The notes under the pieces: model-generated | The model's database searches: none | What the model saw: only the letters and a program-made list of their open reading frames with translations | Told to the model about the DNA's origin: nothing | Assembly (NCBI RefSeq): GCF_018977255.1 | Contig: NW_024704742.1 | Coordinates: 11,658,001-11,722,000 of the forward strand | Length of the DNA stretch: 64,000 nt | Origin: Callorhinchus milii | Taxonomy: Eukaryota | Direction of reading: 5' to 3' | Program-made: the position numbers and the translations under genes | In this document: one piece after another, positions 1 through 64,000 of the stretch | Numbering within the stretch: the stretch's first letter is position 1 | Layout of the letters: each line of letters starts with the position of its first letter

Positions 1-123
1 TGGCTGCTGCGTTTCGCCCCAAAAATATACAGTTAATTCACTTTACAGTATATTCTGTGAAGCGCTTTGAAACGTCTCGAAGGCATGATAAGGTGTTATA
101 TTAGTGCAAGGATTATTATTATT
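1..123 (+). mobile_element. 3' half of the tRNA-SINE; other 3' halves near 12237-12410(-), 18840-18985(-), 29390-29545, 55165-55340, 57451-57605(-), 59845-60030 and 63020-63150
   Basis: tggctgctgcgtttcgccc...gtgaagcgctttga...caaggattattatt. Confidence 0.85.
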
Positions 124-1140
124 ACCATTGAATAGAGAGATTAAAAGTATGTACTTGGCATTCTTTATGTGGGTGGTTTTCTTCTCAGATAAGAGCACCT
201 CAAGCTGAAGAGGTCTGCAGTTATTGAGCGCTTTCACCTTCCATTAATAATGGAATCATTTTCACAATGAGTTCAAAATGCATCACGTCAACTGCACCTG
301 GGCATGTCACAGGTGGACCCCCAAATGTAGTCCTCAATGGCAGTGTTAGTGAATTTTTCTGCTTCACTGGAAGCCCTGCCACTAAAGGTTGATCTTTCCC
401 AATGAGGACCAGTATGTTGAGATAGGGACTGAAGCTCCAGCAGAGCAGATCATAATGAGAAAAGCCATCCCATTCTTTCTAGAAGACAATGAACAATCTA
501 CATCATCATGGAGTCTCCCAAATACATTTAGTCTCTTTGTGGAGCCAAATAACCACTTGTAATACTTTCAACGGCAGAGAACCTGAAATTGAAAGTTTTT
601 CTGACTTCCTTCTCAAAAGTAAATGAGTGAAAATTCTTGGATAAAGCTTAAACTACGATGCTTCACAAGTTTTGACGACAGTCTTAGATATGGTAAGACC
701 CTTTGACCTGCTGTCAAGGTGAGGCAAGAGTTCGCAATACAATCATTTTGACTTCTTAGTCCCCTCATTTTGTTGGTGCAAGTCTTATGGTCCAGCTGTT
801 GTGAAGCACTGTTTTCATTGTTTGAAACTGATGAGATTTTATTGCTTATGCAAGACTTAGGGAAATCCCATCGGGCTTGTTTGTGCTTCGAATGTTCAGA
901 AAAGAGGAATTTAGCAGCAGCCTAATTTATGAGGGGGCATTCTCTTGTGTCCTCTTGTTACTGAGCCACTGAGATTTGTTTTCAACAGGTTTTTACATGG
1001 CTCTTGTTTAGCAGGTTTCATCAGTGGTGGGCTGGTGATGCTGCGCTCCAGGACACTACCCCGTGTGAAGGGCGCTATATAAATGCAACTTGTTGTTGTT
1101 GTTCACAACTCATTTGTGTTTATGTGTTGTTCTTTTCCAG

Positions 1141-1237
1141 AGCCGAATTCGAAGGATGTGGAATGACACAGTTCGAAAGCAATCTGAGTCATCCTTTATC
1201 ACTGGCGATATCAACAGCTCAGCATCACTTAACAGAG
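1141..1237 (+). CDS. ADGRL3: ADGRL3 (latrophilin-3) internal coding exon, start of the cytoplasmic tail
   Basis: Acceptor ttttccag| at 1140 and donor AG|gttagt at 1238. Translates [32 protein letters not shown] plus one G, the latrophilin-3 post-7TM motif. Ends in phase 1, matching the downstream exons. Confidence 0.96.
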
Positions 1238-1785
1238 GTTAGTCAAAACAAGGAAAGGTATTATCCACTGCCTGTGCATCAATCAGTGATACCTTTTGGT
1301 AGAGATCTCATGATTTGTATTCCACTTCAACATGTTTTCCAGAGTAGAAAAGAATACAGTCTGAACTCAAAGACTCGTACAGTAATAAAGGAAACCTTTC
1401 AACTTCCATTGTTCTTACAATGAAGTTTGACACAGTATCATTGTGGATTTAACATGATGAAAAGAGTTTATTTTCTGAGCTGTAAAGGAATCTAGTACTA
1501 AAAGGATTAGTTTAGGAGTAAAAATGCAATTGCTAAATAGCTATTTATCAAAAATGAATTATGCTAATCCTGAATAAATACACATTTGCATTTTCAGTTT
1601 AATTTTATTTGGGTCTTGAATCTTGACTGGCTTGGTTCATCTGGGCTTTTTTAACCCCTAAGTGATCACATATAATCTTGCTTCACGATCCATTATTGCC
1701 TGAATCCATTGTTACTCAGCTAGTTGCTATTTTTATATAAAAGTGGTTATTGTGATAAGGAAAATTCTTAAGGTATATCACCTTA

Positions 1786-3219
1786 GGTATGCTTTTAAAA
1801 TCAGTGTGTCTAAACAGCCTTACGATGTGCTTTAAGACAGTATTGTTTCCTGCTTGTGTTACACAAGGAAGATTGTTCAGCCTCAACATACAAGTGACTA
1901 TAGATCATTACTTAAATGAGCACTAAACTCTATGGAGAGATTCAATAACATCAACAACAACTTGCATTTATATAGTGCCATTCACACAGAGTAGCATCTC
2001 AGAACGCTTTCCCACTGACTTTTGTCACACAGGAGCTACGTTGGCATCCAAAAGACAATGGTTCACAACAAAATTCACCGATAGAAGTTCCGAATTGCTA
2101 AGCGGGAATCCTGCCTGTAACCAGTAGTACATCACAGCTGATGTGCAGTATCCCTACTCCTAAACACCAGGAGCAGATTGTGGGTATCATACGGGTCAGC
2201 AAATCACACTGACAGTCCCCGCTATGATTCCATGTGAGCAAATCCAAGTTGCTATTTGTGAAACGCTTTCCTTCTCAGAAACACTGCTTTTTCAAGCCTG
2301 TCCCAATTTTCTCCTCTTCCCCTTTCCCGCACACACTTGTTCAATCATAGAATCATAGAATTATACAGCACAGAAGGGAGCCGTTCAGCCCATCGTGTCT
2401 ACGCCGGCTCTTTGAAAAGAGCTATCCAATTCAAGTTCCCCTGCTCTCTCCCAAGAGCCCTGCAAACTTGTTGTATAAAGGCTCTTGTTCTTGGATTTTT
2501 TTAAATGTATTCATTGGCATCAGTTCTTTTGTTGCTGTTTAATTCCTGCAGGGTTAGTTGTGTTATTTTCGTAGTTCTACACTTCACAGGTAGTGCTTTC
2601 AGTCCTTTTTCGGTTGATTGACCTTTTTTTCCAAGTCTTTGGTGTCAATTTCTGGTTTCAAACAAATATTTTCACATTGTGGTTGATAGTTGGGAGCCTT
2701 GTTGATGATCATGGCATTGGTCAATTCATCAGTACCTTTCTCCGAGACTGAATCTGCTTATTGCACACGCTGTGCTTTTTGTCTGGCACCGTAGCAGTTT
2801 CAAAGGCACTCTAGATAAGGGAGCCTTGCTCTTTTGTTCATGCTTTGGAATAAGACCATTCAGCATAGAAATGCCTAAATAAAAATGTGCTGTCAAAGAG
2901 GCAGATCTTTAGGCAGAATTTGAAAGCAGAGAGCAGGAAGGGGTGAGGCAAAGGTATGCTTTTAAAATCGGTGTGTCTATACAGCCTTAAGCTGTGCTTT
3001 AAATAGTATTATTTTCTGCTTGTGTTACACAAGAAAGATTGTTCAACCTCAACATATAAGTGACTACTGTAGATTGTTACTTAAATGAGCAATAAACCTT
3101 ATAGAGATATTCAACAACTACAATAACTTGAATTTATATAATGCCCTTAATGTGGAGTAGCGTCCCATAGCGCTTTCCCACTGACTTTTGTCACACAGGA
3201 TCTATATTGGCATCCAAAA
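1786..3219 (+). repeat. Local direct duplication (~270 bp at 1786-2053 and 2953-3219)
   Basis: ggtatgcttttaaaatc...tttcccactgacttttgtcacacagga...ggcatccaaaa is present twice, diverged. Confidence 0.9.
2344..2468 (-). mobile_element. CR1 3'-end fragment; similar short fragments near 6115-6330, 18210-18325, 25826-26060, 48255-48485 and 54043-54330
   Basis: tcatagaatcatagaa...cagcacagaagg...gcccatc...ctctttgaaagagc CR1 3' UTR signature. Confidence 0.8.
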
Positions 3220-3235
3220 TGTGCTGTCAAAGAGG

Positions 3236-4486
3236 TAATAATAATAATCCTTGCATTTGATATAGCGCTTTTCACGTCTTCTAGGCATCTCAAAGTGCTT
3301 CAGAGAATATACTTTAAAGTGAATTGACTGTATATTTTGTGGGCGAAACGTGGTAACCAATTGCGCACAGCAATGTCCCACAAACCGTCGTGGATTGAGT
3401 GACCAATTTATTATTTTTTTGCCCAAGGTTTCACCCTGCCGGGCCTATAATGATTGAGAAATCATTTTCCTGCATGAAGGTGGCTATTCAGACGTTCCTT
3501 TTGTTAAACAAAAGCAAAAGCTTTTGTATTAAAGGTATAACCTTAATTGACAAGTTATCATAAATTATAAACTTGAAGTCATCAGCTCCTTCCTGAGGAT
3601 GTGCTTTGCGCATCAGTGACAATTTCGTTTTCTCAAACGTGAAAAACTGAAAAGTAAAGATTAGTACCTGTATAATAGCAAATATATCTGCATAACACAA
3701 ATATTTAAACTTGTTTTTGTGCAATATACAGCAAATAATTTAGTTACTTTACTTATACCCACACTTAATTAGAAATGCAAAACGTTTCCGGTAACTTTAC
3801 ATGCCTGACTTCAAGCTGTATTTCAACAAAAACACTCATGTTAGTAATTATTACTCACGGTCGGTCAAATTCCATACTGGCTATATTTCATCAAGAAATA
3901 TTACAGATAGGACATCATAAAAAATAATGCAAAAGTGTGTGGTTAGCTTGCTTTTGGGGAGACATATGATGAATACATACCCTCGAAAAATAAGCTGCAA
4001 TTCACTTTGACCACGCTTTATATGTAAACTTTCTGAAAATAAAATTACAATCCAAGTGTTGGTAGAAGTGGAGAACAAAACTAAAAGTTAGAAATGTAGA
4101 ACAAAAACAAAGGGCTATTTGCAAGACATGATAAAGTATGAAAACACTACTGTTCAAAAGGGTAGTTTCTGTATATTGCACAAAAACAAGTTTAAATATT
4201 TGTGTTATGCAGATATATTTGCTATTATACAGGTACTAATCTTTACTTTTCGGTTTTTCACGTTTGAGAAAATGAAATTGTCACTGGTGCACAAAGCACA
4301 TCCTCAGGAAGGAGCTGATGACTTCAAGTTTATAATTTATGATAACTTGTCAATTAAGGTTATGCCTAGCTTTACGTTTACCAATTATCCTCATCGTCTT
4401 GTGATATGCATTTTTTTTTCTTGAGGGATTATTATCAGGTGTGTGGAGCAAGGAAACTTGCCCAAGGTTTCACCCTGCCGGGCCTA
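3236..4486 (-). mobile_element. Short-form SINE (3236-3420 and 4412-4486) interrupted by a ~1-kb insert containing a foldback
   Basis: The SINE halves join at the T-rich linker; GTAA lies at both outer ends (3235-3238 and 4490-4493). Confidence 0.75.
3533..4367. repeat. Inverted repeat: 199-bp arms (3533-3731 and 4169-4367), 437-bp spacer
   Basis: The arms are reverse complements with about 5 mismatches, all transitions. The ORF track shows the mirrored peptide HKNKFKYLCYADIF on both strands. Confidence 0.95.
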
Positions 4487-7476
4487 AAAGTAAATCTTTA
4501 GGCTGAATTTTGAAAGCAGAGAGAAGGAAGGGGGGAGGCAAAGAGATTTCAGGAGGGAATTTCAGAGGGAGCGGTCAAAGTGCCTTGGAGGCTCCCCTGA
4601 CGATGGTGAGGCGGAACAAGCAATAACAACAACTTGCATTTATCTAGCGCCCTTCAAGCAGGGTAGTGTACCAGAGCGCTTTCTGCCTGGAGGCAGGGGG
4701 TCATGAAGTGGCAATCTAAATCATGACTGAGCAATCCAAATCACGATTCTCTCCCCCAAGAAATTCAGATTGGAATCATCCAGGTATTCAGAAGCCATTT
4801 AGAAAATGAAACCTTTTTGCAGTAATAGCTGCCGAGGGCTTAAATCTTCTTTTGCTCAAAATGGCACTCATTTCAAGTCTTCTTTACTGGTGTCTTGAGG
4901 CTTTTCATTTCAAGAGCATTACACAACAGTACCTGCTCCCTCTTCTGCTCGCTGACCTCCTGAGCTTCACACTGCAGTGGTAGATCTTGGGTGCACTATT
5001 TGCAAGTTGGATAAGGATGATATCCAATATTTTTAGAATTTTATAGAATATAACAAACTAGCCTTTGTAGGTTAACCACACTGATGTGTGGTTAAACTTG
5101 TGTTTAGTAGTTCAAGGGCAACCTCTGTGTTGACCTTGCCTTTTTTTGTGGTTCCAACACATTCTCTCCACACATCCTGTGTTCTATGTTGAGACAGAGT
5201 CTGGAAAACAGAGGCTACATTTCTTTTTATCTTCTGGACTTCAGCAAAATAATCGACTTTCTGTTGAGGCAAATCAGCAAATACAGGGACTGGAAATCAG
5301 TAAGTGAAAGGTGGCACCTTCACCAGTGTGTCCCATGAAGAGGCAGTGTTTGTGTTTAGTACATTATTCGAATATTAAGAGGAGCAAATTAACCCTGAAA
5401 GAAGATAAAGCTTTCAATGCCTCTCGGAGACCGAAGGCTGAACAAGAAAAAGAATCAGTGGGTGATGTGGGACTTGACTCTTTTGCTTCCACCTCAGGAA
5501 GCTCGTCAATTAGCAGTTCACGGCCTCCAGCGATACAATGGTTTAGGTCAGTCTATTCTACCTGCGTTGTGGGCAATTGATTGATCGATGCACTGATCCC
5601 ACAACCACCAAGGGATGCAAACCCCCATTAGGGCTTCCTCCTGCAATTGGAGTTTAAATTTATCCCAGAAAACTGTGCTTTCATAATTTCCTGGCACTTG
5701 ATGCCTGATGTTTGCAGACGTTCTCTGTCTGGACCTAAAGATATCAGATGAAGCAGTCGATTCTTTTGATGCTAAAACCTTTGGTAAATGCATCATTTGC
5801 TAAATGCGTTGCTTACACAATGTATTTTGTAGGGGTTATTCTTTTTTGTGTGCTTCAGGGAGCAAAGACTTTAATGTGGTAAACAGCTGTTCTGCTCCTT
5901 TCATTACATTTTGTGAGTTTGTCCCTGTTTACTTAGAAGTGACTTAATGTGCTGAATGAAGCAGAATAGTGATTAGTGCACATCAATGCATTTGCTACAC
6001 AGAACATGTGATACCGAACAATCCCAATGTATTCCTAAGGTGGTTGTGGAGACCTACCAGTTAACTCACTGAAGGTGAAACGTTCCACCTGGGGTTTAGA
6101 TTTACTCTAATTTTCATAGAATTCTAGAATATTACAACACAGAAGGAGGCCATTTGGCCCATCGTGCCAGTGATGGGCTCTTTGAAAGAGCCCATACCCA
6201 ATCAGTCCCACTCCCCCACTCTTTCTCCATGCCCCTGCAAACCTTTCCTTTTCAAGAACCTATCTAATTCTCTTTTGAAAGTTGTTAATGAATCTGTTAC
6301 TATTTTCTTAGCATTTCAGAGCATCCAGATTTTGGCAAGCTTTTAAATGGTCCTAATCTTGAAGCTGGTATTCTGTGTGTTCTTTTAAGAACTCCAGAAA
6401 AAACGGCTTCAAAGTTGAGCTGGAATCTGTCAATTTACTAAATTCTGCATATTTTTAAATGGCAAGTAAATTAATTCATTCTAGACCCCTTGAAATTCCT
6501 TCTTTAGAGCCAGAGTTTGAAACCACTCTAAAGGATTTATCTTGCCACTATCTAAGTGGCAGCTTCATAGAGTAATTTACAAACTTTTACAAAAACTTTT
6601 TCATCTTGGTCTCACAACTGAAGTGAACAAGCATTTTGCAATAGCATTACTTATAAATGGACTGACTGTTAAGTTGCAGAGCTATACACCTGTTCTCTGA
6701 ACTATATTGTTTATATCCATGTAGAGATTGAGTAAATGAACAATTGTGCCCCGAATATTTGCTATTGCAATGTGCTCCCTTTTTGTTAAAATATAATTAG
6801 ACTCCCACATGTGAAGCTCCTTCCAATCCATTCTTTCCAAAATCCCATCTACTTAATACTTTTACTCAAATCTTCAGCTTGTTGTTGCATCAACTTTCTC
6901 AGTTGACTTCTCCTTCAAAAGGATTGAGATATACTTCCAGCACAAGGTCATTTTTACAATGGTTACATTGGAGATTCCAATGTGGCACCTTTACAGTAAC
7001 AAACATTTGAAGAGATAATTCAAAACAATACAAATCTACATTGATAAAGCGCCTTTCACATCGGGAGGACATCTCAAATCACTGGCTGAGCACCCGAGCT
7101 GGAGGTGGGAGCCAAGGGGAGGGAGGTGAGGGCACTGAAACTGTGGTCATAGAGAGAGGTCTTGAGATGGACATTAAAAGAAGGGAGGAACTAGTTGGAA
7201 GGAGTCAGACCTCAATTTATTCTCATTTTCTTGGCATTTCAGATGATTCAGAATTTAACTTCTGTCACCAGAAGCGTTACATGTTTCTGGCCATGTAGGA
7301 CCACTTAAAATTTAAGACAATGTAGATTTTTTTTTGAAAATCAATAAACTAAATTTGGAAACTGTTTTTTATTTCAATAACAACAACAACAACAACAACA
7401 AGATTCCATTTATAAAGCGGCTTTCACGTCAGGAGGACGTCCCAAGGCGCTGCACAGTTGGGTCATGACCCGAGCA

Positions 7477-7608
7477 GGGGGGAAATGGTCAGGGTGAGGG
7501 AAGGGAGGGAGCGAGGAGGGGGGAAATGGTCAGGGTGAGGGAAGGGAGGGAGCAAGGAGGGGGAAATGGTCAGGGTGAGGGGAGGGAAGGGAGGGAGCGA
7601 GGAGGGGG
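7477..7608. repeat. Three tandem copies of a 40-41 bp unit at the ORF end / 3' UTR of L2 copy A
   Basis: aaatggtcagggtgaggg recurs at 7483, 7524 and 7564; single-copy in L2 copies B and C. Confidence 0.9.
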
Positions 7609-10600
7609 AAGAGAGTCGAGAGGGGAGCTGAAGGCACGGTCAAAGAGAAAGGTTTTGAGACCGGCCTTGAAGGAGGAAAGGGAGGAAGCAAGGCGAAGGC
7701 ACTGGGGGATGGAGTTCCAGAGCTTGGGGGCTGAGAGGCTGAAGGCCCGACCACCGATGGTAGGGAGGTTGGGGCGGGGGACGTGGAGCAGACCAGAGCC
7801 AGAGGAACGGAGGGTACGGGCAGGTAGGTAGGGGGATAGTAGGTTGGAGAGGTAGGAGGGAGCAAGGCCGTGAATGGCCTTGTAGGTGAGGATGAGGATC
7901 TTGAAATCAATCCTCTGGGGGATGGGGAGCCAGTGGAGGCGAGCGAGGGTGGGAGTGATGTGGTCCCGAAGCCTGGTGCGGGACAGTACACGAGCTGCAG
8001 AGTTCTGAATGACCTGCAGCTTGTGGAGGGAGGTGGCGGGAAGGCCGGCGAGGAGAGAGTTCCCATAGTCCAGCCTTGAGGTGACAAAGGCGTGGACCAG
8101 GGTTTCAGCAGCGTGAGGGGTGAGGTAGTGCCGTAGTCTGGCGATGTTCCGGAGGTGATGGAAGGCGGTGCCAGTTGTGGTGCGGATGTGAGGGAGAAAG
8201 GACAGCTCAGGGTCGAACAAAACGCCGAGGTTCCTGACTGGCTTTGAGAGGTGGAGAGTGCAGCCTTGGATGCTGATGGTGTCAGCGCCTGAGGTGCGGA
8301 GGCGCTGACGTGAGCCAATCAGGAGGGCCTCGGTTTTTCGCACGTTGAGCTGAAGAAAGTTGTCTCTCGTCCAGGACTCGATGTCGGACAGGCAGCTGTC
8401 AGGACATCGGTGGTCGTGGAGTTGAGAGTAGAGGAGGAAAGGTAGAGTTGGGTGTCATCCGCATACATGTGGAAGTTAACTCCATGTCTGCGGATGATGT
8501 CACCGAGGGGGAGCATATAGAGGGTGAAGAGGAGGGGACCGAGGACAGAGCCCTGAGGGACACCACATGAGACAGTACGGGGGGTGGAGGAGAAGCCATT
8601 CGTTGAGACAAAGTGAAGACGGTGAGAAAGGTACGACCTAAACCATTCAAGGACAGTGCCTTGAAGGTTGAGGTGGGAGGACAAGCGGTGGAGTAGGATA
8701 GCGTGGTCGACCGTATCGAATGCTGCCGATAGGTCGAGGAGGACGAGGAGACAGAGGGAGCCCTGGTCACAGATGGTCAGGATATCATTGGTGACCTTGA
8801 CCAGGGCAGTTTCTGTGCTATGAGCAGCACGGAAACCTGACTGAAGGGGTTCAAAAAGAGAATGGGTGGAAAGGAAAGAGCGCAGTTGGGAGGCGACAAC
8901 TCTTTCCAAGACCTTGGAGAGAAAGGGGAGGTTGGAGATGGGCCGGTAGCTTGATAGCTGCGACGCATCAAGGGAGGGTTTTTTCAGGGTGGGCGTGATG
9001 ATGGCAGTTTTTAATGGAATGGGGACAGAGCCAGAGGAGAGGGACAGGTTGATGATGTCAGTGATATGTGGGGCAAGAAAGTGGAGCTGGGAGATAAGGA
9101 GTGGAGTGGGGATGGGGTCAAGGGAGCAGGTGGTTGGTTTTAGGGATAGGATGAGTTCAGTGACAGAGGGTGGGGAAACGGGTACGAAGGTGTGTAGGGG
9201 AGGATGGGTAGGAGTCGGAGTGTGGGAGGGAAGGGGTGGGTGGTGGGTGGAAGTTGGAGGGGAAGTGACCGCGGAGCGGATTCCCTTGATCTTGGATTCA
9301 AGGAAATCCAGCATCTCCTCGCAGTGAAGGTTGGAGGAGATGACCTGCGCGGGGTGGCGGGGGGGACGGAGGAGTCGGGTTGTGGTGGAAAACAGTAGCC
9401 TGGGGTTGTTCTTCGCCTCCAGGATTATCCTGGAGTAGAAGGACGACTTGGCCGAGGCTAGAGTGGAGCGGTAAATTTTGAGGAGGTCCAGCCAGATTTG
9501 TCGGTGGACCGTTAGGCCAGATTTGACACAGGTGCGTTCAGCAGCCCGCACCTGGCTTTTCAGTGAGCGGAGGTGGGTGGTGTACCAGGGGGAGGAGCGG
9601 GAGTAGGAGACAGTGCGGGAAGTGATGGGGGCAAGAGTATCGAGTGTGGAGGAGAGGGTATTGTGGAGGAGGGAGAGAGGAGAAGAGGGGTCGGTGAGGG
9701 TTGAAGGCCAGAGGGAGAGGAGTTCAGAGGACTCCAAGGCATCGGTTAGGGATTGTGGGGGTAACTTCTTCCAAGGGCGGTAGAAGATGGTGGTGGGTCT
9801 GGTGGAGGTGGGGAGGGGGGTGGAGGTGGTGAAGGAGATGAAGTGGTGGTCAGAGATGGCCTTGTCGGTAATAGTGACATCCGAGACACTGAGGCCCCGG
9901 GTGATCACCAAATCGAGTGGGTGGCCGTGACTGTGAGTGGGGGAGTTTATGTGTAGGGAGAGGTTGAGTGAGGAGAGCAGGGAAGAGAAGTCTGTGGAGA
10001 TGGAGCAGGAGGGGGTGAAGTGTAGGTTAAAGTCGCCCAGGATGATGAGGCGATCGGAGGAGAGGCAAAGAGATGTGAGGAGTGTTGAAATGTCAGAGAT
10101 GAAGGTGGGAGAGGTTTTAGGGGGCCGGTAGAGGAGGAGGATTTTAAGGGAGAGGAATGAGGGGTGGGAGAGGGTGAGGTGCTCAAAGGAGGGGAAAGAG
10201 CCAGTGGAGTAGGGGGATAGGGCAAGTGGTGTCCTTGAGATAAGGGCAACACCACCGCCACGGCGGTTGGGGCGGGGGATGTGGTGGGAGGTGTAGCCGG
10301 GTGGCGTGGCCTCCGTGAGGGGGAAGGTGTCGCCTGGGGTGAGCCACGTTTCTGTCAAGGCCATGATATCAACGTTCTCATCAAGGATGAGATCGTTGAT
10401 GACCAGGGCCTTGTTGCAGAGGGAGCGGACATTTTGCAGTCCGATGTGGAGGGAGCGGTTGACAGAAGGGTGTGTGGGAGGGGAGGGGGTCCAGGTTGTG
10501 AGGCAGGGGTGGGGGGATGGGGATGAGGGAGGAGAGGTTGACTCCCCGGGTCTGTGTCCGGGGTGGCTGGCGAGAGTGGTGGGGAATGGGGCAGTCGGTG

Positions 10601-10826
10601 TGGCTGCTGCTGGACAGCCAACGCCGAGTGCCACGGTGAGCCCGGCGGAGGATTCCCAGGCTGGAGCAGAGGGAGGTTGTGGGAGGGTCAAGTGGGGATA
10701 GAAGACGAGAGGGACGGAGAGAGAGGAGGAGAGAGCGGGAGAGATGCAGAGGGGGGAGGGTTTGGGGGGAGAGAGGAGGGGGAGGGAGGGAGGGGGTGAG
10801 GGGGCTCGGGTCAAAGCGGCAGCCAT
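7570..10826 (-). pseudogene. L2 ORF2 (endonuclease-reverse transcriptase) split by one frameshift near 8390-8400
   Basis: ORF 8319-10835 (EN and RT to YADD) and a second frame open 8454-7570 (SCLSDIESW...C-terminal domain). No premature stops within either segment. Confidence 0.9.
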
Positions 10827-10829
10827 AGT

Positions 10830-11132
10830 GCGCACGCGGGGACCGGGAGCGAGCGGTCAGGTGGATGGCATTATCCCGCAGATTGGGGCAGCGAACCCAA
10901 CAGGACCATAGTGGGCTCTGATGTGAGCCCTGGGGGGGGGGGCGCGGAGGGTTTTTTTTTTTTTTTTTTTTTGCGCGCGCACTCACCTGAAAACTAATCT
11001 ATGACGTCGCAGTTCCCCCGCTCCGTCCCCTCCCCTCCCCCCCCCCGGGGCTGCACTCGCTCCGGCGTCGAGTTTAAGTACCTGGGTCAGTAGGCCCAGG
11101 CTCCTCCCCGCGCTCTCCTGCCGCCGCTCCCC
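10830..11132 (-). promoter_or_regulatory. CpG-rich L2 5' UTR / putative internal promoter, antisense to ADGRL3
   Basis: High CpG content and a CRE-like TGACGTCG at 11002-11009 (perfect TGACGTCA at 53577-53584 in copy C). Confidence 0.5.
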
Positions 11133-12474
11133 GACCCACTGGTTTCCCAATTAAACGTTTTCAAAAAATTACATTGAACTTCAATTTGAAGGCCATGGTT
11201 TTAAGACTAGGTCAATTCAGGCCTCAAGTGTTACCCAGTGTTTTTATTTGATTTGTATTGGAAGCTGAGTTGTATTCAGTGAATGAGGACGATCGATAAT
11301 AAATCATCATGATTACGTAATGCTTCTGACTCACTGGAGAGCCAATGCGGCCCTTCAGGTACCCATTCAGCTGACTCTTAACCTCTGTTGCATAGGGTGT
11401 ATGTAACTCACTCGCCTCTAACCTAGGTTCAATTCCCGGAGACGGCGAAACGTTGGGCAAGTTTCCTTAATCCACACGCCTCTGTTTGCCTAGCAGTAAG
11501 TAGGCTGTTAGTTGATTGGCAGATCGCTTTTCTGAGGGTAATAATCCCTTCAAAAAAAAGAGTGCTGTTTCCATTCCACAATTCTAAGTGAATGATTTAT
11601 TTTTTGTGAGAATGCATGCAATTTATTTTCTCCTCCCATAGATTTTAAGAATGCATCTCTGAATAAGAGTGATTCTAACGTAAAATGTTCTGACTGACCT
11701 GTGAGCCTACAAAAATTATGCAGCTTGCATTTCTAACACTAAATTTAAATAAAATAACACATTTAATAACACATTTAAGTGATGCGCAGATAAAACCTTT
11801 ATTGCTGGTAATTTAATACATTCTATCAATAGAGCAGAGAGATGACATGAACCAGAGTGTGGGAGTGTGGAGGTGGAAAAAGACACAGTTAGTTTGACAT
11901 TTACTACTAAAACCAGTTAGATATTAAAATTAATTGAACTGAAAAGCAAAAAATATTAATTTTGCCTTGTGGAAATGTGAATTTTACTGCAGACAAGATA
12001 TGAAAATAATTTTTTGGGGGAAAACAATGATGTCACTGCAGGCTTTTGAACTTGCAAATTGGAAAAGTCATTATAAATTCACAGTAATTCAATAATGCTC
12101 TGTTAGAATGCTCTGTGCATCTTAATGCAGTTGCTAATATTTCATTCGTGAACAAACCACTGCCTACCGTATTTATATTTAACAAATAATATTCGATCCA
12201 TTGGTAAGTTCACTATCTTGAGCCATACAATAATAGTAATAACCACCCTTACGTTTGATACTGTGTTTCACATTGGGAGGACATCTCAAAGCGCTTCACA
12301 GGATTTACTGTAAAGTGGAGTGACTGGGTACTTTATGGGCGAACACGGCAACCAATTTGCGTACAGCAATGTCCCACAAACAGACATGATATGAAAAAAC
12401 AATTTAATTTGAGGGATTGATGGCCAAATACAGACCTGGAAAGGCTCCTGATTTAATTCCTTGCATGGCTGTAA

Positions 12475-15411
12475 TTGTTCTCCTTAAAGCAGAGAAGGTT
12501 GAGAGGAGATTTAATAGAGGTATTCAAAATGATGAGGGGTATCGATGGAGTACAAGAGTACATACAACAACAACAAGATTCCATTTATAGAGCGCTTTCA
12601 CGCCTGGAGGACGTCCCAAGGTGCTGTACAGTTGGGTCAGGACCCGAGCAAGGGGGAAATGGTCAGGGTGAGGGGAGGAAAGGGAGGGAGTGAGGAGGTG
12701 GTAGAGAATCGAGAGGGGAGCTGAAGGCTCGGTCAAAGAGAAAGGTCTTGAGACCGGCCTTGAAGGAGGAAAGGGAGGAGGCGGCGAAGGCACTGGGGGA
12801 TAGAGTTCCAGAGCCTGGGGGCTGAGAGGCTGAAGGCCCGGCCACCGGTGGTAGGGCGGTTGGGGCGGGGGATGTGGAGCAGACCGGAGCCAGAGGAACG
12901 GAGGGTACGGGCAGGTAGGTAGGGGGATAGTAGGTCGGAGAGGTAGGAGGGAGCAAGGGCGTGAATGAGGATGAGGATCTTGAAATTGATCCTCTGGGGG
13001 ATGGGGAGCCAGTGGTGGCGAGCGAGGGTGGGAGTGATGTGTTCCCGAAGCCTGGTGAGGGACAGTACACGAGCTGCAGAGTTCTGAATGACCTGCAGCT
13101 TGTGGAGGGAGGTGGCGGGAAGGCCGGCGAGGAGAGAGTTCCCATAGTCCAGCCTTGAGGTGATAAAGGTGTGGACCAGGGTTTCAGCAGCGTGAGGGGT
13201 GAGGTAGTGACGTAGTCTGGCGATATTCCGGAGGTGATGGAAGGCGGTGCCAGTTGTGGTGCGGATGTGAGGGAGAAAGGACAGCTCAGGGTCGAACAGA
13301 ACACCGAGGTTCCTGACTGGCTTTGAGAGGTGGAGAGTGCAGTCTTGGATGCTGATGCTGTCAGCGCCTGAGGTGCGGAGGCGCTGACGTGAGCCAATCA
13401 GGAGGGCCTCAGTTTTACGCACGTTGAGCTGAAGAAAGTTGTCTCTCGTCCAGGACTCGATGTGGACAGGCAGCTGTCAGGACATCGGTGGTCGTGGAGT
13501 TGAGGGTAGAGGAGGAAAGGTAGAGTTGGGTGTCATCCGCATACATATGGAAGTTAACCCCATGTCTGCGGATGATGTCACCAAGGGGGAGCATGTAGAG
13601 GGTGAAGAGGAGAGGACCGAGGACAGAGCCCTGAGGGACACTGCACGAGACAGTGCGGGGGCTGGAGGAAAAGCCGTTTGTGGAAACAAAGTGAAGACGG
13701 TGGGAGAGGTACGACCTAAACCACTCAAGGACAGGGCCTTGAAGGTTTAGGTTGGAAGTCAAGCGGTGGAGGAGGATAGCATGGTCGACCGTGTCGAATG
13801 CTGCCGATAGGTCGAGGAGGACGAGGAGGCAGAGGGAGCCCTGGTCACAGATGGTCAGGATGTCATTGGTGACCTTGACCAGGGCAGTTTCTGTGCTAAG
13901 GGCAGCACGGAAACCCGACTGAAGGGGTTCGAATAATAAATGGTTGGAGAGGAAAGAGCGCAGCTGGGAGGCGACAACTCGTTCCAGGACCTTGGACAGG
14001 AAGGGGAAGTTGGAGATGGGCCGGTAGCTTGATAGCTGCGACGCATCAAGAGAGGGCTTTTTCAAGGTGGGAGTGATGGTGGCAGTTTTTAAGGGAATGG
14101 GAACAGAGCCAGAGGAGAGGGACAGGTTGACGATGTCTGTGATATGTGGGGCAAGGAGGTGGAGCTGGGAGATAAGCAGTGGAGTTGCGATGGGGTCAAG
14201 GGAGGAGATGGTGGGTTTCAGGGATAGGATGAGTTTGGTGACAGAGGGTGGGGAATCGGGTACGAAAGTGTGTAGCGGAGGATGGGTAGGAGTCGGAGTG
14301 TGGGAGGGAGGGGGTGGGAGGTGGGTGGATGTTGGAGGGGAAGTGACCGCGGAGCGAATTCCCTTGATTTTGGATTCAAGGAAATCCAGCATCTCCTCAC
14401 AGTGAAGGTTGGAGGAGATGACCTGCGCGGGGTGGCGGGGGGGATGGAGGAGTCGGGATGTGGCAGAAAATAGTAGCCTGGGGTTGTTCTTCGCCTCCAG
14501 GATTATCCTGGAGAAGAAGGACGATTTGGCCAAGGCTAGAGTGGAGCGGTAGATTTTGAGGAGGTCCAGCCAGATTTGTCGGTGGACCGTTAGGCCAGAT
14601 TTGATGCAGGTGCGTTCAGCGGCCCGCACCTGGCTCTTCAGTGAGCGGAGGTGGGTGGTGAACCAGGGGGAGGAGCGAGTGTAGGAGACAGTATGGGAGG
14701 TGATGGGGGCAAGAGTATCGAGTGTGGAGGAGAGGTGTTGTGGAGGAGGGTGAGAGGAGGAGAGGAGTCAGTGAGGGTTGAAGGCCAGAGGGAGAGGAGT
14801 TCAGAGGACTCCAAGGCAGCGGTTAGGGATTGTGGGGGTAACTTCTTCCATGGGCGGTAGAAGATGGTGGTGGGTCTGGTGGAGGTGGGGAGGGGGCTGG
14901 AGATGGTGAAGGAGATGAAGTGGTGGTCGGAGACGGCCTTGTCGGTGATAGTGACATCCGAGACACTGAGGCCCTGGGTGATCACCAAGTCTAGTGGGTG
15001 GCCGTGACTGTGAGTGGGGGAGTTGATGTGGAGGGAGAGGTTGAGCGACGAGAGCAGGGAAGAGAAATCTGAGGAGATGGAGCAGGCGGGGGTGAAGTGC
15101 AGGTTGAAGTTGCCCAGGATGATGAGGCGATCAAAGCAGAGGCAGAGAGATGTAAGAAGTGTCGAAATATCGGAGATGAAGGTGGGAGAGGTTTTAGGGG
15201 GTCGGTATTGGAATGCATTGCCTGAAAGCATGGTGTAAGCAGATTTGATAGGGAATTGGATAAGTAATTGAATAAGAAAAAATTGCAGGGCTATCGGCTA
15301 AGAGCAAGGGAGTAGGGCTAGTTGGATCGCTCTTTCAAAGAGCCAGCACAGGCAGGATGAGCCAAATGGCTTCCTTCTTTGCTGTAAGATTCAATGATTC
15401 TATGATTCTAA
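12475..15411 (+). mobile_element. CR1 LINE 3' fragment (12475-12560 and 15207-15411) interrupted by L2 copy B
   Basis: FSLKQRRLRGDLIEVFKMMRG on the left; WNALPE, CR1 3' UTR and (ATTCTATG)-like tail on the right. Confidence 0.85.
12565..15206 (-). mobile_element. 5'-truncated L2 LINE, copy B, nested in a CR1 3' fragment
   Basis: Closely similar to copy A from the (CAA)n tail to the YRPP motif of the endonuclease; several frameshifts. Confidence 0.95.
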
Positions 15412-16769
15412 TTGGTCTGCCTTGAGTGAGTTATGGCAAAGGTTGGGACAGTGTAGTCCATCTCGGCACCCTTGGATTTGGGAGGGGGAAAAGTAAGGAG
15501 TTCTCACCCCTAATCATTACCCATCGAGCACTTATGTGAAAATCAGGCAAGACAAGGGTAAGCTTGCCTGTGAGTTTTCTTCCCATGGCTGATTGTCTTA
15601 GTTACGCTCAGTATCCTGGATTACACATGAAGAACGGCCATTTTCATAATACACTGAAGATCACCTAGTACCATGATATTACATCAACATGAATCTGTGC
15701 CTTCAGGTGAGGTAGAAGAGGAGTGAGATGAGTAGTGGTGGGGGGAGAGAAAGAAGGCAAATTGTTAGATATTTGATAGACCTGAATGCCTGTTGACTTT
15801 GACCTAACTAAACTTGACTTATTATTAATAGAAAAGAGAAAAGCTAAGGGATTTGTCTTAAATGTAGGGTTAAATGCAAAATGACATACTTAATTTTAAA
15901 AAAACATGTTGGAAAGAATTTTCCCTTTTAACGTTACAAAAGGGAGAAACGCTGGAGATGGAGTCACTGTTTGATGGTCCTGCAGTAACCAGATAAGACG
16001 GGTTAATGAATCGTGCATGATATAGTGAGAAAGTGAAATTCTCACTTCAAGCCAAGGTTTCTAATTACATTCTATTCAATCAATGGTGTGTTCTGGCAAA
16101 ATGTAGATGGTGGAGAGAGAAATGGGGTGAGAAGGGACTCCTCAGAGAAGTAATTATTCAATAAATAAAATGATTTAATGGAAATACTTTTGGAAAAGTG
16201 AGATCTTAGTATAATATGGCTTGTATATTGGGCTCAGTGATTTGTTCCACAGTCACTTGCTTTGGTATGCCACAACTGCAAACCAGCTGTGGGCTCATCT
16301 TTAATTTGATAGTGTTTGTACAGTTTGGAGTCTCTGAAGCTTAAGGGATCATTTTATTGTTTTACAGATTGGTTGGCAAATGTTTATTTTCTATGTTGTG
16401 AGTGAAGGTTTATTTTCCTTATGGCACTTAGTCATCNAAAAAAAACTTGTCCAAAAGCAAATTTCATTGCAGTGAAGATGCAATAAAAAGAAATCCTACA
16501 AAACTCTGCTTTTTGGGAATTCTTGGCTTCTACAGCCAAGAAAGAACAATTTGCTGTAGTCCCTTGGCTAGTCAGTCGCCATTAACAGTTTCACAGCAAA
16601 TTGATTCCAGGTTACAGCTGGTGTAGAGATGGATTAGAAAGTAAAGTGCACATTCTACAGACCACATAACAAATGGGATTCACTTCTTGTTTTGGTTGCT
16701 TTTATGCTTTTATCTTTCTCTCTCTGGGTACTTGTATTGGCAGGAATGTATTTCCCTGAATTCAAATCA

Positions 16770-17472
16770 TTCAGCTGGAATAATTTAGGTGTTAAGTTCG
16801 ATCCTCCATATCCCACATCCAGTCCCTGGCCAGGACCACTTTCCACCACTTCCATCACATTGCCCGCCTCCATCCGTACCTCATTCCAAAAGCACCAAAA
16901 CCCTCATCCATGCCTTCGTCACCTCCTGCCTCGACTACTCAAACACCCTCCTCACTGGTCTCCCCTGCTCCACAATTCACAAAATTCAACTAATTCAAAA
17001 CTCCACTGCCTGCACTATACTCTGTACCTCCATTACCCCAGTCCTTGTCAAACTTCATTGGCTCCTGTCATAGATCAGATCAATTTCAAGTTCCTCACTC
17101 TTGTATTTAAATTCCTTCAAGCCCTGCCCCTCACCCCCCTCCAACCTGCTCTCTCCCTACACCACTACCCGCTCCTCCGCTTGACTGGCTCTGGCCAGTC
17201 TTGTCCCCCGAACCCTCCACCCCACCATCGGCATCCATGCTTTCAGATACTATGTCCCGAAGCTGTGGAACTCTCTTTCTCAATCCCTCAGCTTTGCCCC
17301 CTCTCTCCCCATTTTCTGGTCATACTTAAAGTCCTTCCTCTTCGACCACGCCTATGGTTACATTCCCCCTCCCCTTGGCTCGGCATCGGGCTCCACCACC
17401 GTTAAGCACTGTGGGATCCCGCCTGGCGTGAAGGCCGATGTATAAATGCAAGTTGTTGTTGTTCTTGTTCTT
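16770..17472 (+). mobile_element. Degraded L2 3' fragment; further remnants near 23440-23830 and 33800-34060
   Basis: [12 protein letters not shown] and LHWL motifs; tail tataaatgcaagttgttg. Confidence 0.8.
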
Positions 17473-19562
17473 GAACAGATAAAAGGCATTAATAGATCTC
17501 AAGGTTGAATTGTAAGCACAAATGTCTCGGTCTAATAATATCAACTGAATCTCTTGTTTATGTCAGTGCCTTGTAGCTTTCCCCCCAGATCTGTTATTTT
17601 ACAATGGTATAATTGATAAGAAAGAAAACAAGCTATATTGCCGATAAAATTTAACTGGGCTCCACTGAAGCACATAATCTTCAGATAACTTCAAATGCAG
17701 CTCTATGACATTTGCCTGCGAAACTTGCCACCGTCATGTAGATTATTCTCTAGCAATTCTTTAATCTCATGAAATGGTAGATAAAGCTATTTATGTGTCT
17801 GTGGGCTCACATTGTGGAGCTGCTGTGCACTTGAATCTGCTAACTGTAGTTGTGATGAATTTCAGTGGTTCTTGTTTGGCAAGGTCGTTGGACACATTGG
17901 ATAAAATTAACTCACAGCTGGTCTTGTCTGCATTGTGCATTTCACACTTTTCTGCATGACTCCTGCAAATGCACACAGTATCCTGGGTGAGCTGTACATC
18001 CACTATAATGGAACAATACTTTCAATACAAAATAATACAGAGAGCAAATACACAAAAGCATTAAAACAAGACAGCACACGTAATGGGAAGACGGAAGGTA
18101 GAGCTGACATTCGGGTGGATGAGATAAAATAGGATGAAGGACTTCCTTGGGTTACAGTTAAGGGTTTAGGGTGATCATTCATTACTACAAGGGACTATTA
18201 ATGTGAGATCAATAGAATTGTAGAATAAGCTCTTTCGAGCACAGAAGAAAGCCATTCAGCCTATGATATCTGTGCTATCTCTTTGAAAGAGCAATCAACT
18301 CAGTCCCCTTTATCTTTTCCCCCACTTGAAAATAACTACAGACCTCTGGTATAATACATTCCTTTGCTATGTGGGTTTTGCTTTTGTGAGAATCAGGTGT
18401 GGACCCTGACATTTCCTCAGAAAAAAATCCAAAAATGTGTGCTCATTTTCAAACCTTGGTCAACTTATTGTTTTTGCTAAAAAATGATAGACTTCCTGCA
18501 CTCTGTGCATGTGTAGCATACAGGAAATGATGGTGGCAATTTGATAATCCAAACGTCTGCGATTTGTAGTGATGGAAGCTGGCCAGCTTTCTGCAAGAAT
18601 CGTTAGTGAATGTACAAGTGCTGTCTGGCAATCACACCCCATTATAACATAGGTTGGAATTTAATGGAGGCCCCTTTTTTTATTTAGATATTCATCTAGA
18701 AAGCTAATGTAGATCTTGCCTCCACTACCATTCCCGGTAGGGCATTCCACATCCTAACAACTCTCTTTGGGGGAAAAATATCCTCCTAACCTTGCCCATT
18801 GCTTGTTTGGTAATCATCTTAAATTGATGCCCTCTAATAACAATAATAATAATAACATTCCTTGTATTTGATATAGAGCCTTTTCATGTCTTTGAGACGT
18901 CTCAAAGCGCTTCACGCAATATACTGTAAAGAGAATTGGCTGTATGTTTCGTTTGTGGACGAAACGCGGCAGCGAATTGCACATTATAGTTAATAACTAG
19001 TCATTGACTCACTGCCTAGTGGAAATAATCTCTCTGTATCGACTCTATCAAAGCCCCGTATAATTTGAATCATTTCGATCAGGTTTCCCCTCAGTATTCT
19101 CTGTTTCTGTTACAATAGGCACAGCTCTTCGAGTCTCTTTTCACAGATCAATCCATCCATCCCTAGTATCATCCTAATAAATCTCTGAGCCCTCCCTGTG
19201 GCCCTGACATCCTTCATCAATTGAGGTGGACACAATACACTAACCTTTTTGTCCAATTAATGATTTATTAATTTTGCATCACCTGTTAAGCAACACTTGT
19301 TTGTTTTTTATAATCTATGTCTCTTTTTATAAAACCACAAATCCTATCACCTCGTTTTGTCCATCTGCATTTTCACCTTTAAAGATTAATGTGTTACCCC
19401 CTAGATACCTCTGCTCTTCAATTCCTTTTTTTAAACAATTACCAGTCTATTCTGAGTCTATGTTCTCCTGAAGTTGCTCACAATCTTCTTCACTGTGAGC
19501 AACACTACCTATTTTTGTACTACCTGCAAACTTTGTGCCCCTTATACCAGAGTCCAGATCAT

Positions 19563-19925
19563 GTGGAATCCTGTAACTCAATGCCTTGAAAGTAAGAGGA
19601 CCCGGGTTCAATTCCCAGCAGGGTGAAACGTTGGGTAAGTTTCCTTACTCCACATGCCTCTGTCTACCTAGCAGTAAGTAGGAACCCAGTTGTTAGTCAA
19701 TTGGTGGATCGCTATTCTGGGGATAATACCTTGAAAATAAATTTTAAAATCATTTGGTCACTCAATCCACGACTGTTTGTAGGACACTGCTGTGCGCAAT
19801 TGGCTGCTGCGTTTCATCCACAAAATATACAGTCAATTCACTTTACAGTATGTTCTGTGAAGCGCTTTCAGACATCTTGAAGATGTGATAAGGAGCTATA
19901 TCAAAGGCAAGGATTATTATTATTT
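19563..19925 (+). mobile_element. tRNA-derived SINE, long form; other copies near 11410-11560, 21210-21520, 25429-25795, 27035-27440, 27868-28240, 56448-56735, 59090-59290, 61865-62105 and 63505-63760(-)
   Basis: A box TAGCTCAGTGG, B box GGTTCAATTCC, central ttgggcaagtttccttactccac...cctagcagtaagtagg, Deu-like gtgggacactgctgtgcgcaattggctgc, L2-type 3' end and (ATT)n tail. Confidence 0.9.
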
Positions 19926-22008
19926 ATATTAAAAAAATCTGAAACAGACCTCGAGGGATACCACTCTTTAACTCTCTCCTTTCCAAATGGCAACAATGTA
20001 CTCCTACTCTCTGATTCGTCTTTTAAATCCGAATTTCAATCCATACTGTCACCTTTCCATTAAAGCCGTGCAGGTCTTGAAAGTGGGATTAATAATAAAG
20101 CATGCTAATGGAGATAAAGTACACAGGCATGATAACCTGAATAGCCTTCTCCTGTGCTGGAAATGTCTATGTATATAGAAGATCTACAAATGTCATGCTT
20201 TATACACAATGGAGATAAACCTTACACAGGGTGTAAAAGGCATATGCAGCAATTACGTTGGGTCTCGAGAGAATGAACTTTGAGAATTAGCTTATTTGCA
20301 TGTATTTAGTTTAATCCATACCTTTTGCATTCATTCAAACCAGTTTTACTGCTCGTGCCAGTTTATACACTTTATAATGATAATCTTTGATATAGTGCCT
20401 TTTACATCAGGAGGATGTCTCAAAGCACTTCACAGGATATACACTAAAATGTAGTTATGATATTTTGTAGGCAAAAGGAGCAACTGAATTGCACACAACA
20501 ATCTCCCCCAAACAGCCATGAAGTGAATGACCAAATTTTAAATGGAGGATTGTTGGCCAGGACATGGGAGGGAAAAACTCCCTTCACTTTCCATATAGCT
20601 TTGCCCTTTCTCACTCTAGAAAGGATTGAAATATCACTAACATTTCCTCTAGCTTTCCAAAAGTATTTCCTTGCTACAGCTTCTTGTTGACTGTTCCACC
20701 AATTATGAAATTCAATATTTGGGGATAATTATTTACTCAAAGTGGGTGGTAAGGGAAAGGGTCATACATCTCATTCAGGGGCATCATAGGAAACGTCTGT
20801 GGAAAATCACTGTGAACCGGGTTAGATGAGGAGACAAATATCATCTATAAGAAATAAAACATAAAAGTCTCATCTGGTGAAAAGCTGGTAAGATGACGCT
20901 ATTGAAACACGATAAAATTGTGATTTAAATCCAAATGTAGGGTAAAGAATGGAAAACTTATCACCTCTGGGACCCTGGTTTCAATCAATTCAGATTTATG
21001 GATTTATCATTTCCTGTTTCTGCAGCAGCTCGCTGAGTTTTATGCTTGGCCAATCTCAAACCAGTTTCTAGGAGGGCATGGGTCCACAACACAAAACTGT
21101 CTGCAAAAAGGCAATAGATCAACCAGCCATATCGCTCCAAGAGCAGGCTGTGGCGATAGCAAGTATGAAATACAAAATGACAAACCAAAATTAAATTTGT
21201 ATAGGGCCTTTCACGCGGCGAATAGTTGGGCAAGTTTCCTTAATCCACACGTTCTGTTTACCGAGCAGTAAGTAGGAACACGGCTTTTAGCCAATTGGCA
21301 GATCACTTTTCGGGGATAAAAATTTGTTAAAAAAATGAAAATAATAAGTTTAGTTACTCAATCCACAACTGTTTGTGGTACACTGCTGTGCACAATTGGT
21401 TGCTGTGTTTCACCTACAAATATGCAGTCAATTCACTTTACAGCATATTCTGTGAAGAGCTTTGAGACATCTCAAAGACATGATAAGGCGTTATATCAAA
21501 TGCAAGGATTATTATTAATATTATTCATGTTGGGGGACATCTCAAGGTAAATGGAAATAGTCACAGTAGTTTCGTTGTTTATGATCATTTCATTTTGACT
21601 AGAGTAAAAGGGAGCTTCACTTCACTTTTCTGTCCAGGACTTGACCTGGCAGTGTTAGCTGAAGCTAGCTGGCAGGACAAGCTGGTACATCCTGTTTGAT
21701 AACACACAATGACAAAAATGGGAAATTATATTTCCATTTAATAAAAATAATCCTTTTATTAGGTATAGCATTTGTCATGCTGGAGGATGTCTGAAAAGCA
21801 TGTATCAGGATTTACTGTAAAATGTAGTCACAGTATTTTTAAGCAATCCATAGATCTAGCTTCAAGTGACAATTTGCATTTATATAGTGCTTTTCATGCC
21901 AGGTAGAGCCTTCGAGAATTAAGTTCCTTATTAATGAACAGTATAGACCCATGATCATTCAGATAGAATGCACTGGTCACAGCCACTCAACCTGAACAGT
22001 CCTGACTC

Positions 22009-22915
22009 ACATAGAATTATAGAATTGTACAGCACAAAAAGAGGCCATTTGGCCCATCGAGTCTGTGCCGGCTCCTTGAATAGAGCAATTAATGTCAATC
22101 CCACTCCCCAGCCCTTTCCCCATAACCCTGCAAACCCATCCTCCTCAAATACCCATCCACTGCGTTTTTAAAAGTTGTTATCGAATCGGCCTCAACTACC
22201 CTTTCAGGCAATGCGTTCCAGATTCGCGCAACTCGCTGTGTGAAAAAATTTCTTCTCACCTCCCCTCTGCTTCTTTTAGATACTATTTTGAATCTGTGAC
22301 CTCGAGTCACCGACACACCCACCAGTGGAAACAGTTTTTCCCTTTCTAACCTATCAAATCCCCTCACGATTTTGAAGACCTCCATTAGGTCTCCTCAAAA
22401 CCTTCTCTGCTCCAATGAGAATAATCCTCGCCTCTCAAGCCTTTCCTCATAATCAAGGTCCCTCATTCCTGGTACCATCCTCGTAAATCTCCTCTGCACC
22501 CTTTCCAATGCCTTAACATCCTTCCTATAGTGTGGTGCCCAGAACTGGGCGCAGTATTCTAACTGAGGCCTAACTAGTGCTTTTATAGGTTAATCATAAC
22601 CTCCTGACTCTTGTACTCTGTGCCCCTAATTATAAAGCCTAGTATCCCATATGCCCTTTTTACAGCTTTATCTACCTGTCCTGCCACCTTCAAGGATACA
22701 TTTACCTGCACCCCCAGGTCTCTCTTTCCTTCAACCCCCTTAAGATTGTATTACCAGCCTATATTGCCTCCCCTCATTCTTTCTTCCAAAATACATAACC
22801 TCGCATTTCTCCACATTGAAACTCATCTGCCATGTGTCTGACCATTTTACCATTCTGTCTATGTCTTCCTGCAGTTGGCTGCTATCCTTCTCACTGTTTG
22901 CTATCCTACCTAACT
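22009..22915 (-). mobile_element. 5'-truncated CR1 LINE
   Basis: ORF 22095-22385 (TRGHRFK...FFTQRVARIWNALP) and a catagaat-type tail. Confidence 0.9.
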
Positions 22916-24198
22916 TTATCTATGCTCTCTTTTTGTTTAGCCAAATTGTATTTCAGTTTGTGACTCAGTCCTGCGAGCTTTCACTTTAGACACAAGTGCT
23001 ATGTTAGACTTCTTATTAAATACTAATTTAGGGTTGGGCTTGCGAATCACAGCATTGCATCCATCAAATCAAACTAAAGAGAGAGGTGGCAAGTTGGAGA
23101 GTTTGAGAGGGAGAGTTCCAGAGTTTTGGGGCATTGTGGCTAAAGACATGACCACCAATGGTGGAGTGGAGGGCACGAGGGAATATAAAACCTTCATTAT
23201 TTTATCACTCTGTGCATTGCATCTCAGTGCTTTATGAATGTTGAAGTTCATATTTACATATCAATGCTATTTGGAAAAGTTTATGGGGGAGAATTAATTG
23301 CAAGTTACACAACAAAATTTAAGGAGACAAATATTCTTTCAGCTTCACTTGAAGACAATACATCAAAAGAAAGACAACAGGACAATAGGAAAAAAATGCT
23401 TTTTCATTATTTCTTCTTACCTACAGCTTGTACTGATCTATGTCAATCACATCCATCTTTACCAGACTGCACTGGCTCCCTGTCCCCCATTGAATCAACT
23501 TCTTCAGGATCCTTGTGTTGACCTTCAAATCCCTCCACACTTTTGCTTACTCTATTTGTTCAATCGCTTCGCACCTACTCCTTTCACTCCACAAAGCACT
23601 GATGTGCATCACTCGCTCCCCCCAACCTGCCATCATTGCTGAACTTTCAGTGACTCTATATCCCTGCTATCCAGCATGCCTTCCCAAAATCCCTCTTGCT
23701 GCCTCTCCATCCTTGCTCTGTCGTAAAGTCCTGCAGAAAACCTGCCTCTTTAATCTGCCTTTGTTCCCTTTCCCACATTACTCGTTGTCCGACTCCTTGC
23801 CTGTAAAGCATTTTGAGGCAGTCAGTATGAAATGTGTCCCCATGTCTCCTTTATTTCCTGCTCTCCTGTCATCTATCAGTCTTCATGACTCATGCCTTCC
23901 TAGTCCTGGCACATTTTGCTTGTTTGCACTGCAAACTCTGTTCCCATTAAATCTGTCCACATTTCCAGTTCACTCTGAATCTAATCGCAGGCTGATATAA
24001 ATTCTCACGCACCAGAGTTCCATGTCTTTGAGTAATAACTATCTAAGTCGGTGCTTTTTCTGAACCAACATATTTACAGCTGACTTCCATCTGCCAATCA
24101 CCTACAAAATATAGTCATTAATTTCACAGTAAAAATCCTATGAAGCGCTTTCATACATTTTGTCTATGTGATAAGGCACTGCATCCAATGTAAGCATT

Positions 24199-24520
24199 AT
24201 AATAATAATAATAATCCTTGCATTAGATATAGCGTTTTTTACGTCTTCTCGATATCTCAAAGCGCTTCACAGAATATACTGTAAAGTGAATTGACCATAT
24301 ATTTGTGAGCGAAACGCAGCAGCCAATTGTGCACAAAAGTGTCCCACAAACAGTCATGGATTGAAAATGACCAATTTATTATTGTTTTGTTTTGGAGGGA
24401 TTATTATTAGGCTCTGTGTGGAGTAAGGAAACTTGCCCAAGGTTTCGCCCTCTGCCTGGAGTTGAACTCAGGTGTCTCGCTTGCAAAACGAGTGCTCTAA
24501 CCACTGAGCTACAGGACTCC
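24199..24520 (-). mobile_element. tRNA-derived SINE, short (internally deleted) form
   Basis: Full head to (ATT)n tail but lacks the ~60-bp cctagcagtaagtagg...gatcg segment. Confidence 0.9.
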
Positions 24521-27500
24521 ACGATGATTATTATTATTATTATTACTTATTCTCAGTTTGCCATTTAATTTACTCCCAGACTTTCATCTGCATACCTGTC
24601 CTTCAGAAAAGTTCTCCTATCAAGTATCTTTTATTTGAAAGGCAATCTAACTTTACAACTGAATCTTTATGGCATAATAACTTTTTTGGTTAATAATTTA
24701 AGAAATTCCAAGCCCTTTCACATTAATAATAGTCAGTGGGGACTCAAGCCGTTTGGGAGGCCAAACAAGAGTGAGACGATGGGCAACCCATAGAAGAGGC
24801 ACGTCTCCTAACATAGGATTGCGGTGTGAATGCTTTTACATTTGCGTGCACTGGTTATGTTCACTTAGAAGTAAACTGACCTATATTTAAAGTGAAGCAA
24901 TGTATGTTTACATTTTTTAATGCATTCCAGCTTCTTTATTTTCCGTTTAGCCCATCCATCAACGCTGTCCCCAGTTAGAAGCCTGTAGATACTGCTATTT
25001 TTTGTCCTTCGTAACTCAGTGAGGAGATTTATTTGAGCTACAAAGGAAGGAAGGGATACCCATTGTGGTTTTGTTTGTTGCTGCGCTATGCAGTATTTGC
25101 TTCACTTAAGGAATTTCTCCGTGTCTATTCCCCCACACCACAGTATGAATCCTAATCCTAATAATGCATAGTGCATTTAACCATAAACATTTCCACATGT
25201 GATGGATAGGTCCTAATAATCTAACCTGATTTTTTGATGGTTTATTTTACTTCATTATATTTCAGGCCAAAGAATAAAGAGAGTGTGCTGATATTCTGTA
25301 GAATGATAGAATGTTACAGCCCAGAAAGAGACTGTTCATACTGCTGGTATATGTCTCCCCATGAGGCAATCTAATCCTATGGTCAACCGTGCTCTACATA
25401 CCCTTTAATCTTATTGTCGAAGCATCTGTGGAGTCCTGTCGCTCAGTGGTTAAAGCACTCGCCTCGGAAACAAGAGGACCTGGGTTTGATTCCTGGCGGG
25501 GCAAAATGTTGGGCAAATTTCCTTACTCCACACACTTCTGTTTGCCTAGTAGTAAGTAGGAACCCGGTTGTTAGTTGATTGGCTTTTCCGAGGATAATAA
25601 TTGCTTCCAAAATAATAAGAATAATAAATTGGTCACTCAATCCAGTGTCCATGTGGGACACTGCTGTGCACAATTGGCTGTCGAGTTTCACCTACAAATA
25701 TACAATCAATTCACTTTAGAGTGTATTCTATGAAGCACTTTGAGACATTTCGAAGACGTGATAAGGCATTATATCAAATGCAAGGATTATTATTATCTAT
25801 TAATTCCTTTCTGCAGCAGAAAATGTTGTAGAATCACAGCATCATAGAAAGTTTACAGCACAGAAAGGAAACCATTCGGTCCATCAAGTCTGCATTGGCC
25901 CTCAAAAGCAAGATGTTCATTTCATTCCACTGCCCTACCTTTACCCTCATACCCCTTCAAGCCTTTGAGTATCTACTTCCCTCTTGAAACCCAGAAAGAC
26001 TCTGCCTCTACCATCTTACTTGGTGGGGCATTCCCCAAACTAGCAACTCTCTGTGAAAAAAGTGAAAAAAAGTTGTCTAAGCTCTCCGTTTGCTCTTACA
26101 CTGGTGTAAATAGCTTCTCCCTATTTAAAATATTTTTAGAAGAGGCAGAGATGGAAGGGTGACCCAAATGTTACAAACCCTTTTATTCACCAAATTATCT
26201 AATCATCCAGCAGTCTTGGGATGGCTGTTTTGTGCATTTCTTTAAGAATCAAAAGAATCAGTCCAACACTATTGATATATATAACTTTGTTGTTGTTATC
26301 TGCTTTCTACTGCATAATCTAATAGTCAAAGCACTATGGTTTATCAAAAGATTCCCTTCAGGCAACATTCAAAGAATCTTTGTTCGGAATCCATTTAGAT
26401 TTGACTAATGAACATATTGATGAGAGCATAATGTAAAAGAGCACATTTACTGGGAAAGTGGAAATCCATTTCACTTGACACTTAAAAATTGAGGGGTATT
26501 ACAAGATGCTTAATATAAATGCAAAATTAATCAGTAGTTATGAATTTTGAAAACTAGTTAGTCTAGGAAATGGCTGCCCAAATCTAAACAACACTCAGGA
26601 TGAGAGATTTTATTTCAATTAATGTTACTCTGTGGTCAGTATAATGTAAATCCCTCTTGAGTTGTGGCTTTGACCTCTCTTGCTTGATATCCTTTTTCTA
26701 TTCCTTGGGCAATTAAAATATTTGCTTCCTTTTACATAAGTGCTGTAGGCATGTTGCTTTGTTGCCTGCAGTTGAATCTCCCGTGTCCTTTTAATGTCAG
26801 TCTGAATGTTGTCTTTGGTGACGAGCACAGTTATTGTATGAGACTAACTGTGTTTCAAACTCATTTTTACCTGACTCGCCTAGACTCTATGAGAGTAACA
26901 TTATTATTATTATTAACGTAGCATCGGAGCATCTAGATTGAGCTTGTGGGACCTCATGCAGTAAGGGAGACAACAAAGCAAAATGATCTTAGAAGGAGTG
27001 AAAGGGATGATTGATTGGGTGCAACATGTTTGCGAAAGGGTGAAATGTCGGGCAAGTTTCCTTACTCTGCACCTGTTTTACCTAGCAGTAAGTAGGAACC
27101 TGGTTGTTAGTCAATTGGCGGAATCACTATTCTGGAGGAAATAATTCCTTAAATAATAATAATTTGGTCACTCAATCCACGCCTGTTTATGGGACACTGC
27201 TGTGTGCAATTGGCTGCCGGATTTTGGCCACAAAATTTACAGTCAATTCACTTTACAGTATATTCTGTGAACCGCTTTGAGACGTCTCCGATCAGAGGTA
27301 CAGATCAACCATGATCTAATTAAATGGCGGAACAAGCTTGAAGGGCTGAATGGCCTACTCCTGTGACCTATGTTCCTATGACCTATATCTCAAAGACATG
27401 ATAAGGCGCTATATCAAATGCAATGATTATTATTATTATTAACTACCATTCAGTCCAGCAGAGGGGAGGGTAAAAGAGTTCTGGGTCCCTGCACTTCCAC

Positions 27501-28899
27501 CATTGCCTGGGGTGTCTGTCAGTCTGGGGAGCCCACATATGGTGCAGTGTTGCAAGGTTCTCTATACCCAAAACCAAGGAAGGATAGGCCATGTTCGAAG
27601 AAACTTGACCTTATTTAACCCAAGGGTATGCATGATTTTCTCTTAACTGGGCTATTTTCCAGAGCATCTGGATCAAGGCAGACCATATTGCCAGCCCCAC
27701 CCGGCACCACAAGACAGGAGTTCATCAAGTTGCAGCATAGAAAATGAATTCAGTAAGGCGGACGATGGCAGGGTACAGAGGAATCTTCATGGGGAAGCCT
27801 AGAAGACAGCAAACCAGACTGGGTTCAGTAGGTATGTCCATCATGGACCTGACCTTCAGTATCATGTGGAGTCCTGTAGCTCAGTGGTGCGACCATTCGC
27901 CTCACAAGCGAGAGACCTGGGTTCGTTTCCTGGGCAGAGCAAAAAATTTGGCAAAATTTCCTTACTCCATACGCCTTTGTTTATTTAGCAGTAACTAGGA
28001 ACCCAGTTGTTAGTCGATTGGCGGATCGTTTTTCTAGGGGTAATAATTCCTTCAGAAATAATAATAATAATTTGCTCACTCAATCCAAGACTGTTTGTGG
28101 GACACTGAGGGACTGTACGCAGTTGGCTGCTGCATTTTGCCCACAAAGGTTACAGTCAATTCACTTTACAGTATATTTGACCAGCGTCCTGGGACGTCTT
28201 TCCAATGTGAAAGGTGCCATACAAGTGTAATTTGTTGTTGTTTTTCTAGAGCCTAGTCAGGAAACTGGTGGAACGCACAAACCTTGTAGTGACTGCCCAT
28301 AGCAGCAACCAAAGGTGCTTGTAAAATAGTGCTTGAAAGAAAAAGCTTGATTGGATTTGGGATGGTTTGGCATCTGTTGCTTCTCAAATGGTCTCAGAAT
28401 TCAATCTACCTGATGCAGGCCAATGCTAAATGTAGTCTCAGGATTGCCTGCTTTGGGAAGAAGGGAATTGAAGACATCAAAATGTTTGTGCAACCACTTT
28501 TTGTTTTATTTGAAGCGGTTTTCCATATTTGTCAATCAGTTTTGTTAAAAATGGCCCTCCCTCTATTATCCTTTTGAACAGCACGTGGACTGGGAGGATA
28601 ATGGTGTTATATGTGCAGTCTGTGAATGCTTTCCTTTGCACACTCAAATAACTGAATCATAAATTAAGTCCCATCTGAAGGAAAGAAAAAATTCAATACA
28701 CAAAGGTAACAGAGGGCGGAATGCCGATTCAATAATGTATCATACATTACACAATCCTAGGAAAGGTCACGAGTAGGTTGAGATAATACACAATAACATT
28801 AACTATTGGAAAACATCAATCTTGACTTCCACTACATTCCAGAAATAGCATGTCAGGCATACTGGGGGCAGAGGTTCCTTTGGGTGCCGATGGGTTTGA

Positions 28900-29290
28900 G
28901 AAGTTAGTTATGTGAAGGGACTTGGAAACACTGCACTAGAACAAAGAAGGCTGATCAGTACCTAAAAGAAATTTCAGAATTAATACCAATTGTAACAGTG
29001 AGAGAGACTGTATTATCTGTATTGACCAGTGAGTAGCAAGAAAACATATAGGAAGGATTATAACCAGAAGAAAAAAGGGTTGGAGTTAGGTTTATCTTTT
29101 ATGCAGTCAGTTGTCAAAATGTGGAATGCTTTATAAAAAAAGGCTGTTGAAACTGAATCTATAATATCATTTAAAAGGATTAGTTGCTTGAATAAATATA
29201 ATGTTTAATGGGGAAAGTGCAGCGATCTGCGATTAGAGTAGATACCTCTAGGGAGGCACAGCACGTGGCCCTGAATGGCCATGGTCTTTG
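28900..29290 (+). mobile_element. Highly degraded CR1 3' region
   Basis: Remnant tgtggaatgcttta (WNAL-like) and a decayed 3' UTR. Confidence 0.55.
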
Positions 29291-30014
29291 GCGTAAACAT
29301 ATTATGATTTCATATATTCTTCTGCATTTTTGCTGTGGCACAAAGGGACTATTAACAGTGTTAATGAGTAGTGTTCCTCCATAGAGATAATCTACGACTG
29401 TTTGTAGGACACTGCTGTGTGCAATTGGCTGCCACGTTTCGCCCACAAAATATACAGTCAATTCACATTACAGTATATTCTGTGAAGCGCTTTGGGACAT
29501 CTCAAAGATGTGATAAGGCGCTATATCAAATGCAAGGATTATTATAACATGCCAATTGATGACTGAGAATCTGGGACTGGAGAATGGTTGAAAGACTTGT
29601 TTGTTGAATTTTCGCACACACCCTCTCCAATTCCCCTCATTCCTTCTCTCCATGAGTTGCACTGAGCTTTGCTTAAGTCAACTTGGCCATGTAACCCAGC
29701 CATATCACCATCCGTCATGTCGAGACTGCCCATGAACTCCGTTCTTGTCTGTTCAGCTTGATGATAGAGTTCACATGACATCATTTAAAAGAGAAGGGAG
29801 TTGCTCTCAGTGTCGTGGCCAACAACCCTCCAGGTTAAATTAGTCATTCAGTTCATGGCCCTTTGTGGGAAATTGCTGAACACAAATTAGCTGTCACTTT
29901 TGTCTCCAAATACAGTCACAACACTTTATAGCAATTCCAATGAGAAGTGCTCTGAGACATTCCTATGTTATAGGTGCTATATCAAAAATAAGGTTTATAA
30001 TTATCAGTGTCCAA

Positions 30015-31158
30015 AAGATAAGGGCCCATGGAATTGGGGGGAGCATATTAACGTGCATTGGGGAATGGTTAACGGATAGGAAACAAAGAGTAGGGATAAA
30101 CGGGTCCTTTTCAGATTAGCAGGATGTGACTAGTGGAGTGCCACAAGGATCAGTCCTTGGGCCTCAGCTATTTACCATCTACATCAACGATCTAGATGAG
30201 GACATCGAAGTTAATATATCTAAATTCGCGGATGACACAAAACTAGGAGGAAGTGCCAACACAGAGGACGACATTAAAAAAATGCAGCGAGACATAGATA
30301 GGTTAGGTGATTGGGCAGGTAGGTGGCAGATGAAGTATAATGTGGGAAGTGCGAAGTCATCTACCTAGGGAGCAAAAACAGTAGAGCAGGTTATTTTTTA
30401 GAAGGGGAGAGATTGGAATGTGTTAGGGTCCAGAGGGACTTGGGTGTCCTTGTACACCAATCACAGAAAGTTAGTCTGAAGGTGCAGCAGCAATTAGGAA
30501 GGCGAACGGTATGTTAGCATTCATTACGAAAGGATTAGAGTATAAGAGTAGGGAAGTCTTGCTGCAACTGTATAGGGCCCTGGTGAGACCACACCTGGAA
30601 TACTGTGTGCAGTTTTGGTCTCCTTATTTAAGGAAGGATGTACTTGCCTTGGAGGGGGTGCAGCGTAGATTTACTAGGTTAGTTAGTGCTAGGGATGAAG
30701 GGGATGAGTTACAAGGATAGGCTGACCAATTTGGGCCTATATTCTCTAGAATGTAGAAGAATTAGAGGGGATCTTATAGAAGCCTATAAGATCATCAAAG
30801 GGCATGACAGAGTAGATAGTGGGAGATTGTTTCCCCTGGTTGGAGAAACCAAAACCAGGGGTCACAACCTTAAAATCAGAGGCCAGCCCTTTCGCACTGA
30901 GTTGAGGAAGAACTTCTTCACTCAAAGGGTGGTGAATGTATGGAACTCACTACCCCAAAGGCCTGTTGACGCTCAGTCCTTGAACATATTCAAGACTGAG
31001 ATAGATAGATTTCTTATTGTAAAAGGGATTAAGGGATATGGGGATAAGGCGGGGTCAGGTTATTAGCTGGAGTTAGATTAGAAGATCAGCCATGATTGAA
31101 TGGCGGGGCAGGCTCGAAGGGCCGAATGGCCTACTCCTGCTCCTACATGTTATGTTAT
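30015..31158 (+). mobile_element. 5'-truncated CR1 LINE with an 8-bp target-site duplication GTGTCCAA
   Basis: [30 protein letters not shown] and WNSLP motifs; CR1 3' end gggccgaatggcctactcctgctcc with tatgt repeats. TSD at 30007-30014 and 31159-31166. Confidence 0.93.
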
Positions 31159-34100
31159 GTGTCCAAGCGCGGACAAAGTATTGGTAAGATACAGTGGTGT
31201 CAGAGCTGATTCTGAACTCATGTTTATCTAATGTTCCTCCTTGCCCTTAAAGTAAAGAGGATTTTTTTCAGGCAAGGGTAAAACCCTGGATCTTCTTTAT
31301 GTTTAGTACTATACTAAACATAATTAGGTGCAATTTCTTAGTCAGATATCAAGAAGACTATGAATTATATTTTACTGGAATATCAAATGGGTGTATTGGA
31401 AAGAGTTGATCAGAGTAAAGACGTTAATATCATAAACAATGCAAATGAAGATGACAAAGCTTATAATGATTAACAACACAATATTGTATTGTGTTACAAA
31501 TGTGTATTTACTCATCTATATAGTTGATTAATTTATACCAATAATTTACAATGTTCCTGATATAACCTGTTAACTTTAAACCTGTAACTAGCAGTGAACT
31601 CAAATGAAGCAACCTCTTTGTAATGTTTCCTCAACAAGCATTTATATATATATTACAAAAGCAAGTCCAGTGTTCTTATCTTTACTAATACAAAGAGATA
31701 CTTATCTTTGCATATAATTGTTGATACTTTGGTAGTGTTACAATGTATTTGGTTCCTTGGTACCAAATCTATACATAATTATATGGACCTTGGGACATCC
31801 TCCTGATGTGAAAGGCGCTATACAAATGTAATTCGTTATTATTTGTTGCCTTAGGGTGTTGTTGCAGCACAAATTGATAAATTAAACCAGTTGGTAGATT
31901 ATTCTGCCAACAATGGTGTTTTCCTCTCCCCCCACTGTAATACTAAGTTGTTCATGATGCAATGCTGTAAACACTCGCAGACTTTCTTGAAAGACCTGAT
32001 CTTTGGCAACCTAAAGAAAGGAAACTTCAGAATAGTTTTATTAAATTTTTTATATTAAACCTAGCCACGCATCACAACAGTAATGTCTTGGCAACTGATT
32101 GATAAAAGCGCTGACTGAGCTGAGCCTGTTTCATGCAAGATAGTGAAATTTCCGTTTTTACAATAGTTTTTGTTGAAGTAACATCTGTTTGAATATAGAA
32201 TTACCAAACTGAAATTCAAACATTGCCTCCAATTCGTCTTTTCAACCAAGAAGACATGCCCAATTTTGGGAGTATATTCTACAGAAAGCAGGATGTTCTG
32301 TAACATTTTGACACTGAGATGGCCTTTTTCATAATAATCATTATGTCCTATTTCTACATTTAACAGAAACTCGATCAAGAGTTGGTCAATCCATTATAGA
32401 CTGACACCTACCTCTAATTTTAATATTGCTCAGGAAGAAGAGTAAATATTTGGCCAAACATCTGATCACTATCTGGAGGAATTATGAATAGCACTATATG
32501 CAGTATTTTTAAAGGTGGTACAATTGGTTCAGTTAGTACAGTTGTTTCCTCAGTTAAATAGATACAATTTTCATGAAAGATTCCTTGGCACACTTTGATA
32601 TATTCGAGGAACCAACAATTTACTAGAAAGCTATCACCTCAGTTGCCAAGATATCATCATTACTGATGTACTGCATTCAGATCATAACCAGAATCTCATT
32701 CATAATAAAATATACTTACAGATAAAGATATTTTTTCAGACACTCCCCTTAACTGTCTTAAGAGTTAAATGCAAGGACCAAGTTGCGTAATGCAATAAAG
32801 GTATCCAATTAATAAGCGAAGTGAGTCTATTTCAAAGACTCTAAACATTTGGTCAGTTTCCACTGTGGTACTGTCATCAGTTGTAGGTCGTGAGATATAA
32901 GTTGAGATTCTAACCAGAATGTTTAAGACCAAAAATAAAAGAATTATTGTTAATATGAAAGATCAGTGGTCCTGCACTGATATTGTTTTCAAAATTAACT
33001 ACTGAAATTATTGATGATCATGAAATAGTGCTAAGATCAAAAGTCCAATCATTCAGTACCGAGATTGAATTGATTCTGTTTTTACTTCTCCACTCCCTCC
33101 CTTTCACTTTGCTGCTTCATGTACATGATTTATTGGATTTTGGTTCTCGTTACATATCTCTACATTTAAATAGATAACTCCTACAGTTAGATCAATGACA
33201 TTCATAACATCAGCATGGAATGTGAATACTTATTGGTTTGATCTGGACCCAGTAGATTTTGGATTCAGAGTAAACATTTACCACTGGTGTATTTTATTCA
33301 AATATTACGTATATTATGTAGTCTGATCTCAATTCCCATTGGATCAGCTTCTCAAACAGACTGAATGCAATTCAAGGACTTCCTTGAGAGACAGTTTGAG
33401 TGGCAATCCTGCACGTCACCAGTAGTATTAACCTAACCATGTAAATAAATGCTCACAACCTTCCAACCTTACTTATATTTTTTGATGCTTATATTTTTTG
33501 TTGGACCACCCCTCCCCCACACATATACACTTCTCCTGAAAGTGCTGCTGTTTGCCATGGGATGATTTTGTGGATGCCAGTAGCATTGATCAAGTGATAA
33601 TTCATGCTCTGGCTTCCACCATGTTACTTGACTCTTGAATGTGAAGGATAGAGCTGAGACGTGACCCTGATCACAACTAAAGTCCTGATTTCCAAGGATC
33701 ACTAGATAATTGGCAATCCATTCAATTGATTTCTGCCCCCCGAGTCACCCCCCCCACTCCCCCCCACCAACTAAAGTAGTTGCAACGGCTGCTACTTCAG
33801 GTCTGGCGAGCATCCCACACTCTGGAACTCTATCCCACAATTCCTCTATGCCTCCCCCTTCTCTTCCCTCCTTCGAATCCTATCTAAAGACCTTTCTCTT
33901 CGACTGTGCCTTCGTCCTCCCTCACACCACTCACCCCATCGCCCTCCACCCATCCTGACCCCAACTCCCAGCTTGGTCCAAAAACCCAGACGGTCCAGCG
34001 CCTGGGATGTCTTTCCGCCGTGAAGGGCGCTATACAAGTATAATTTGTTTTGCTGTTATTTTCGACTGGCAGCTTTGGTCCAAAAACTCAAAATGTATAG

Positions 34101-34254
34101 GTGGTTACCTCTTTAAGCTGAACATGGTATCAAAATGTTCATTTAAGTTGAACATGGTAAATGCAAAGTAGTTTCTACAAAGCAATGCAGACAATATTAT
34201 GAGATTTGCATAATCTTTTCAGTTTTTGTTGTGAATCATGTTAATGCCTGGTTC

Positions 34255-35281
34255 GATTTCTATCTCTCACCATCTCCACTTCGTTGCCTTTAACGGTTTC
34301 TCCTCCAGCCCCCACATCTGGCATCCCCCTGGGCTCTGTCCATGGCCCTCTCCTCTTTAATATCTACATGCTTCCCCTTGATGACATCATCCACAGACAT
34401 GGGGTCAACTTCAGACATCAAGTCCTGGATGAGGGCAAATTTCCTACAGTTGAATGTGAACAAGCCTGAGGCCCTCCTGATTGGCTCGCGCCAGCGCCTC
34501 TGCACCTCAGGCTCTGGCAACATCAACCTCCATGGTTGCTCACTGCAACTCACCAAGCCAGTCAGGAACCTCGGTGTATTGTTCAACCCTCAACTGTCTT
34601 TTCTCCCCCACGTTCAAGTCATGACCCGCTCTGCCTTCCCTCAACTCCGTAACATTGCCCGACTCCGCCACTACCTCTCCCCTCAGGCCACTGAAACTCT
34701 TGTTCATGCCTTCATCACCTCCAGGCTCGACTATGCAAACGCCCTGCTTGTCGGTCTTCCCAACTTCTCCCTCCACAGGCTGCAGATAATCTAGAACTCT
34801 GCAGCCCGTGTCCTCTCCCACAACAAACTCCATGACCCCATCTCCCCCTCTCTCGCCCGACTCTATTGGCTTCTATCCTTCAGAGGATCCAGTTCAAAAT
34901 CCTGGTCCTCACCTACAAAGCCCTCCATGGCCTTGCCATCACCCGATCTCCTAAACCCCTACCAGCCTGCCCGCTCTCTCCGCTCAGCCGGCTCTGGCCT
35001 GCTCCATGTCCCCCCACCCGCCCCACCATTGACAGGAGAGCCTTTAGCCACTCTGCCCCCAACCTCTGGAATTCCACCCCCCAATCACTCCGCCTCGCCC
35101 CCTCCGTAGCTTCCTTCAAGTGCTACCTCAAGACCCTCCTCTTCGACCATGCCATCTGTCACCCACTTCTCCCTCCCCCGACCCCATATCAGGTCTGAAA
35201 TGCTGTACTCTGTCCAGTGCCTTGGGACGTCCTCACAATGTGAATGGCGCTATACAAATGTAATCTTGTTGTTGTTGTTGT
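34255..35281 (+). mobile_element. 5'-truncated L2 LINE (related subfamily) with an internal deletion removing YADD
   Basis: [17 protein letters not shown] and LKTLLFDHA motifs; tail gcgctatacaaatgtaatc(ttg)n. Confidence 0.9.
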
Positions 35282-35847
35282 TAATCTTGGGGAAGCCCAT
35301 GTGCAGTGTTATGTTGCCTTCATTTTCTGTTTCCTATGTATTCATGCTTTAGGTGCTCCAATGGTGTAACTGTGATGTTATTAGCTGTATATTCTCAGGA
35401 AAAGCCCGCACACAATCCTGATATAAACTGTGAAATACTTTGAGCCACTGTTAGAAATTGGAATGAAAATCATTAAAGTTAGTAGAATCAATCAATTGGA
35501 TTGCAAGATTTCTTTGTACAAAGGGACTTGCCATTACAACATACCCCAAGGGTACAGCTAAGAAATCAATTAATGACTGTCCTGGTTGAACAAGTTCATT
35601 TTATACAATGGGTTATGATGGAACCAGCATGTATCATTGTAGCCCATTTGCCGATGCATTTACATTGTCAGAAACATTTCTCAAATGTTTTCGTAAGCCT
35701 CAACATTCCAGGTCTGACTGTATTCTCAGCTTATTGTTGTTGAATAATATAACTTTCAATTTTACCATTGAGAATATTTTATTTTTCTACATTTGCCTGA
35801 TTGATCTTTTTTTGTTTTTTTTTGTCTTTTCTGTCTGGCTGCTCCAG

Positions 35848-35976
35848 GGGCTATGGCAAACCATCTAATAACCAATGCTCTTCTGCGTCCTCATGGCACT
35901 AACAATCCCTATAACACATTGCTTGGGGAATCCGCAGTCTATAACAACCCCTCAGTCAGCATGTACAAAACACAAG
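35848..35976 (+). CDS. ADGRL3: ADGRL3 129-nt in-frame cassette exon
   Basis: Long pyrimidine tract and ctccag| acceptor; donor CAAG|gtgtgc. Phase 1-1, encodes GAMANHLITNALLRPHGTNNPYNTLLGESAVYNNPSVSMYKTQ, resembling the known latrophilin-2/3 cytoplasmic splice insert. Confidence 0.92.
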
Positions 35977-36161
35977 GTGTGCTCCTCTGAATGTTACGTT
36001 AATATGTGGTGACAGTTTCCCCATTTACATGGTCTGAGGAGGCTGTATTCCAAAAATTATTGATGAAAAAGAGATAACGGATTATGTTATTAGAAATGCA
36101 ACTTGATGGCTTCAGTTTCACAGTAGCCGAAAATGATCGGCGCCTCTTTGTGATCTTAACC

Positions 36162-36362
<201 letters not shown>

Positions 36363-36688
36363 CCTCCCTGAAAATTGCAAAATTTACTGAATGATTCATT
36401 TGGCAAAAACAATTTGCTTTGAAACTCTGGCTCTCACCAGTTTAATAACAAACAGTCAAACCCCATTATGAGATACCCGGTGCTAATTTTGTCTTGATGA
36501 TAGACATTTCCCCCGGCAGCTGGCCGAACTGCATTGCAGTCGGTCAAAAGACGAGCCTTAACCTCAATCAGATGAGCAACAACAACTTGCATTTATTTTG
36601 AGCTCTTCGGAGAAGATAACTCAGACCGCTGAAAACGCAGTTCCTTCTTAAATTTTAAGTGATGAGTTTTGACTACATTTTTGTGGTA

Positions 36689-36794
36689 CAGGGTGACCAA
36701 AAAATCATGATATCTACCCTATTATCTTGAAAAAAATCATTTTGTTAAGACTTATTAGACATTGTAATGGCATCACGACTTTTTGGTCACCCTG
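36689..36794. mobile_element. 106-bp Tc1/mariner-type MITE
   Basis: 23-bp TIRs CAGGGTGACCAAAAA(A/G)TC(A/G)TGAT with 2 mismatches, flanked by TA on both sides (36687-36688 and 36795-36796). Confidence 0.85.
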
Positions 36795-37500
36795 TATTTC
36801 TGTTCAATCGACATATTTTTGACTCTTTGAACTTTGAATTTCAAACCAAATTGGTTGGTAAACGTAGGTTAAAGCTGCCAGTGGAAATGTATCCTTTACA
36901 AAACCTGCTGCTGTTCTGATAATTTGATTGGTGACAATGGTCAAAATCTGAAAAAACCTGGGCTTTAATTTTTCAACACAGCCTCTGTAAGCCACTAAAG
37001 GGGGTCTTAAATTTTACAACCCTTTCATCAGCCTAGTAAATTATATTAAATTTGAACAATCATTAATTTTGTTACCTTTATTTCCCAATCTCCCAATGTG
37101 ATACTCATTGGCTTGTTTTGAATACATTGCCAATTAAAGTCAACCCCACTAAATTGCACTTGTTTTCTGCCATTGAACTATGTATCTCTATCTTAGAAGA
37201 AAGCAAACGGGTGAAAGGGTTGTTGTGTTTGTTAAAAATTCATAGAAATGTTTTTATTGATGGTTCTGTGACGAATAGTATGAGCACAGCTATTGCTATT
37301 TGGTTTAAAATTATTGTGATGTTTGTTTCCAGCTTAAAAGCATTTTAGGATAATGTCATGTATTATGTGTAGCAAAGATGGGTTTTGTGAAATATTTTCT
37401 GCACATCATCAATCTATTTGCTTTTGTTCATGTTTCCTCTACTGTGGCTGTAAGCTTACTTGTGTTTTTTTTCTTTCCTTTTCTTCATGCTGTCCTTTAG

Positions 37501-37552
37501 AGCCCTACAGCGAGACAAGTATGGGAGTAAAACTAAACATTGCATATCAAAT
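37501..37552 (+). CDS. ADGRL3: ADGRL3 alternative exon with two 5' splice sites (18 nt in-frame, or 52 nt frame-shifting)
   Basis: Acceptor tcctttag| at 37500. Encodes EPYSETSMGVKLNIAYQ (mammalian LPHN3 EPYRETSMGVKLNIAYQ, from memory). Donors AA|gtatgg after 37518 and AT|gtaatt after 37552. Confidence 0.9.
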
Positions 37553-40009
37553 GTAATTTTTTTAGTACCATTCTCTTCCAGCCACACCTGGGTGATAACT
37601 GTGGTTTAAGCCTAGTTGTTCAAGAGATTTTAAATATATAGAAATGTTTGAAAGCTGTACGTTAGATGTTATCTTTCCAGTGAAGCTTTGCATTCAAACA
37701 TATTCAGTTGGGCTCTTGCTCAGCCTAAATAAATCTTGATCAGCAAGCTTCTGTGGAGGATATTCCATTCCACAGTTTTGTTGTTTCCCCACTTTGTGCA
37801 CATCAGTCTTTAACCAGAATGGTTACAAATAACATTGGCAAATACAAATAAAATTGAAATATTTGAAAAAAGGTACTACTTTGAAAGTGCATCCAACAAT
37901 TGTTAAGATGCCCAGGAAAAAACCTTTTGAGGTTGCAAAAGGCAGATTTTCCCAAAACGAAATAAAATGTCTCGGTACCTTTTGTGCATGGCTTGAACTG
38001 CTAACCAACATTTTCCAGTGTGCATTAAATCCGAAGATTCTTTTATGTGCCTGGGGCAGATGCATCAGTCTAGATTTGCCTCTGGACAGATATGCCCAGT
38101 GTTGTGATGTCAGCAAACTACATAAATGTCTTTAGTGTATAGAATTGGGTAAGCCCCACCCTCCACCACATTTTTTCCCCCTCTAGGTAAATGTGCACAT
38201 GATTTACACAGACTTGCTAATGTCTGAACTAAACCGGTCTTTAAAATCAAAATGATTCAAAGTGTTTTCACTTCAGACACAATACTCATTTAAAAAGTAC
38301 AATAGCTTGATGCACTGATGGGGGGCACTGCAGGGTGGGTGTTCTGGAGGGATGAGATCAGATAGGCTGAAGAGCCTTCTTCATCCAAACCGATCCTGTG
38401 ATCTGAGCTTCTGACTGGAGCCATCCTCTGAATCCAAAGTCAACTATTCGCAACATTGCAAAGTGCTTGCTGGGGATGCTACATGTGCGGTGAGCATATC
38501 ACATTTAGCGGCAGCGATTGCAGCCAAACCATAACTGTAATTATTTTAATATTTATTTCAACGCTTTAATACACACAAGGGAAAATGTTGAATCATGTGC
38601 CTGGCACATTTGGGGAGTGGTCTGTATGCACTGGTAAGCCCATAAAGACATACCTACATCTAAAGATTGTAGATTTCAGCCCTTCTGTGGGTGCATGTAT
38701 ACTGGGCAGAGAAACAGTTTCAACTAAGAAACTAATCAGATTAAAACTGATCTACCCAGACTGATCAATCCTTGCATCATCTTATTTAACAAAGCCGTGG
38801 AATACATTCAAATTACATTCCTGTACAGACCTTTACAGTCGGACTGTGACAGTAATTATGAATATTGGAGTTTTATCAAATAAGCACAAGCTGCTTTCTC
38901 TGATGAATGGCTATTTGCCATTTTAATTTTACTTTGAAAACAGTGTTTGTGTGTGTTTGAATGGAGGTGGGGGGGTGTTATGTCATATTAACCCGAACCT
39001 TTTCATGTACTTTTTATTTCCCCAAATGGTTGATCTTGCTGTTACCGTGGAGTGAAGATTCCACCTTTGTCATTCAGCTGGTCTGTTGTAACTGTATCTG
39101 TTTGTGTGCGTGTGTGTGTATGCTTCATCATGCTTTCCATTTTGTCTGTACCTGTGTTCGGTCGATGTGCAACAATTCTTTCAAATCCAGTAATCAATGA
39201 AATTGTTTCAATAAAATAAGCCTTCCACAATGTTTGATTCCCAACATTCGCTTTCAATGAACCATTCGCTGGGTGTTGCGAAAGGATCGTACATTGCACA
39301 TTCTTTAGATTTTTCAATTCTCCTCTCCGTTAAGAGTTCCATTGAAGCTGTTACAGTCACGGTTCTGCACCTCGACCATCAATCTGAGAGCTTCTCCGAT
39401 ACATAATTCAGTAGAATATTAATGTCAATCCTGCTGTATTCTGTCCTGCTTGTTCTGCATTAATGTGACATGCCTGAGAATCTGGCAAGCGTGGCACTTA
39501 ATTGATCTTTAATTTCAATTTTGGTGACAAGGATAGTTTTTGTGCCAATTTTGAACTAAAAAGTCAAATTTACTAATTTAATGGAATGGAATTTTATATG
39601 TTCGTACTTTATTATAATCCAATTCTTGATTGTGTTGCCAGTTCGTTCTTACAGATACTAGGTGACAGACATCAATTGAGTATTCCAGTGGGCAAAGAAG
39701 ATAGTGTTGAAGGGGACAAACCAATAATATGATCCATGAAATTTTACTGCAAATGTCCTTCTACTTTATGCGACAAAGTGACTGTTATGAAGTGATTCAT
39801 GATCAGAGTTGGTAATAACAGCTCCAAGTTGCAACTAGTGAGGTAGATTTGTGGCAAACACAGAGCTCCGGATCCCTCCCACTCAGCTCCTGTTAGCCCT
39901 GCAAGCCAAAGCCCTAATGGGTTGGGTGGCCCTAGCTGGACAAGCAGCAGGAAAGTTTGGCAGACAGTGCTATCAATGGCAAGCTATGCGGTTTTAGCTG
40001 GTTAGACTG

Positions 40010-41295
40010 TCTCCAAATCTACCCGCTCCCCCTGGTATAAAAGTCACCTCCGCTCCCTCCAAACACAAACTCGGACCCTAAAGTGCAGATGGCACAAATC
40101 TGGCCTCACAATCCACCGCCAGCTGTGGCTCGAGCATCTCCGCCTCTCCCAACTATCGCCTCTCCCTCTCGCAGGCCCTTCCAATCTCATAAATTACTGT
40201 CCCATTTCCAACCTGCCCTTCCTTGTCAAAGCTCTGGAACGCGTTGTCGCTAACCAGCTTTGCTCTCACCTCTCCCTCCACTCCCTCGTTGAGCCCCTCC
40301 AGTCTGGTTTCTGCCTTGCCCACAGTCGTTATCAAGGTCACAAACAACATTCTCTCTCTCTCTGACCATGGCTCCCTCTGCTTCCTCATCCTTGTGGACC
40401 TCCCTGCCGCATTCAACACAATTGACCACGCCATCCTCCTCCATCACCTCACCTCCCTTATCCACCTTAGTGGGACTGCACTAGCCTGGTTGGTGTCCTA
40501 CCTAACAAACCACCTTCAGTTTATCCCTTCAAACTGTATCTCCTCCTGCCCCTGCCCGGTCATCTGTGGTGTACCCCTTGGGCTCCATCCTTGGCCCCCT
40601 CCTCTTCCTCTATATGCTCCCCCTTAGTGATGTCATCCGCAGACGCGAGGTATACTTCCACTTGTATGCAGATGACATACAAATCTACTTCTCTTCCATC
40701 TGGGACTCCAGGTCTGCTGATGTTCTCTTGGCTTTTCTGGCAGACATCAGGGCCTGGATGAGCGAAAACTTCCTATGACTAAATGTTGACAAGACAGAAG
40801 CCATACTCATTGGCTCCCATCGACATCTTCTATCCTGCGGCTCTGACCTCCTCAACCTCCCTGGCCTATCCCTCAGACTTACCGAAATGGTGCGAAACCT
40901 TGGCATCAGGTTCAAACCACAGCTGTTTTTCCTTCCCCACATCTGGTCCCTGACCAGAACCGCCTTCCTCCACCTCCATCACATTGCCCTCCTCCAACCG
41001 TACCCCAGGTGCAGCCGAAACACTCAACCATGCGTTCATCACCTCAACTATTCAAATGCCTTCTTTGCCAGACCCTCCAACCCTACCATCTACAAAATCG
41101 AGTTGATCCAAAACTCCACCGCCCGCATACTCACCCATACCAAACACCGTACCCCCATCACACCAGTCCTAGCCAGGCTCCACTGGCTCCCTATCACCAA
41201 ACGGTTCGATTTCAAGATCCTCATCCTTTTCAAATCCCTTCATGCCCTGGCACCTCCCTACTTCTCTGACCTGCTTACCCCCCCCAATCCCATTA
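40010..41295 (+). mobile_element. Older, degraded L2 RT fragment
   Basis: [19 protein letters not shown] and LHWLPI motifs across several frames. Confidence 0.88.
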
Positions 41296-41753
41296 GGATC
41301 TGGTTTATACCAAGTCCAGGTTTGTTATAAAAGTTGTTCCCAATACCACTTCTTACCCTGTGCCAACAGGCATGTTACTATTGTGCTTTCCCATTAAATG
41401 TTCTTAGTCAGACTCTAATTCTAAAGTCCTGCTTGAAATCCCATCTTGTGTCATAGAACATCTTGAACCTGAACACAACAGATGCTATGGAGAAGAGGTG
41501 TGTTCTCGCTCTCTCTCTGACATATTTTATCGTCCACGTTGCTGGGCCAAATCACTACAGAATTCATTGATTACTGAAGCACTTAAAACGACTGTTTGCA
41601 CCATCGCCATCCAAGTTTTATTTAGCGTATCTGGTGTGTCACTTGAGATGCTGTGATCTCCGCCTCTCTTTCTCTCGCTCTCTCTCCCGTCCCCAACACA
41701 ATGCAAACGCTGCTGTTGTTGCCGCTCACGCCATTCTGTGTCGTATTTTTCAG

Positions 41754-41814
41754 AGGTGTTGCTGAACAATGCCAGGGATACAAGTGTCATGGATACTCTA
41801 CCACTGAATGGTAA
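41754..41814 (+). CDS. ADGRL3: Second reading frame of the terminal exon, used after the 52-nt exon: short C-terminus IGVAEQCQGYKCHGYSTTEW*
   Basis: Joining AT (37551-37552) to A-GGT-GTT-GCT-GAA-CAA-TGC...TGG-TAA (stop 41812-41814). Resembles the mammalian short isoform end IGASEQCQGYKCHGYSTTEW, recalled from memory. Confidence 0.85.
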
Positions 41815-42556
41815 CCATGGCAACAGCTACAGCATCGCCAGCGGAGAATACCTGGGTGACTGCGTACAAATCATCGACCGTGGGTACAACCACAGCGAAA
41901 CCGTATTAGAGAAAAAGATCCTGAAAGAACTCACGTCCAACTATATCCCGTCTTACCTGAACAACCACGAGTGCTCCAGCGAACAAAACAGGAACCTCAT
42001 GAACAAGCTGAACAACATCGCGAGCAGCATTGAGGACGACGCCATTGTCCTCGACGACGCCACTTCATTCAACCACGATGAAAGCCTGGGCCTGGAGCTC
42101 ATACGAGAGGAGTCCAATGCCCCTTTGTTACCGCAGAGAGCACACTCGGTCGAGAACCATCAGCCCCATCACTACCCCAGCAACAGAAGACGGATCCCTG
42201 AAGATCACAGCGAGAGCTTTTTTCCTTTGCTTACCAACGAGCACACAGAGGAACTGCAGTCACCAAACAGGGATTCTCTGTATACCAGCATGCCCGCTTT
42301 GGCAGGCATGCCCATAACGGACGGTGGTACTTCTCAGACCCAAAGCGCTCCAGCACCAGCTAAAAGCAGTGACGGCGATGATGTGTATTATAAAAGTATG
42401 CCGAATCTGGGCTCCAGGAACCATGTGCAGCAACTGCACACTTACTACCAGCTCGGGCGTGGAAGCAGCGATGGCTTTATAGTTCCTCCCAATAAGGAAG
42501 GCTCATCATCTGAAGGGGATTCAAAAGGACCATCACATTTGGTCACCAGTCTATAG
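41754..42556 (+). CDS. ADGRL3: ADGRL3 terminal coding exon (long tail, class I PDZ-binding motif)
   Basis: Acceptor tttttcag| at 41753. Reads EVLLNNARDTSVMDTLPLNGNHGNSYSIA...YYKSMPNLGSRN...GRGSSDGFIVPPNK...HLVTSL* with TAG at 42554-42556, the latrophilin-3 C-terminus. Confidence 0.97.
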
Positions 42557-44010
42557 GGGCAAAGACTAATAACCCCAGATACCTTGGTCTGGTTTCTACA
42601 AGCAAACAAAGGAAGACGTGTGTGTGTGCTTGACCCTAAATGCTGTTCATAAAACTGCGGAACTACTTAAAGACGTTTTTATTCAGATCAACTTAGCAAG
42701 GCACTGCGTGGGAAGCAGCTGATAAGGGAATAGTCTGTTTTAAGGCAAAAAAAGGAGTCAAACTTACTGAACTGTTTGTGAATGGGTTGGACATATATAT
42801 ATATATATGGAATTCAGTTTTGCTTCCTTCAGTAATGCTCAATTTTTAGCTTTTTTTCCTGGTGTCTATTTTCTCAAGGATGTTTAACAGAGGCTTGGCG
42901 TAGGTCAGCACCACTTGTAACGGTGTAAGGGTATCAATAGCTTTCTTTTTTTTATTATTATTTTATTATCATTGTATATCAGTCCTGGCTTTATCTCACA
43001 CCTAGATTCATCTTGCAGTTCATCTTAGCTGCAGAATTCTTCTGGTTCCTATGGTTTACATGAACATGTCCAATATCAGAAAGGGAACCATTAAAATGAT
43101 ATGCTAGTTGCATATTTTATGTTTTTGCTCTAATAATTCTCATTATAAAACTAATGACCGAGAAATTTTGAAACAATTTCTGTGTACAGATACTTGCATT
43201 GCACATATATTGTAGTATGCTTTTTTCCTTCCAAACTTTTGTCCCTGTTGATGTAGTGAACAAGACAGTTTTTGTTGTGTTGGTCTTGCAAGTTTTGTCT
43301 TGCTTGGTAGGAGCAATGTTTTTTCATGAAGTCTTTCTGTTGGGCATTTTCCCCTAACAGTTCCTTAGAAGACCACAATTTATAAAAGCTCATTTTCTAG
43401 TGAGGTGATCACAATAGTTCAAAAATCGGAAAAAAAACTGTTTTAGGTTTTTCTCACTGTGTATTTTGAAGTGGAGTCATGTTTTGCCAACAACAAAAAA
43501 AATCAAAATTAGGATTTACAGCAGGTACATTTTTGTTTAAAATGCACTATGTTATTCATAAATGTGTTCAGCAATGGAAGTCCACAAAGGGAGCTAGGCA
43601 CTCTTCTAGAAACCAAGGAGTCTTGGTAGAAAATAGTGGAACTCGTGCATGTGGGGGGAAAAAAGTAGAAACATTTTTATGTTAAATCTAGTCAAAGCAC
43701 TAGGCACTTGTACCGTGGTGGTTTAAAAAAAATTGACTTATTAAAATGAAAGTTATTTTGAAGTGAAAAAGACTGGAATTCTCTTATCTTTTGTTTTTCT
43801 TTTTCTAACAGAAAATGTATTTATTTGACATTAATTAGTTGATGTAGGAAATCCCTATGGTAATGAACATAGCAGCACACTTGGTAATTCATTTTTTTTT
43901 AATTTATGATCCATTTTGTATAGTTTCCGAGTTGAATGACCTCATTACTAATATTTGTTGTAAAAGTGATTCCTGTTTGCCAACAAATAAATGACTGATT
44001 ACAGATTTAC
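42557..44010 (+). other. ADGRL3: ADGRL3 3' UTR (end approximate)
   Basis: AT/U-rich sequence with no recognised repeats after the stop. First AATAAA at 43986-43991 with TGTA at 43959. Further AATAAA at 44508, 45123 and 45196 could give longer UTRs. Confidence 0.6.
43986..43991 (+). terminator. Candidate polyadenylation signal
   Basis: AATAAA about 1.4 kb after the stop, preceded by a TGTA (CFIm-type) motif. Confidence 0.5.
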
Positions 44011-46129
44011 AAAATTGGAGGTGGCTGAAGAAGGTTTTTCTTACCCCATGTACATGTGCCCAGTTATCACTTGTGAGACAATGAGAAGAAACTGCAATGA
44101 GTTGTTTTGGGACCATAGTTACTTCCAATTGCTCTTGGTAGATATAAAAATGGTCACTTTCCTGACAATGTGATCTAAGTGAGTTAAGGAACCCGTTCAC
44201 CCTCCTGCTTTGCTGTGATAGTTGATTGTCTGCATTACACCCTAACTAGCTCTTCATGGGATAGCCAGTATTATAGTGTAATAGTACCATCGCACTATTA
44301 CAACATTTAAGTAGAATCCATCAATCCTACACGCAGTTATTTTTATAAAAAGACAATTTATAGTTGTATAAACTTTTCCTTTTCCAGCTCCCAATATTTA
44401 AGATTGAGCTCAATATTCAATCTTTGTTACTGAGAAACGTACATGAAGGCCTAAGGGTCACAGTGCAGGACATCACCAAGGGTAGGAAAGAGTAGGAGAA
44501 ACAGTACAATAAACAAAGGAATTGGTGTTGATATGTGATGAAGAACTTGGGGTATATCAGCCCAAGTTATATGATATAATATTATTGATCATGGCAGGAG
44601 AGAAGATCGAAGGGAGGTAAGATATCTTGCTGTTGTGAAGTCCTAGGAAAGAATGAGAGAGAAACCTTTTTTTAATCGTTGAAGAAAGAAGAGTGAGTTG
44701 GAATATCATGTTTGAGACAACAAAGAAAGTTTGAGGTGAACTAGTATTAGTACAATATCTCTGATTACATGCTTCTTAATGCTGAAAAATCTGGTCAAAA
44801 TCTTAATGAACTGTGTGCATTAATGTCCCAAAACTTGATTTTAGTGTGTTATTTGATCCTTGTTTGTTTTCCTTTTTGCCTGTGCAATGAATCTTTTTAG
44901 AATTGCAGTTGCATACACTGAAATCTCACTACAAAATGGGGAAAGCTACAGCAAAGGCAGCCAAGCCAGGATGATATGAAGATTCCCAAGCCCTTGACAA
45001 GCACCAACCTCTGTTATGTCTACCGGATGATCAAAAAGACATTCAGGGCTCTCATTAATACAGTTGAACGATGGAAAAAGATGAATCATCACCAACCTTT
45101 TATGTTTAATGTTATTACAGAGAATAAATTCTCCAACATCCTAAAATGTTCACCTGCATTAATCAGGCTAGACTATTGAACATGAAGAAAAGCTTAATAA
45201 AATCCGATACACATCGTAATGTACTTTGTTCTCACTCAGCTTCTTATATTGATTAGTTTCTTTAATCTTTCTCTAGAATTTTGTTCTGCATTTTATTTTC
45301 TCTATGCTGCATCTTCTTATTTTTTTTCATTCCTGCCTCATAATATATTTGTTTTCCATTCCACAGTTGACTGCTCATATTTTGTTACCTTTCTAGAATT
45401 TATTATAAGGTTAAACATAGCTAAGCAATAATTAACTACTTTCTTTCCCAGGTTTTCTCCTTTACACAACTTGTAGTTGGCCATTTGAACCGATAATATA
45501 TTGGTTGGAAGTCACTTACTCTACCACTTTGCTAACCAGGTTAGTTTTGTTTCATGGTTTGTGTGACTGCCAATATCAGAGGAAACCATGCTCACAGCCA
45601 CATCAATCTATACTTCTAAATTGGGACTGGCTGCCCTAACCCAATATTCACTTAAAATCCACATGTTCTGTTCATTTTGTTTTTTACATTGGAAGTGGAA
45701 ATAATTCAATACTGTAAATACTGAGCAGATATATTTAACCCAAACCTGACCACTGTGTGCTATCACACAAAGCAAATAATGCACAATTTAATTCAATAGA
45801 TAACAAGCAATCAGCTGATTCCCAAAGCAGTACTCGATTTTCTAAAGCCAAAAATGAGAATATAGTTTTGACAGCAGCGAAGTCTTTCCTAAATTAAAGC
45901 AATTAATTACCTTTGTGTAATTATCAGCCAGGTGTTTTGACACATGTGAAATCCCTTCACCGTGCTTAAAAGTATCTAAGCAGAAAATTCCATGCACCCC
46001 ACCTACCCAAGTAAATTCTAAAGATAAATTGATGGAATGGAATGAGTACTCTATCCCTGGAGTGATTCATCCTGCTTACCTAAATCTGGAAAATATTAGG
46101 TGCAGGTTGGCAAGAGCCAAGGCTTGGGG

Positions 46130-46960
46130 ACCTCAGAGTAAACGTTGAGGTAACTGCTGGAGTCTAACCAGTTAAAACCGAATAGCTTGCCATTGGTAGC
46201 ACTGTCCAGCAAGCTTTCCCACTGTTTGTCCAGCTAGGACCACCCTACCCATTAGGGTTTTGGCTTACAGGGTTAACAGGAGCTGCAGGAGATGACTCCC
46301 TGTCTCCAGTGACAGGTCCAAGGAGATCCCACTTACCTCCCCCTGCCCAAGGAGGATAGTTACTAGTTTGTTGTTTGGTAGGTACCAGGAACACCCTGCT
46401 CAGCATGAAATACGTGAGAGCATTGCTACCATCTTCCTTGGGCCAGGCAGAGCCATGATTCTACAACTGGGGGCACCCACCACCAAGTACCACTGGTTGG
46501 TCCAGTATTCAAGATGGCGGGTGCAGCGCAGAAGGACCTTCTGTGAGTCCACCAGCAGCTCAGGATCATCCATAAACACGTGAGCCCATGTGAGTCCATC
46601 AGAAGCTCAGGATCATCCACAAATGGAAGGAATTATTGCCACAATCCTGTCGGAGAGGCCTGGAACAGATACACCAAATCCTTCCTCCCTTGATGCCATC
46701 CAACACACATCGAACAGGATGGGTGACAATGGGTTGCCTTGCCTTACCCCCATTTCCAGAGGGATGGACTCAGTGTCAACCGTTACATGGATCTTGGAGC
46801 TGAATTACACATTCTGGATAAAATCCAAGATTTGGCTATGCAGTTTCACCAGGAGGGCTTCACAGGACAAAAGGTCAAAAGCGTTGTGCAAGTTGATGAA
46901 TGCTGCTTAAGTGGATTTCCCTTTAGCCTTGGGCAGTGGGCATATCTATTTGCAAAGGCC
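46130..46960 (-). mobile_element. Degraded non-LTR retrotransposon of another clade (possibly RLE-type)
   Basis: Minus strand reads FINLHNAFD (~46890) and GVRQGNPLSPILFDV (~46750), RT motifs with a QG.PLSP signature unlike L2/CR1. A second copy of its presumed 3' region lies at 39883-40008 on +. Confidence 0.6.
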
Positions 46961-47659
46961 TTACAACACATCTATTAGGGCTCTGTGGGCTTACTTTCAG
47001 TGGGACAGATCATTCCAGGTAAGGAGTAAAGAAAGCAGGGAGGAGCAGCTGGGGTCCGAGGCATTTCTGGCTAAATGAAGTTTCAATTATATGTTCTTTC
47101 AGATCATCCTTTTCTGGTTGACTTAAGGTTAACAGCATTTTCTGAACCCTTGACTGACATAAGACACACAGTCAATACCAAGCTTGTCCACTAAGGATGC
47201 GCGAATTGTTGGGTCTGGCAGGAAAGCCCAACTCAGCATGCAGAGCACATCTATTAGGAGATGCAGAGGTTACTAAACTAGTCACATGGAGGTCTTCTGA
47301 GAGCACAAAAGAAATATTCATTACAAATTGGTTAGAACTAGTTGATTAACCATGTGGAACAGAGAACAATTACAGGAGCTTAGATGATTGTGTTTTTTTA
47401 AAAAATATATAGCTCAGGAGTTGAAGTATGTGAGTAAATCCCCTTGACCTTGGCACTTATTGAAAAGATGCGTTGGTTTAACCTTTTAGCATTCAACACA
47501 CAGGGATACCAGAATGTAGAACACAGAATGAACAAAATGGGTTAACATATCAACAGTTTATTTACTTTGGAAATAACTTGTGCTGCAGGGCTCTAATTTA
47601 CTCAAATATCACTGTGGAATTGAGCATCCAAAACATCTAGGCTCCACTACCCCAACTCC

Positions 47660-48220
47660 CAACTTGTCGGCCTTCCTAAACTCTTCCCTCCAAAAACTGC
47701 ATATCATCCAGAACTCTGCATCTCATGTCCTCTCCCATACCAGGCTCGATGATCCCATCACACCCACCGTCAACCGGCTCCAATGGCTCCCCATTCCCCA
47801 GAGGTTAGAGTTCAAAATCCTCTTCCTCGCCTTCAGGGCCCTCCACGGTCTTGCGCTTTCCTACCTCTGTGACCTGCAAATACCATATCAAACCATCCGC
47901 TCCCTCTGCTCAGCAAGCTCTGGCCCACTCCATATCCTTCACCCGGCCCGCCCCACCATTGACAGTCAGGCCTTCAGTTTCTCTGCCCCCACCCTTTGGA
48001 ACTCCATTCCACATTCCTTTTGCCTCGCTCGCTCCCTTACCTCCTTCAGGGCATGTCTCAAGATGCTCCTCTTTAACTACTTTTTGCCTACCTCCTACCC
48101 TCCCTGCCATCACCCTCCCTTATCCCAAACCCCTCCGCTCAGCTCAGGTCCAAATCCCTGACTGGGATGTCCTCCCAACATGAAAGGCACTATACAAATG
48201 TAATTTTATATTGTATTGTA
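47660..48220 (+). mobile_element. L2 3' fragment
   Basis: IQNSASHVL, LQWLPIPQRLEFK and LWNSIP motifs plus tail. Confidence 0.85.
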
Positions 48221-48487
48221 AAACAGTCTTAACATCACTGCCTCTAGGTCTTATAGATTCATAGAATCTTACGGCACAGAAGGGAGCTATCCGGCCCATC
48301 GTTTCTGTGCCAGCTCTTTGAAAGAGCTATCCAACTAGTTCCACTCCCTCGCTCTTACCCCATAGCCCTGCAATGTTTTCCTTTTCAAACTACCGTGGAA
48401 TCTGCTTACACCATCCTTTCAGGCAATGCATTCCAGATTGTAACAAATTTCTGGATAAAACAAAATTCTCCTCATCTTTCCCTCTGG

Positions 48488-48808
48488 TTCCTGTAGCTTA
48501 GTGGTTAGAGCACTCGCTTTGCAAGCGAGAGACCTGAGTTCAATTCCAGGCAGAGGGCGAAACCTTGGGCAAGTTTCCTTACTCCACACAGAGCCTAATA
48601 ATAATCCCTCCAAAACCAAAAACAATAATAAATTGGTCATTTTCAATCCACGACTGTTTGTGGGACATTGCTGTGCGCAATTGGCTGCCGCGTTTGCCCA
48701 CAAATATACAGTCAATTCACTTTACAATGTGTTCTGTGAAGCGCTTTGGGACGTCCTCCCGACATGAAAAGCGCTATATCAAATGCAAGGATTATTATTA
48801 TTATTATT
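48488..48808 (+). mobile_element. tRNA-derived SINE, short form, adjoining a CR1 fragment
   Basis: Closely similar to the reverse complement of 24199-24520. Confidence 0.9.
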
Positions 48809-50063
48809 TTGCCAATTATCTTAAAGGTCTTGTGAAACTTATTTCAAAGTTCAGTATAAAGTCACGAGGCTTTTCTTTGGAACATTTCTTTGGAACTCTT
48901 CCACAAGTTATAGTTATTTTTGAAGATATACTTTACACTGTCCAACCCTTCATTATGTCGCATTAGCATTTTATTGTTTATTAAACCATTTAGTTTATAG
49001 TTACCTTAGTTAAACCCTTGTCTGCAATGACCTCACCCATTTGTCATCATGACTGTCCACAGAAAAACAGTTGAAAAGAATTCCATCAGAATTCACTCCA
49101 TCATTCTTCAGCCATTCATTTACATAATTAATCCTTATTCAGAAAGAATAAGGTTTACTATGAATGAGAAGACATTCTTCGTTCAGAGTCTTTCCATAAA
49201 TTTGGAATACTTTTATTTCATTGGGCAATGGCTCATGGCTGGGCCACTGTTTTGTGATGTCAACTTCTCAACATTCATAAATCTCACTTCAGACAAACCC
49301 TTCAATGTTCGTGGATTCAATCAATATTGATTTTGGATGTGTATGTGTGTCTATGTGTGCATATTGTATTTGGTGATTTCTATCCTATGGGTGTTAAGCA
49401 ACTTTTAAAACTTGATTTTTTTGTTTGAAGTAAATAATATGATCCATGATCCATGCTTCCCACTCATATCATTACATCCATTCTGAAGCCTTTCATACTT
49501 ATCACGTTTCCCAACTTTATTAACTACCTACATTTTTAATTTCATCTCCAAAAAGGAAAAGTTTTTATTAGTGTTACATCAGGGTGACAAAAGTACTCCG
49601 AGACTCCGTCTGGCATGAAGGGCACAATATAAGTGCAAGTTTTGTTGTTCGCACAAATAACAGGTAGAACAATAACAACAACTTGCACTTATGTAATGCC
49701 CTTCATGCAGGGTAGCATCTCAGAGTGCAGTGATAGAGTGTCTCTCTGTCCGGAAGTAAAATATTATTCACTGTCGACATGTGCCTAAACATCTGAGTAG
49801 TTGAATAGGGTGAACACTAGGCATAGTTTGAATCGTACCTGGTGACATTAGACCTCAGCCACTTTATGTTGATGAAATGAGCACCGGGTCTAAATAATAT
49901 CCAGGGAGGGAGGATGTAAGCAAAGTGAAATTTCTCTGGGGCTAAATTGGTGTTGAGGAATCAAGTTTGCAGTAAATCCAAAGCATTGTCAACTATTGAC
50001 CAGACCGTCTGATTCTTCAGTGAAACTGGGAGATGCAGACCTTGCAAGCTGGGAATGGTACAA

Positions 50064-53000
50064 CAACAACAACAACAAGATTCCATTTATTTGAGCGCTG
50101 TTCACGTCGGGAGGACGTCCCAAGGCGCTGTACAGTTGGGTCAGGACCCGAGCAGGGGGGAAATGATCAGGGTGAGGGGAGGGAAGGGAGAGAGCGAGGA
50201 GGGGGTAGAGAGTTGAGAGGGGAGCTGAAGGGACGGTCAAAGAGAAAGGTCTTGAGACCGGCCTTGAAGGAGGAAAGGGAGGAGGCGGCGAAGGCACTGG
50301 GGGATGGAGTTCCAGAGCCTCGGGGCTGAGAGGCTGAAGGCCCGGCCACCGATGGTAGGGCGGGTGGGGCGGGGGATGTGGAGCAGACCGGAACTAGAGG
50401 AATGGGGGGTACGGGCAGGTAGGTAGGGGGATAGTAGGTCGGAGAGGTAGGAGGGAGCAAGGCCGTGAATGGCCTTGTAGGTGAGGATGAGGATCTTGAA
50501 TTTGATCCTCTGGGGGATGGGGAGCCAGTGGAGGCGAGCGAGGGTGGGAGTGATGTGGTCCCGAAGCCTGGTGCGGGACAGTAAACGAGCTGCAGAGTTC
50601 TGAATGACCTGCAGCTTGTGGAGGGAGGTGGCGGGAAGGCCGGCGAGGAGAGAGTTCCCATATCCAGCCTTGAGGTGATAAAGGCGTGGAACAGGGTTTC
50701 AGCAGCGTGAGGGGTGAGGTAGTGCCGTAGTCTGGCGATGTTCCGGAGGTGATGGAAGGCGGTGCCAGTTGTGGCGCGGATATGAGGGAGAAAGGACAGC
50801 TCAGGGTCGAACAGAACCCGAGGTTCCTGACTGGCTTTGAGAGGTGGAGAGTGCAGCCTTGGATGCTGATGTTGTCAGCGCCTGAGGTGCGGAGGCGCTG
50901 ACGTGAGCCAATCAGGAGGGCCTCAGTTTTACGTACGTTGAGCTGGAGAAAGTTATCTCTCATCCAGGACTCGATGTCGGACAGGCAGCTGTCAGGACAT
51001 CGGTGGTCGTGGAGTTGAGGGTAGAGGAGGAAAGGTAGAGTTGGGTGTCATCCGCATACATGTGGAAGTTAACCCCATGTCTGCGGATGATGTCACCAAG
51101 GGGGAGCATGTAGAGGGTGAAGAGGAGGGGACCGAGGAAAGAGCCCTGAGGGACACCGCACAAGACAGTGCGGGGGCCGGAGGAAAAAACATTCGTGGAG
51201 ACAAAGTGAAAACGGTGGGAGAGGTACGACCTAAACCACTCAAGGACAGAGCCTTGAAGGTTTAGGTGGGAGGACAAGCGGTGGAGGAGGATAGCATGGT
51301 CGACCGTGTCGAATGCTGCCGATAGGTCGAGGAGGATGAGGAGGCAGAGGGAGCCCTCGTCACAGATGGTCAGGATGTCATTGGTGACCTTGACCAGGGC
51401 AGTTTCTGTGCTATGGGCAGCACGGAAACCCGACTGAAGGGGTTCGAATAATGAATGGTGGGAGAGGAAAGAGCGCAGCTTGGAGGCGACAACTCGTTCC
51501 AGGACCTTGGACAGGAAGGGGAGGTTGGAGATGGGCCGGTAGCTTGATAGCTGCGACGCATCAAGGGATGGGTTTTTTCAAGGTGGGAGTGATGATGGCA
51601 GTTTTTAAGGGAATGGGAACGGAGCCAGAGGAGAGGGACAGGTTGACGATGTCTGTGATATGTGGGGCAAGGAGGTGGAGCTGGGAGATAAGGAGTGGAG
51701 TGGGGATGGGGTCAAGGGAGCTGGTGTTGGGTTTCAGGGATAGGATGAGTTTGGTGACAGAGGGTGGGGAAATGGGTACGAAAGTGTGCAGGGGAGGATG
51801 GGTAGGAGTCGGAGTGTGGGAGGGAAGGGGTGGGCGGTGGGTGGATGTTGGAGGGGAAGTGACCACGGAGCAAATTCCCTTGATTTTGGATTCAAGGTAA
51901 TCCAGCATCTCCTCGCAGTGAAGGTTGGAGGAGATGACCTGCGCGGGGTGGCGGGGGGTAACGGAGGGGTTGGGATGTGGTAGAGAACAGTAGCCTGGGG
52001 TTGTCCTTCGCCTCCAGGATTATTTGGCCGAGGCTAGAGTGGAGCAGTAGATTTTGAGGAGGTCCAGCCAGATTTGTCGGTGGACCGTTAGGCCAGATTT
52101 GACCCAGGTGCGTTCAGCGGCCCGCACCTGGCTCTTCAGTGAGCGGAGGTAGGTGGTGAACCAACGGGAGGAGCGATAGTAGGAGACAGTACGGGAGGTG
52201 ATTGGGGCAAGAGTGTCAAGTGTGGAGGAGAGGGTGTTGTGGAGGAGGGTGAGAGCAGCAGAAGAGGGGTCAGTGAGGTTGAGGGCCAGCGGGAGAGGAG
52301 TTCAGAGGACTCCAAGGCAGCGGTTAGGGACTGAGGGGATAACTTCTTCCAGGGGCGGTAGAAGATGGTGGTGGGTCTGGTGGAGGTGGGGAGGGGGGTG
52401 GAGGTGGTGAAGGAGATGAAGTGGTGGTCGGAGACGGCCTTGTCGGTGATAGTGACATCCGAGACACTGAGGCCCCGGGTGATCACCAAGTCGAGTGGGT
52501 GGCCGTGACTGTGAGTGGGGGAGTTGATGTGGAGGGAGAGGTTGAGCGAGGAGAGCAGGGAAGAGAAATCTGAGGAGATGGAGCAGGAGGGGGTGAAGTG
52601 CAGGTTGAAGTTGCCCAGGATGATGAGGCGATCAGAGCAGAGGCAGAGAGATGTGAAAAGTGTTGAGACATCAGAGATAAAGGTGGGAGAGGTTTTAGGG
52701 GGCCGGTAGAGGAGGAGGATTTTAAGTGAGAGGAAGGAGGGGTGGGAGAGGGTGAGGTGCTCAAAAGAGGGGAAAGAGCCAGAGGACTAGGGGGATAGGG
52801 CAAGTGGTGTCCTTGAGATAAGGGCAACACCACCGCCACGGCGGTTGGGGAGAGGATGTGGTGGGAGGTGTAGCCGGGTGGCGTGGCCTCCGTGAGGGGG
52901 AAGGTGTCGCCTGGGGTGAGCCAGGTTTCCGTTAAGGCCATGATATAAACGTCCTCATCAAGGATGAGATCGTTGATGACCGGGGCCTTGTTACAGAGGG

Positions 53001-53724
53001 TGCCGGACGTTTTGTAGTCCGATGTGGATGGAGCGGTTGACAGAAGGGTGTGTGGGAGGGGAGGTGGGTCCAGGTTGTGAGGCAGGGGTGGGGGGGATGG
53101 GGATAAGGGAAGAGAGGTTGGCTCCCCGGGTTTGTGTCCGGGGTGGCTGGCGAGTGTGGTGGGGAATGGGGCAGTCGGTGTGGCTGTTGCTGGACAGCCA
53201 ACGCCGAGTGCCACGGTGAGCCCGGTGGAGGATTCCCAGGTTGGAACAGTGGGAAGTTGTAGGAGGGTCAAGTGGGGATAGAAGGCGAGAGGGGCGGAGA
53301 GAGAGGAGTACAGAGGAGGTGAGATGCAGAGGGGGGAGGGTTTGGGGGTAGAGAGGAGGGAGGGAGTGGGTGAGGGGGCTCGGGTCATAGCGGCAGCCAT
53401 AGTGCGCACGCGGGGACCGGGAGCGAGCGGTCAGGTGGATGGAAACATTATCCCATAGGCTGGGGCTGCCAACCCAACAGGACCATGGTGGGCCCTGTTG
53501 TGAGCCTGGGGGGGGGGGGCGCAGAGGATTTTTTTTTGTTGTTGTTGCGCGCGCACACCTCTGAAAACTACAACTATGACGTCAGCGGTTCCCCCACTCC
53601 GCTCCCACCGGTTCCCTCCTCAGCCCCACACCCCGCACACTGGCTGCACTCCCTGCAGCGTTGAGTTTAAGTACCTGAGAGGTAGGCCCAGGCTCCTCCC
53701 CGCGCTGTCCTGGCGCCGCTCCCT
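50064..53724 (-). mobile_element. Full-length L2 LINE, copy C, with a 6-bp target-site duplication GTACAA
   Basis: Colinear with copy A including the 5' UTR; multiple frameshifts. GTACAA at 50058-50063 and 53725-53730. Confidence 0.95.
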
Positions 53725-55907
53725 GTACAAGCTGGACAAGTTCTATGTGGGTACCATTATTACAATTGCATGAGTTTGGTTCCAGCCAATATTGAAAGTC
53801 AAACCCTCTCTACTGATTTAAGTGTTCTAAGTGAAATGCATTTTGCTATTCTTAGCCCAGTTACTTGTGGACATTGATTGATAGTTCAGAATTATAAGTC
53901 ACTTTGTACTAATTGGTAAGTCTCTCTCAGACAATGAGAATGACTGGTAAGATTAAGGGACATTCATCAAGTTTTATGCTTCCCAAAAGAGTTGTGTACA
54001 TTATGTCCCAGGTCTTTTCATTTAAAAAAGGGGGTTTTCAAGATCATGGAGTTACACAGAGTGAAACAGGCCATTTAGACCAACTAGTCCCTCCCAGTGT
54101 TTATATTCTGCACAAGCCCCCATAATTTCTATTTCCCTCTCTTATACCCATCGATTCCCTTCTCTCTCACACATGTGCATCAAGTTTTCTCTGAAATATA
54201 TTGTTACCTTCTGCTTCAGTCACAGCTTCAGACAGTGAGTTCAACATTCTTACCACCCTCTTCATGTAGAAATTCCTCCTAAACTCTCTATTAGACTTAC
54301 TAGTAGCCATCTTAAATTTACGCCCTGATATGTATGGAGATACTTACTGGAATGAATGGGAATTATACCTGGCTTAGAATATCTTGATTCTGAACTCGAG
54401 GTAAAATTGGTGTCAAATATTCTTCAGCAGGCATCCAGAATTATTGCAAAGCCTATGTGTCTGTCAATAAGTTTTAGGAAAAGCCTCTCATTGTCATTAA
54501 TAGGATGGGTCATTGCTGCCCAGTAGTGAATGATCCTGTACAATTTGAAATGTGAATGAAAAAATTTAATAAAATGGCATGTGTATTCTACAAAACAAAT
54601 CATGACTTACTTTATTCCATTTTGAATGAGAAACTTGCAATACACTAACAGTTCTGAATAAATAGTTCAATAACAACTGAGGAAGTACCTGCAATGTTTT
54701 TTGTTTCAGGGGCTACAGCAATTGGCTTTTGGAGGGTGGGATTGTGTTAGGCAAATTTAGGCAAATAATACATAAGGTGGAGCCATAGTACCCTTCAAAT
54801 TGTAAAAATGATGGTAAATCATTCGTAGAAATTGCAAGAGAAGTAATAAAAGTATTCAGTAGATTTTGTAGAATTGAAGCAGACCGTGAAATTAAAGAGC
54901 AAATTGAGGCTTCTTAAGGCAGACAAGGAAGCCTTGTAGAGGAAAACTGACAGTGTTGTTCAGTCTTGCTGTATCATGCTTCAAAAACGTCTCTGTTATC
55001 TTGCTTTGTGGACAAGTGTACCTGCCAACATGCTTCCTGAGAAAATGTTATCCTGGAGAGAAGCATGAATCATTTGCGATTGTAACTTACTCACAGAAAT
55101 AAAGGTGATGTGGTTTCACTCCCTCTCCCATCACCACCACCCCCACCCACCAATTATTATCAATAATAATAATTTGGTCACTCAATCCATAACTGTTTGG
55201 AGGACACTGCTGTGTGTAATGGGCTGCTGTATTTCACCCACAAAATATACAGTCAATTCACTTTACATTATAATCTGTGAAACGCTTTGAGATGTCTCAC
55301 CAACATAATAAGACGTCATATCAAATGCAAGGATTATTATTGTTAACAATATTATTATGCCCATTATTAAAAGTTTTTTGAATTCATTTTTTGAATGAAT
55401 GATTTTTGATCCATATGCTGTAATAGCTGAACTAGGGAACAAATCCATACTTATCCCCATGAGACTGCCTCGCCATTAAACAACCAGACATCAGGCTAAC
55501 ACAAAACTAGCTTGATGAGGTTTTTAAATCATGGAAATGATTAACAAAACAATGAAATCAGATATAATGCCTGCTTGATACAAAGTCAGAGTTTTGAGAC
55601 CCAGGTTTGAATTAGACACTATAATTGCTTTGGTTAAGATTACGCTCTAATGGAATGTTTAAATAGTGCTGATTTTCTAGTATTTTAGGATGTTAGTGTG
55701 GCTCAGTTGGAATTGCTCCTCCATTACTTCTGGGCTAGAAGGTTGTGAGCTCAAAGCCCAATATTGGGTCTTGAGATTAATAGTCTAGACTGACAGTCCA
55801 GTGAAATATCTAGTGAGTGCTGAATTACCAGAGGTGCTCCTATTGACTTTTGAGATAGAGAAAAGATCTCTGTTATGTGCCTATTTTAGAATTCCTTAGA
55901 ATATTTG

Positions 55908-56226
55908 TGGAAGCCTGTAGTTCAGTGGTTAGAGCACTTACCTCTCAAGCGAAAGACATGGGTTTGATTCCCAGCAGGGTGAAACCTTGGGCAAATTTCC
56001 TTCCTCCACATGCCTAATAACAATCCCTCAAGNAAAAAATAATTAATTGGTCACTTCAATCCATGACTGTTTGTGGGACACTGCTATGCGCAATTGGCTG
56101 CCGGGTTTCGCCCACAAATATACAGTCAATTCACTTTACAGTATATTCTGCGAAGCGCTTTGAGATGTCTAGAAGACATGAAAAAGCGCTATATCAAATG
56201 CAAGGATTATTATATTATTATTATTG
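55908..56226 (+). mobile_element. tRNA-derived SINE, short form
   Basis: A/B boxes, same central deletion, (ATT)n tail. Confidence 0.85.
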
Positions 56227-57734
56227 AAGACATGATGGTCATTAACCCTTCTCAACTGTCCTTGAACTGATGAATTACACTTCTGTATCATATTGCGTTG
56301 GAGACTTTGATTTCAATTATCCATTGTAATTTAGTTGAAAGTATTCAATTTTGATGGAGTGAACAATTTGCCCAAAGGTCCCAGGCAGATACCTAGAAAG
56401 AAAGCACCTAACAACACAACACCTAACAATAATAAGTCATTCTACATGGAGTCTTGTAGCTCAGTGGTTGGAGCATTCGCCTCGCAAGAGAGAGACCTGA
56501 GTTTGATTCCCGGCAGAGCGAAACATTGGGCAAGTTTCTTTACTCCACACGTCTCTGTTTACCTAGCAGTAAGTAGGAACCCGGTTGTTAGTCGATTGAC
56601 AGATCGCTTTTCCAGGGGTAATATAATTCCTTCAAAAAAAATAATAAATTGGTCACTCAATCGATGTCTGGGACCTGCTGTGTGCAATACGTGATGAGGC
56701 GCTATATCAAATGCAAGGATTATTGCTATTATATTATTGTGATCTGTCTCCATGAATAAAAGCCTACTTTAACTCTTGGATACTAGTATATGTTTTTATT
56801 TACATTTTTTCACAATTTACAAATAAGTAATGTTCCAAATGTGTTCCATAGTTATTATTATTATTATTATAAGTATGTCAATAAGAGATAATAAGTCTTT
56901 AAAATGAGATGTGCAGTGTTCCTTACCCATAATCATTTACTATATGTGAAGAAAATGAATGATTGATTCTCTGTCTCAAGGAAAAGCCTTACTGTGAAAA
57001 TATCTGCAATCATGGACAATCCCAAAGAAAATGAATAAAAATCAAAGCTTATTTCTCTATGGATTAGTTTTCCACATCAACAAAGTCTACATTGACCTTT
57101 TGAAGGAGGAGGATTGAGGTGGTTACATTGAGCAAAGGGAAGCACATAAAAGCTCTCAAAGGTAAAATATTGGAGGTCTGTATTGTCGATTATGCTGCGG
57201 AGTGCCAGAAAAACTTCACATCTCTAATCAGATTTTCTAGAGGGGTTTTGAAATTCTGCCATACAAGGTGACAAGTCCAGAAAAAGATAGACATCAGCCA
57301 TGCCTGGTCCTATCTCGTCATCCTCACCAAACACCCAGGGCACAAAGGAGGAAGGCATTCGTCCCGACACATCAAACCACCGTAATGTCTTTGAATGTTG
57401 CCCCTTGGTTTTGCTCAGAGGCACATTGACCTGATAATTCTAACTTCACACAATAATAATAATAACAATAATAATAATAATCCTTGCATTTGATATAGCA
57501 CCTTATTACGTCTTTGAGACATCTCAAAGCTCTTCACAGAATATATCGTAAAGTGAATTGACTGTATTTGTGGGCGAAATGCGGTAGCCAATTGAGCACA
57601 GTAACATTTACCTGGGTGCAATTGGTCCAGGAAATTATAAATGTACCTCAGCTCCTTGACGGTCAAAACAGAAGGAATGTTTGAAGTTCCACTATATTGT
57701 TGTTCACTGCTCCCTGAAGCCCAGTTTGAGAGAA

Positions 57735-58070
57735 TAACAACAATAATAATCCTTACATTTGTTATAGTGGCTTTAGACATGTTAAAACGCTTCACAGGAT
57801 ATACTGTAAAATAGAGCAATTCTGTACCTTGAAGATGAAGGTAGCAGCCAATTTGCATACAGCAGTGTCTTGACAAACTGCCATGAAATGCATGACCAAT
57901 TTATTTGGGGTCTGTTTGCCAGACACTGGAAAAAATGCTATGGTGTCTTTAACATCCATCTGAACAGGCAGATGGAAATCTCAGTTTAATATCTCATTCA
58001 AACAATGGCATTATCAGCAGTGCAGCACACATCTAGCTCTCGTCAGCACAGACTATTTGAGTTCTAAGTC
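57735..58070 (-). mobile_element. Ancient Deu-domain SINE remnant (SacSINE1/AmnSINE1-like); similar remnants near 29785-29985, 55690-55870 and 20380-20580
   Basis: gaacaggcagatgg...cagtttaatatctcat...cagtgcagcac resembles the Deu-SINE core as I recall it, joined to an L2-type tail. Confidence 0.55.
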
Positions 58071-61000
58071 CAAGAATAATGGGGGAGGCATCCAAAATAT
58101 AGATTCATTAAAACAGATCTGAGATAAATAATACTGGTAGGATTGTACAGCAAAGGAACCCAAACCAATAGTTGAAAAATATTTATTAAAAAATCTGTTT
58201 AATAATCTTACAAAAGTAATCTTCACAAAGATTTGAAGTAAAGTTCTTTTAAGTGGAAACACGTTCTCTGATAGTTTATTTGACCACGGATTTATTGCGT
58301 TCTCCTGCTGAGAATTCCTCAGTCAGGTGAAGGTATCAGAGAATCTCTCCCTTTAATAATAAGGAAAGTTCCTGTTGATTTCTGGTTCCAGATAGAAAGG
58401 GTTTCCCGAGATTCCTGAGATTGTAAAATGTAATTAACCCCAGAAACTTTAAATAGTTTATGTAATATGAATTCCTTAAACTCTGGAGCCATAGGTGAGT
58501 CAGGCTCCACCATTGTTAAGCGCTCTGAGATGCTGCCCTGCGTGGAGGGCGCTATATAACTGCGAGTTGTTGTGTGAATATGTAAGTTACAAGATCACAA
58601 GAGATTCTTAACAGAATCCAACACCTGGGTCTCAACTATTCTTTCTTATAGCCCATTCCAATTGTTCTTTATGGAAAGCTGCAGTTCTGTAGGCTCTTTT
58701 GTGCAGATCTTACATATGTTTTTCCTCTCAGAGTCCTGCTATCATAATATGTTCATGTTAAAGTCTTATATAACTTTTAAAAACTTCTCAACAAACATCT
58801 TACAACTGTATAGATTGAAGTGACCATTGAGAGCAATTTAGTTCTCTACAATTTTACATTAGTATGTTTGTTGACACCCAAAGCAATGTCAAACCACATT
58901 TGTGTTTATTTGTGTTGAATCATAATGTATTACTAATTTTGATTTAAAACCCATGGTTCTACATACAGCCAGATGACATACATCTAAATAAACTATGTCT
59001 TTCAGCATTTTTCGAAGACCTAGATCAAGTTATTTTTTCCTCCAGTAATGAAAAAAATTGATTAACTTTTGATTAAAAATTGATTACCTTAGGCAGGTTT
59101 GCTCACTCCACATGCCTCTGTTTATCTAGCATTAAGAAGGAACCCGGTTGCCAGTTGATTGACAGATCACTTTCTGGGGGTAATAATCCCTTCAAAAATA
59201 ATAGTAATAAATTGGTCATTCAATCCACGACTGTTTGTGGGACACTGCTATGTATAATTATCAATTCACAGTCAATTCACTTTACAGTATTGGACTAACA
59301 GCCTAAACTGTTTGAGTTCAAGGTTCCCAATAAGGCTTGAACCCACAAACATCTGATTCATCTACAAGAAGGCTATCAAATGAGCCAGGCTTCTTTAAGT
59401 CATGGAAGTTGTCTTTGTCACATCTCTGTTGCTCCTCAACTCTTGAGAAATTGTTGTCTTCTGCATTTCTCAGTTGATGGATCTGGTGGAGTGACTAAGA
59501 TTTTCAACAACAAAAGTTGTTGTTTGAGGTCCAGCATAACTGAAGAAGTGGGAGAGTCAGTGTGACAACTCAGAGTGGATGAACCAAACGGTCCTGACAT
59601 AAGCACCACTGGCCTGGAGGAGAGTGATTTGTCATTTACAGTCAATGATTGTGGAACTAAAAAATAAACTGTGATGGGTAATTTCAGGGAACATTTTCAC
59701 CAGACCACAACGTTGAAAGATGAGTTGTGTACCTGAAAGCACAAAGATAACCAAAGGGGCACTGTAATAATGAATCATGGAATATCCTAATCTTCCCTGT
59801 GACCTCTGGACCTAACAGATGAGACTGATGAGACTCTAGCAGCCGGATAATCCCTCCAAAAAAATAATAAGGATATCAATAATGATTTGGTTATTCAATC
59901 CACAACTTGTTTGTGGGACACTGCTGTGTGCAATCAGCCAATACATTTTACAGTATATACTGTGAAGCTCTTTGAGATGTTTCGAAGATGTGATAAGATG
60001 TTATGTCAAATGCAAGGATTATTATTATTATAAGACACATTGAGGAAGACGAGCATGGGGTGGGGGGGGTGTTGGTGAATTGCAGAAAGCAATCTATGGG
60101 GAAAGAGAGAGTAAGTATGCCAAGATAAGCTAAACACCCTACAACTGGAAAATAATTGCACCCAAGGGAAGCTTGGTAGCTTGTTAACCGTCTCAGGGTT
60201 TCGGCAGGATGGAAGCAATATCAAGGACCAATAAAGCTGAGGGAACCTTATGTGTCATCTAGTATCTGTTGCAAGCCAGTATAGGGCAGAAAGTGAAGGA
60301 ATCCTTGTGAAGTGACAGGTACTAGCTCCAAGGCAATGTTCAGATCAGTTGTCTGTCGGCCAATCGGCATACTAGATAAAGGCTTTCCTAGCATCTTATC
60401 AACAAACCATGGACAAGCTGAAGCAAGGGAGCAAGTGGCCAGATGGCAGAACTCCTGGAGATGAAGAGAACTTTTGGGAAGTGTGTGGTCAGGGATGGTA
60501 AGCGCACAGTGATAGTGATGAAAGGTGACTTGTTAGCAATCTCCAAGGACAGGGAAAGAAACAGTGAGGACCTGAAATCACAGCCAGAGTCAACTACTAA
60601 TCAACACCTGGTAAGCATGGAGGGAGCCTTAAGCAATTTACAGGATCTCCCCAAGCCAACAGATTGACCATAAGGCAAATGAGGTTACACCACACTAAGA
60701 GAGCTACTAAACAGTGAGCCCAGCTTACTGCAGAAAAAGATGATCTGTTGTCTTGGGGAGATCTTTACTTGCACAGAAACACAAACAATAGAATACTAGG
60801 AAGCCGAGAGAGCTCTCGTAGAGGAGCATCACTTAGTCTTGTAGAAAGTTGACAAAGTTAGAAAGAAGCTTGAATCAGCAGTGAATGGAGATCGATAAAT
60901 CCCGAAGGCTTATCATCATGTATTTAAACTCTTATTGGAGTACTAAAAGCGAAAACGTATCTACATCTCTACTTTATGACCTAAATATACAGGTAAAATA

Positions 61001-62129
61001 TGCTTTATTCTTTGTATCTTTTGCCAGGACATTTAAAAAGCAGCTCGCTATTGTGACAGTAGGATACATATTTAAGTGCTCCGGGGCACTATATAAATAC
61101 AATTTGTTGTTGTTATTGTGAAAGGACGAGATGGCATATGATCTTGTGATTCCATTTTCACTCAATGATATATTGTGATAACCTGTGAATGAAAACACCA
61201 GCATTCAGAGTGAATCTATAGCTCTTCCCTGCTGCCCTGTTCAGGTGTTGGGAATGATTCATTATAAGTAATGAGCTCCTGAAGACTAGTTAAAACCTGT
61301 CTCAATCAGTACCTGAAAGGAAAAATGTCAAAGAGTCAGTGTTTTGGCAGTCTAGGTGGGAAGCCAGGTAGAGGAGCTCAGAAGCTAGGAGACTGGGCAA
61401 AGGCAGCATATTTTAAGTTATACAATGTCTCATTAAGCTGTTTGAAGATCAATAAATCTTTCCTGCACCTGAATGGTGTTGCAATTGTCATCTACTGATT
61501 GATGGACTATGACTTAGATAAGTGGTTTAGAATAAGCAACTAAGGTAAGACTGATGTATTTTACAATTTTTTGGTGCTTTGCTAGGTAATTTTAATGTCA
61601 TGAAACTCTTTAATCTAGAAATTGGAGTAGCTTTATTATTGTAATAGCATTTGTCTCAGTGTCAGATTGTGTTTACCTGGGATACATAAATGTCCCTGGA
61701 TCTACTAGCAGTCTTGAGGATAAAATCTTTTCATGCCCCAAACACACTTTTCTGGAAACAAAATTTTAACTGAAATAATTCCAAGGGACTGAATGGGGTC
61801 CTTCAGAGTAACTGTCTTCACAACTGAAAAAATCCACTCTTCTTGTCACTATCTTTACCTACTATTTACCTGGCAGTTATTAGCCAATTGGCGGATTGCT
61901 TTTCCAGGGGTAATAATCCCTTCNAAAAAATAATAATAATTTGCTCATTCAATCCACAATTGATTGTGGGACATTGCTGTGCGCAGTTGACTGCTGCATT
62001 TGTCCACAAAATATACTGTCAATTCACTTTACAGTATATTCTGTGAAGTGTTTTGAGACTTGAAGATGTGATAAAGTGCTATATCAAATGCAAGGATTAT
62101 TATTACTGCAATTTAACTGTGGCACCTAG

Positions 62130-62790
62130 ATTCTCCTACCAGTGGAAATAGCTTCTCCCTGTTTACTCTGTCAAAACCCCTCATAATTGTGTACACCTCT
62201 ATCAGGTTCCCCTCTCAACCTTTTCTGCTCCAACGAAAATAGACTGGAAAAAGTGGATCTATCTTCATAACTAAATGAGCGATGATTCTTGTAAATCTCC
62301 TCAACATCCCCTCCAAGGGCTTAACATGTTTTCTGAAGTGTGCTGCCCAACACTGAACACAATACTCCAGCTTTAGCCTAACCAACGATTTGTACAAAGT
62401 TAGCATTATTGTTTTACGTTTGTACCCAATGCCCCTATGTACAAACCCTAGAATGCTATTAGTCTTTTTTTCATAGTCCTTTCCACTTGTGCTGTTGCTT
62501 TCAAAATTTATATGCCTGTACTCCCAATTCTCTTTGCTCTTTTGTTCCTCGCTAAATACTGACATTCAATATATCCTCCCTATCCTGTTTTGTTTTCTAC
62601 AAAAATAAATTACCTCATTTTGCTCTATTAAACTTCATTTGCCCACTGATCAGCCCATTATGCTAATCTGCTTAAATCCACCTGCAGTTGCTTGCTATCC
62701 TCCTCACTATTCACGGTACCTCCTAGCTTGATATAATTTACAAATTTTAATACTGTACCCCCTATATCTAGGGCTAAATCATTTTTTAAG
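62130..62790 (-). mobile_element. Degraded CR1 fragment
   Basis: LYKSLVRLKLEYCVQCW motif (ORF 62215-62565). Confidence 0.8.
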
Positions 62791-63763
62791 TTATATATCT
62801 AATCTACACCATTAATTCATTCAACCTTGACTGGATATTTTCCTGTTCCATTTGTCCGTCTTATTCTTCATCTGAGCCCAGCCTCCACTTAGTGTTGGGT
62901 TTTACAAACACAATGTGGTTTAGATCTCACATGTGACACCATTTTTGAGTCAATGTGCCTAATTGCAACAGAATTCTAATTGAATTCTAATTTTTAAAAA
63001 AATTGTTTTGTTTTTCTTGACTTTGTGGATCATAGCTATGTGTAATTGACTGCTGAGTTTCACCCACAAAGTACTCCATCAATCCACTTTACAGAATGTT
63101 CTGTGAAGTGCTTTGAGAAGTCTCAAAGATGTGATAAAGCGTTACATCAAATTATTTTTTACCATAAAGATTGATTGCCTGAAAGAATAACCTGGACAAA
63201 TGGACTAGGAAAACAATTTTGAAAAAAATATTTAAAATTGTTTGTTTTATTGTCGGTTGTGATTGTAAAATGTAATGCACACACAAGTAAAGTGATCCCA
63301 TTCAATCGACATTTGGATGTTTATGAGTCAATAAATCTACAAGATGGGGTACAGACTTGAGTTTAGAGGAGAGAATCTTAAAGGCAGTTAAGGTTTAAAT
63401 TGCTTTACACAGAGAGTGGTGAATATGTAGAATCGACTACCCAGGAAAGCAGTGGAGCCAGATTGAGTCAGCAAATTCCAGATGATATTACATAGCTTTT
63501 TGGCAAATAATAATAATCCTTGCATTTGATCAAGTGCCTTATCAAGTCTTTGAGACATCTGAAAGCGCTTCACAAACTATACTGTAAAATGAATTGACTG
63601 TATATTTTGTGGGTGAAACACGGCAACCAATTGTACACAGCAGTGTCCCACAAACAGTCCAGTAACAAAATTATAATTCTTTTTAATTTTGAGAAGGGTT
63701 TATTACCGCCGGAAAAGCAATCATCCAATCGATTAACAACCAGGTTCCTAAGTGCTGCTGGAT

Positions 63764-64000
63764 AAACAACAACAAAATTACATTTATAGAGCGTCTTTCA
63801 CGCCAGGAGTATGTCCCAAAGCGCTGAACATTCAGGTGTCAGGCCCGAGCATGGGGGTGTAGGGGTGAGGGAAGGCAGGGAGGTGGGAGACCAAAGGCAC
63901 GGTCAAAGAGAAGGGTCTTGAGACTGGCCTTGAAGGAGGCAAGGGAGGAAGCGAGGCGAAGGGACCGTGGGATGGAGTTCCAGAGTGTGGGAGCAGAGAG
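63764..64000 (-). mobile_element. L2 3' end (runs off the window)
   Basis: (CAA)n tail, stem-loop and LKTLLFDRAF-coding end. Confidence 0.85.

What the first reader, a model, noticed from the sequence alone, without database searches (positions are those of the whole stretch)
8319..8454. Three independent L2 insertions share one frameshift just after YADD, at an RNA hairpin
Seen in the sequence: copies A (8379-8409), B (13458-13487) and C (50972-51002) all read GTC CTG ACA GCT GCC TGT (DVLTAAC). The conserved continuation [14 protein letters not shown] lies in the -1 frame. YADD-to-W spans 95 nt in copy A, against 93 nt read in frame in the older L2 at ~40665-40757 (internal control). The break maps to a hairpin on the element RNA: CGAUGUC-CU-GACAG-[CUGC]-CUGUC-C-GACAUCG (copy B has lost one further stem base). 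Copy A has no other lesion from the endonuclease to the C-terminus, and the two frames overlap over 8319-8454. The copies differ at many other sites and have separate insertion points, so the shift was in their source element. Established: L2 proteins (UnaL2, ZfL2-2) recognise the 3' stem-loop and mobilise other RNAs in trans. Inference: either a full-length but non-autonomous L2 lineage amplified by a helper, or a programmed recoding site giving RT with and without its C-terminal domain. No canonical X XXY YYZ slippery site is visible, which favours the first.
Basis: partly seen in the sequence, partly recalled or inferred. Interest (0 to 1): 0.75.

Follow-up and report, generated by a model that had tools for sequence, protein, structure and literature searches.

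The report
Shared one-base frameshift in L2 retrotransposons
About half of some 3,000 young copies of an L2-type jumping gene in this genome lack one base just after the reverse-transcriptase active site, and they most likely spread by borrowing the enzyme of intact sister copies rather than by a programmed reading trick.

Summary
Copies A, B and C are separate minus-strand insertions of one L2-like LINE. All lack one C in the apical loop of a strong RNA hairpin, 15 codons after YADD, and the conserved [14 protein letters not shown] continuation lies in the -1 frame.

Genome-wide, the shifted 33-mer occurs 1485 times and an in-frame 34-mer with one extra C occurs 1410 times. The in-frame form matches teleost homologues and an older L2 in the window.

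The two states do not form separate lineages. They coexist in the old subfamily (about two thirds shifted) and in the wA-like young subfamily (452 shifted, 445 in frame). The youngest subfamily is mostly in frame (58 versus 471).

Differences fixed between subfamilies are mostly synonymous both before and after the break (omega about 0.1), so the propagating line always encoded the full protein. A second frame-breaking lesion (a TT deletion) rides along in the same way.

There is no X XXY YYZ site. Best reading (0.6): defective copies mobilised in trans by in-frame siblings that share the same 3' tail, with mosaic haplotypes. Low-level compensatory frameshifting is not excluded (about 0.1). 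Moderately interesting.

The parts
7379..11131 (-). Copy A (wA): full-length L2-like LINE, about 3.75 kb, young subfamily Y1. Its only frame-breaking lesion is the one-base deletion.
   Evidence: Self-BLAST limits. 820 open codons upstream and 274 downstream of the break.
8319..10856 (-). Frame 1 of copy A (845 aa, stop to stop). Endonuclease at aa 142-337 (about 9846-10433) and RT at aa 625-809 (about 8430-8984). Ends 45 aa after YADD.
   Evidence: PF03372 E=2.5e-15; PF00078 E=8.7e-31.
7570..8454 (-). Frame 2 (-1) of copy A, 294 aa. Holds the conserved [17 protein letters not shown] region and the C-terminal ..FKAGLKTFLFDRAF.
   Evidence: Alignment to 7 homologues with C506, W513, N517, L519, L521, N522 and K525-E527 invariant.
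8394..8395 (-). Site of the missing base. The shifted form reads ACAGCTGCC and in-frame copies read ACAGCCTGCC, one extra C on the element strand (G on the + strand, placed behind 8394).
   Evidence: table 4.
8364..8428 (-). Extended RNA hairpin of about 65 nt. The indel lies in its apical loop (CCUGC in frame, CUGC shifted). Present in both states.
   Evidence: -30.2 kcal/mol, z -4.25 (shifted form); -30.1 kcal/mol, z -6.13 (in-frame copy L045); 0 of 200 shuffles as stable in each.
7379..7457 (-). 3' tail: stem-loop (AGCGCC..GACGTC..GACGT..GGCGCT) followed by (TTG)n. Identical in shifted and in-frame copies.
   Evidence: 13 copies shown; n varies; flanks differ. Tail matches.
12564..15207 (-). 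Copy B: 5'-truncated, old subfamily O. Shifted, with one further stem base lost and lacking the TT at element position 3448.
50060..53723 (-). Copy C: full length, old subfamily O. Shifted and lacking the TT at element position 3448, with further stops.
40548..41327 (+). Older, decayed L2-like copy that reads [28 protein letters not shown] in one frame. Serves as an internal control.
   Evidence: tblastn with a natural in-frame copy: one HSP, 50% identity over 268 aa.

Best explanation
The element is a young, very abundant L2-type LINE with one ORF (endonuclease plus reverse transcriptase) and a 3' stem-loop plus (TTG)n tail.

The ancestral, functional form reads ..[32 protein letters not shown].. 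in one frame. A deletion of one C in the apical loop of a coding-region hairpin splits the ORF. The zero-frame product then stops 45 aa after YADD and lacks the conserved downstream RT and C-terminal region.

Copies with this lesion cannot make the full enzyme by ordinary translation. They nevertheless make up about half of the family. The most likely reason is that their RNA carries the same 3' tail that the enzyme of the in-frame siblings recognises, so they are reverse-transcribed in trans, as a SINE or a defective-interfering genome would be.

Shown: the lesion, its frequency, the in-frame siblings, the selection pattern, and the mixing of states among subfamilies.

Inferred: trans-mobilisation, and exchange between lineages by template switching or conversion as the reason that both states carry the same subfamily-diagnostic changes.
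For: - Counts in the 991-Mb genome. There are 3519 matches to the junction with any 0-10 nt loop. Of these, 1485 are the exact shifted 33-mer and 1410 the exact in-frame 34-mer.
- The in-frame reading is the conserved one. A database protein 98% identical overall (A1; 99% over the aligned 56% of the query region), 5 teleost proteins and a coral protein all span the site in one frame. Invariant C, W, N, L, L, N and KTE follow it directly. So does an older L2 in the window.
- Differences fixed between the old (O) and youngest (Y2) subfamilies. Upstream: 42 synonymous to 14 non-synonymous (omega 0.12, binomial p=6e-14). Downstream, in the in-frame reading: 11 to 3 (omega 0.10, p=8.5e-5).
- The state is heritable and depends on the subfamily. 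Y1 marker: 452 shifted versus 445 in frame. Y2 marker: 58 versus 471 (chi-square p=1.6e-50). The rest, mostly O: 975 versus 494 by subtraction.
- A second frame-breaking lesion behaves alike. The TT deletion at element position 3448 occurs in 14 of 14 shifted and 4 of 6 in-frame O copies, in 29 of 64 young copies, and in 0 of 16 Y2 copies. Defective genomes therefore amplify in this family whether or not the junction is recoded.
- Shifted and in-frame copies share the same 3' stem-loop and (TTG)n tail.
- Stringent-type L2 ORF2 proteins recognise the cognate 3' stem-loop (PMC4176376, abstract and passages read). L2-2_CM is reported to mobilise SINEs through a shared tail in the species whose label the best hit bears (PMC5499810, abstract and passages read).
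- There are 0 strict X XXY YYZ heptamers in the zero frame within the overlap. The 4 half-matches all lie downstream of CLSDIESW.
Against: - Strong purifying selection on the line of descent (omega about 0.1) sits uneasily with free trans-mobilisation. If defective RNAs were copied as readily as functional ones, coding capacity should decay. Some cis advantage of intact copies has to be assumed.
- Both states share the same subfamily-diagnostic substitutions at every stage. The junction needs 10 changes on a 45-copy tree, where the median for the other 104 sites is 4. This requires repeated exchange or repeated mutation, and neither is shown directly.
- Within Y1, 63-82% of site pairs show all four gametes with little dependence on distance. 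That pattern could also arise from recurrent CpG changes or from cross-talk among near-identical repeats during assembly polishing.
- Variants shared only by shifted copies are 8 synonymous to 8 non-synonymous. Those shared only by in-frame copies are 8 to 2. The difference is not significant (p=0.22), so relaxed constraint on shifted sources is not demonstrated.
- No data on transcription or translation were obtained.
Confidence: 0.6

Rival explanations
1. Recurrent mutational hot spot. Functional in-frame masters produce shifted progeny again and again because one C in the apical loop of the 65-nt hairpin is lost at very high frequency. The loss would happen during reverse transcription or later in the genome. 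Shifted copies would then be dead on arrival and never act as sources.
For: - The state flips at many tips of the tree: 10 Fitch changes on 45 copies.
- Near-identical pairs differ only in state: L050 versus L066 and L053 versus L063.
- The indel sits in the loop of a very stable hairpin.
- The shifted share rises with subfamily age: 11%, 50%, about 66%.
Against: - The local sequence is identical in Y1 and Y2 over at least 85 nt each side, yet the shifted share is 50% versus 11% (p=1.6e-50).
- Shifted copies are not older than in-frame ones. Private differences have a median of 0.07% versus 0.14% in Y1 (p=0.32) and 1.02% versus 1.85% in O (p=0.16).
- Copies with the Y2 marker and the shift are not ordinary Y2 copies. 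Only 2 of 9 carry the standard Y2 haplotype downstream, against 16 of 16 in-frame ones (p=7e-5).
- The site is only a CC dinucleotide, not a long run.
- Ordinary SNPs and the non-repetitive TT deletion are just as reticulate. This points to a general process rather than a site-specific one.
Confidence: 0.15
2. Compensatory or programmed -1 ribosomal frameshifting. The hairpin makes a fraction of ribosomes slip so that shifted elements still produce some full-length enzyme and are autonomous or semi-autonomous. Very little enzyme per RNA might suffice.
For: - The required shift is -1, and a hairpin far more stable than shuffles lies at the site.
- Some shifted copies carry no other lesion: copy A, and 9 of 40 Y1 shifted copies (wA, 9 unbiased loci and the 30 loci chosen for identity to copy A) have the intact C-terminal haplotype.
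- Shifted copies persisted through all subfamilies while the line of descent kept omega about 0.1 on both sides of the break. This is easier to understand if shifted copies are not dead.
- Low-level frameshifting that compensates an indel is a known class (PMC5009743, abstract and introduction passages read).
Against: - There are 0 strict slippery heptamers in the 136-nt overlap.
- The break lies in the loop, inside the structure rather than 5-9 nt upstream of it.
- No substitution is specific to shifted copies within 311 nt: at least 40 copies are identical to copy A, and in-frame copies differ there only by the extra C.
- In-frame copies are equally abundant and dominate the youngest subfamily.
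- The TT deletion, which needs a different shift, spread as well.
Confidence: 0.1
3. Artefact. The missing base, or the mixing of states among near-identical copies, is produced by sequencing, consensus or polishing errors at the hairpin.
For: - Other recurrent 1-nt indels among young copies lie in C5-C7 runs, which are typical error sites.
- Four-gamete pairs are frequent even below 100 nt.
- Only contigs, not raw reads, could be laid.
Against: - Contigs of two runs of the same organism from different studies hold both states, and the shifted state is the major one by contig depth.
- Old copies with 1-2% private differences, which reads would place uniquely, also carry both states: 13 shifted and 6 in frame.
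- The subfamily make-up differs between the shifted and in-frame samples (p=1e-4). A random error would not do this.
Confidence: 0.05

Closest known systems
L2-clade 'stringent-type' LINEs of fishes (UnaL2 of eel, ZfL2-1 and ZfL2-2 of zebrafish; L2-x_CM families listed for the elephant shark)
   Same: - One ORF with an APE-type endonuclease and an RT.
- A 3' stem-loop followed by a short tandem repeat.
- A C-terminus ending ..FK.RLKT.LF..AF, as in the teleost homologues.
- An enzyme that recognises the cognate 3' stem-loop and can serve tail-sharing RNAs (PMC4176376, PMC1636434 abstract in the search listing, PMC5499810).
   Different: About half of the copies carry one and the same frameshift inside the RT region. 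Clade placement was not tested by a tree, and identity with a named Repbase family could not be checked here.
Non-autonomous derivatives that use a LINE's enzyme in trans (SINEs with a LINE tail; ORF2-less HAL1 elements of mammals, recalled)
   Same: They keep the recognition tail, lack a working enzyme, and reach copy numbers equal to or above the helper.
   Different: Here the parasite is a full-length copy that differs from its helper by a single base, and in older copies by a second small deletion. It keeps sharing the helper's new substitutions instead of diverging as its own lineage.
Indels compensated by low-level ribosomal frameshifting (for example the herpesvirus thymidine kinase G-run case reviewed in PMC5009743)
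   Same: A one-base indel splits an essential ORF, and little product might be enough.
   Different: There is no homopolymer or slippery heptamer at the site, and no evidence of read-through here.

Membership tests
L2-clade LINE (stringent type) | Single ORF with an N-terminal APE-type endonuclease and a central reverse transcriptase | tested here: met
   PF03372 at aa 142-337 and PF00078 at aa 625-809 of the 845-aa frame. A natural in-frame copy, L045, has a 779-aa 5'-open ORF.
L2-clade LINE (stringent type) | 3' end made of a stem-loop followed by a short tandem repeat, with no poly(A) | tested here: met
   ..AGCGCCTTGGGACGTCCTCCTGACGTGAAAGGCGCT..GGAATC(TTG)n in the 13 copies shown, with n variable. 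The stem was read by eye and not folded separately.
L2-clade LINE (stringent type) | RT groups with L2 elements in a phylogeny of LINE clades | not tested
   Only similarity is available: 4669 proteins at E<=1e-20, mostly fish 'reverse transcriptase domain-containing' proteins. No reference set of LINE clades was on hand. The L2 label rests on the tail type and on the recalled C-terminal motif.
Programmed -1 ribosomal frameshift site | Slippery heptamer X XXY YYZ in the zero frame | tested here: not met
   0 strict heptamers in 8319-8454. The 4 half-matches all lie downstream of the conserved CLSDIESW.
Programmed -1 ribosomal frameshift site | Stable stem-loop or pseudoknot 5-9 nt downstream of the slip site | tested here: inconclusive
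   A very stable hairpin exists. However, the frame change maps inside its loop, and no slip site lies before its base.
Programmed -1 ribosomal frameshift site | Trans-frame protein actually made | not testable with these tools
   Needs a reporter assay, ribosome profiling or proteomics.
Non-autonomous element mobilised in trans | Lacks a complete enzyme ORF but shares the helper's recognition tail | tested here: met
Non-autonomous element mobilised in trans | A coexisting autonomous helper of matching age | tested here: met
   1410 in-frame copies. In-frame copies occur in O, Y1 and Y2. Six of 9 Y2 copies that reach the locus edge are open over all 504+274 codons held. Full-length intactness of in-frame copies was not checked, because only 1.5 kb upstream was held.
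Non-autonomous element mobilised in trans | Defective copies themselves act as sources (the state is inherited) | tested here: inconclusive
   For: the share depends on the subfamily, and Y2-marker shifted copies have non-random haplotypes. Against: no clean clade made only of shifted copies.

The most novel reading that the evidence does not exclude
The shifted elements are not dead. The 65-nt hairpin provokes a low level of -1 frameshifting without a canonical slippery site, giving just enough full-length enzyme to act in cis. Shifted and in-frame forms would then be two interconverting, both-propagating states of one LINE. That would explain why the frame break persisted through every subfamily while both halves of the ORF stayed under strong purifying selection.
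Probability: 0.1. Interest if true: 0.8.

Novelty: new member of a known kind. Interest (0 to 1): 0.42.

Why it matters
How strongly L2-type LINEs prefer their own RNA (cis preference) is poorly known outside mammalian L1. Here a single-base marker splits a very young family of about 3,000 copies into copies that can and cannot make the enzyme, on otherwise identical RNAs. That makes a natural competition experiment.

The ratio of the two states among the newest insertions, together with their transcript ratio, would measure cis preference directly. The same data would show whether LINE lineages exchange sequence often enough to behave as one gene pool.

For genome annotation, about 1,500 'RT' ORFs that end 45 aa after YADD are one recurrent lesion and not separate decay events.

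Tried and rejected
- **Genome file.** I worked with pattern counts and fetched loci instead.
- **More shifted copies.** The unbiased shifted sample is therefore 20 loci plus the 3 window copies. L001-L030 are biased, because they were chosen for 100% identity to copy A, and were left out of the association tests and the tree. In one search they are tabulated as a separate group; they were counted among the shifted copies; they were also used.
- **Segmental duplication or gene conversion of the three window copies.** Rejected: the flanks are unrelated.
- **Post-insertion decay as the source of the shift.** Not supported by private-difference loads.
- **Old-subfamily counts.** Genome-wide counts with the O marker were not run. 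The O share comes from subtraction and from the sample of 13 shifted and 6 in-frame copies.
- **RNA evidence.** No RNA holder was listed among the runs. Four runs were laid as contigs only, so they give no strand, level or expression.
- **Other organisms.** Organisms B and C showed only 14 and 4 contigs at depth about 8-12. That is too little to say whether the family lives there.
- **Constraint on state-specific variants.** The comparison is inconclusive: 8:8 versus 8:2, p=0.22.
- **Earlier findings of this scan.** Nothing to show.
- **Literature.** Searches for a frameshifted L2 subfamily or a frameshift site inside a LINE RT listed no such report among the titles and abstracts shown. This is no proof that none exists.
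- **Alignment noise.** The first half (all young copies including L081-L090) was polluted by flank sequence and is not used.
- **Y2-marker loci.** L085, one of the 10 'Y2-marker' shifted loci, is an O-type copy and was dropped from the 2-of-9 count.
Full report
**What is there**

Copy A spans about 7379-11131. It has a stop-to-stop frame at 8319..10856 (845 aa) with endonuclease and RT hits (PF03372 E=2.5e-15; PF00078 E=8.7e-31) that ends 45 aa after YADD. A second frame at 7570..8454 (294 aa) opens with ..[22 protein letters not shown]...

Copy B (12564-15207) is 5'-truncated and copy C (50060-53723) is full length. They are 93.2% and 91.8% identical to A, and no homology continues outside the element. 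Other copies of the family end in (TTG)n runs of different length next to unrelated flanks. These are separate insertions of one L2-like LINE.

**The lesion**

A pattern search of the 991-Mb genome that holds the window gave 3519 matches to the two arms with any 0-10 nt between them.
- 1485 are exactly the shifted 33-mer with loop CTGC.
- 1410 are a 34-mer with loop CCTGC.

The longer form reads ..[13 protein letters not shown].. in one frame. The break is therefore the loss of one C (GCCTGCC to GCTGCC), not a gain of two bases. YADD-to-W is 95 nt in copy A and 96 nt in the in-frame form. The older L2 at 40548-41327 is one codon shorter and reads through in one frame.

A search with a natural in-frame copy (L045, 779-aa open frame) found 4669 proteins at E<=1e-20. 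The best named one is 98% identical overall (99% over its best local alignment) and carries the label Callorhinchus milii. It has the in-frame form.

Five teleost proteins and a coral protein (41-51% identical in the alignment A1) also span the site in one frame. Invariant C, W, N, L, L, N and KTE follow directly behind it, and the six proteins that reach the C-terminus end in ..FK.RLKT.L(F/Y)...

The in-frame form is therefore ancestral and functional. The zero-frame product of the shifted form lacks the conserved region downstream of the break.

**The hairpin**

The structure is real and larger than described. About 65 nt (8364-8428) fold at -30.2 kcal/mol (z -4.25). The inner 51 nt fold at -22.6 kcal/mol (z -4.81). 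The in-frame version folds equally well (-30.1 kcal/mol, z -6.13). In all three folds 0 of 200 shuffles do as well.

The indel lies in the apical loop. The hairpin is a property of both forms, not of the shifted one.

**Is it an artefact?**

Only contigs of public runs could be laid, not raw reads.

In two runs of the same organism from different studies, both states are present.
- The extra base appears in 20 contigs of run X1 (depth 34875 of 331713).
- It appears in 5 contigs of run X12 (depth 1060 of 29981).
- The shifted state is the major one by contig depth.

Contig depth is a poor measure of share, and soft-clipped in-frame contigs show as loose ends at 8395. Old copies with 1-2% private differences also carry both states. 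I take the shifted state as real.

**Family structure**

I aligned 83 copies:
- the 3 window copies;
- 30 shifted loci chosen for identity to A (a biased set);
- the first 30 in-frame loci along contig 1;
- the first 20 shifted loci along contig 1.

The unbiased copies fall into three groups.

| Subfamily | Shifted | In frame |
|---|---|---|
| O, old (includes B and C) | 13 | 6 |
| Y1, young (includes A) | 10 | 8 |
| Y2, youngest | 0 | 16 |

Private differences are about 1-2% in O, 0.1-0.2% in Y1 and 0.02% in Y2.

Genome-wide counts with a marker 85-92 nt upstream of the junction give:
- Y1: 452 shifted versus 445 in frame;
- Y2: 58 shifted (about 10 of these are O-type) versus 471 in frame;
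- the remainder, mostly O, by subtraction: 975 versus 494.

The tree is a ladder from O through intermediates to Y1 and Y2, with both states at nearly every rung. The junction needs 10 changes on 45 tips. The median for the 104 other sites with a minor allele of 8 or more is 4, and only 2 of them need 9 or more.

The shifted copies are therefore not a separate lineage.

**Selection**

Differences fixed between O and Y2 were classified on the codons of a natural in-frame copy.
- Upstream of the break: 42 synonymous to 14 non-synonymous (omega 0.12, p=6e-14).
- Downstream, in the in-frame reading: 11 to 3 (omega 0.10, p=8.5e-5).
- All 4 changes behind element position 3448 are synonymous in the frame that reads the conserved C-terminal motif.

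The line of descent always encoded the whole protein.

**Other lesions**

Among 64 young copies, four further small indels recur in the coding region:
- loss of a C in a C7 run (7 of 44);
- loss of a C in two C5 runs (10 of 64 and 14 of 64);
- a TT deletion at element position 3448 in a non-repetitive context (29 of 64, none in Y2).

Only the haplotype with TT reads ..LWNSIPQCLRLASSLSSFKAGLKTFLFDRAF. Without TT the frame ends early.
- In O, 14 of 14 shifted copies and 4 of 6 in-frame copies lack TT. The two with TT (L039, L047) are both in frame.
- In Y2, all 16 have TT.
- In Y1, all combinations occur.

A doubly broken form was therefore the commonest product of the old subfamily. This shows that defective genomes amplify in this family whether or not the junction is recoded.

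**Hot spot or inheritance?**

A post-insertion hot spot predicts older shifted copies. They are not older. The medians are 0.07% versus 0.14% in Y1 (p=0.32) and 1.02% versus 1.85% in O (p=0.16).

A constant error during copying predicts equal shares in Y1 and Y2, whose local sequence is the same. The shares are 50% and 11% (p=1.6e-50).

Ten loci with the Y2 marker and the shift were fetched. One is O-type. Of the other nine, only 2 carry the standard Y2 haplotype downstream, against 16 of 16 in-frame Y2 copies (p=7e-5).

The state is therefore tied to haplotypes, which speaks for inheritance from shifted sources plus exchange.

Within Y1, 63-82% of pairs among 49 polymorphic sites show all four gametes. 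The junction (0.90) is no outlier. Reticulation is general. I cannot separate true template switching or conversion from recurrent CpG change or from cross-talk among near-identical repeats in assembly polishing.

**Recoding**

There is no strict X XXY YYZ heptamer in the zero frame anywhere in the 136-nt overlap. The 4 half-matches all lie behind CLSDIESW, so a shift there would skip the invariant residues.

The frame change maps inside the loop, not 5-9 nt before a structure. No substitution is private to shifted copies within 311 nt: at least 40 copies are identical to A there, and in-frame copies differ only by the C.

Against dismissing recoding altogether, omega of about 0.1 alongside a majority of broken copies needs some cis advantage of intact copies. 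Low-level compensation of indels by frameshifting is also a known class (PMC5009743, abstract and introduction passages read). Variants shared only by shifted copies are 8 synonymous to 8 non-synonymous, against 8 to 2 for in-frame-only variants (p=0.22), which decides nothing.

**Comparison with what is known**

The features match stringent-type L2-clade LINEs:
- one ORF with endonuclease and RT;
- a 3' stem-loop plus microsatellite tail;
- the same C-terminal ending as the homologues.

For these LINEs, the ORF2 protein is reported to recognise the cognate 3' stem-loop (PMC4176376, abstract and passages). Tail-sharing SINEs are reported to be mobilised (PMC1636434, abstract in the search listing; PMC5499810, abstract and passages, for L2-2_CM). 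Clade placement by a tree, and identity with a named Repbase family, were not tested.

Searches of the paper library listed no report of a frameshifted L2 subfamily or of a frameshift site inside a LINE RT among the titles and abstracts shown.

**Verdict**

The best explanation (0.6) is that the shifted copies are defective genomes copied in trans by in-frame siblings with the same tail, in a family whose lineages share sequence.

Rivals:
- a recurrent hot spot (0.15);
- compensatory frameshifting (0.1);
- an artefact (0.05).

It is a new member of a known kind, a non-autonomous derivative of a LINE. Its unusual trait is that the parasite differs from its helper by one base and keeps pace with it. 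Interest is moderate.

Noticed in passing
window 11421-11559, also near 19605, 21216, 24416, 25478, 27039, 48532, 56495, 59086 and 61887: A repeat of about 140 nt recurs at least 9 times in the window at 74-88% identity. It is probably a SINE. Its relation to the L2 tail was not examined.
   Followed up: no
window 7383-7457, against 1065-1103, 17419-17484, 35210-35282 and 48734-48788: Short matches to the 3' tail of copy A stand apart from full L2 bodies. They could be older L2 ends or tail-sharing SINEs, which would be direct evidence of trans-mobilisation.
   Followed up: no
window 7471-7610 (element positions about 3530-3670): A 41-45 nt tandem repeat lies at the end of the ORF and the start of the 3' UTR. 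It varies in unit number among copies and shows as block gaps in the alignment.
   Followed up: partly
element position 3448 (window 7691 in copy A); copies B and C lack it: A TT deletion puts the conserved C-terminal FK.GLKTFLF motif out of frame. It is the majority state in the old subfamily and absent from the youngest.
   Followed up: yes
window 16808-17373, 23073-23754, 30003-30263, 33814-35180, 39913-41327, 47633-48077 and 63765-64000: There are several older, decayed L2-like fragments of other families, 35-83% identical at protein level to the young family.
   Followed up: partly
runs X16 and X17 laid on window 8200-8600: Two other organisms hold contigs 99% identical to the in-frame form, but only at depth about 8-12 and in 14 and 4 contigs. 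This could be low copy number, a close relative, or carry-over between samples.
   Followed up: no
proteins P0067, P0071, P0074 and P0114: Some close homologues (55-56% identity) are filed under bacterial names: Plesiomonas, Vibrio parahaemolyticus and E. coli. This is most likely fish DNA in bacterial records.
   Followed up: no
L066 and L012, 3' ends: In L066 the (TTG)n tail abuts an inverted second tail, giving tail-to-tail copies. In L012 the tail is followed by the YADD region of another L2, a nested insertion.
   Followed up: no
contig 1, 8.5-24.5 Mb of the genome: In this stretch, which includes the window, the pattern listing shows roughly twice as many shifted as in-frame copies. Genome-wide they are about equal. 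This local excess was not examined.
   Followed up: no
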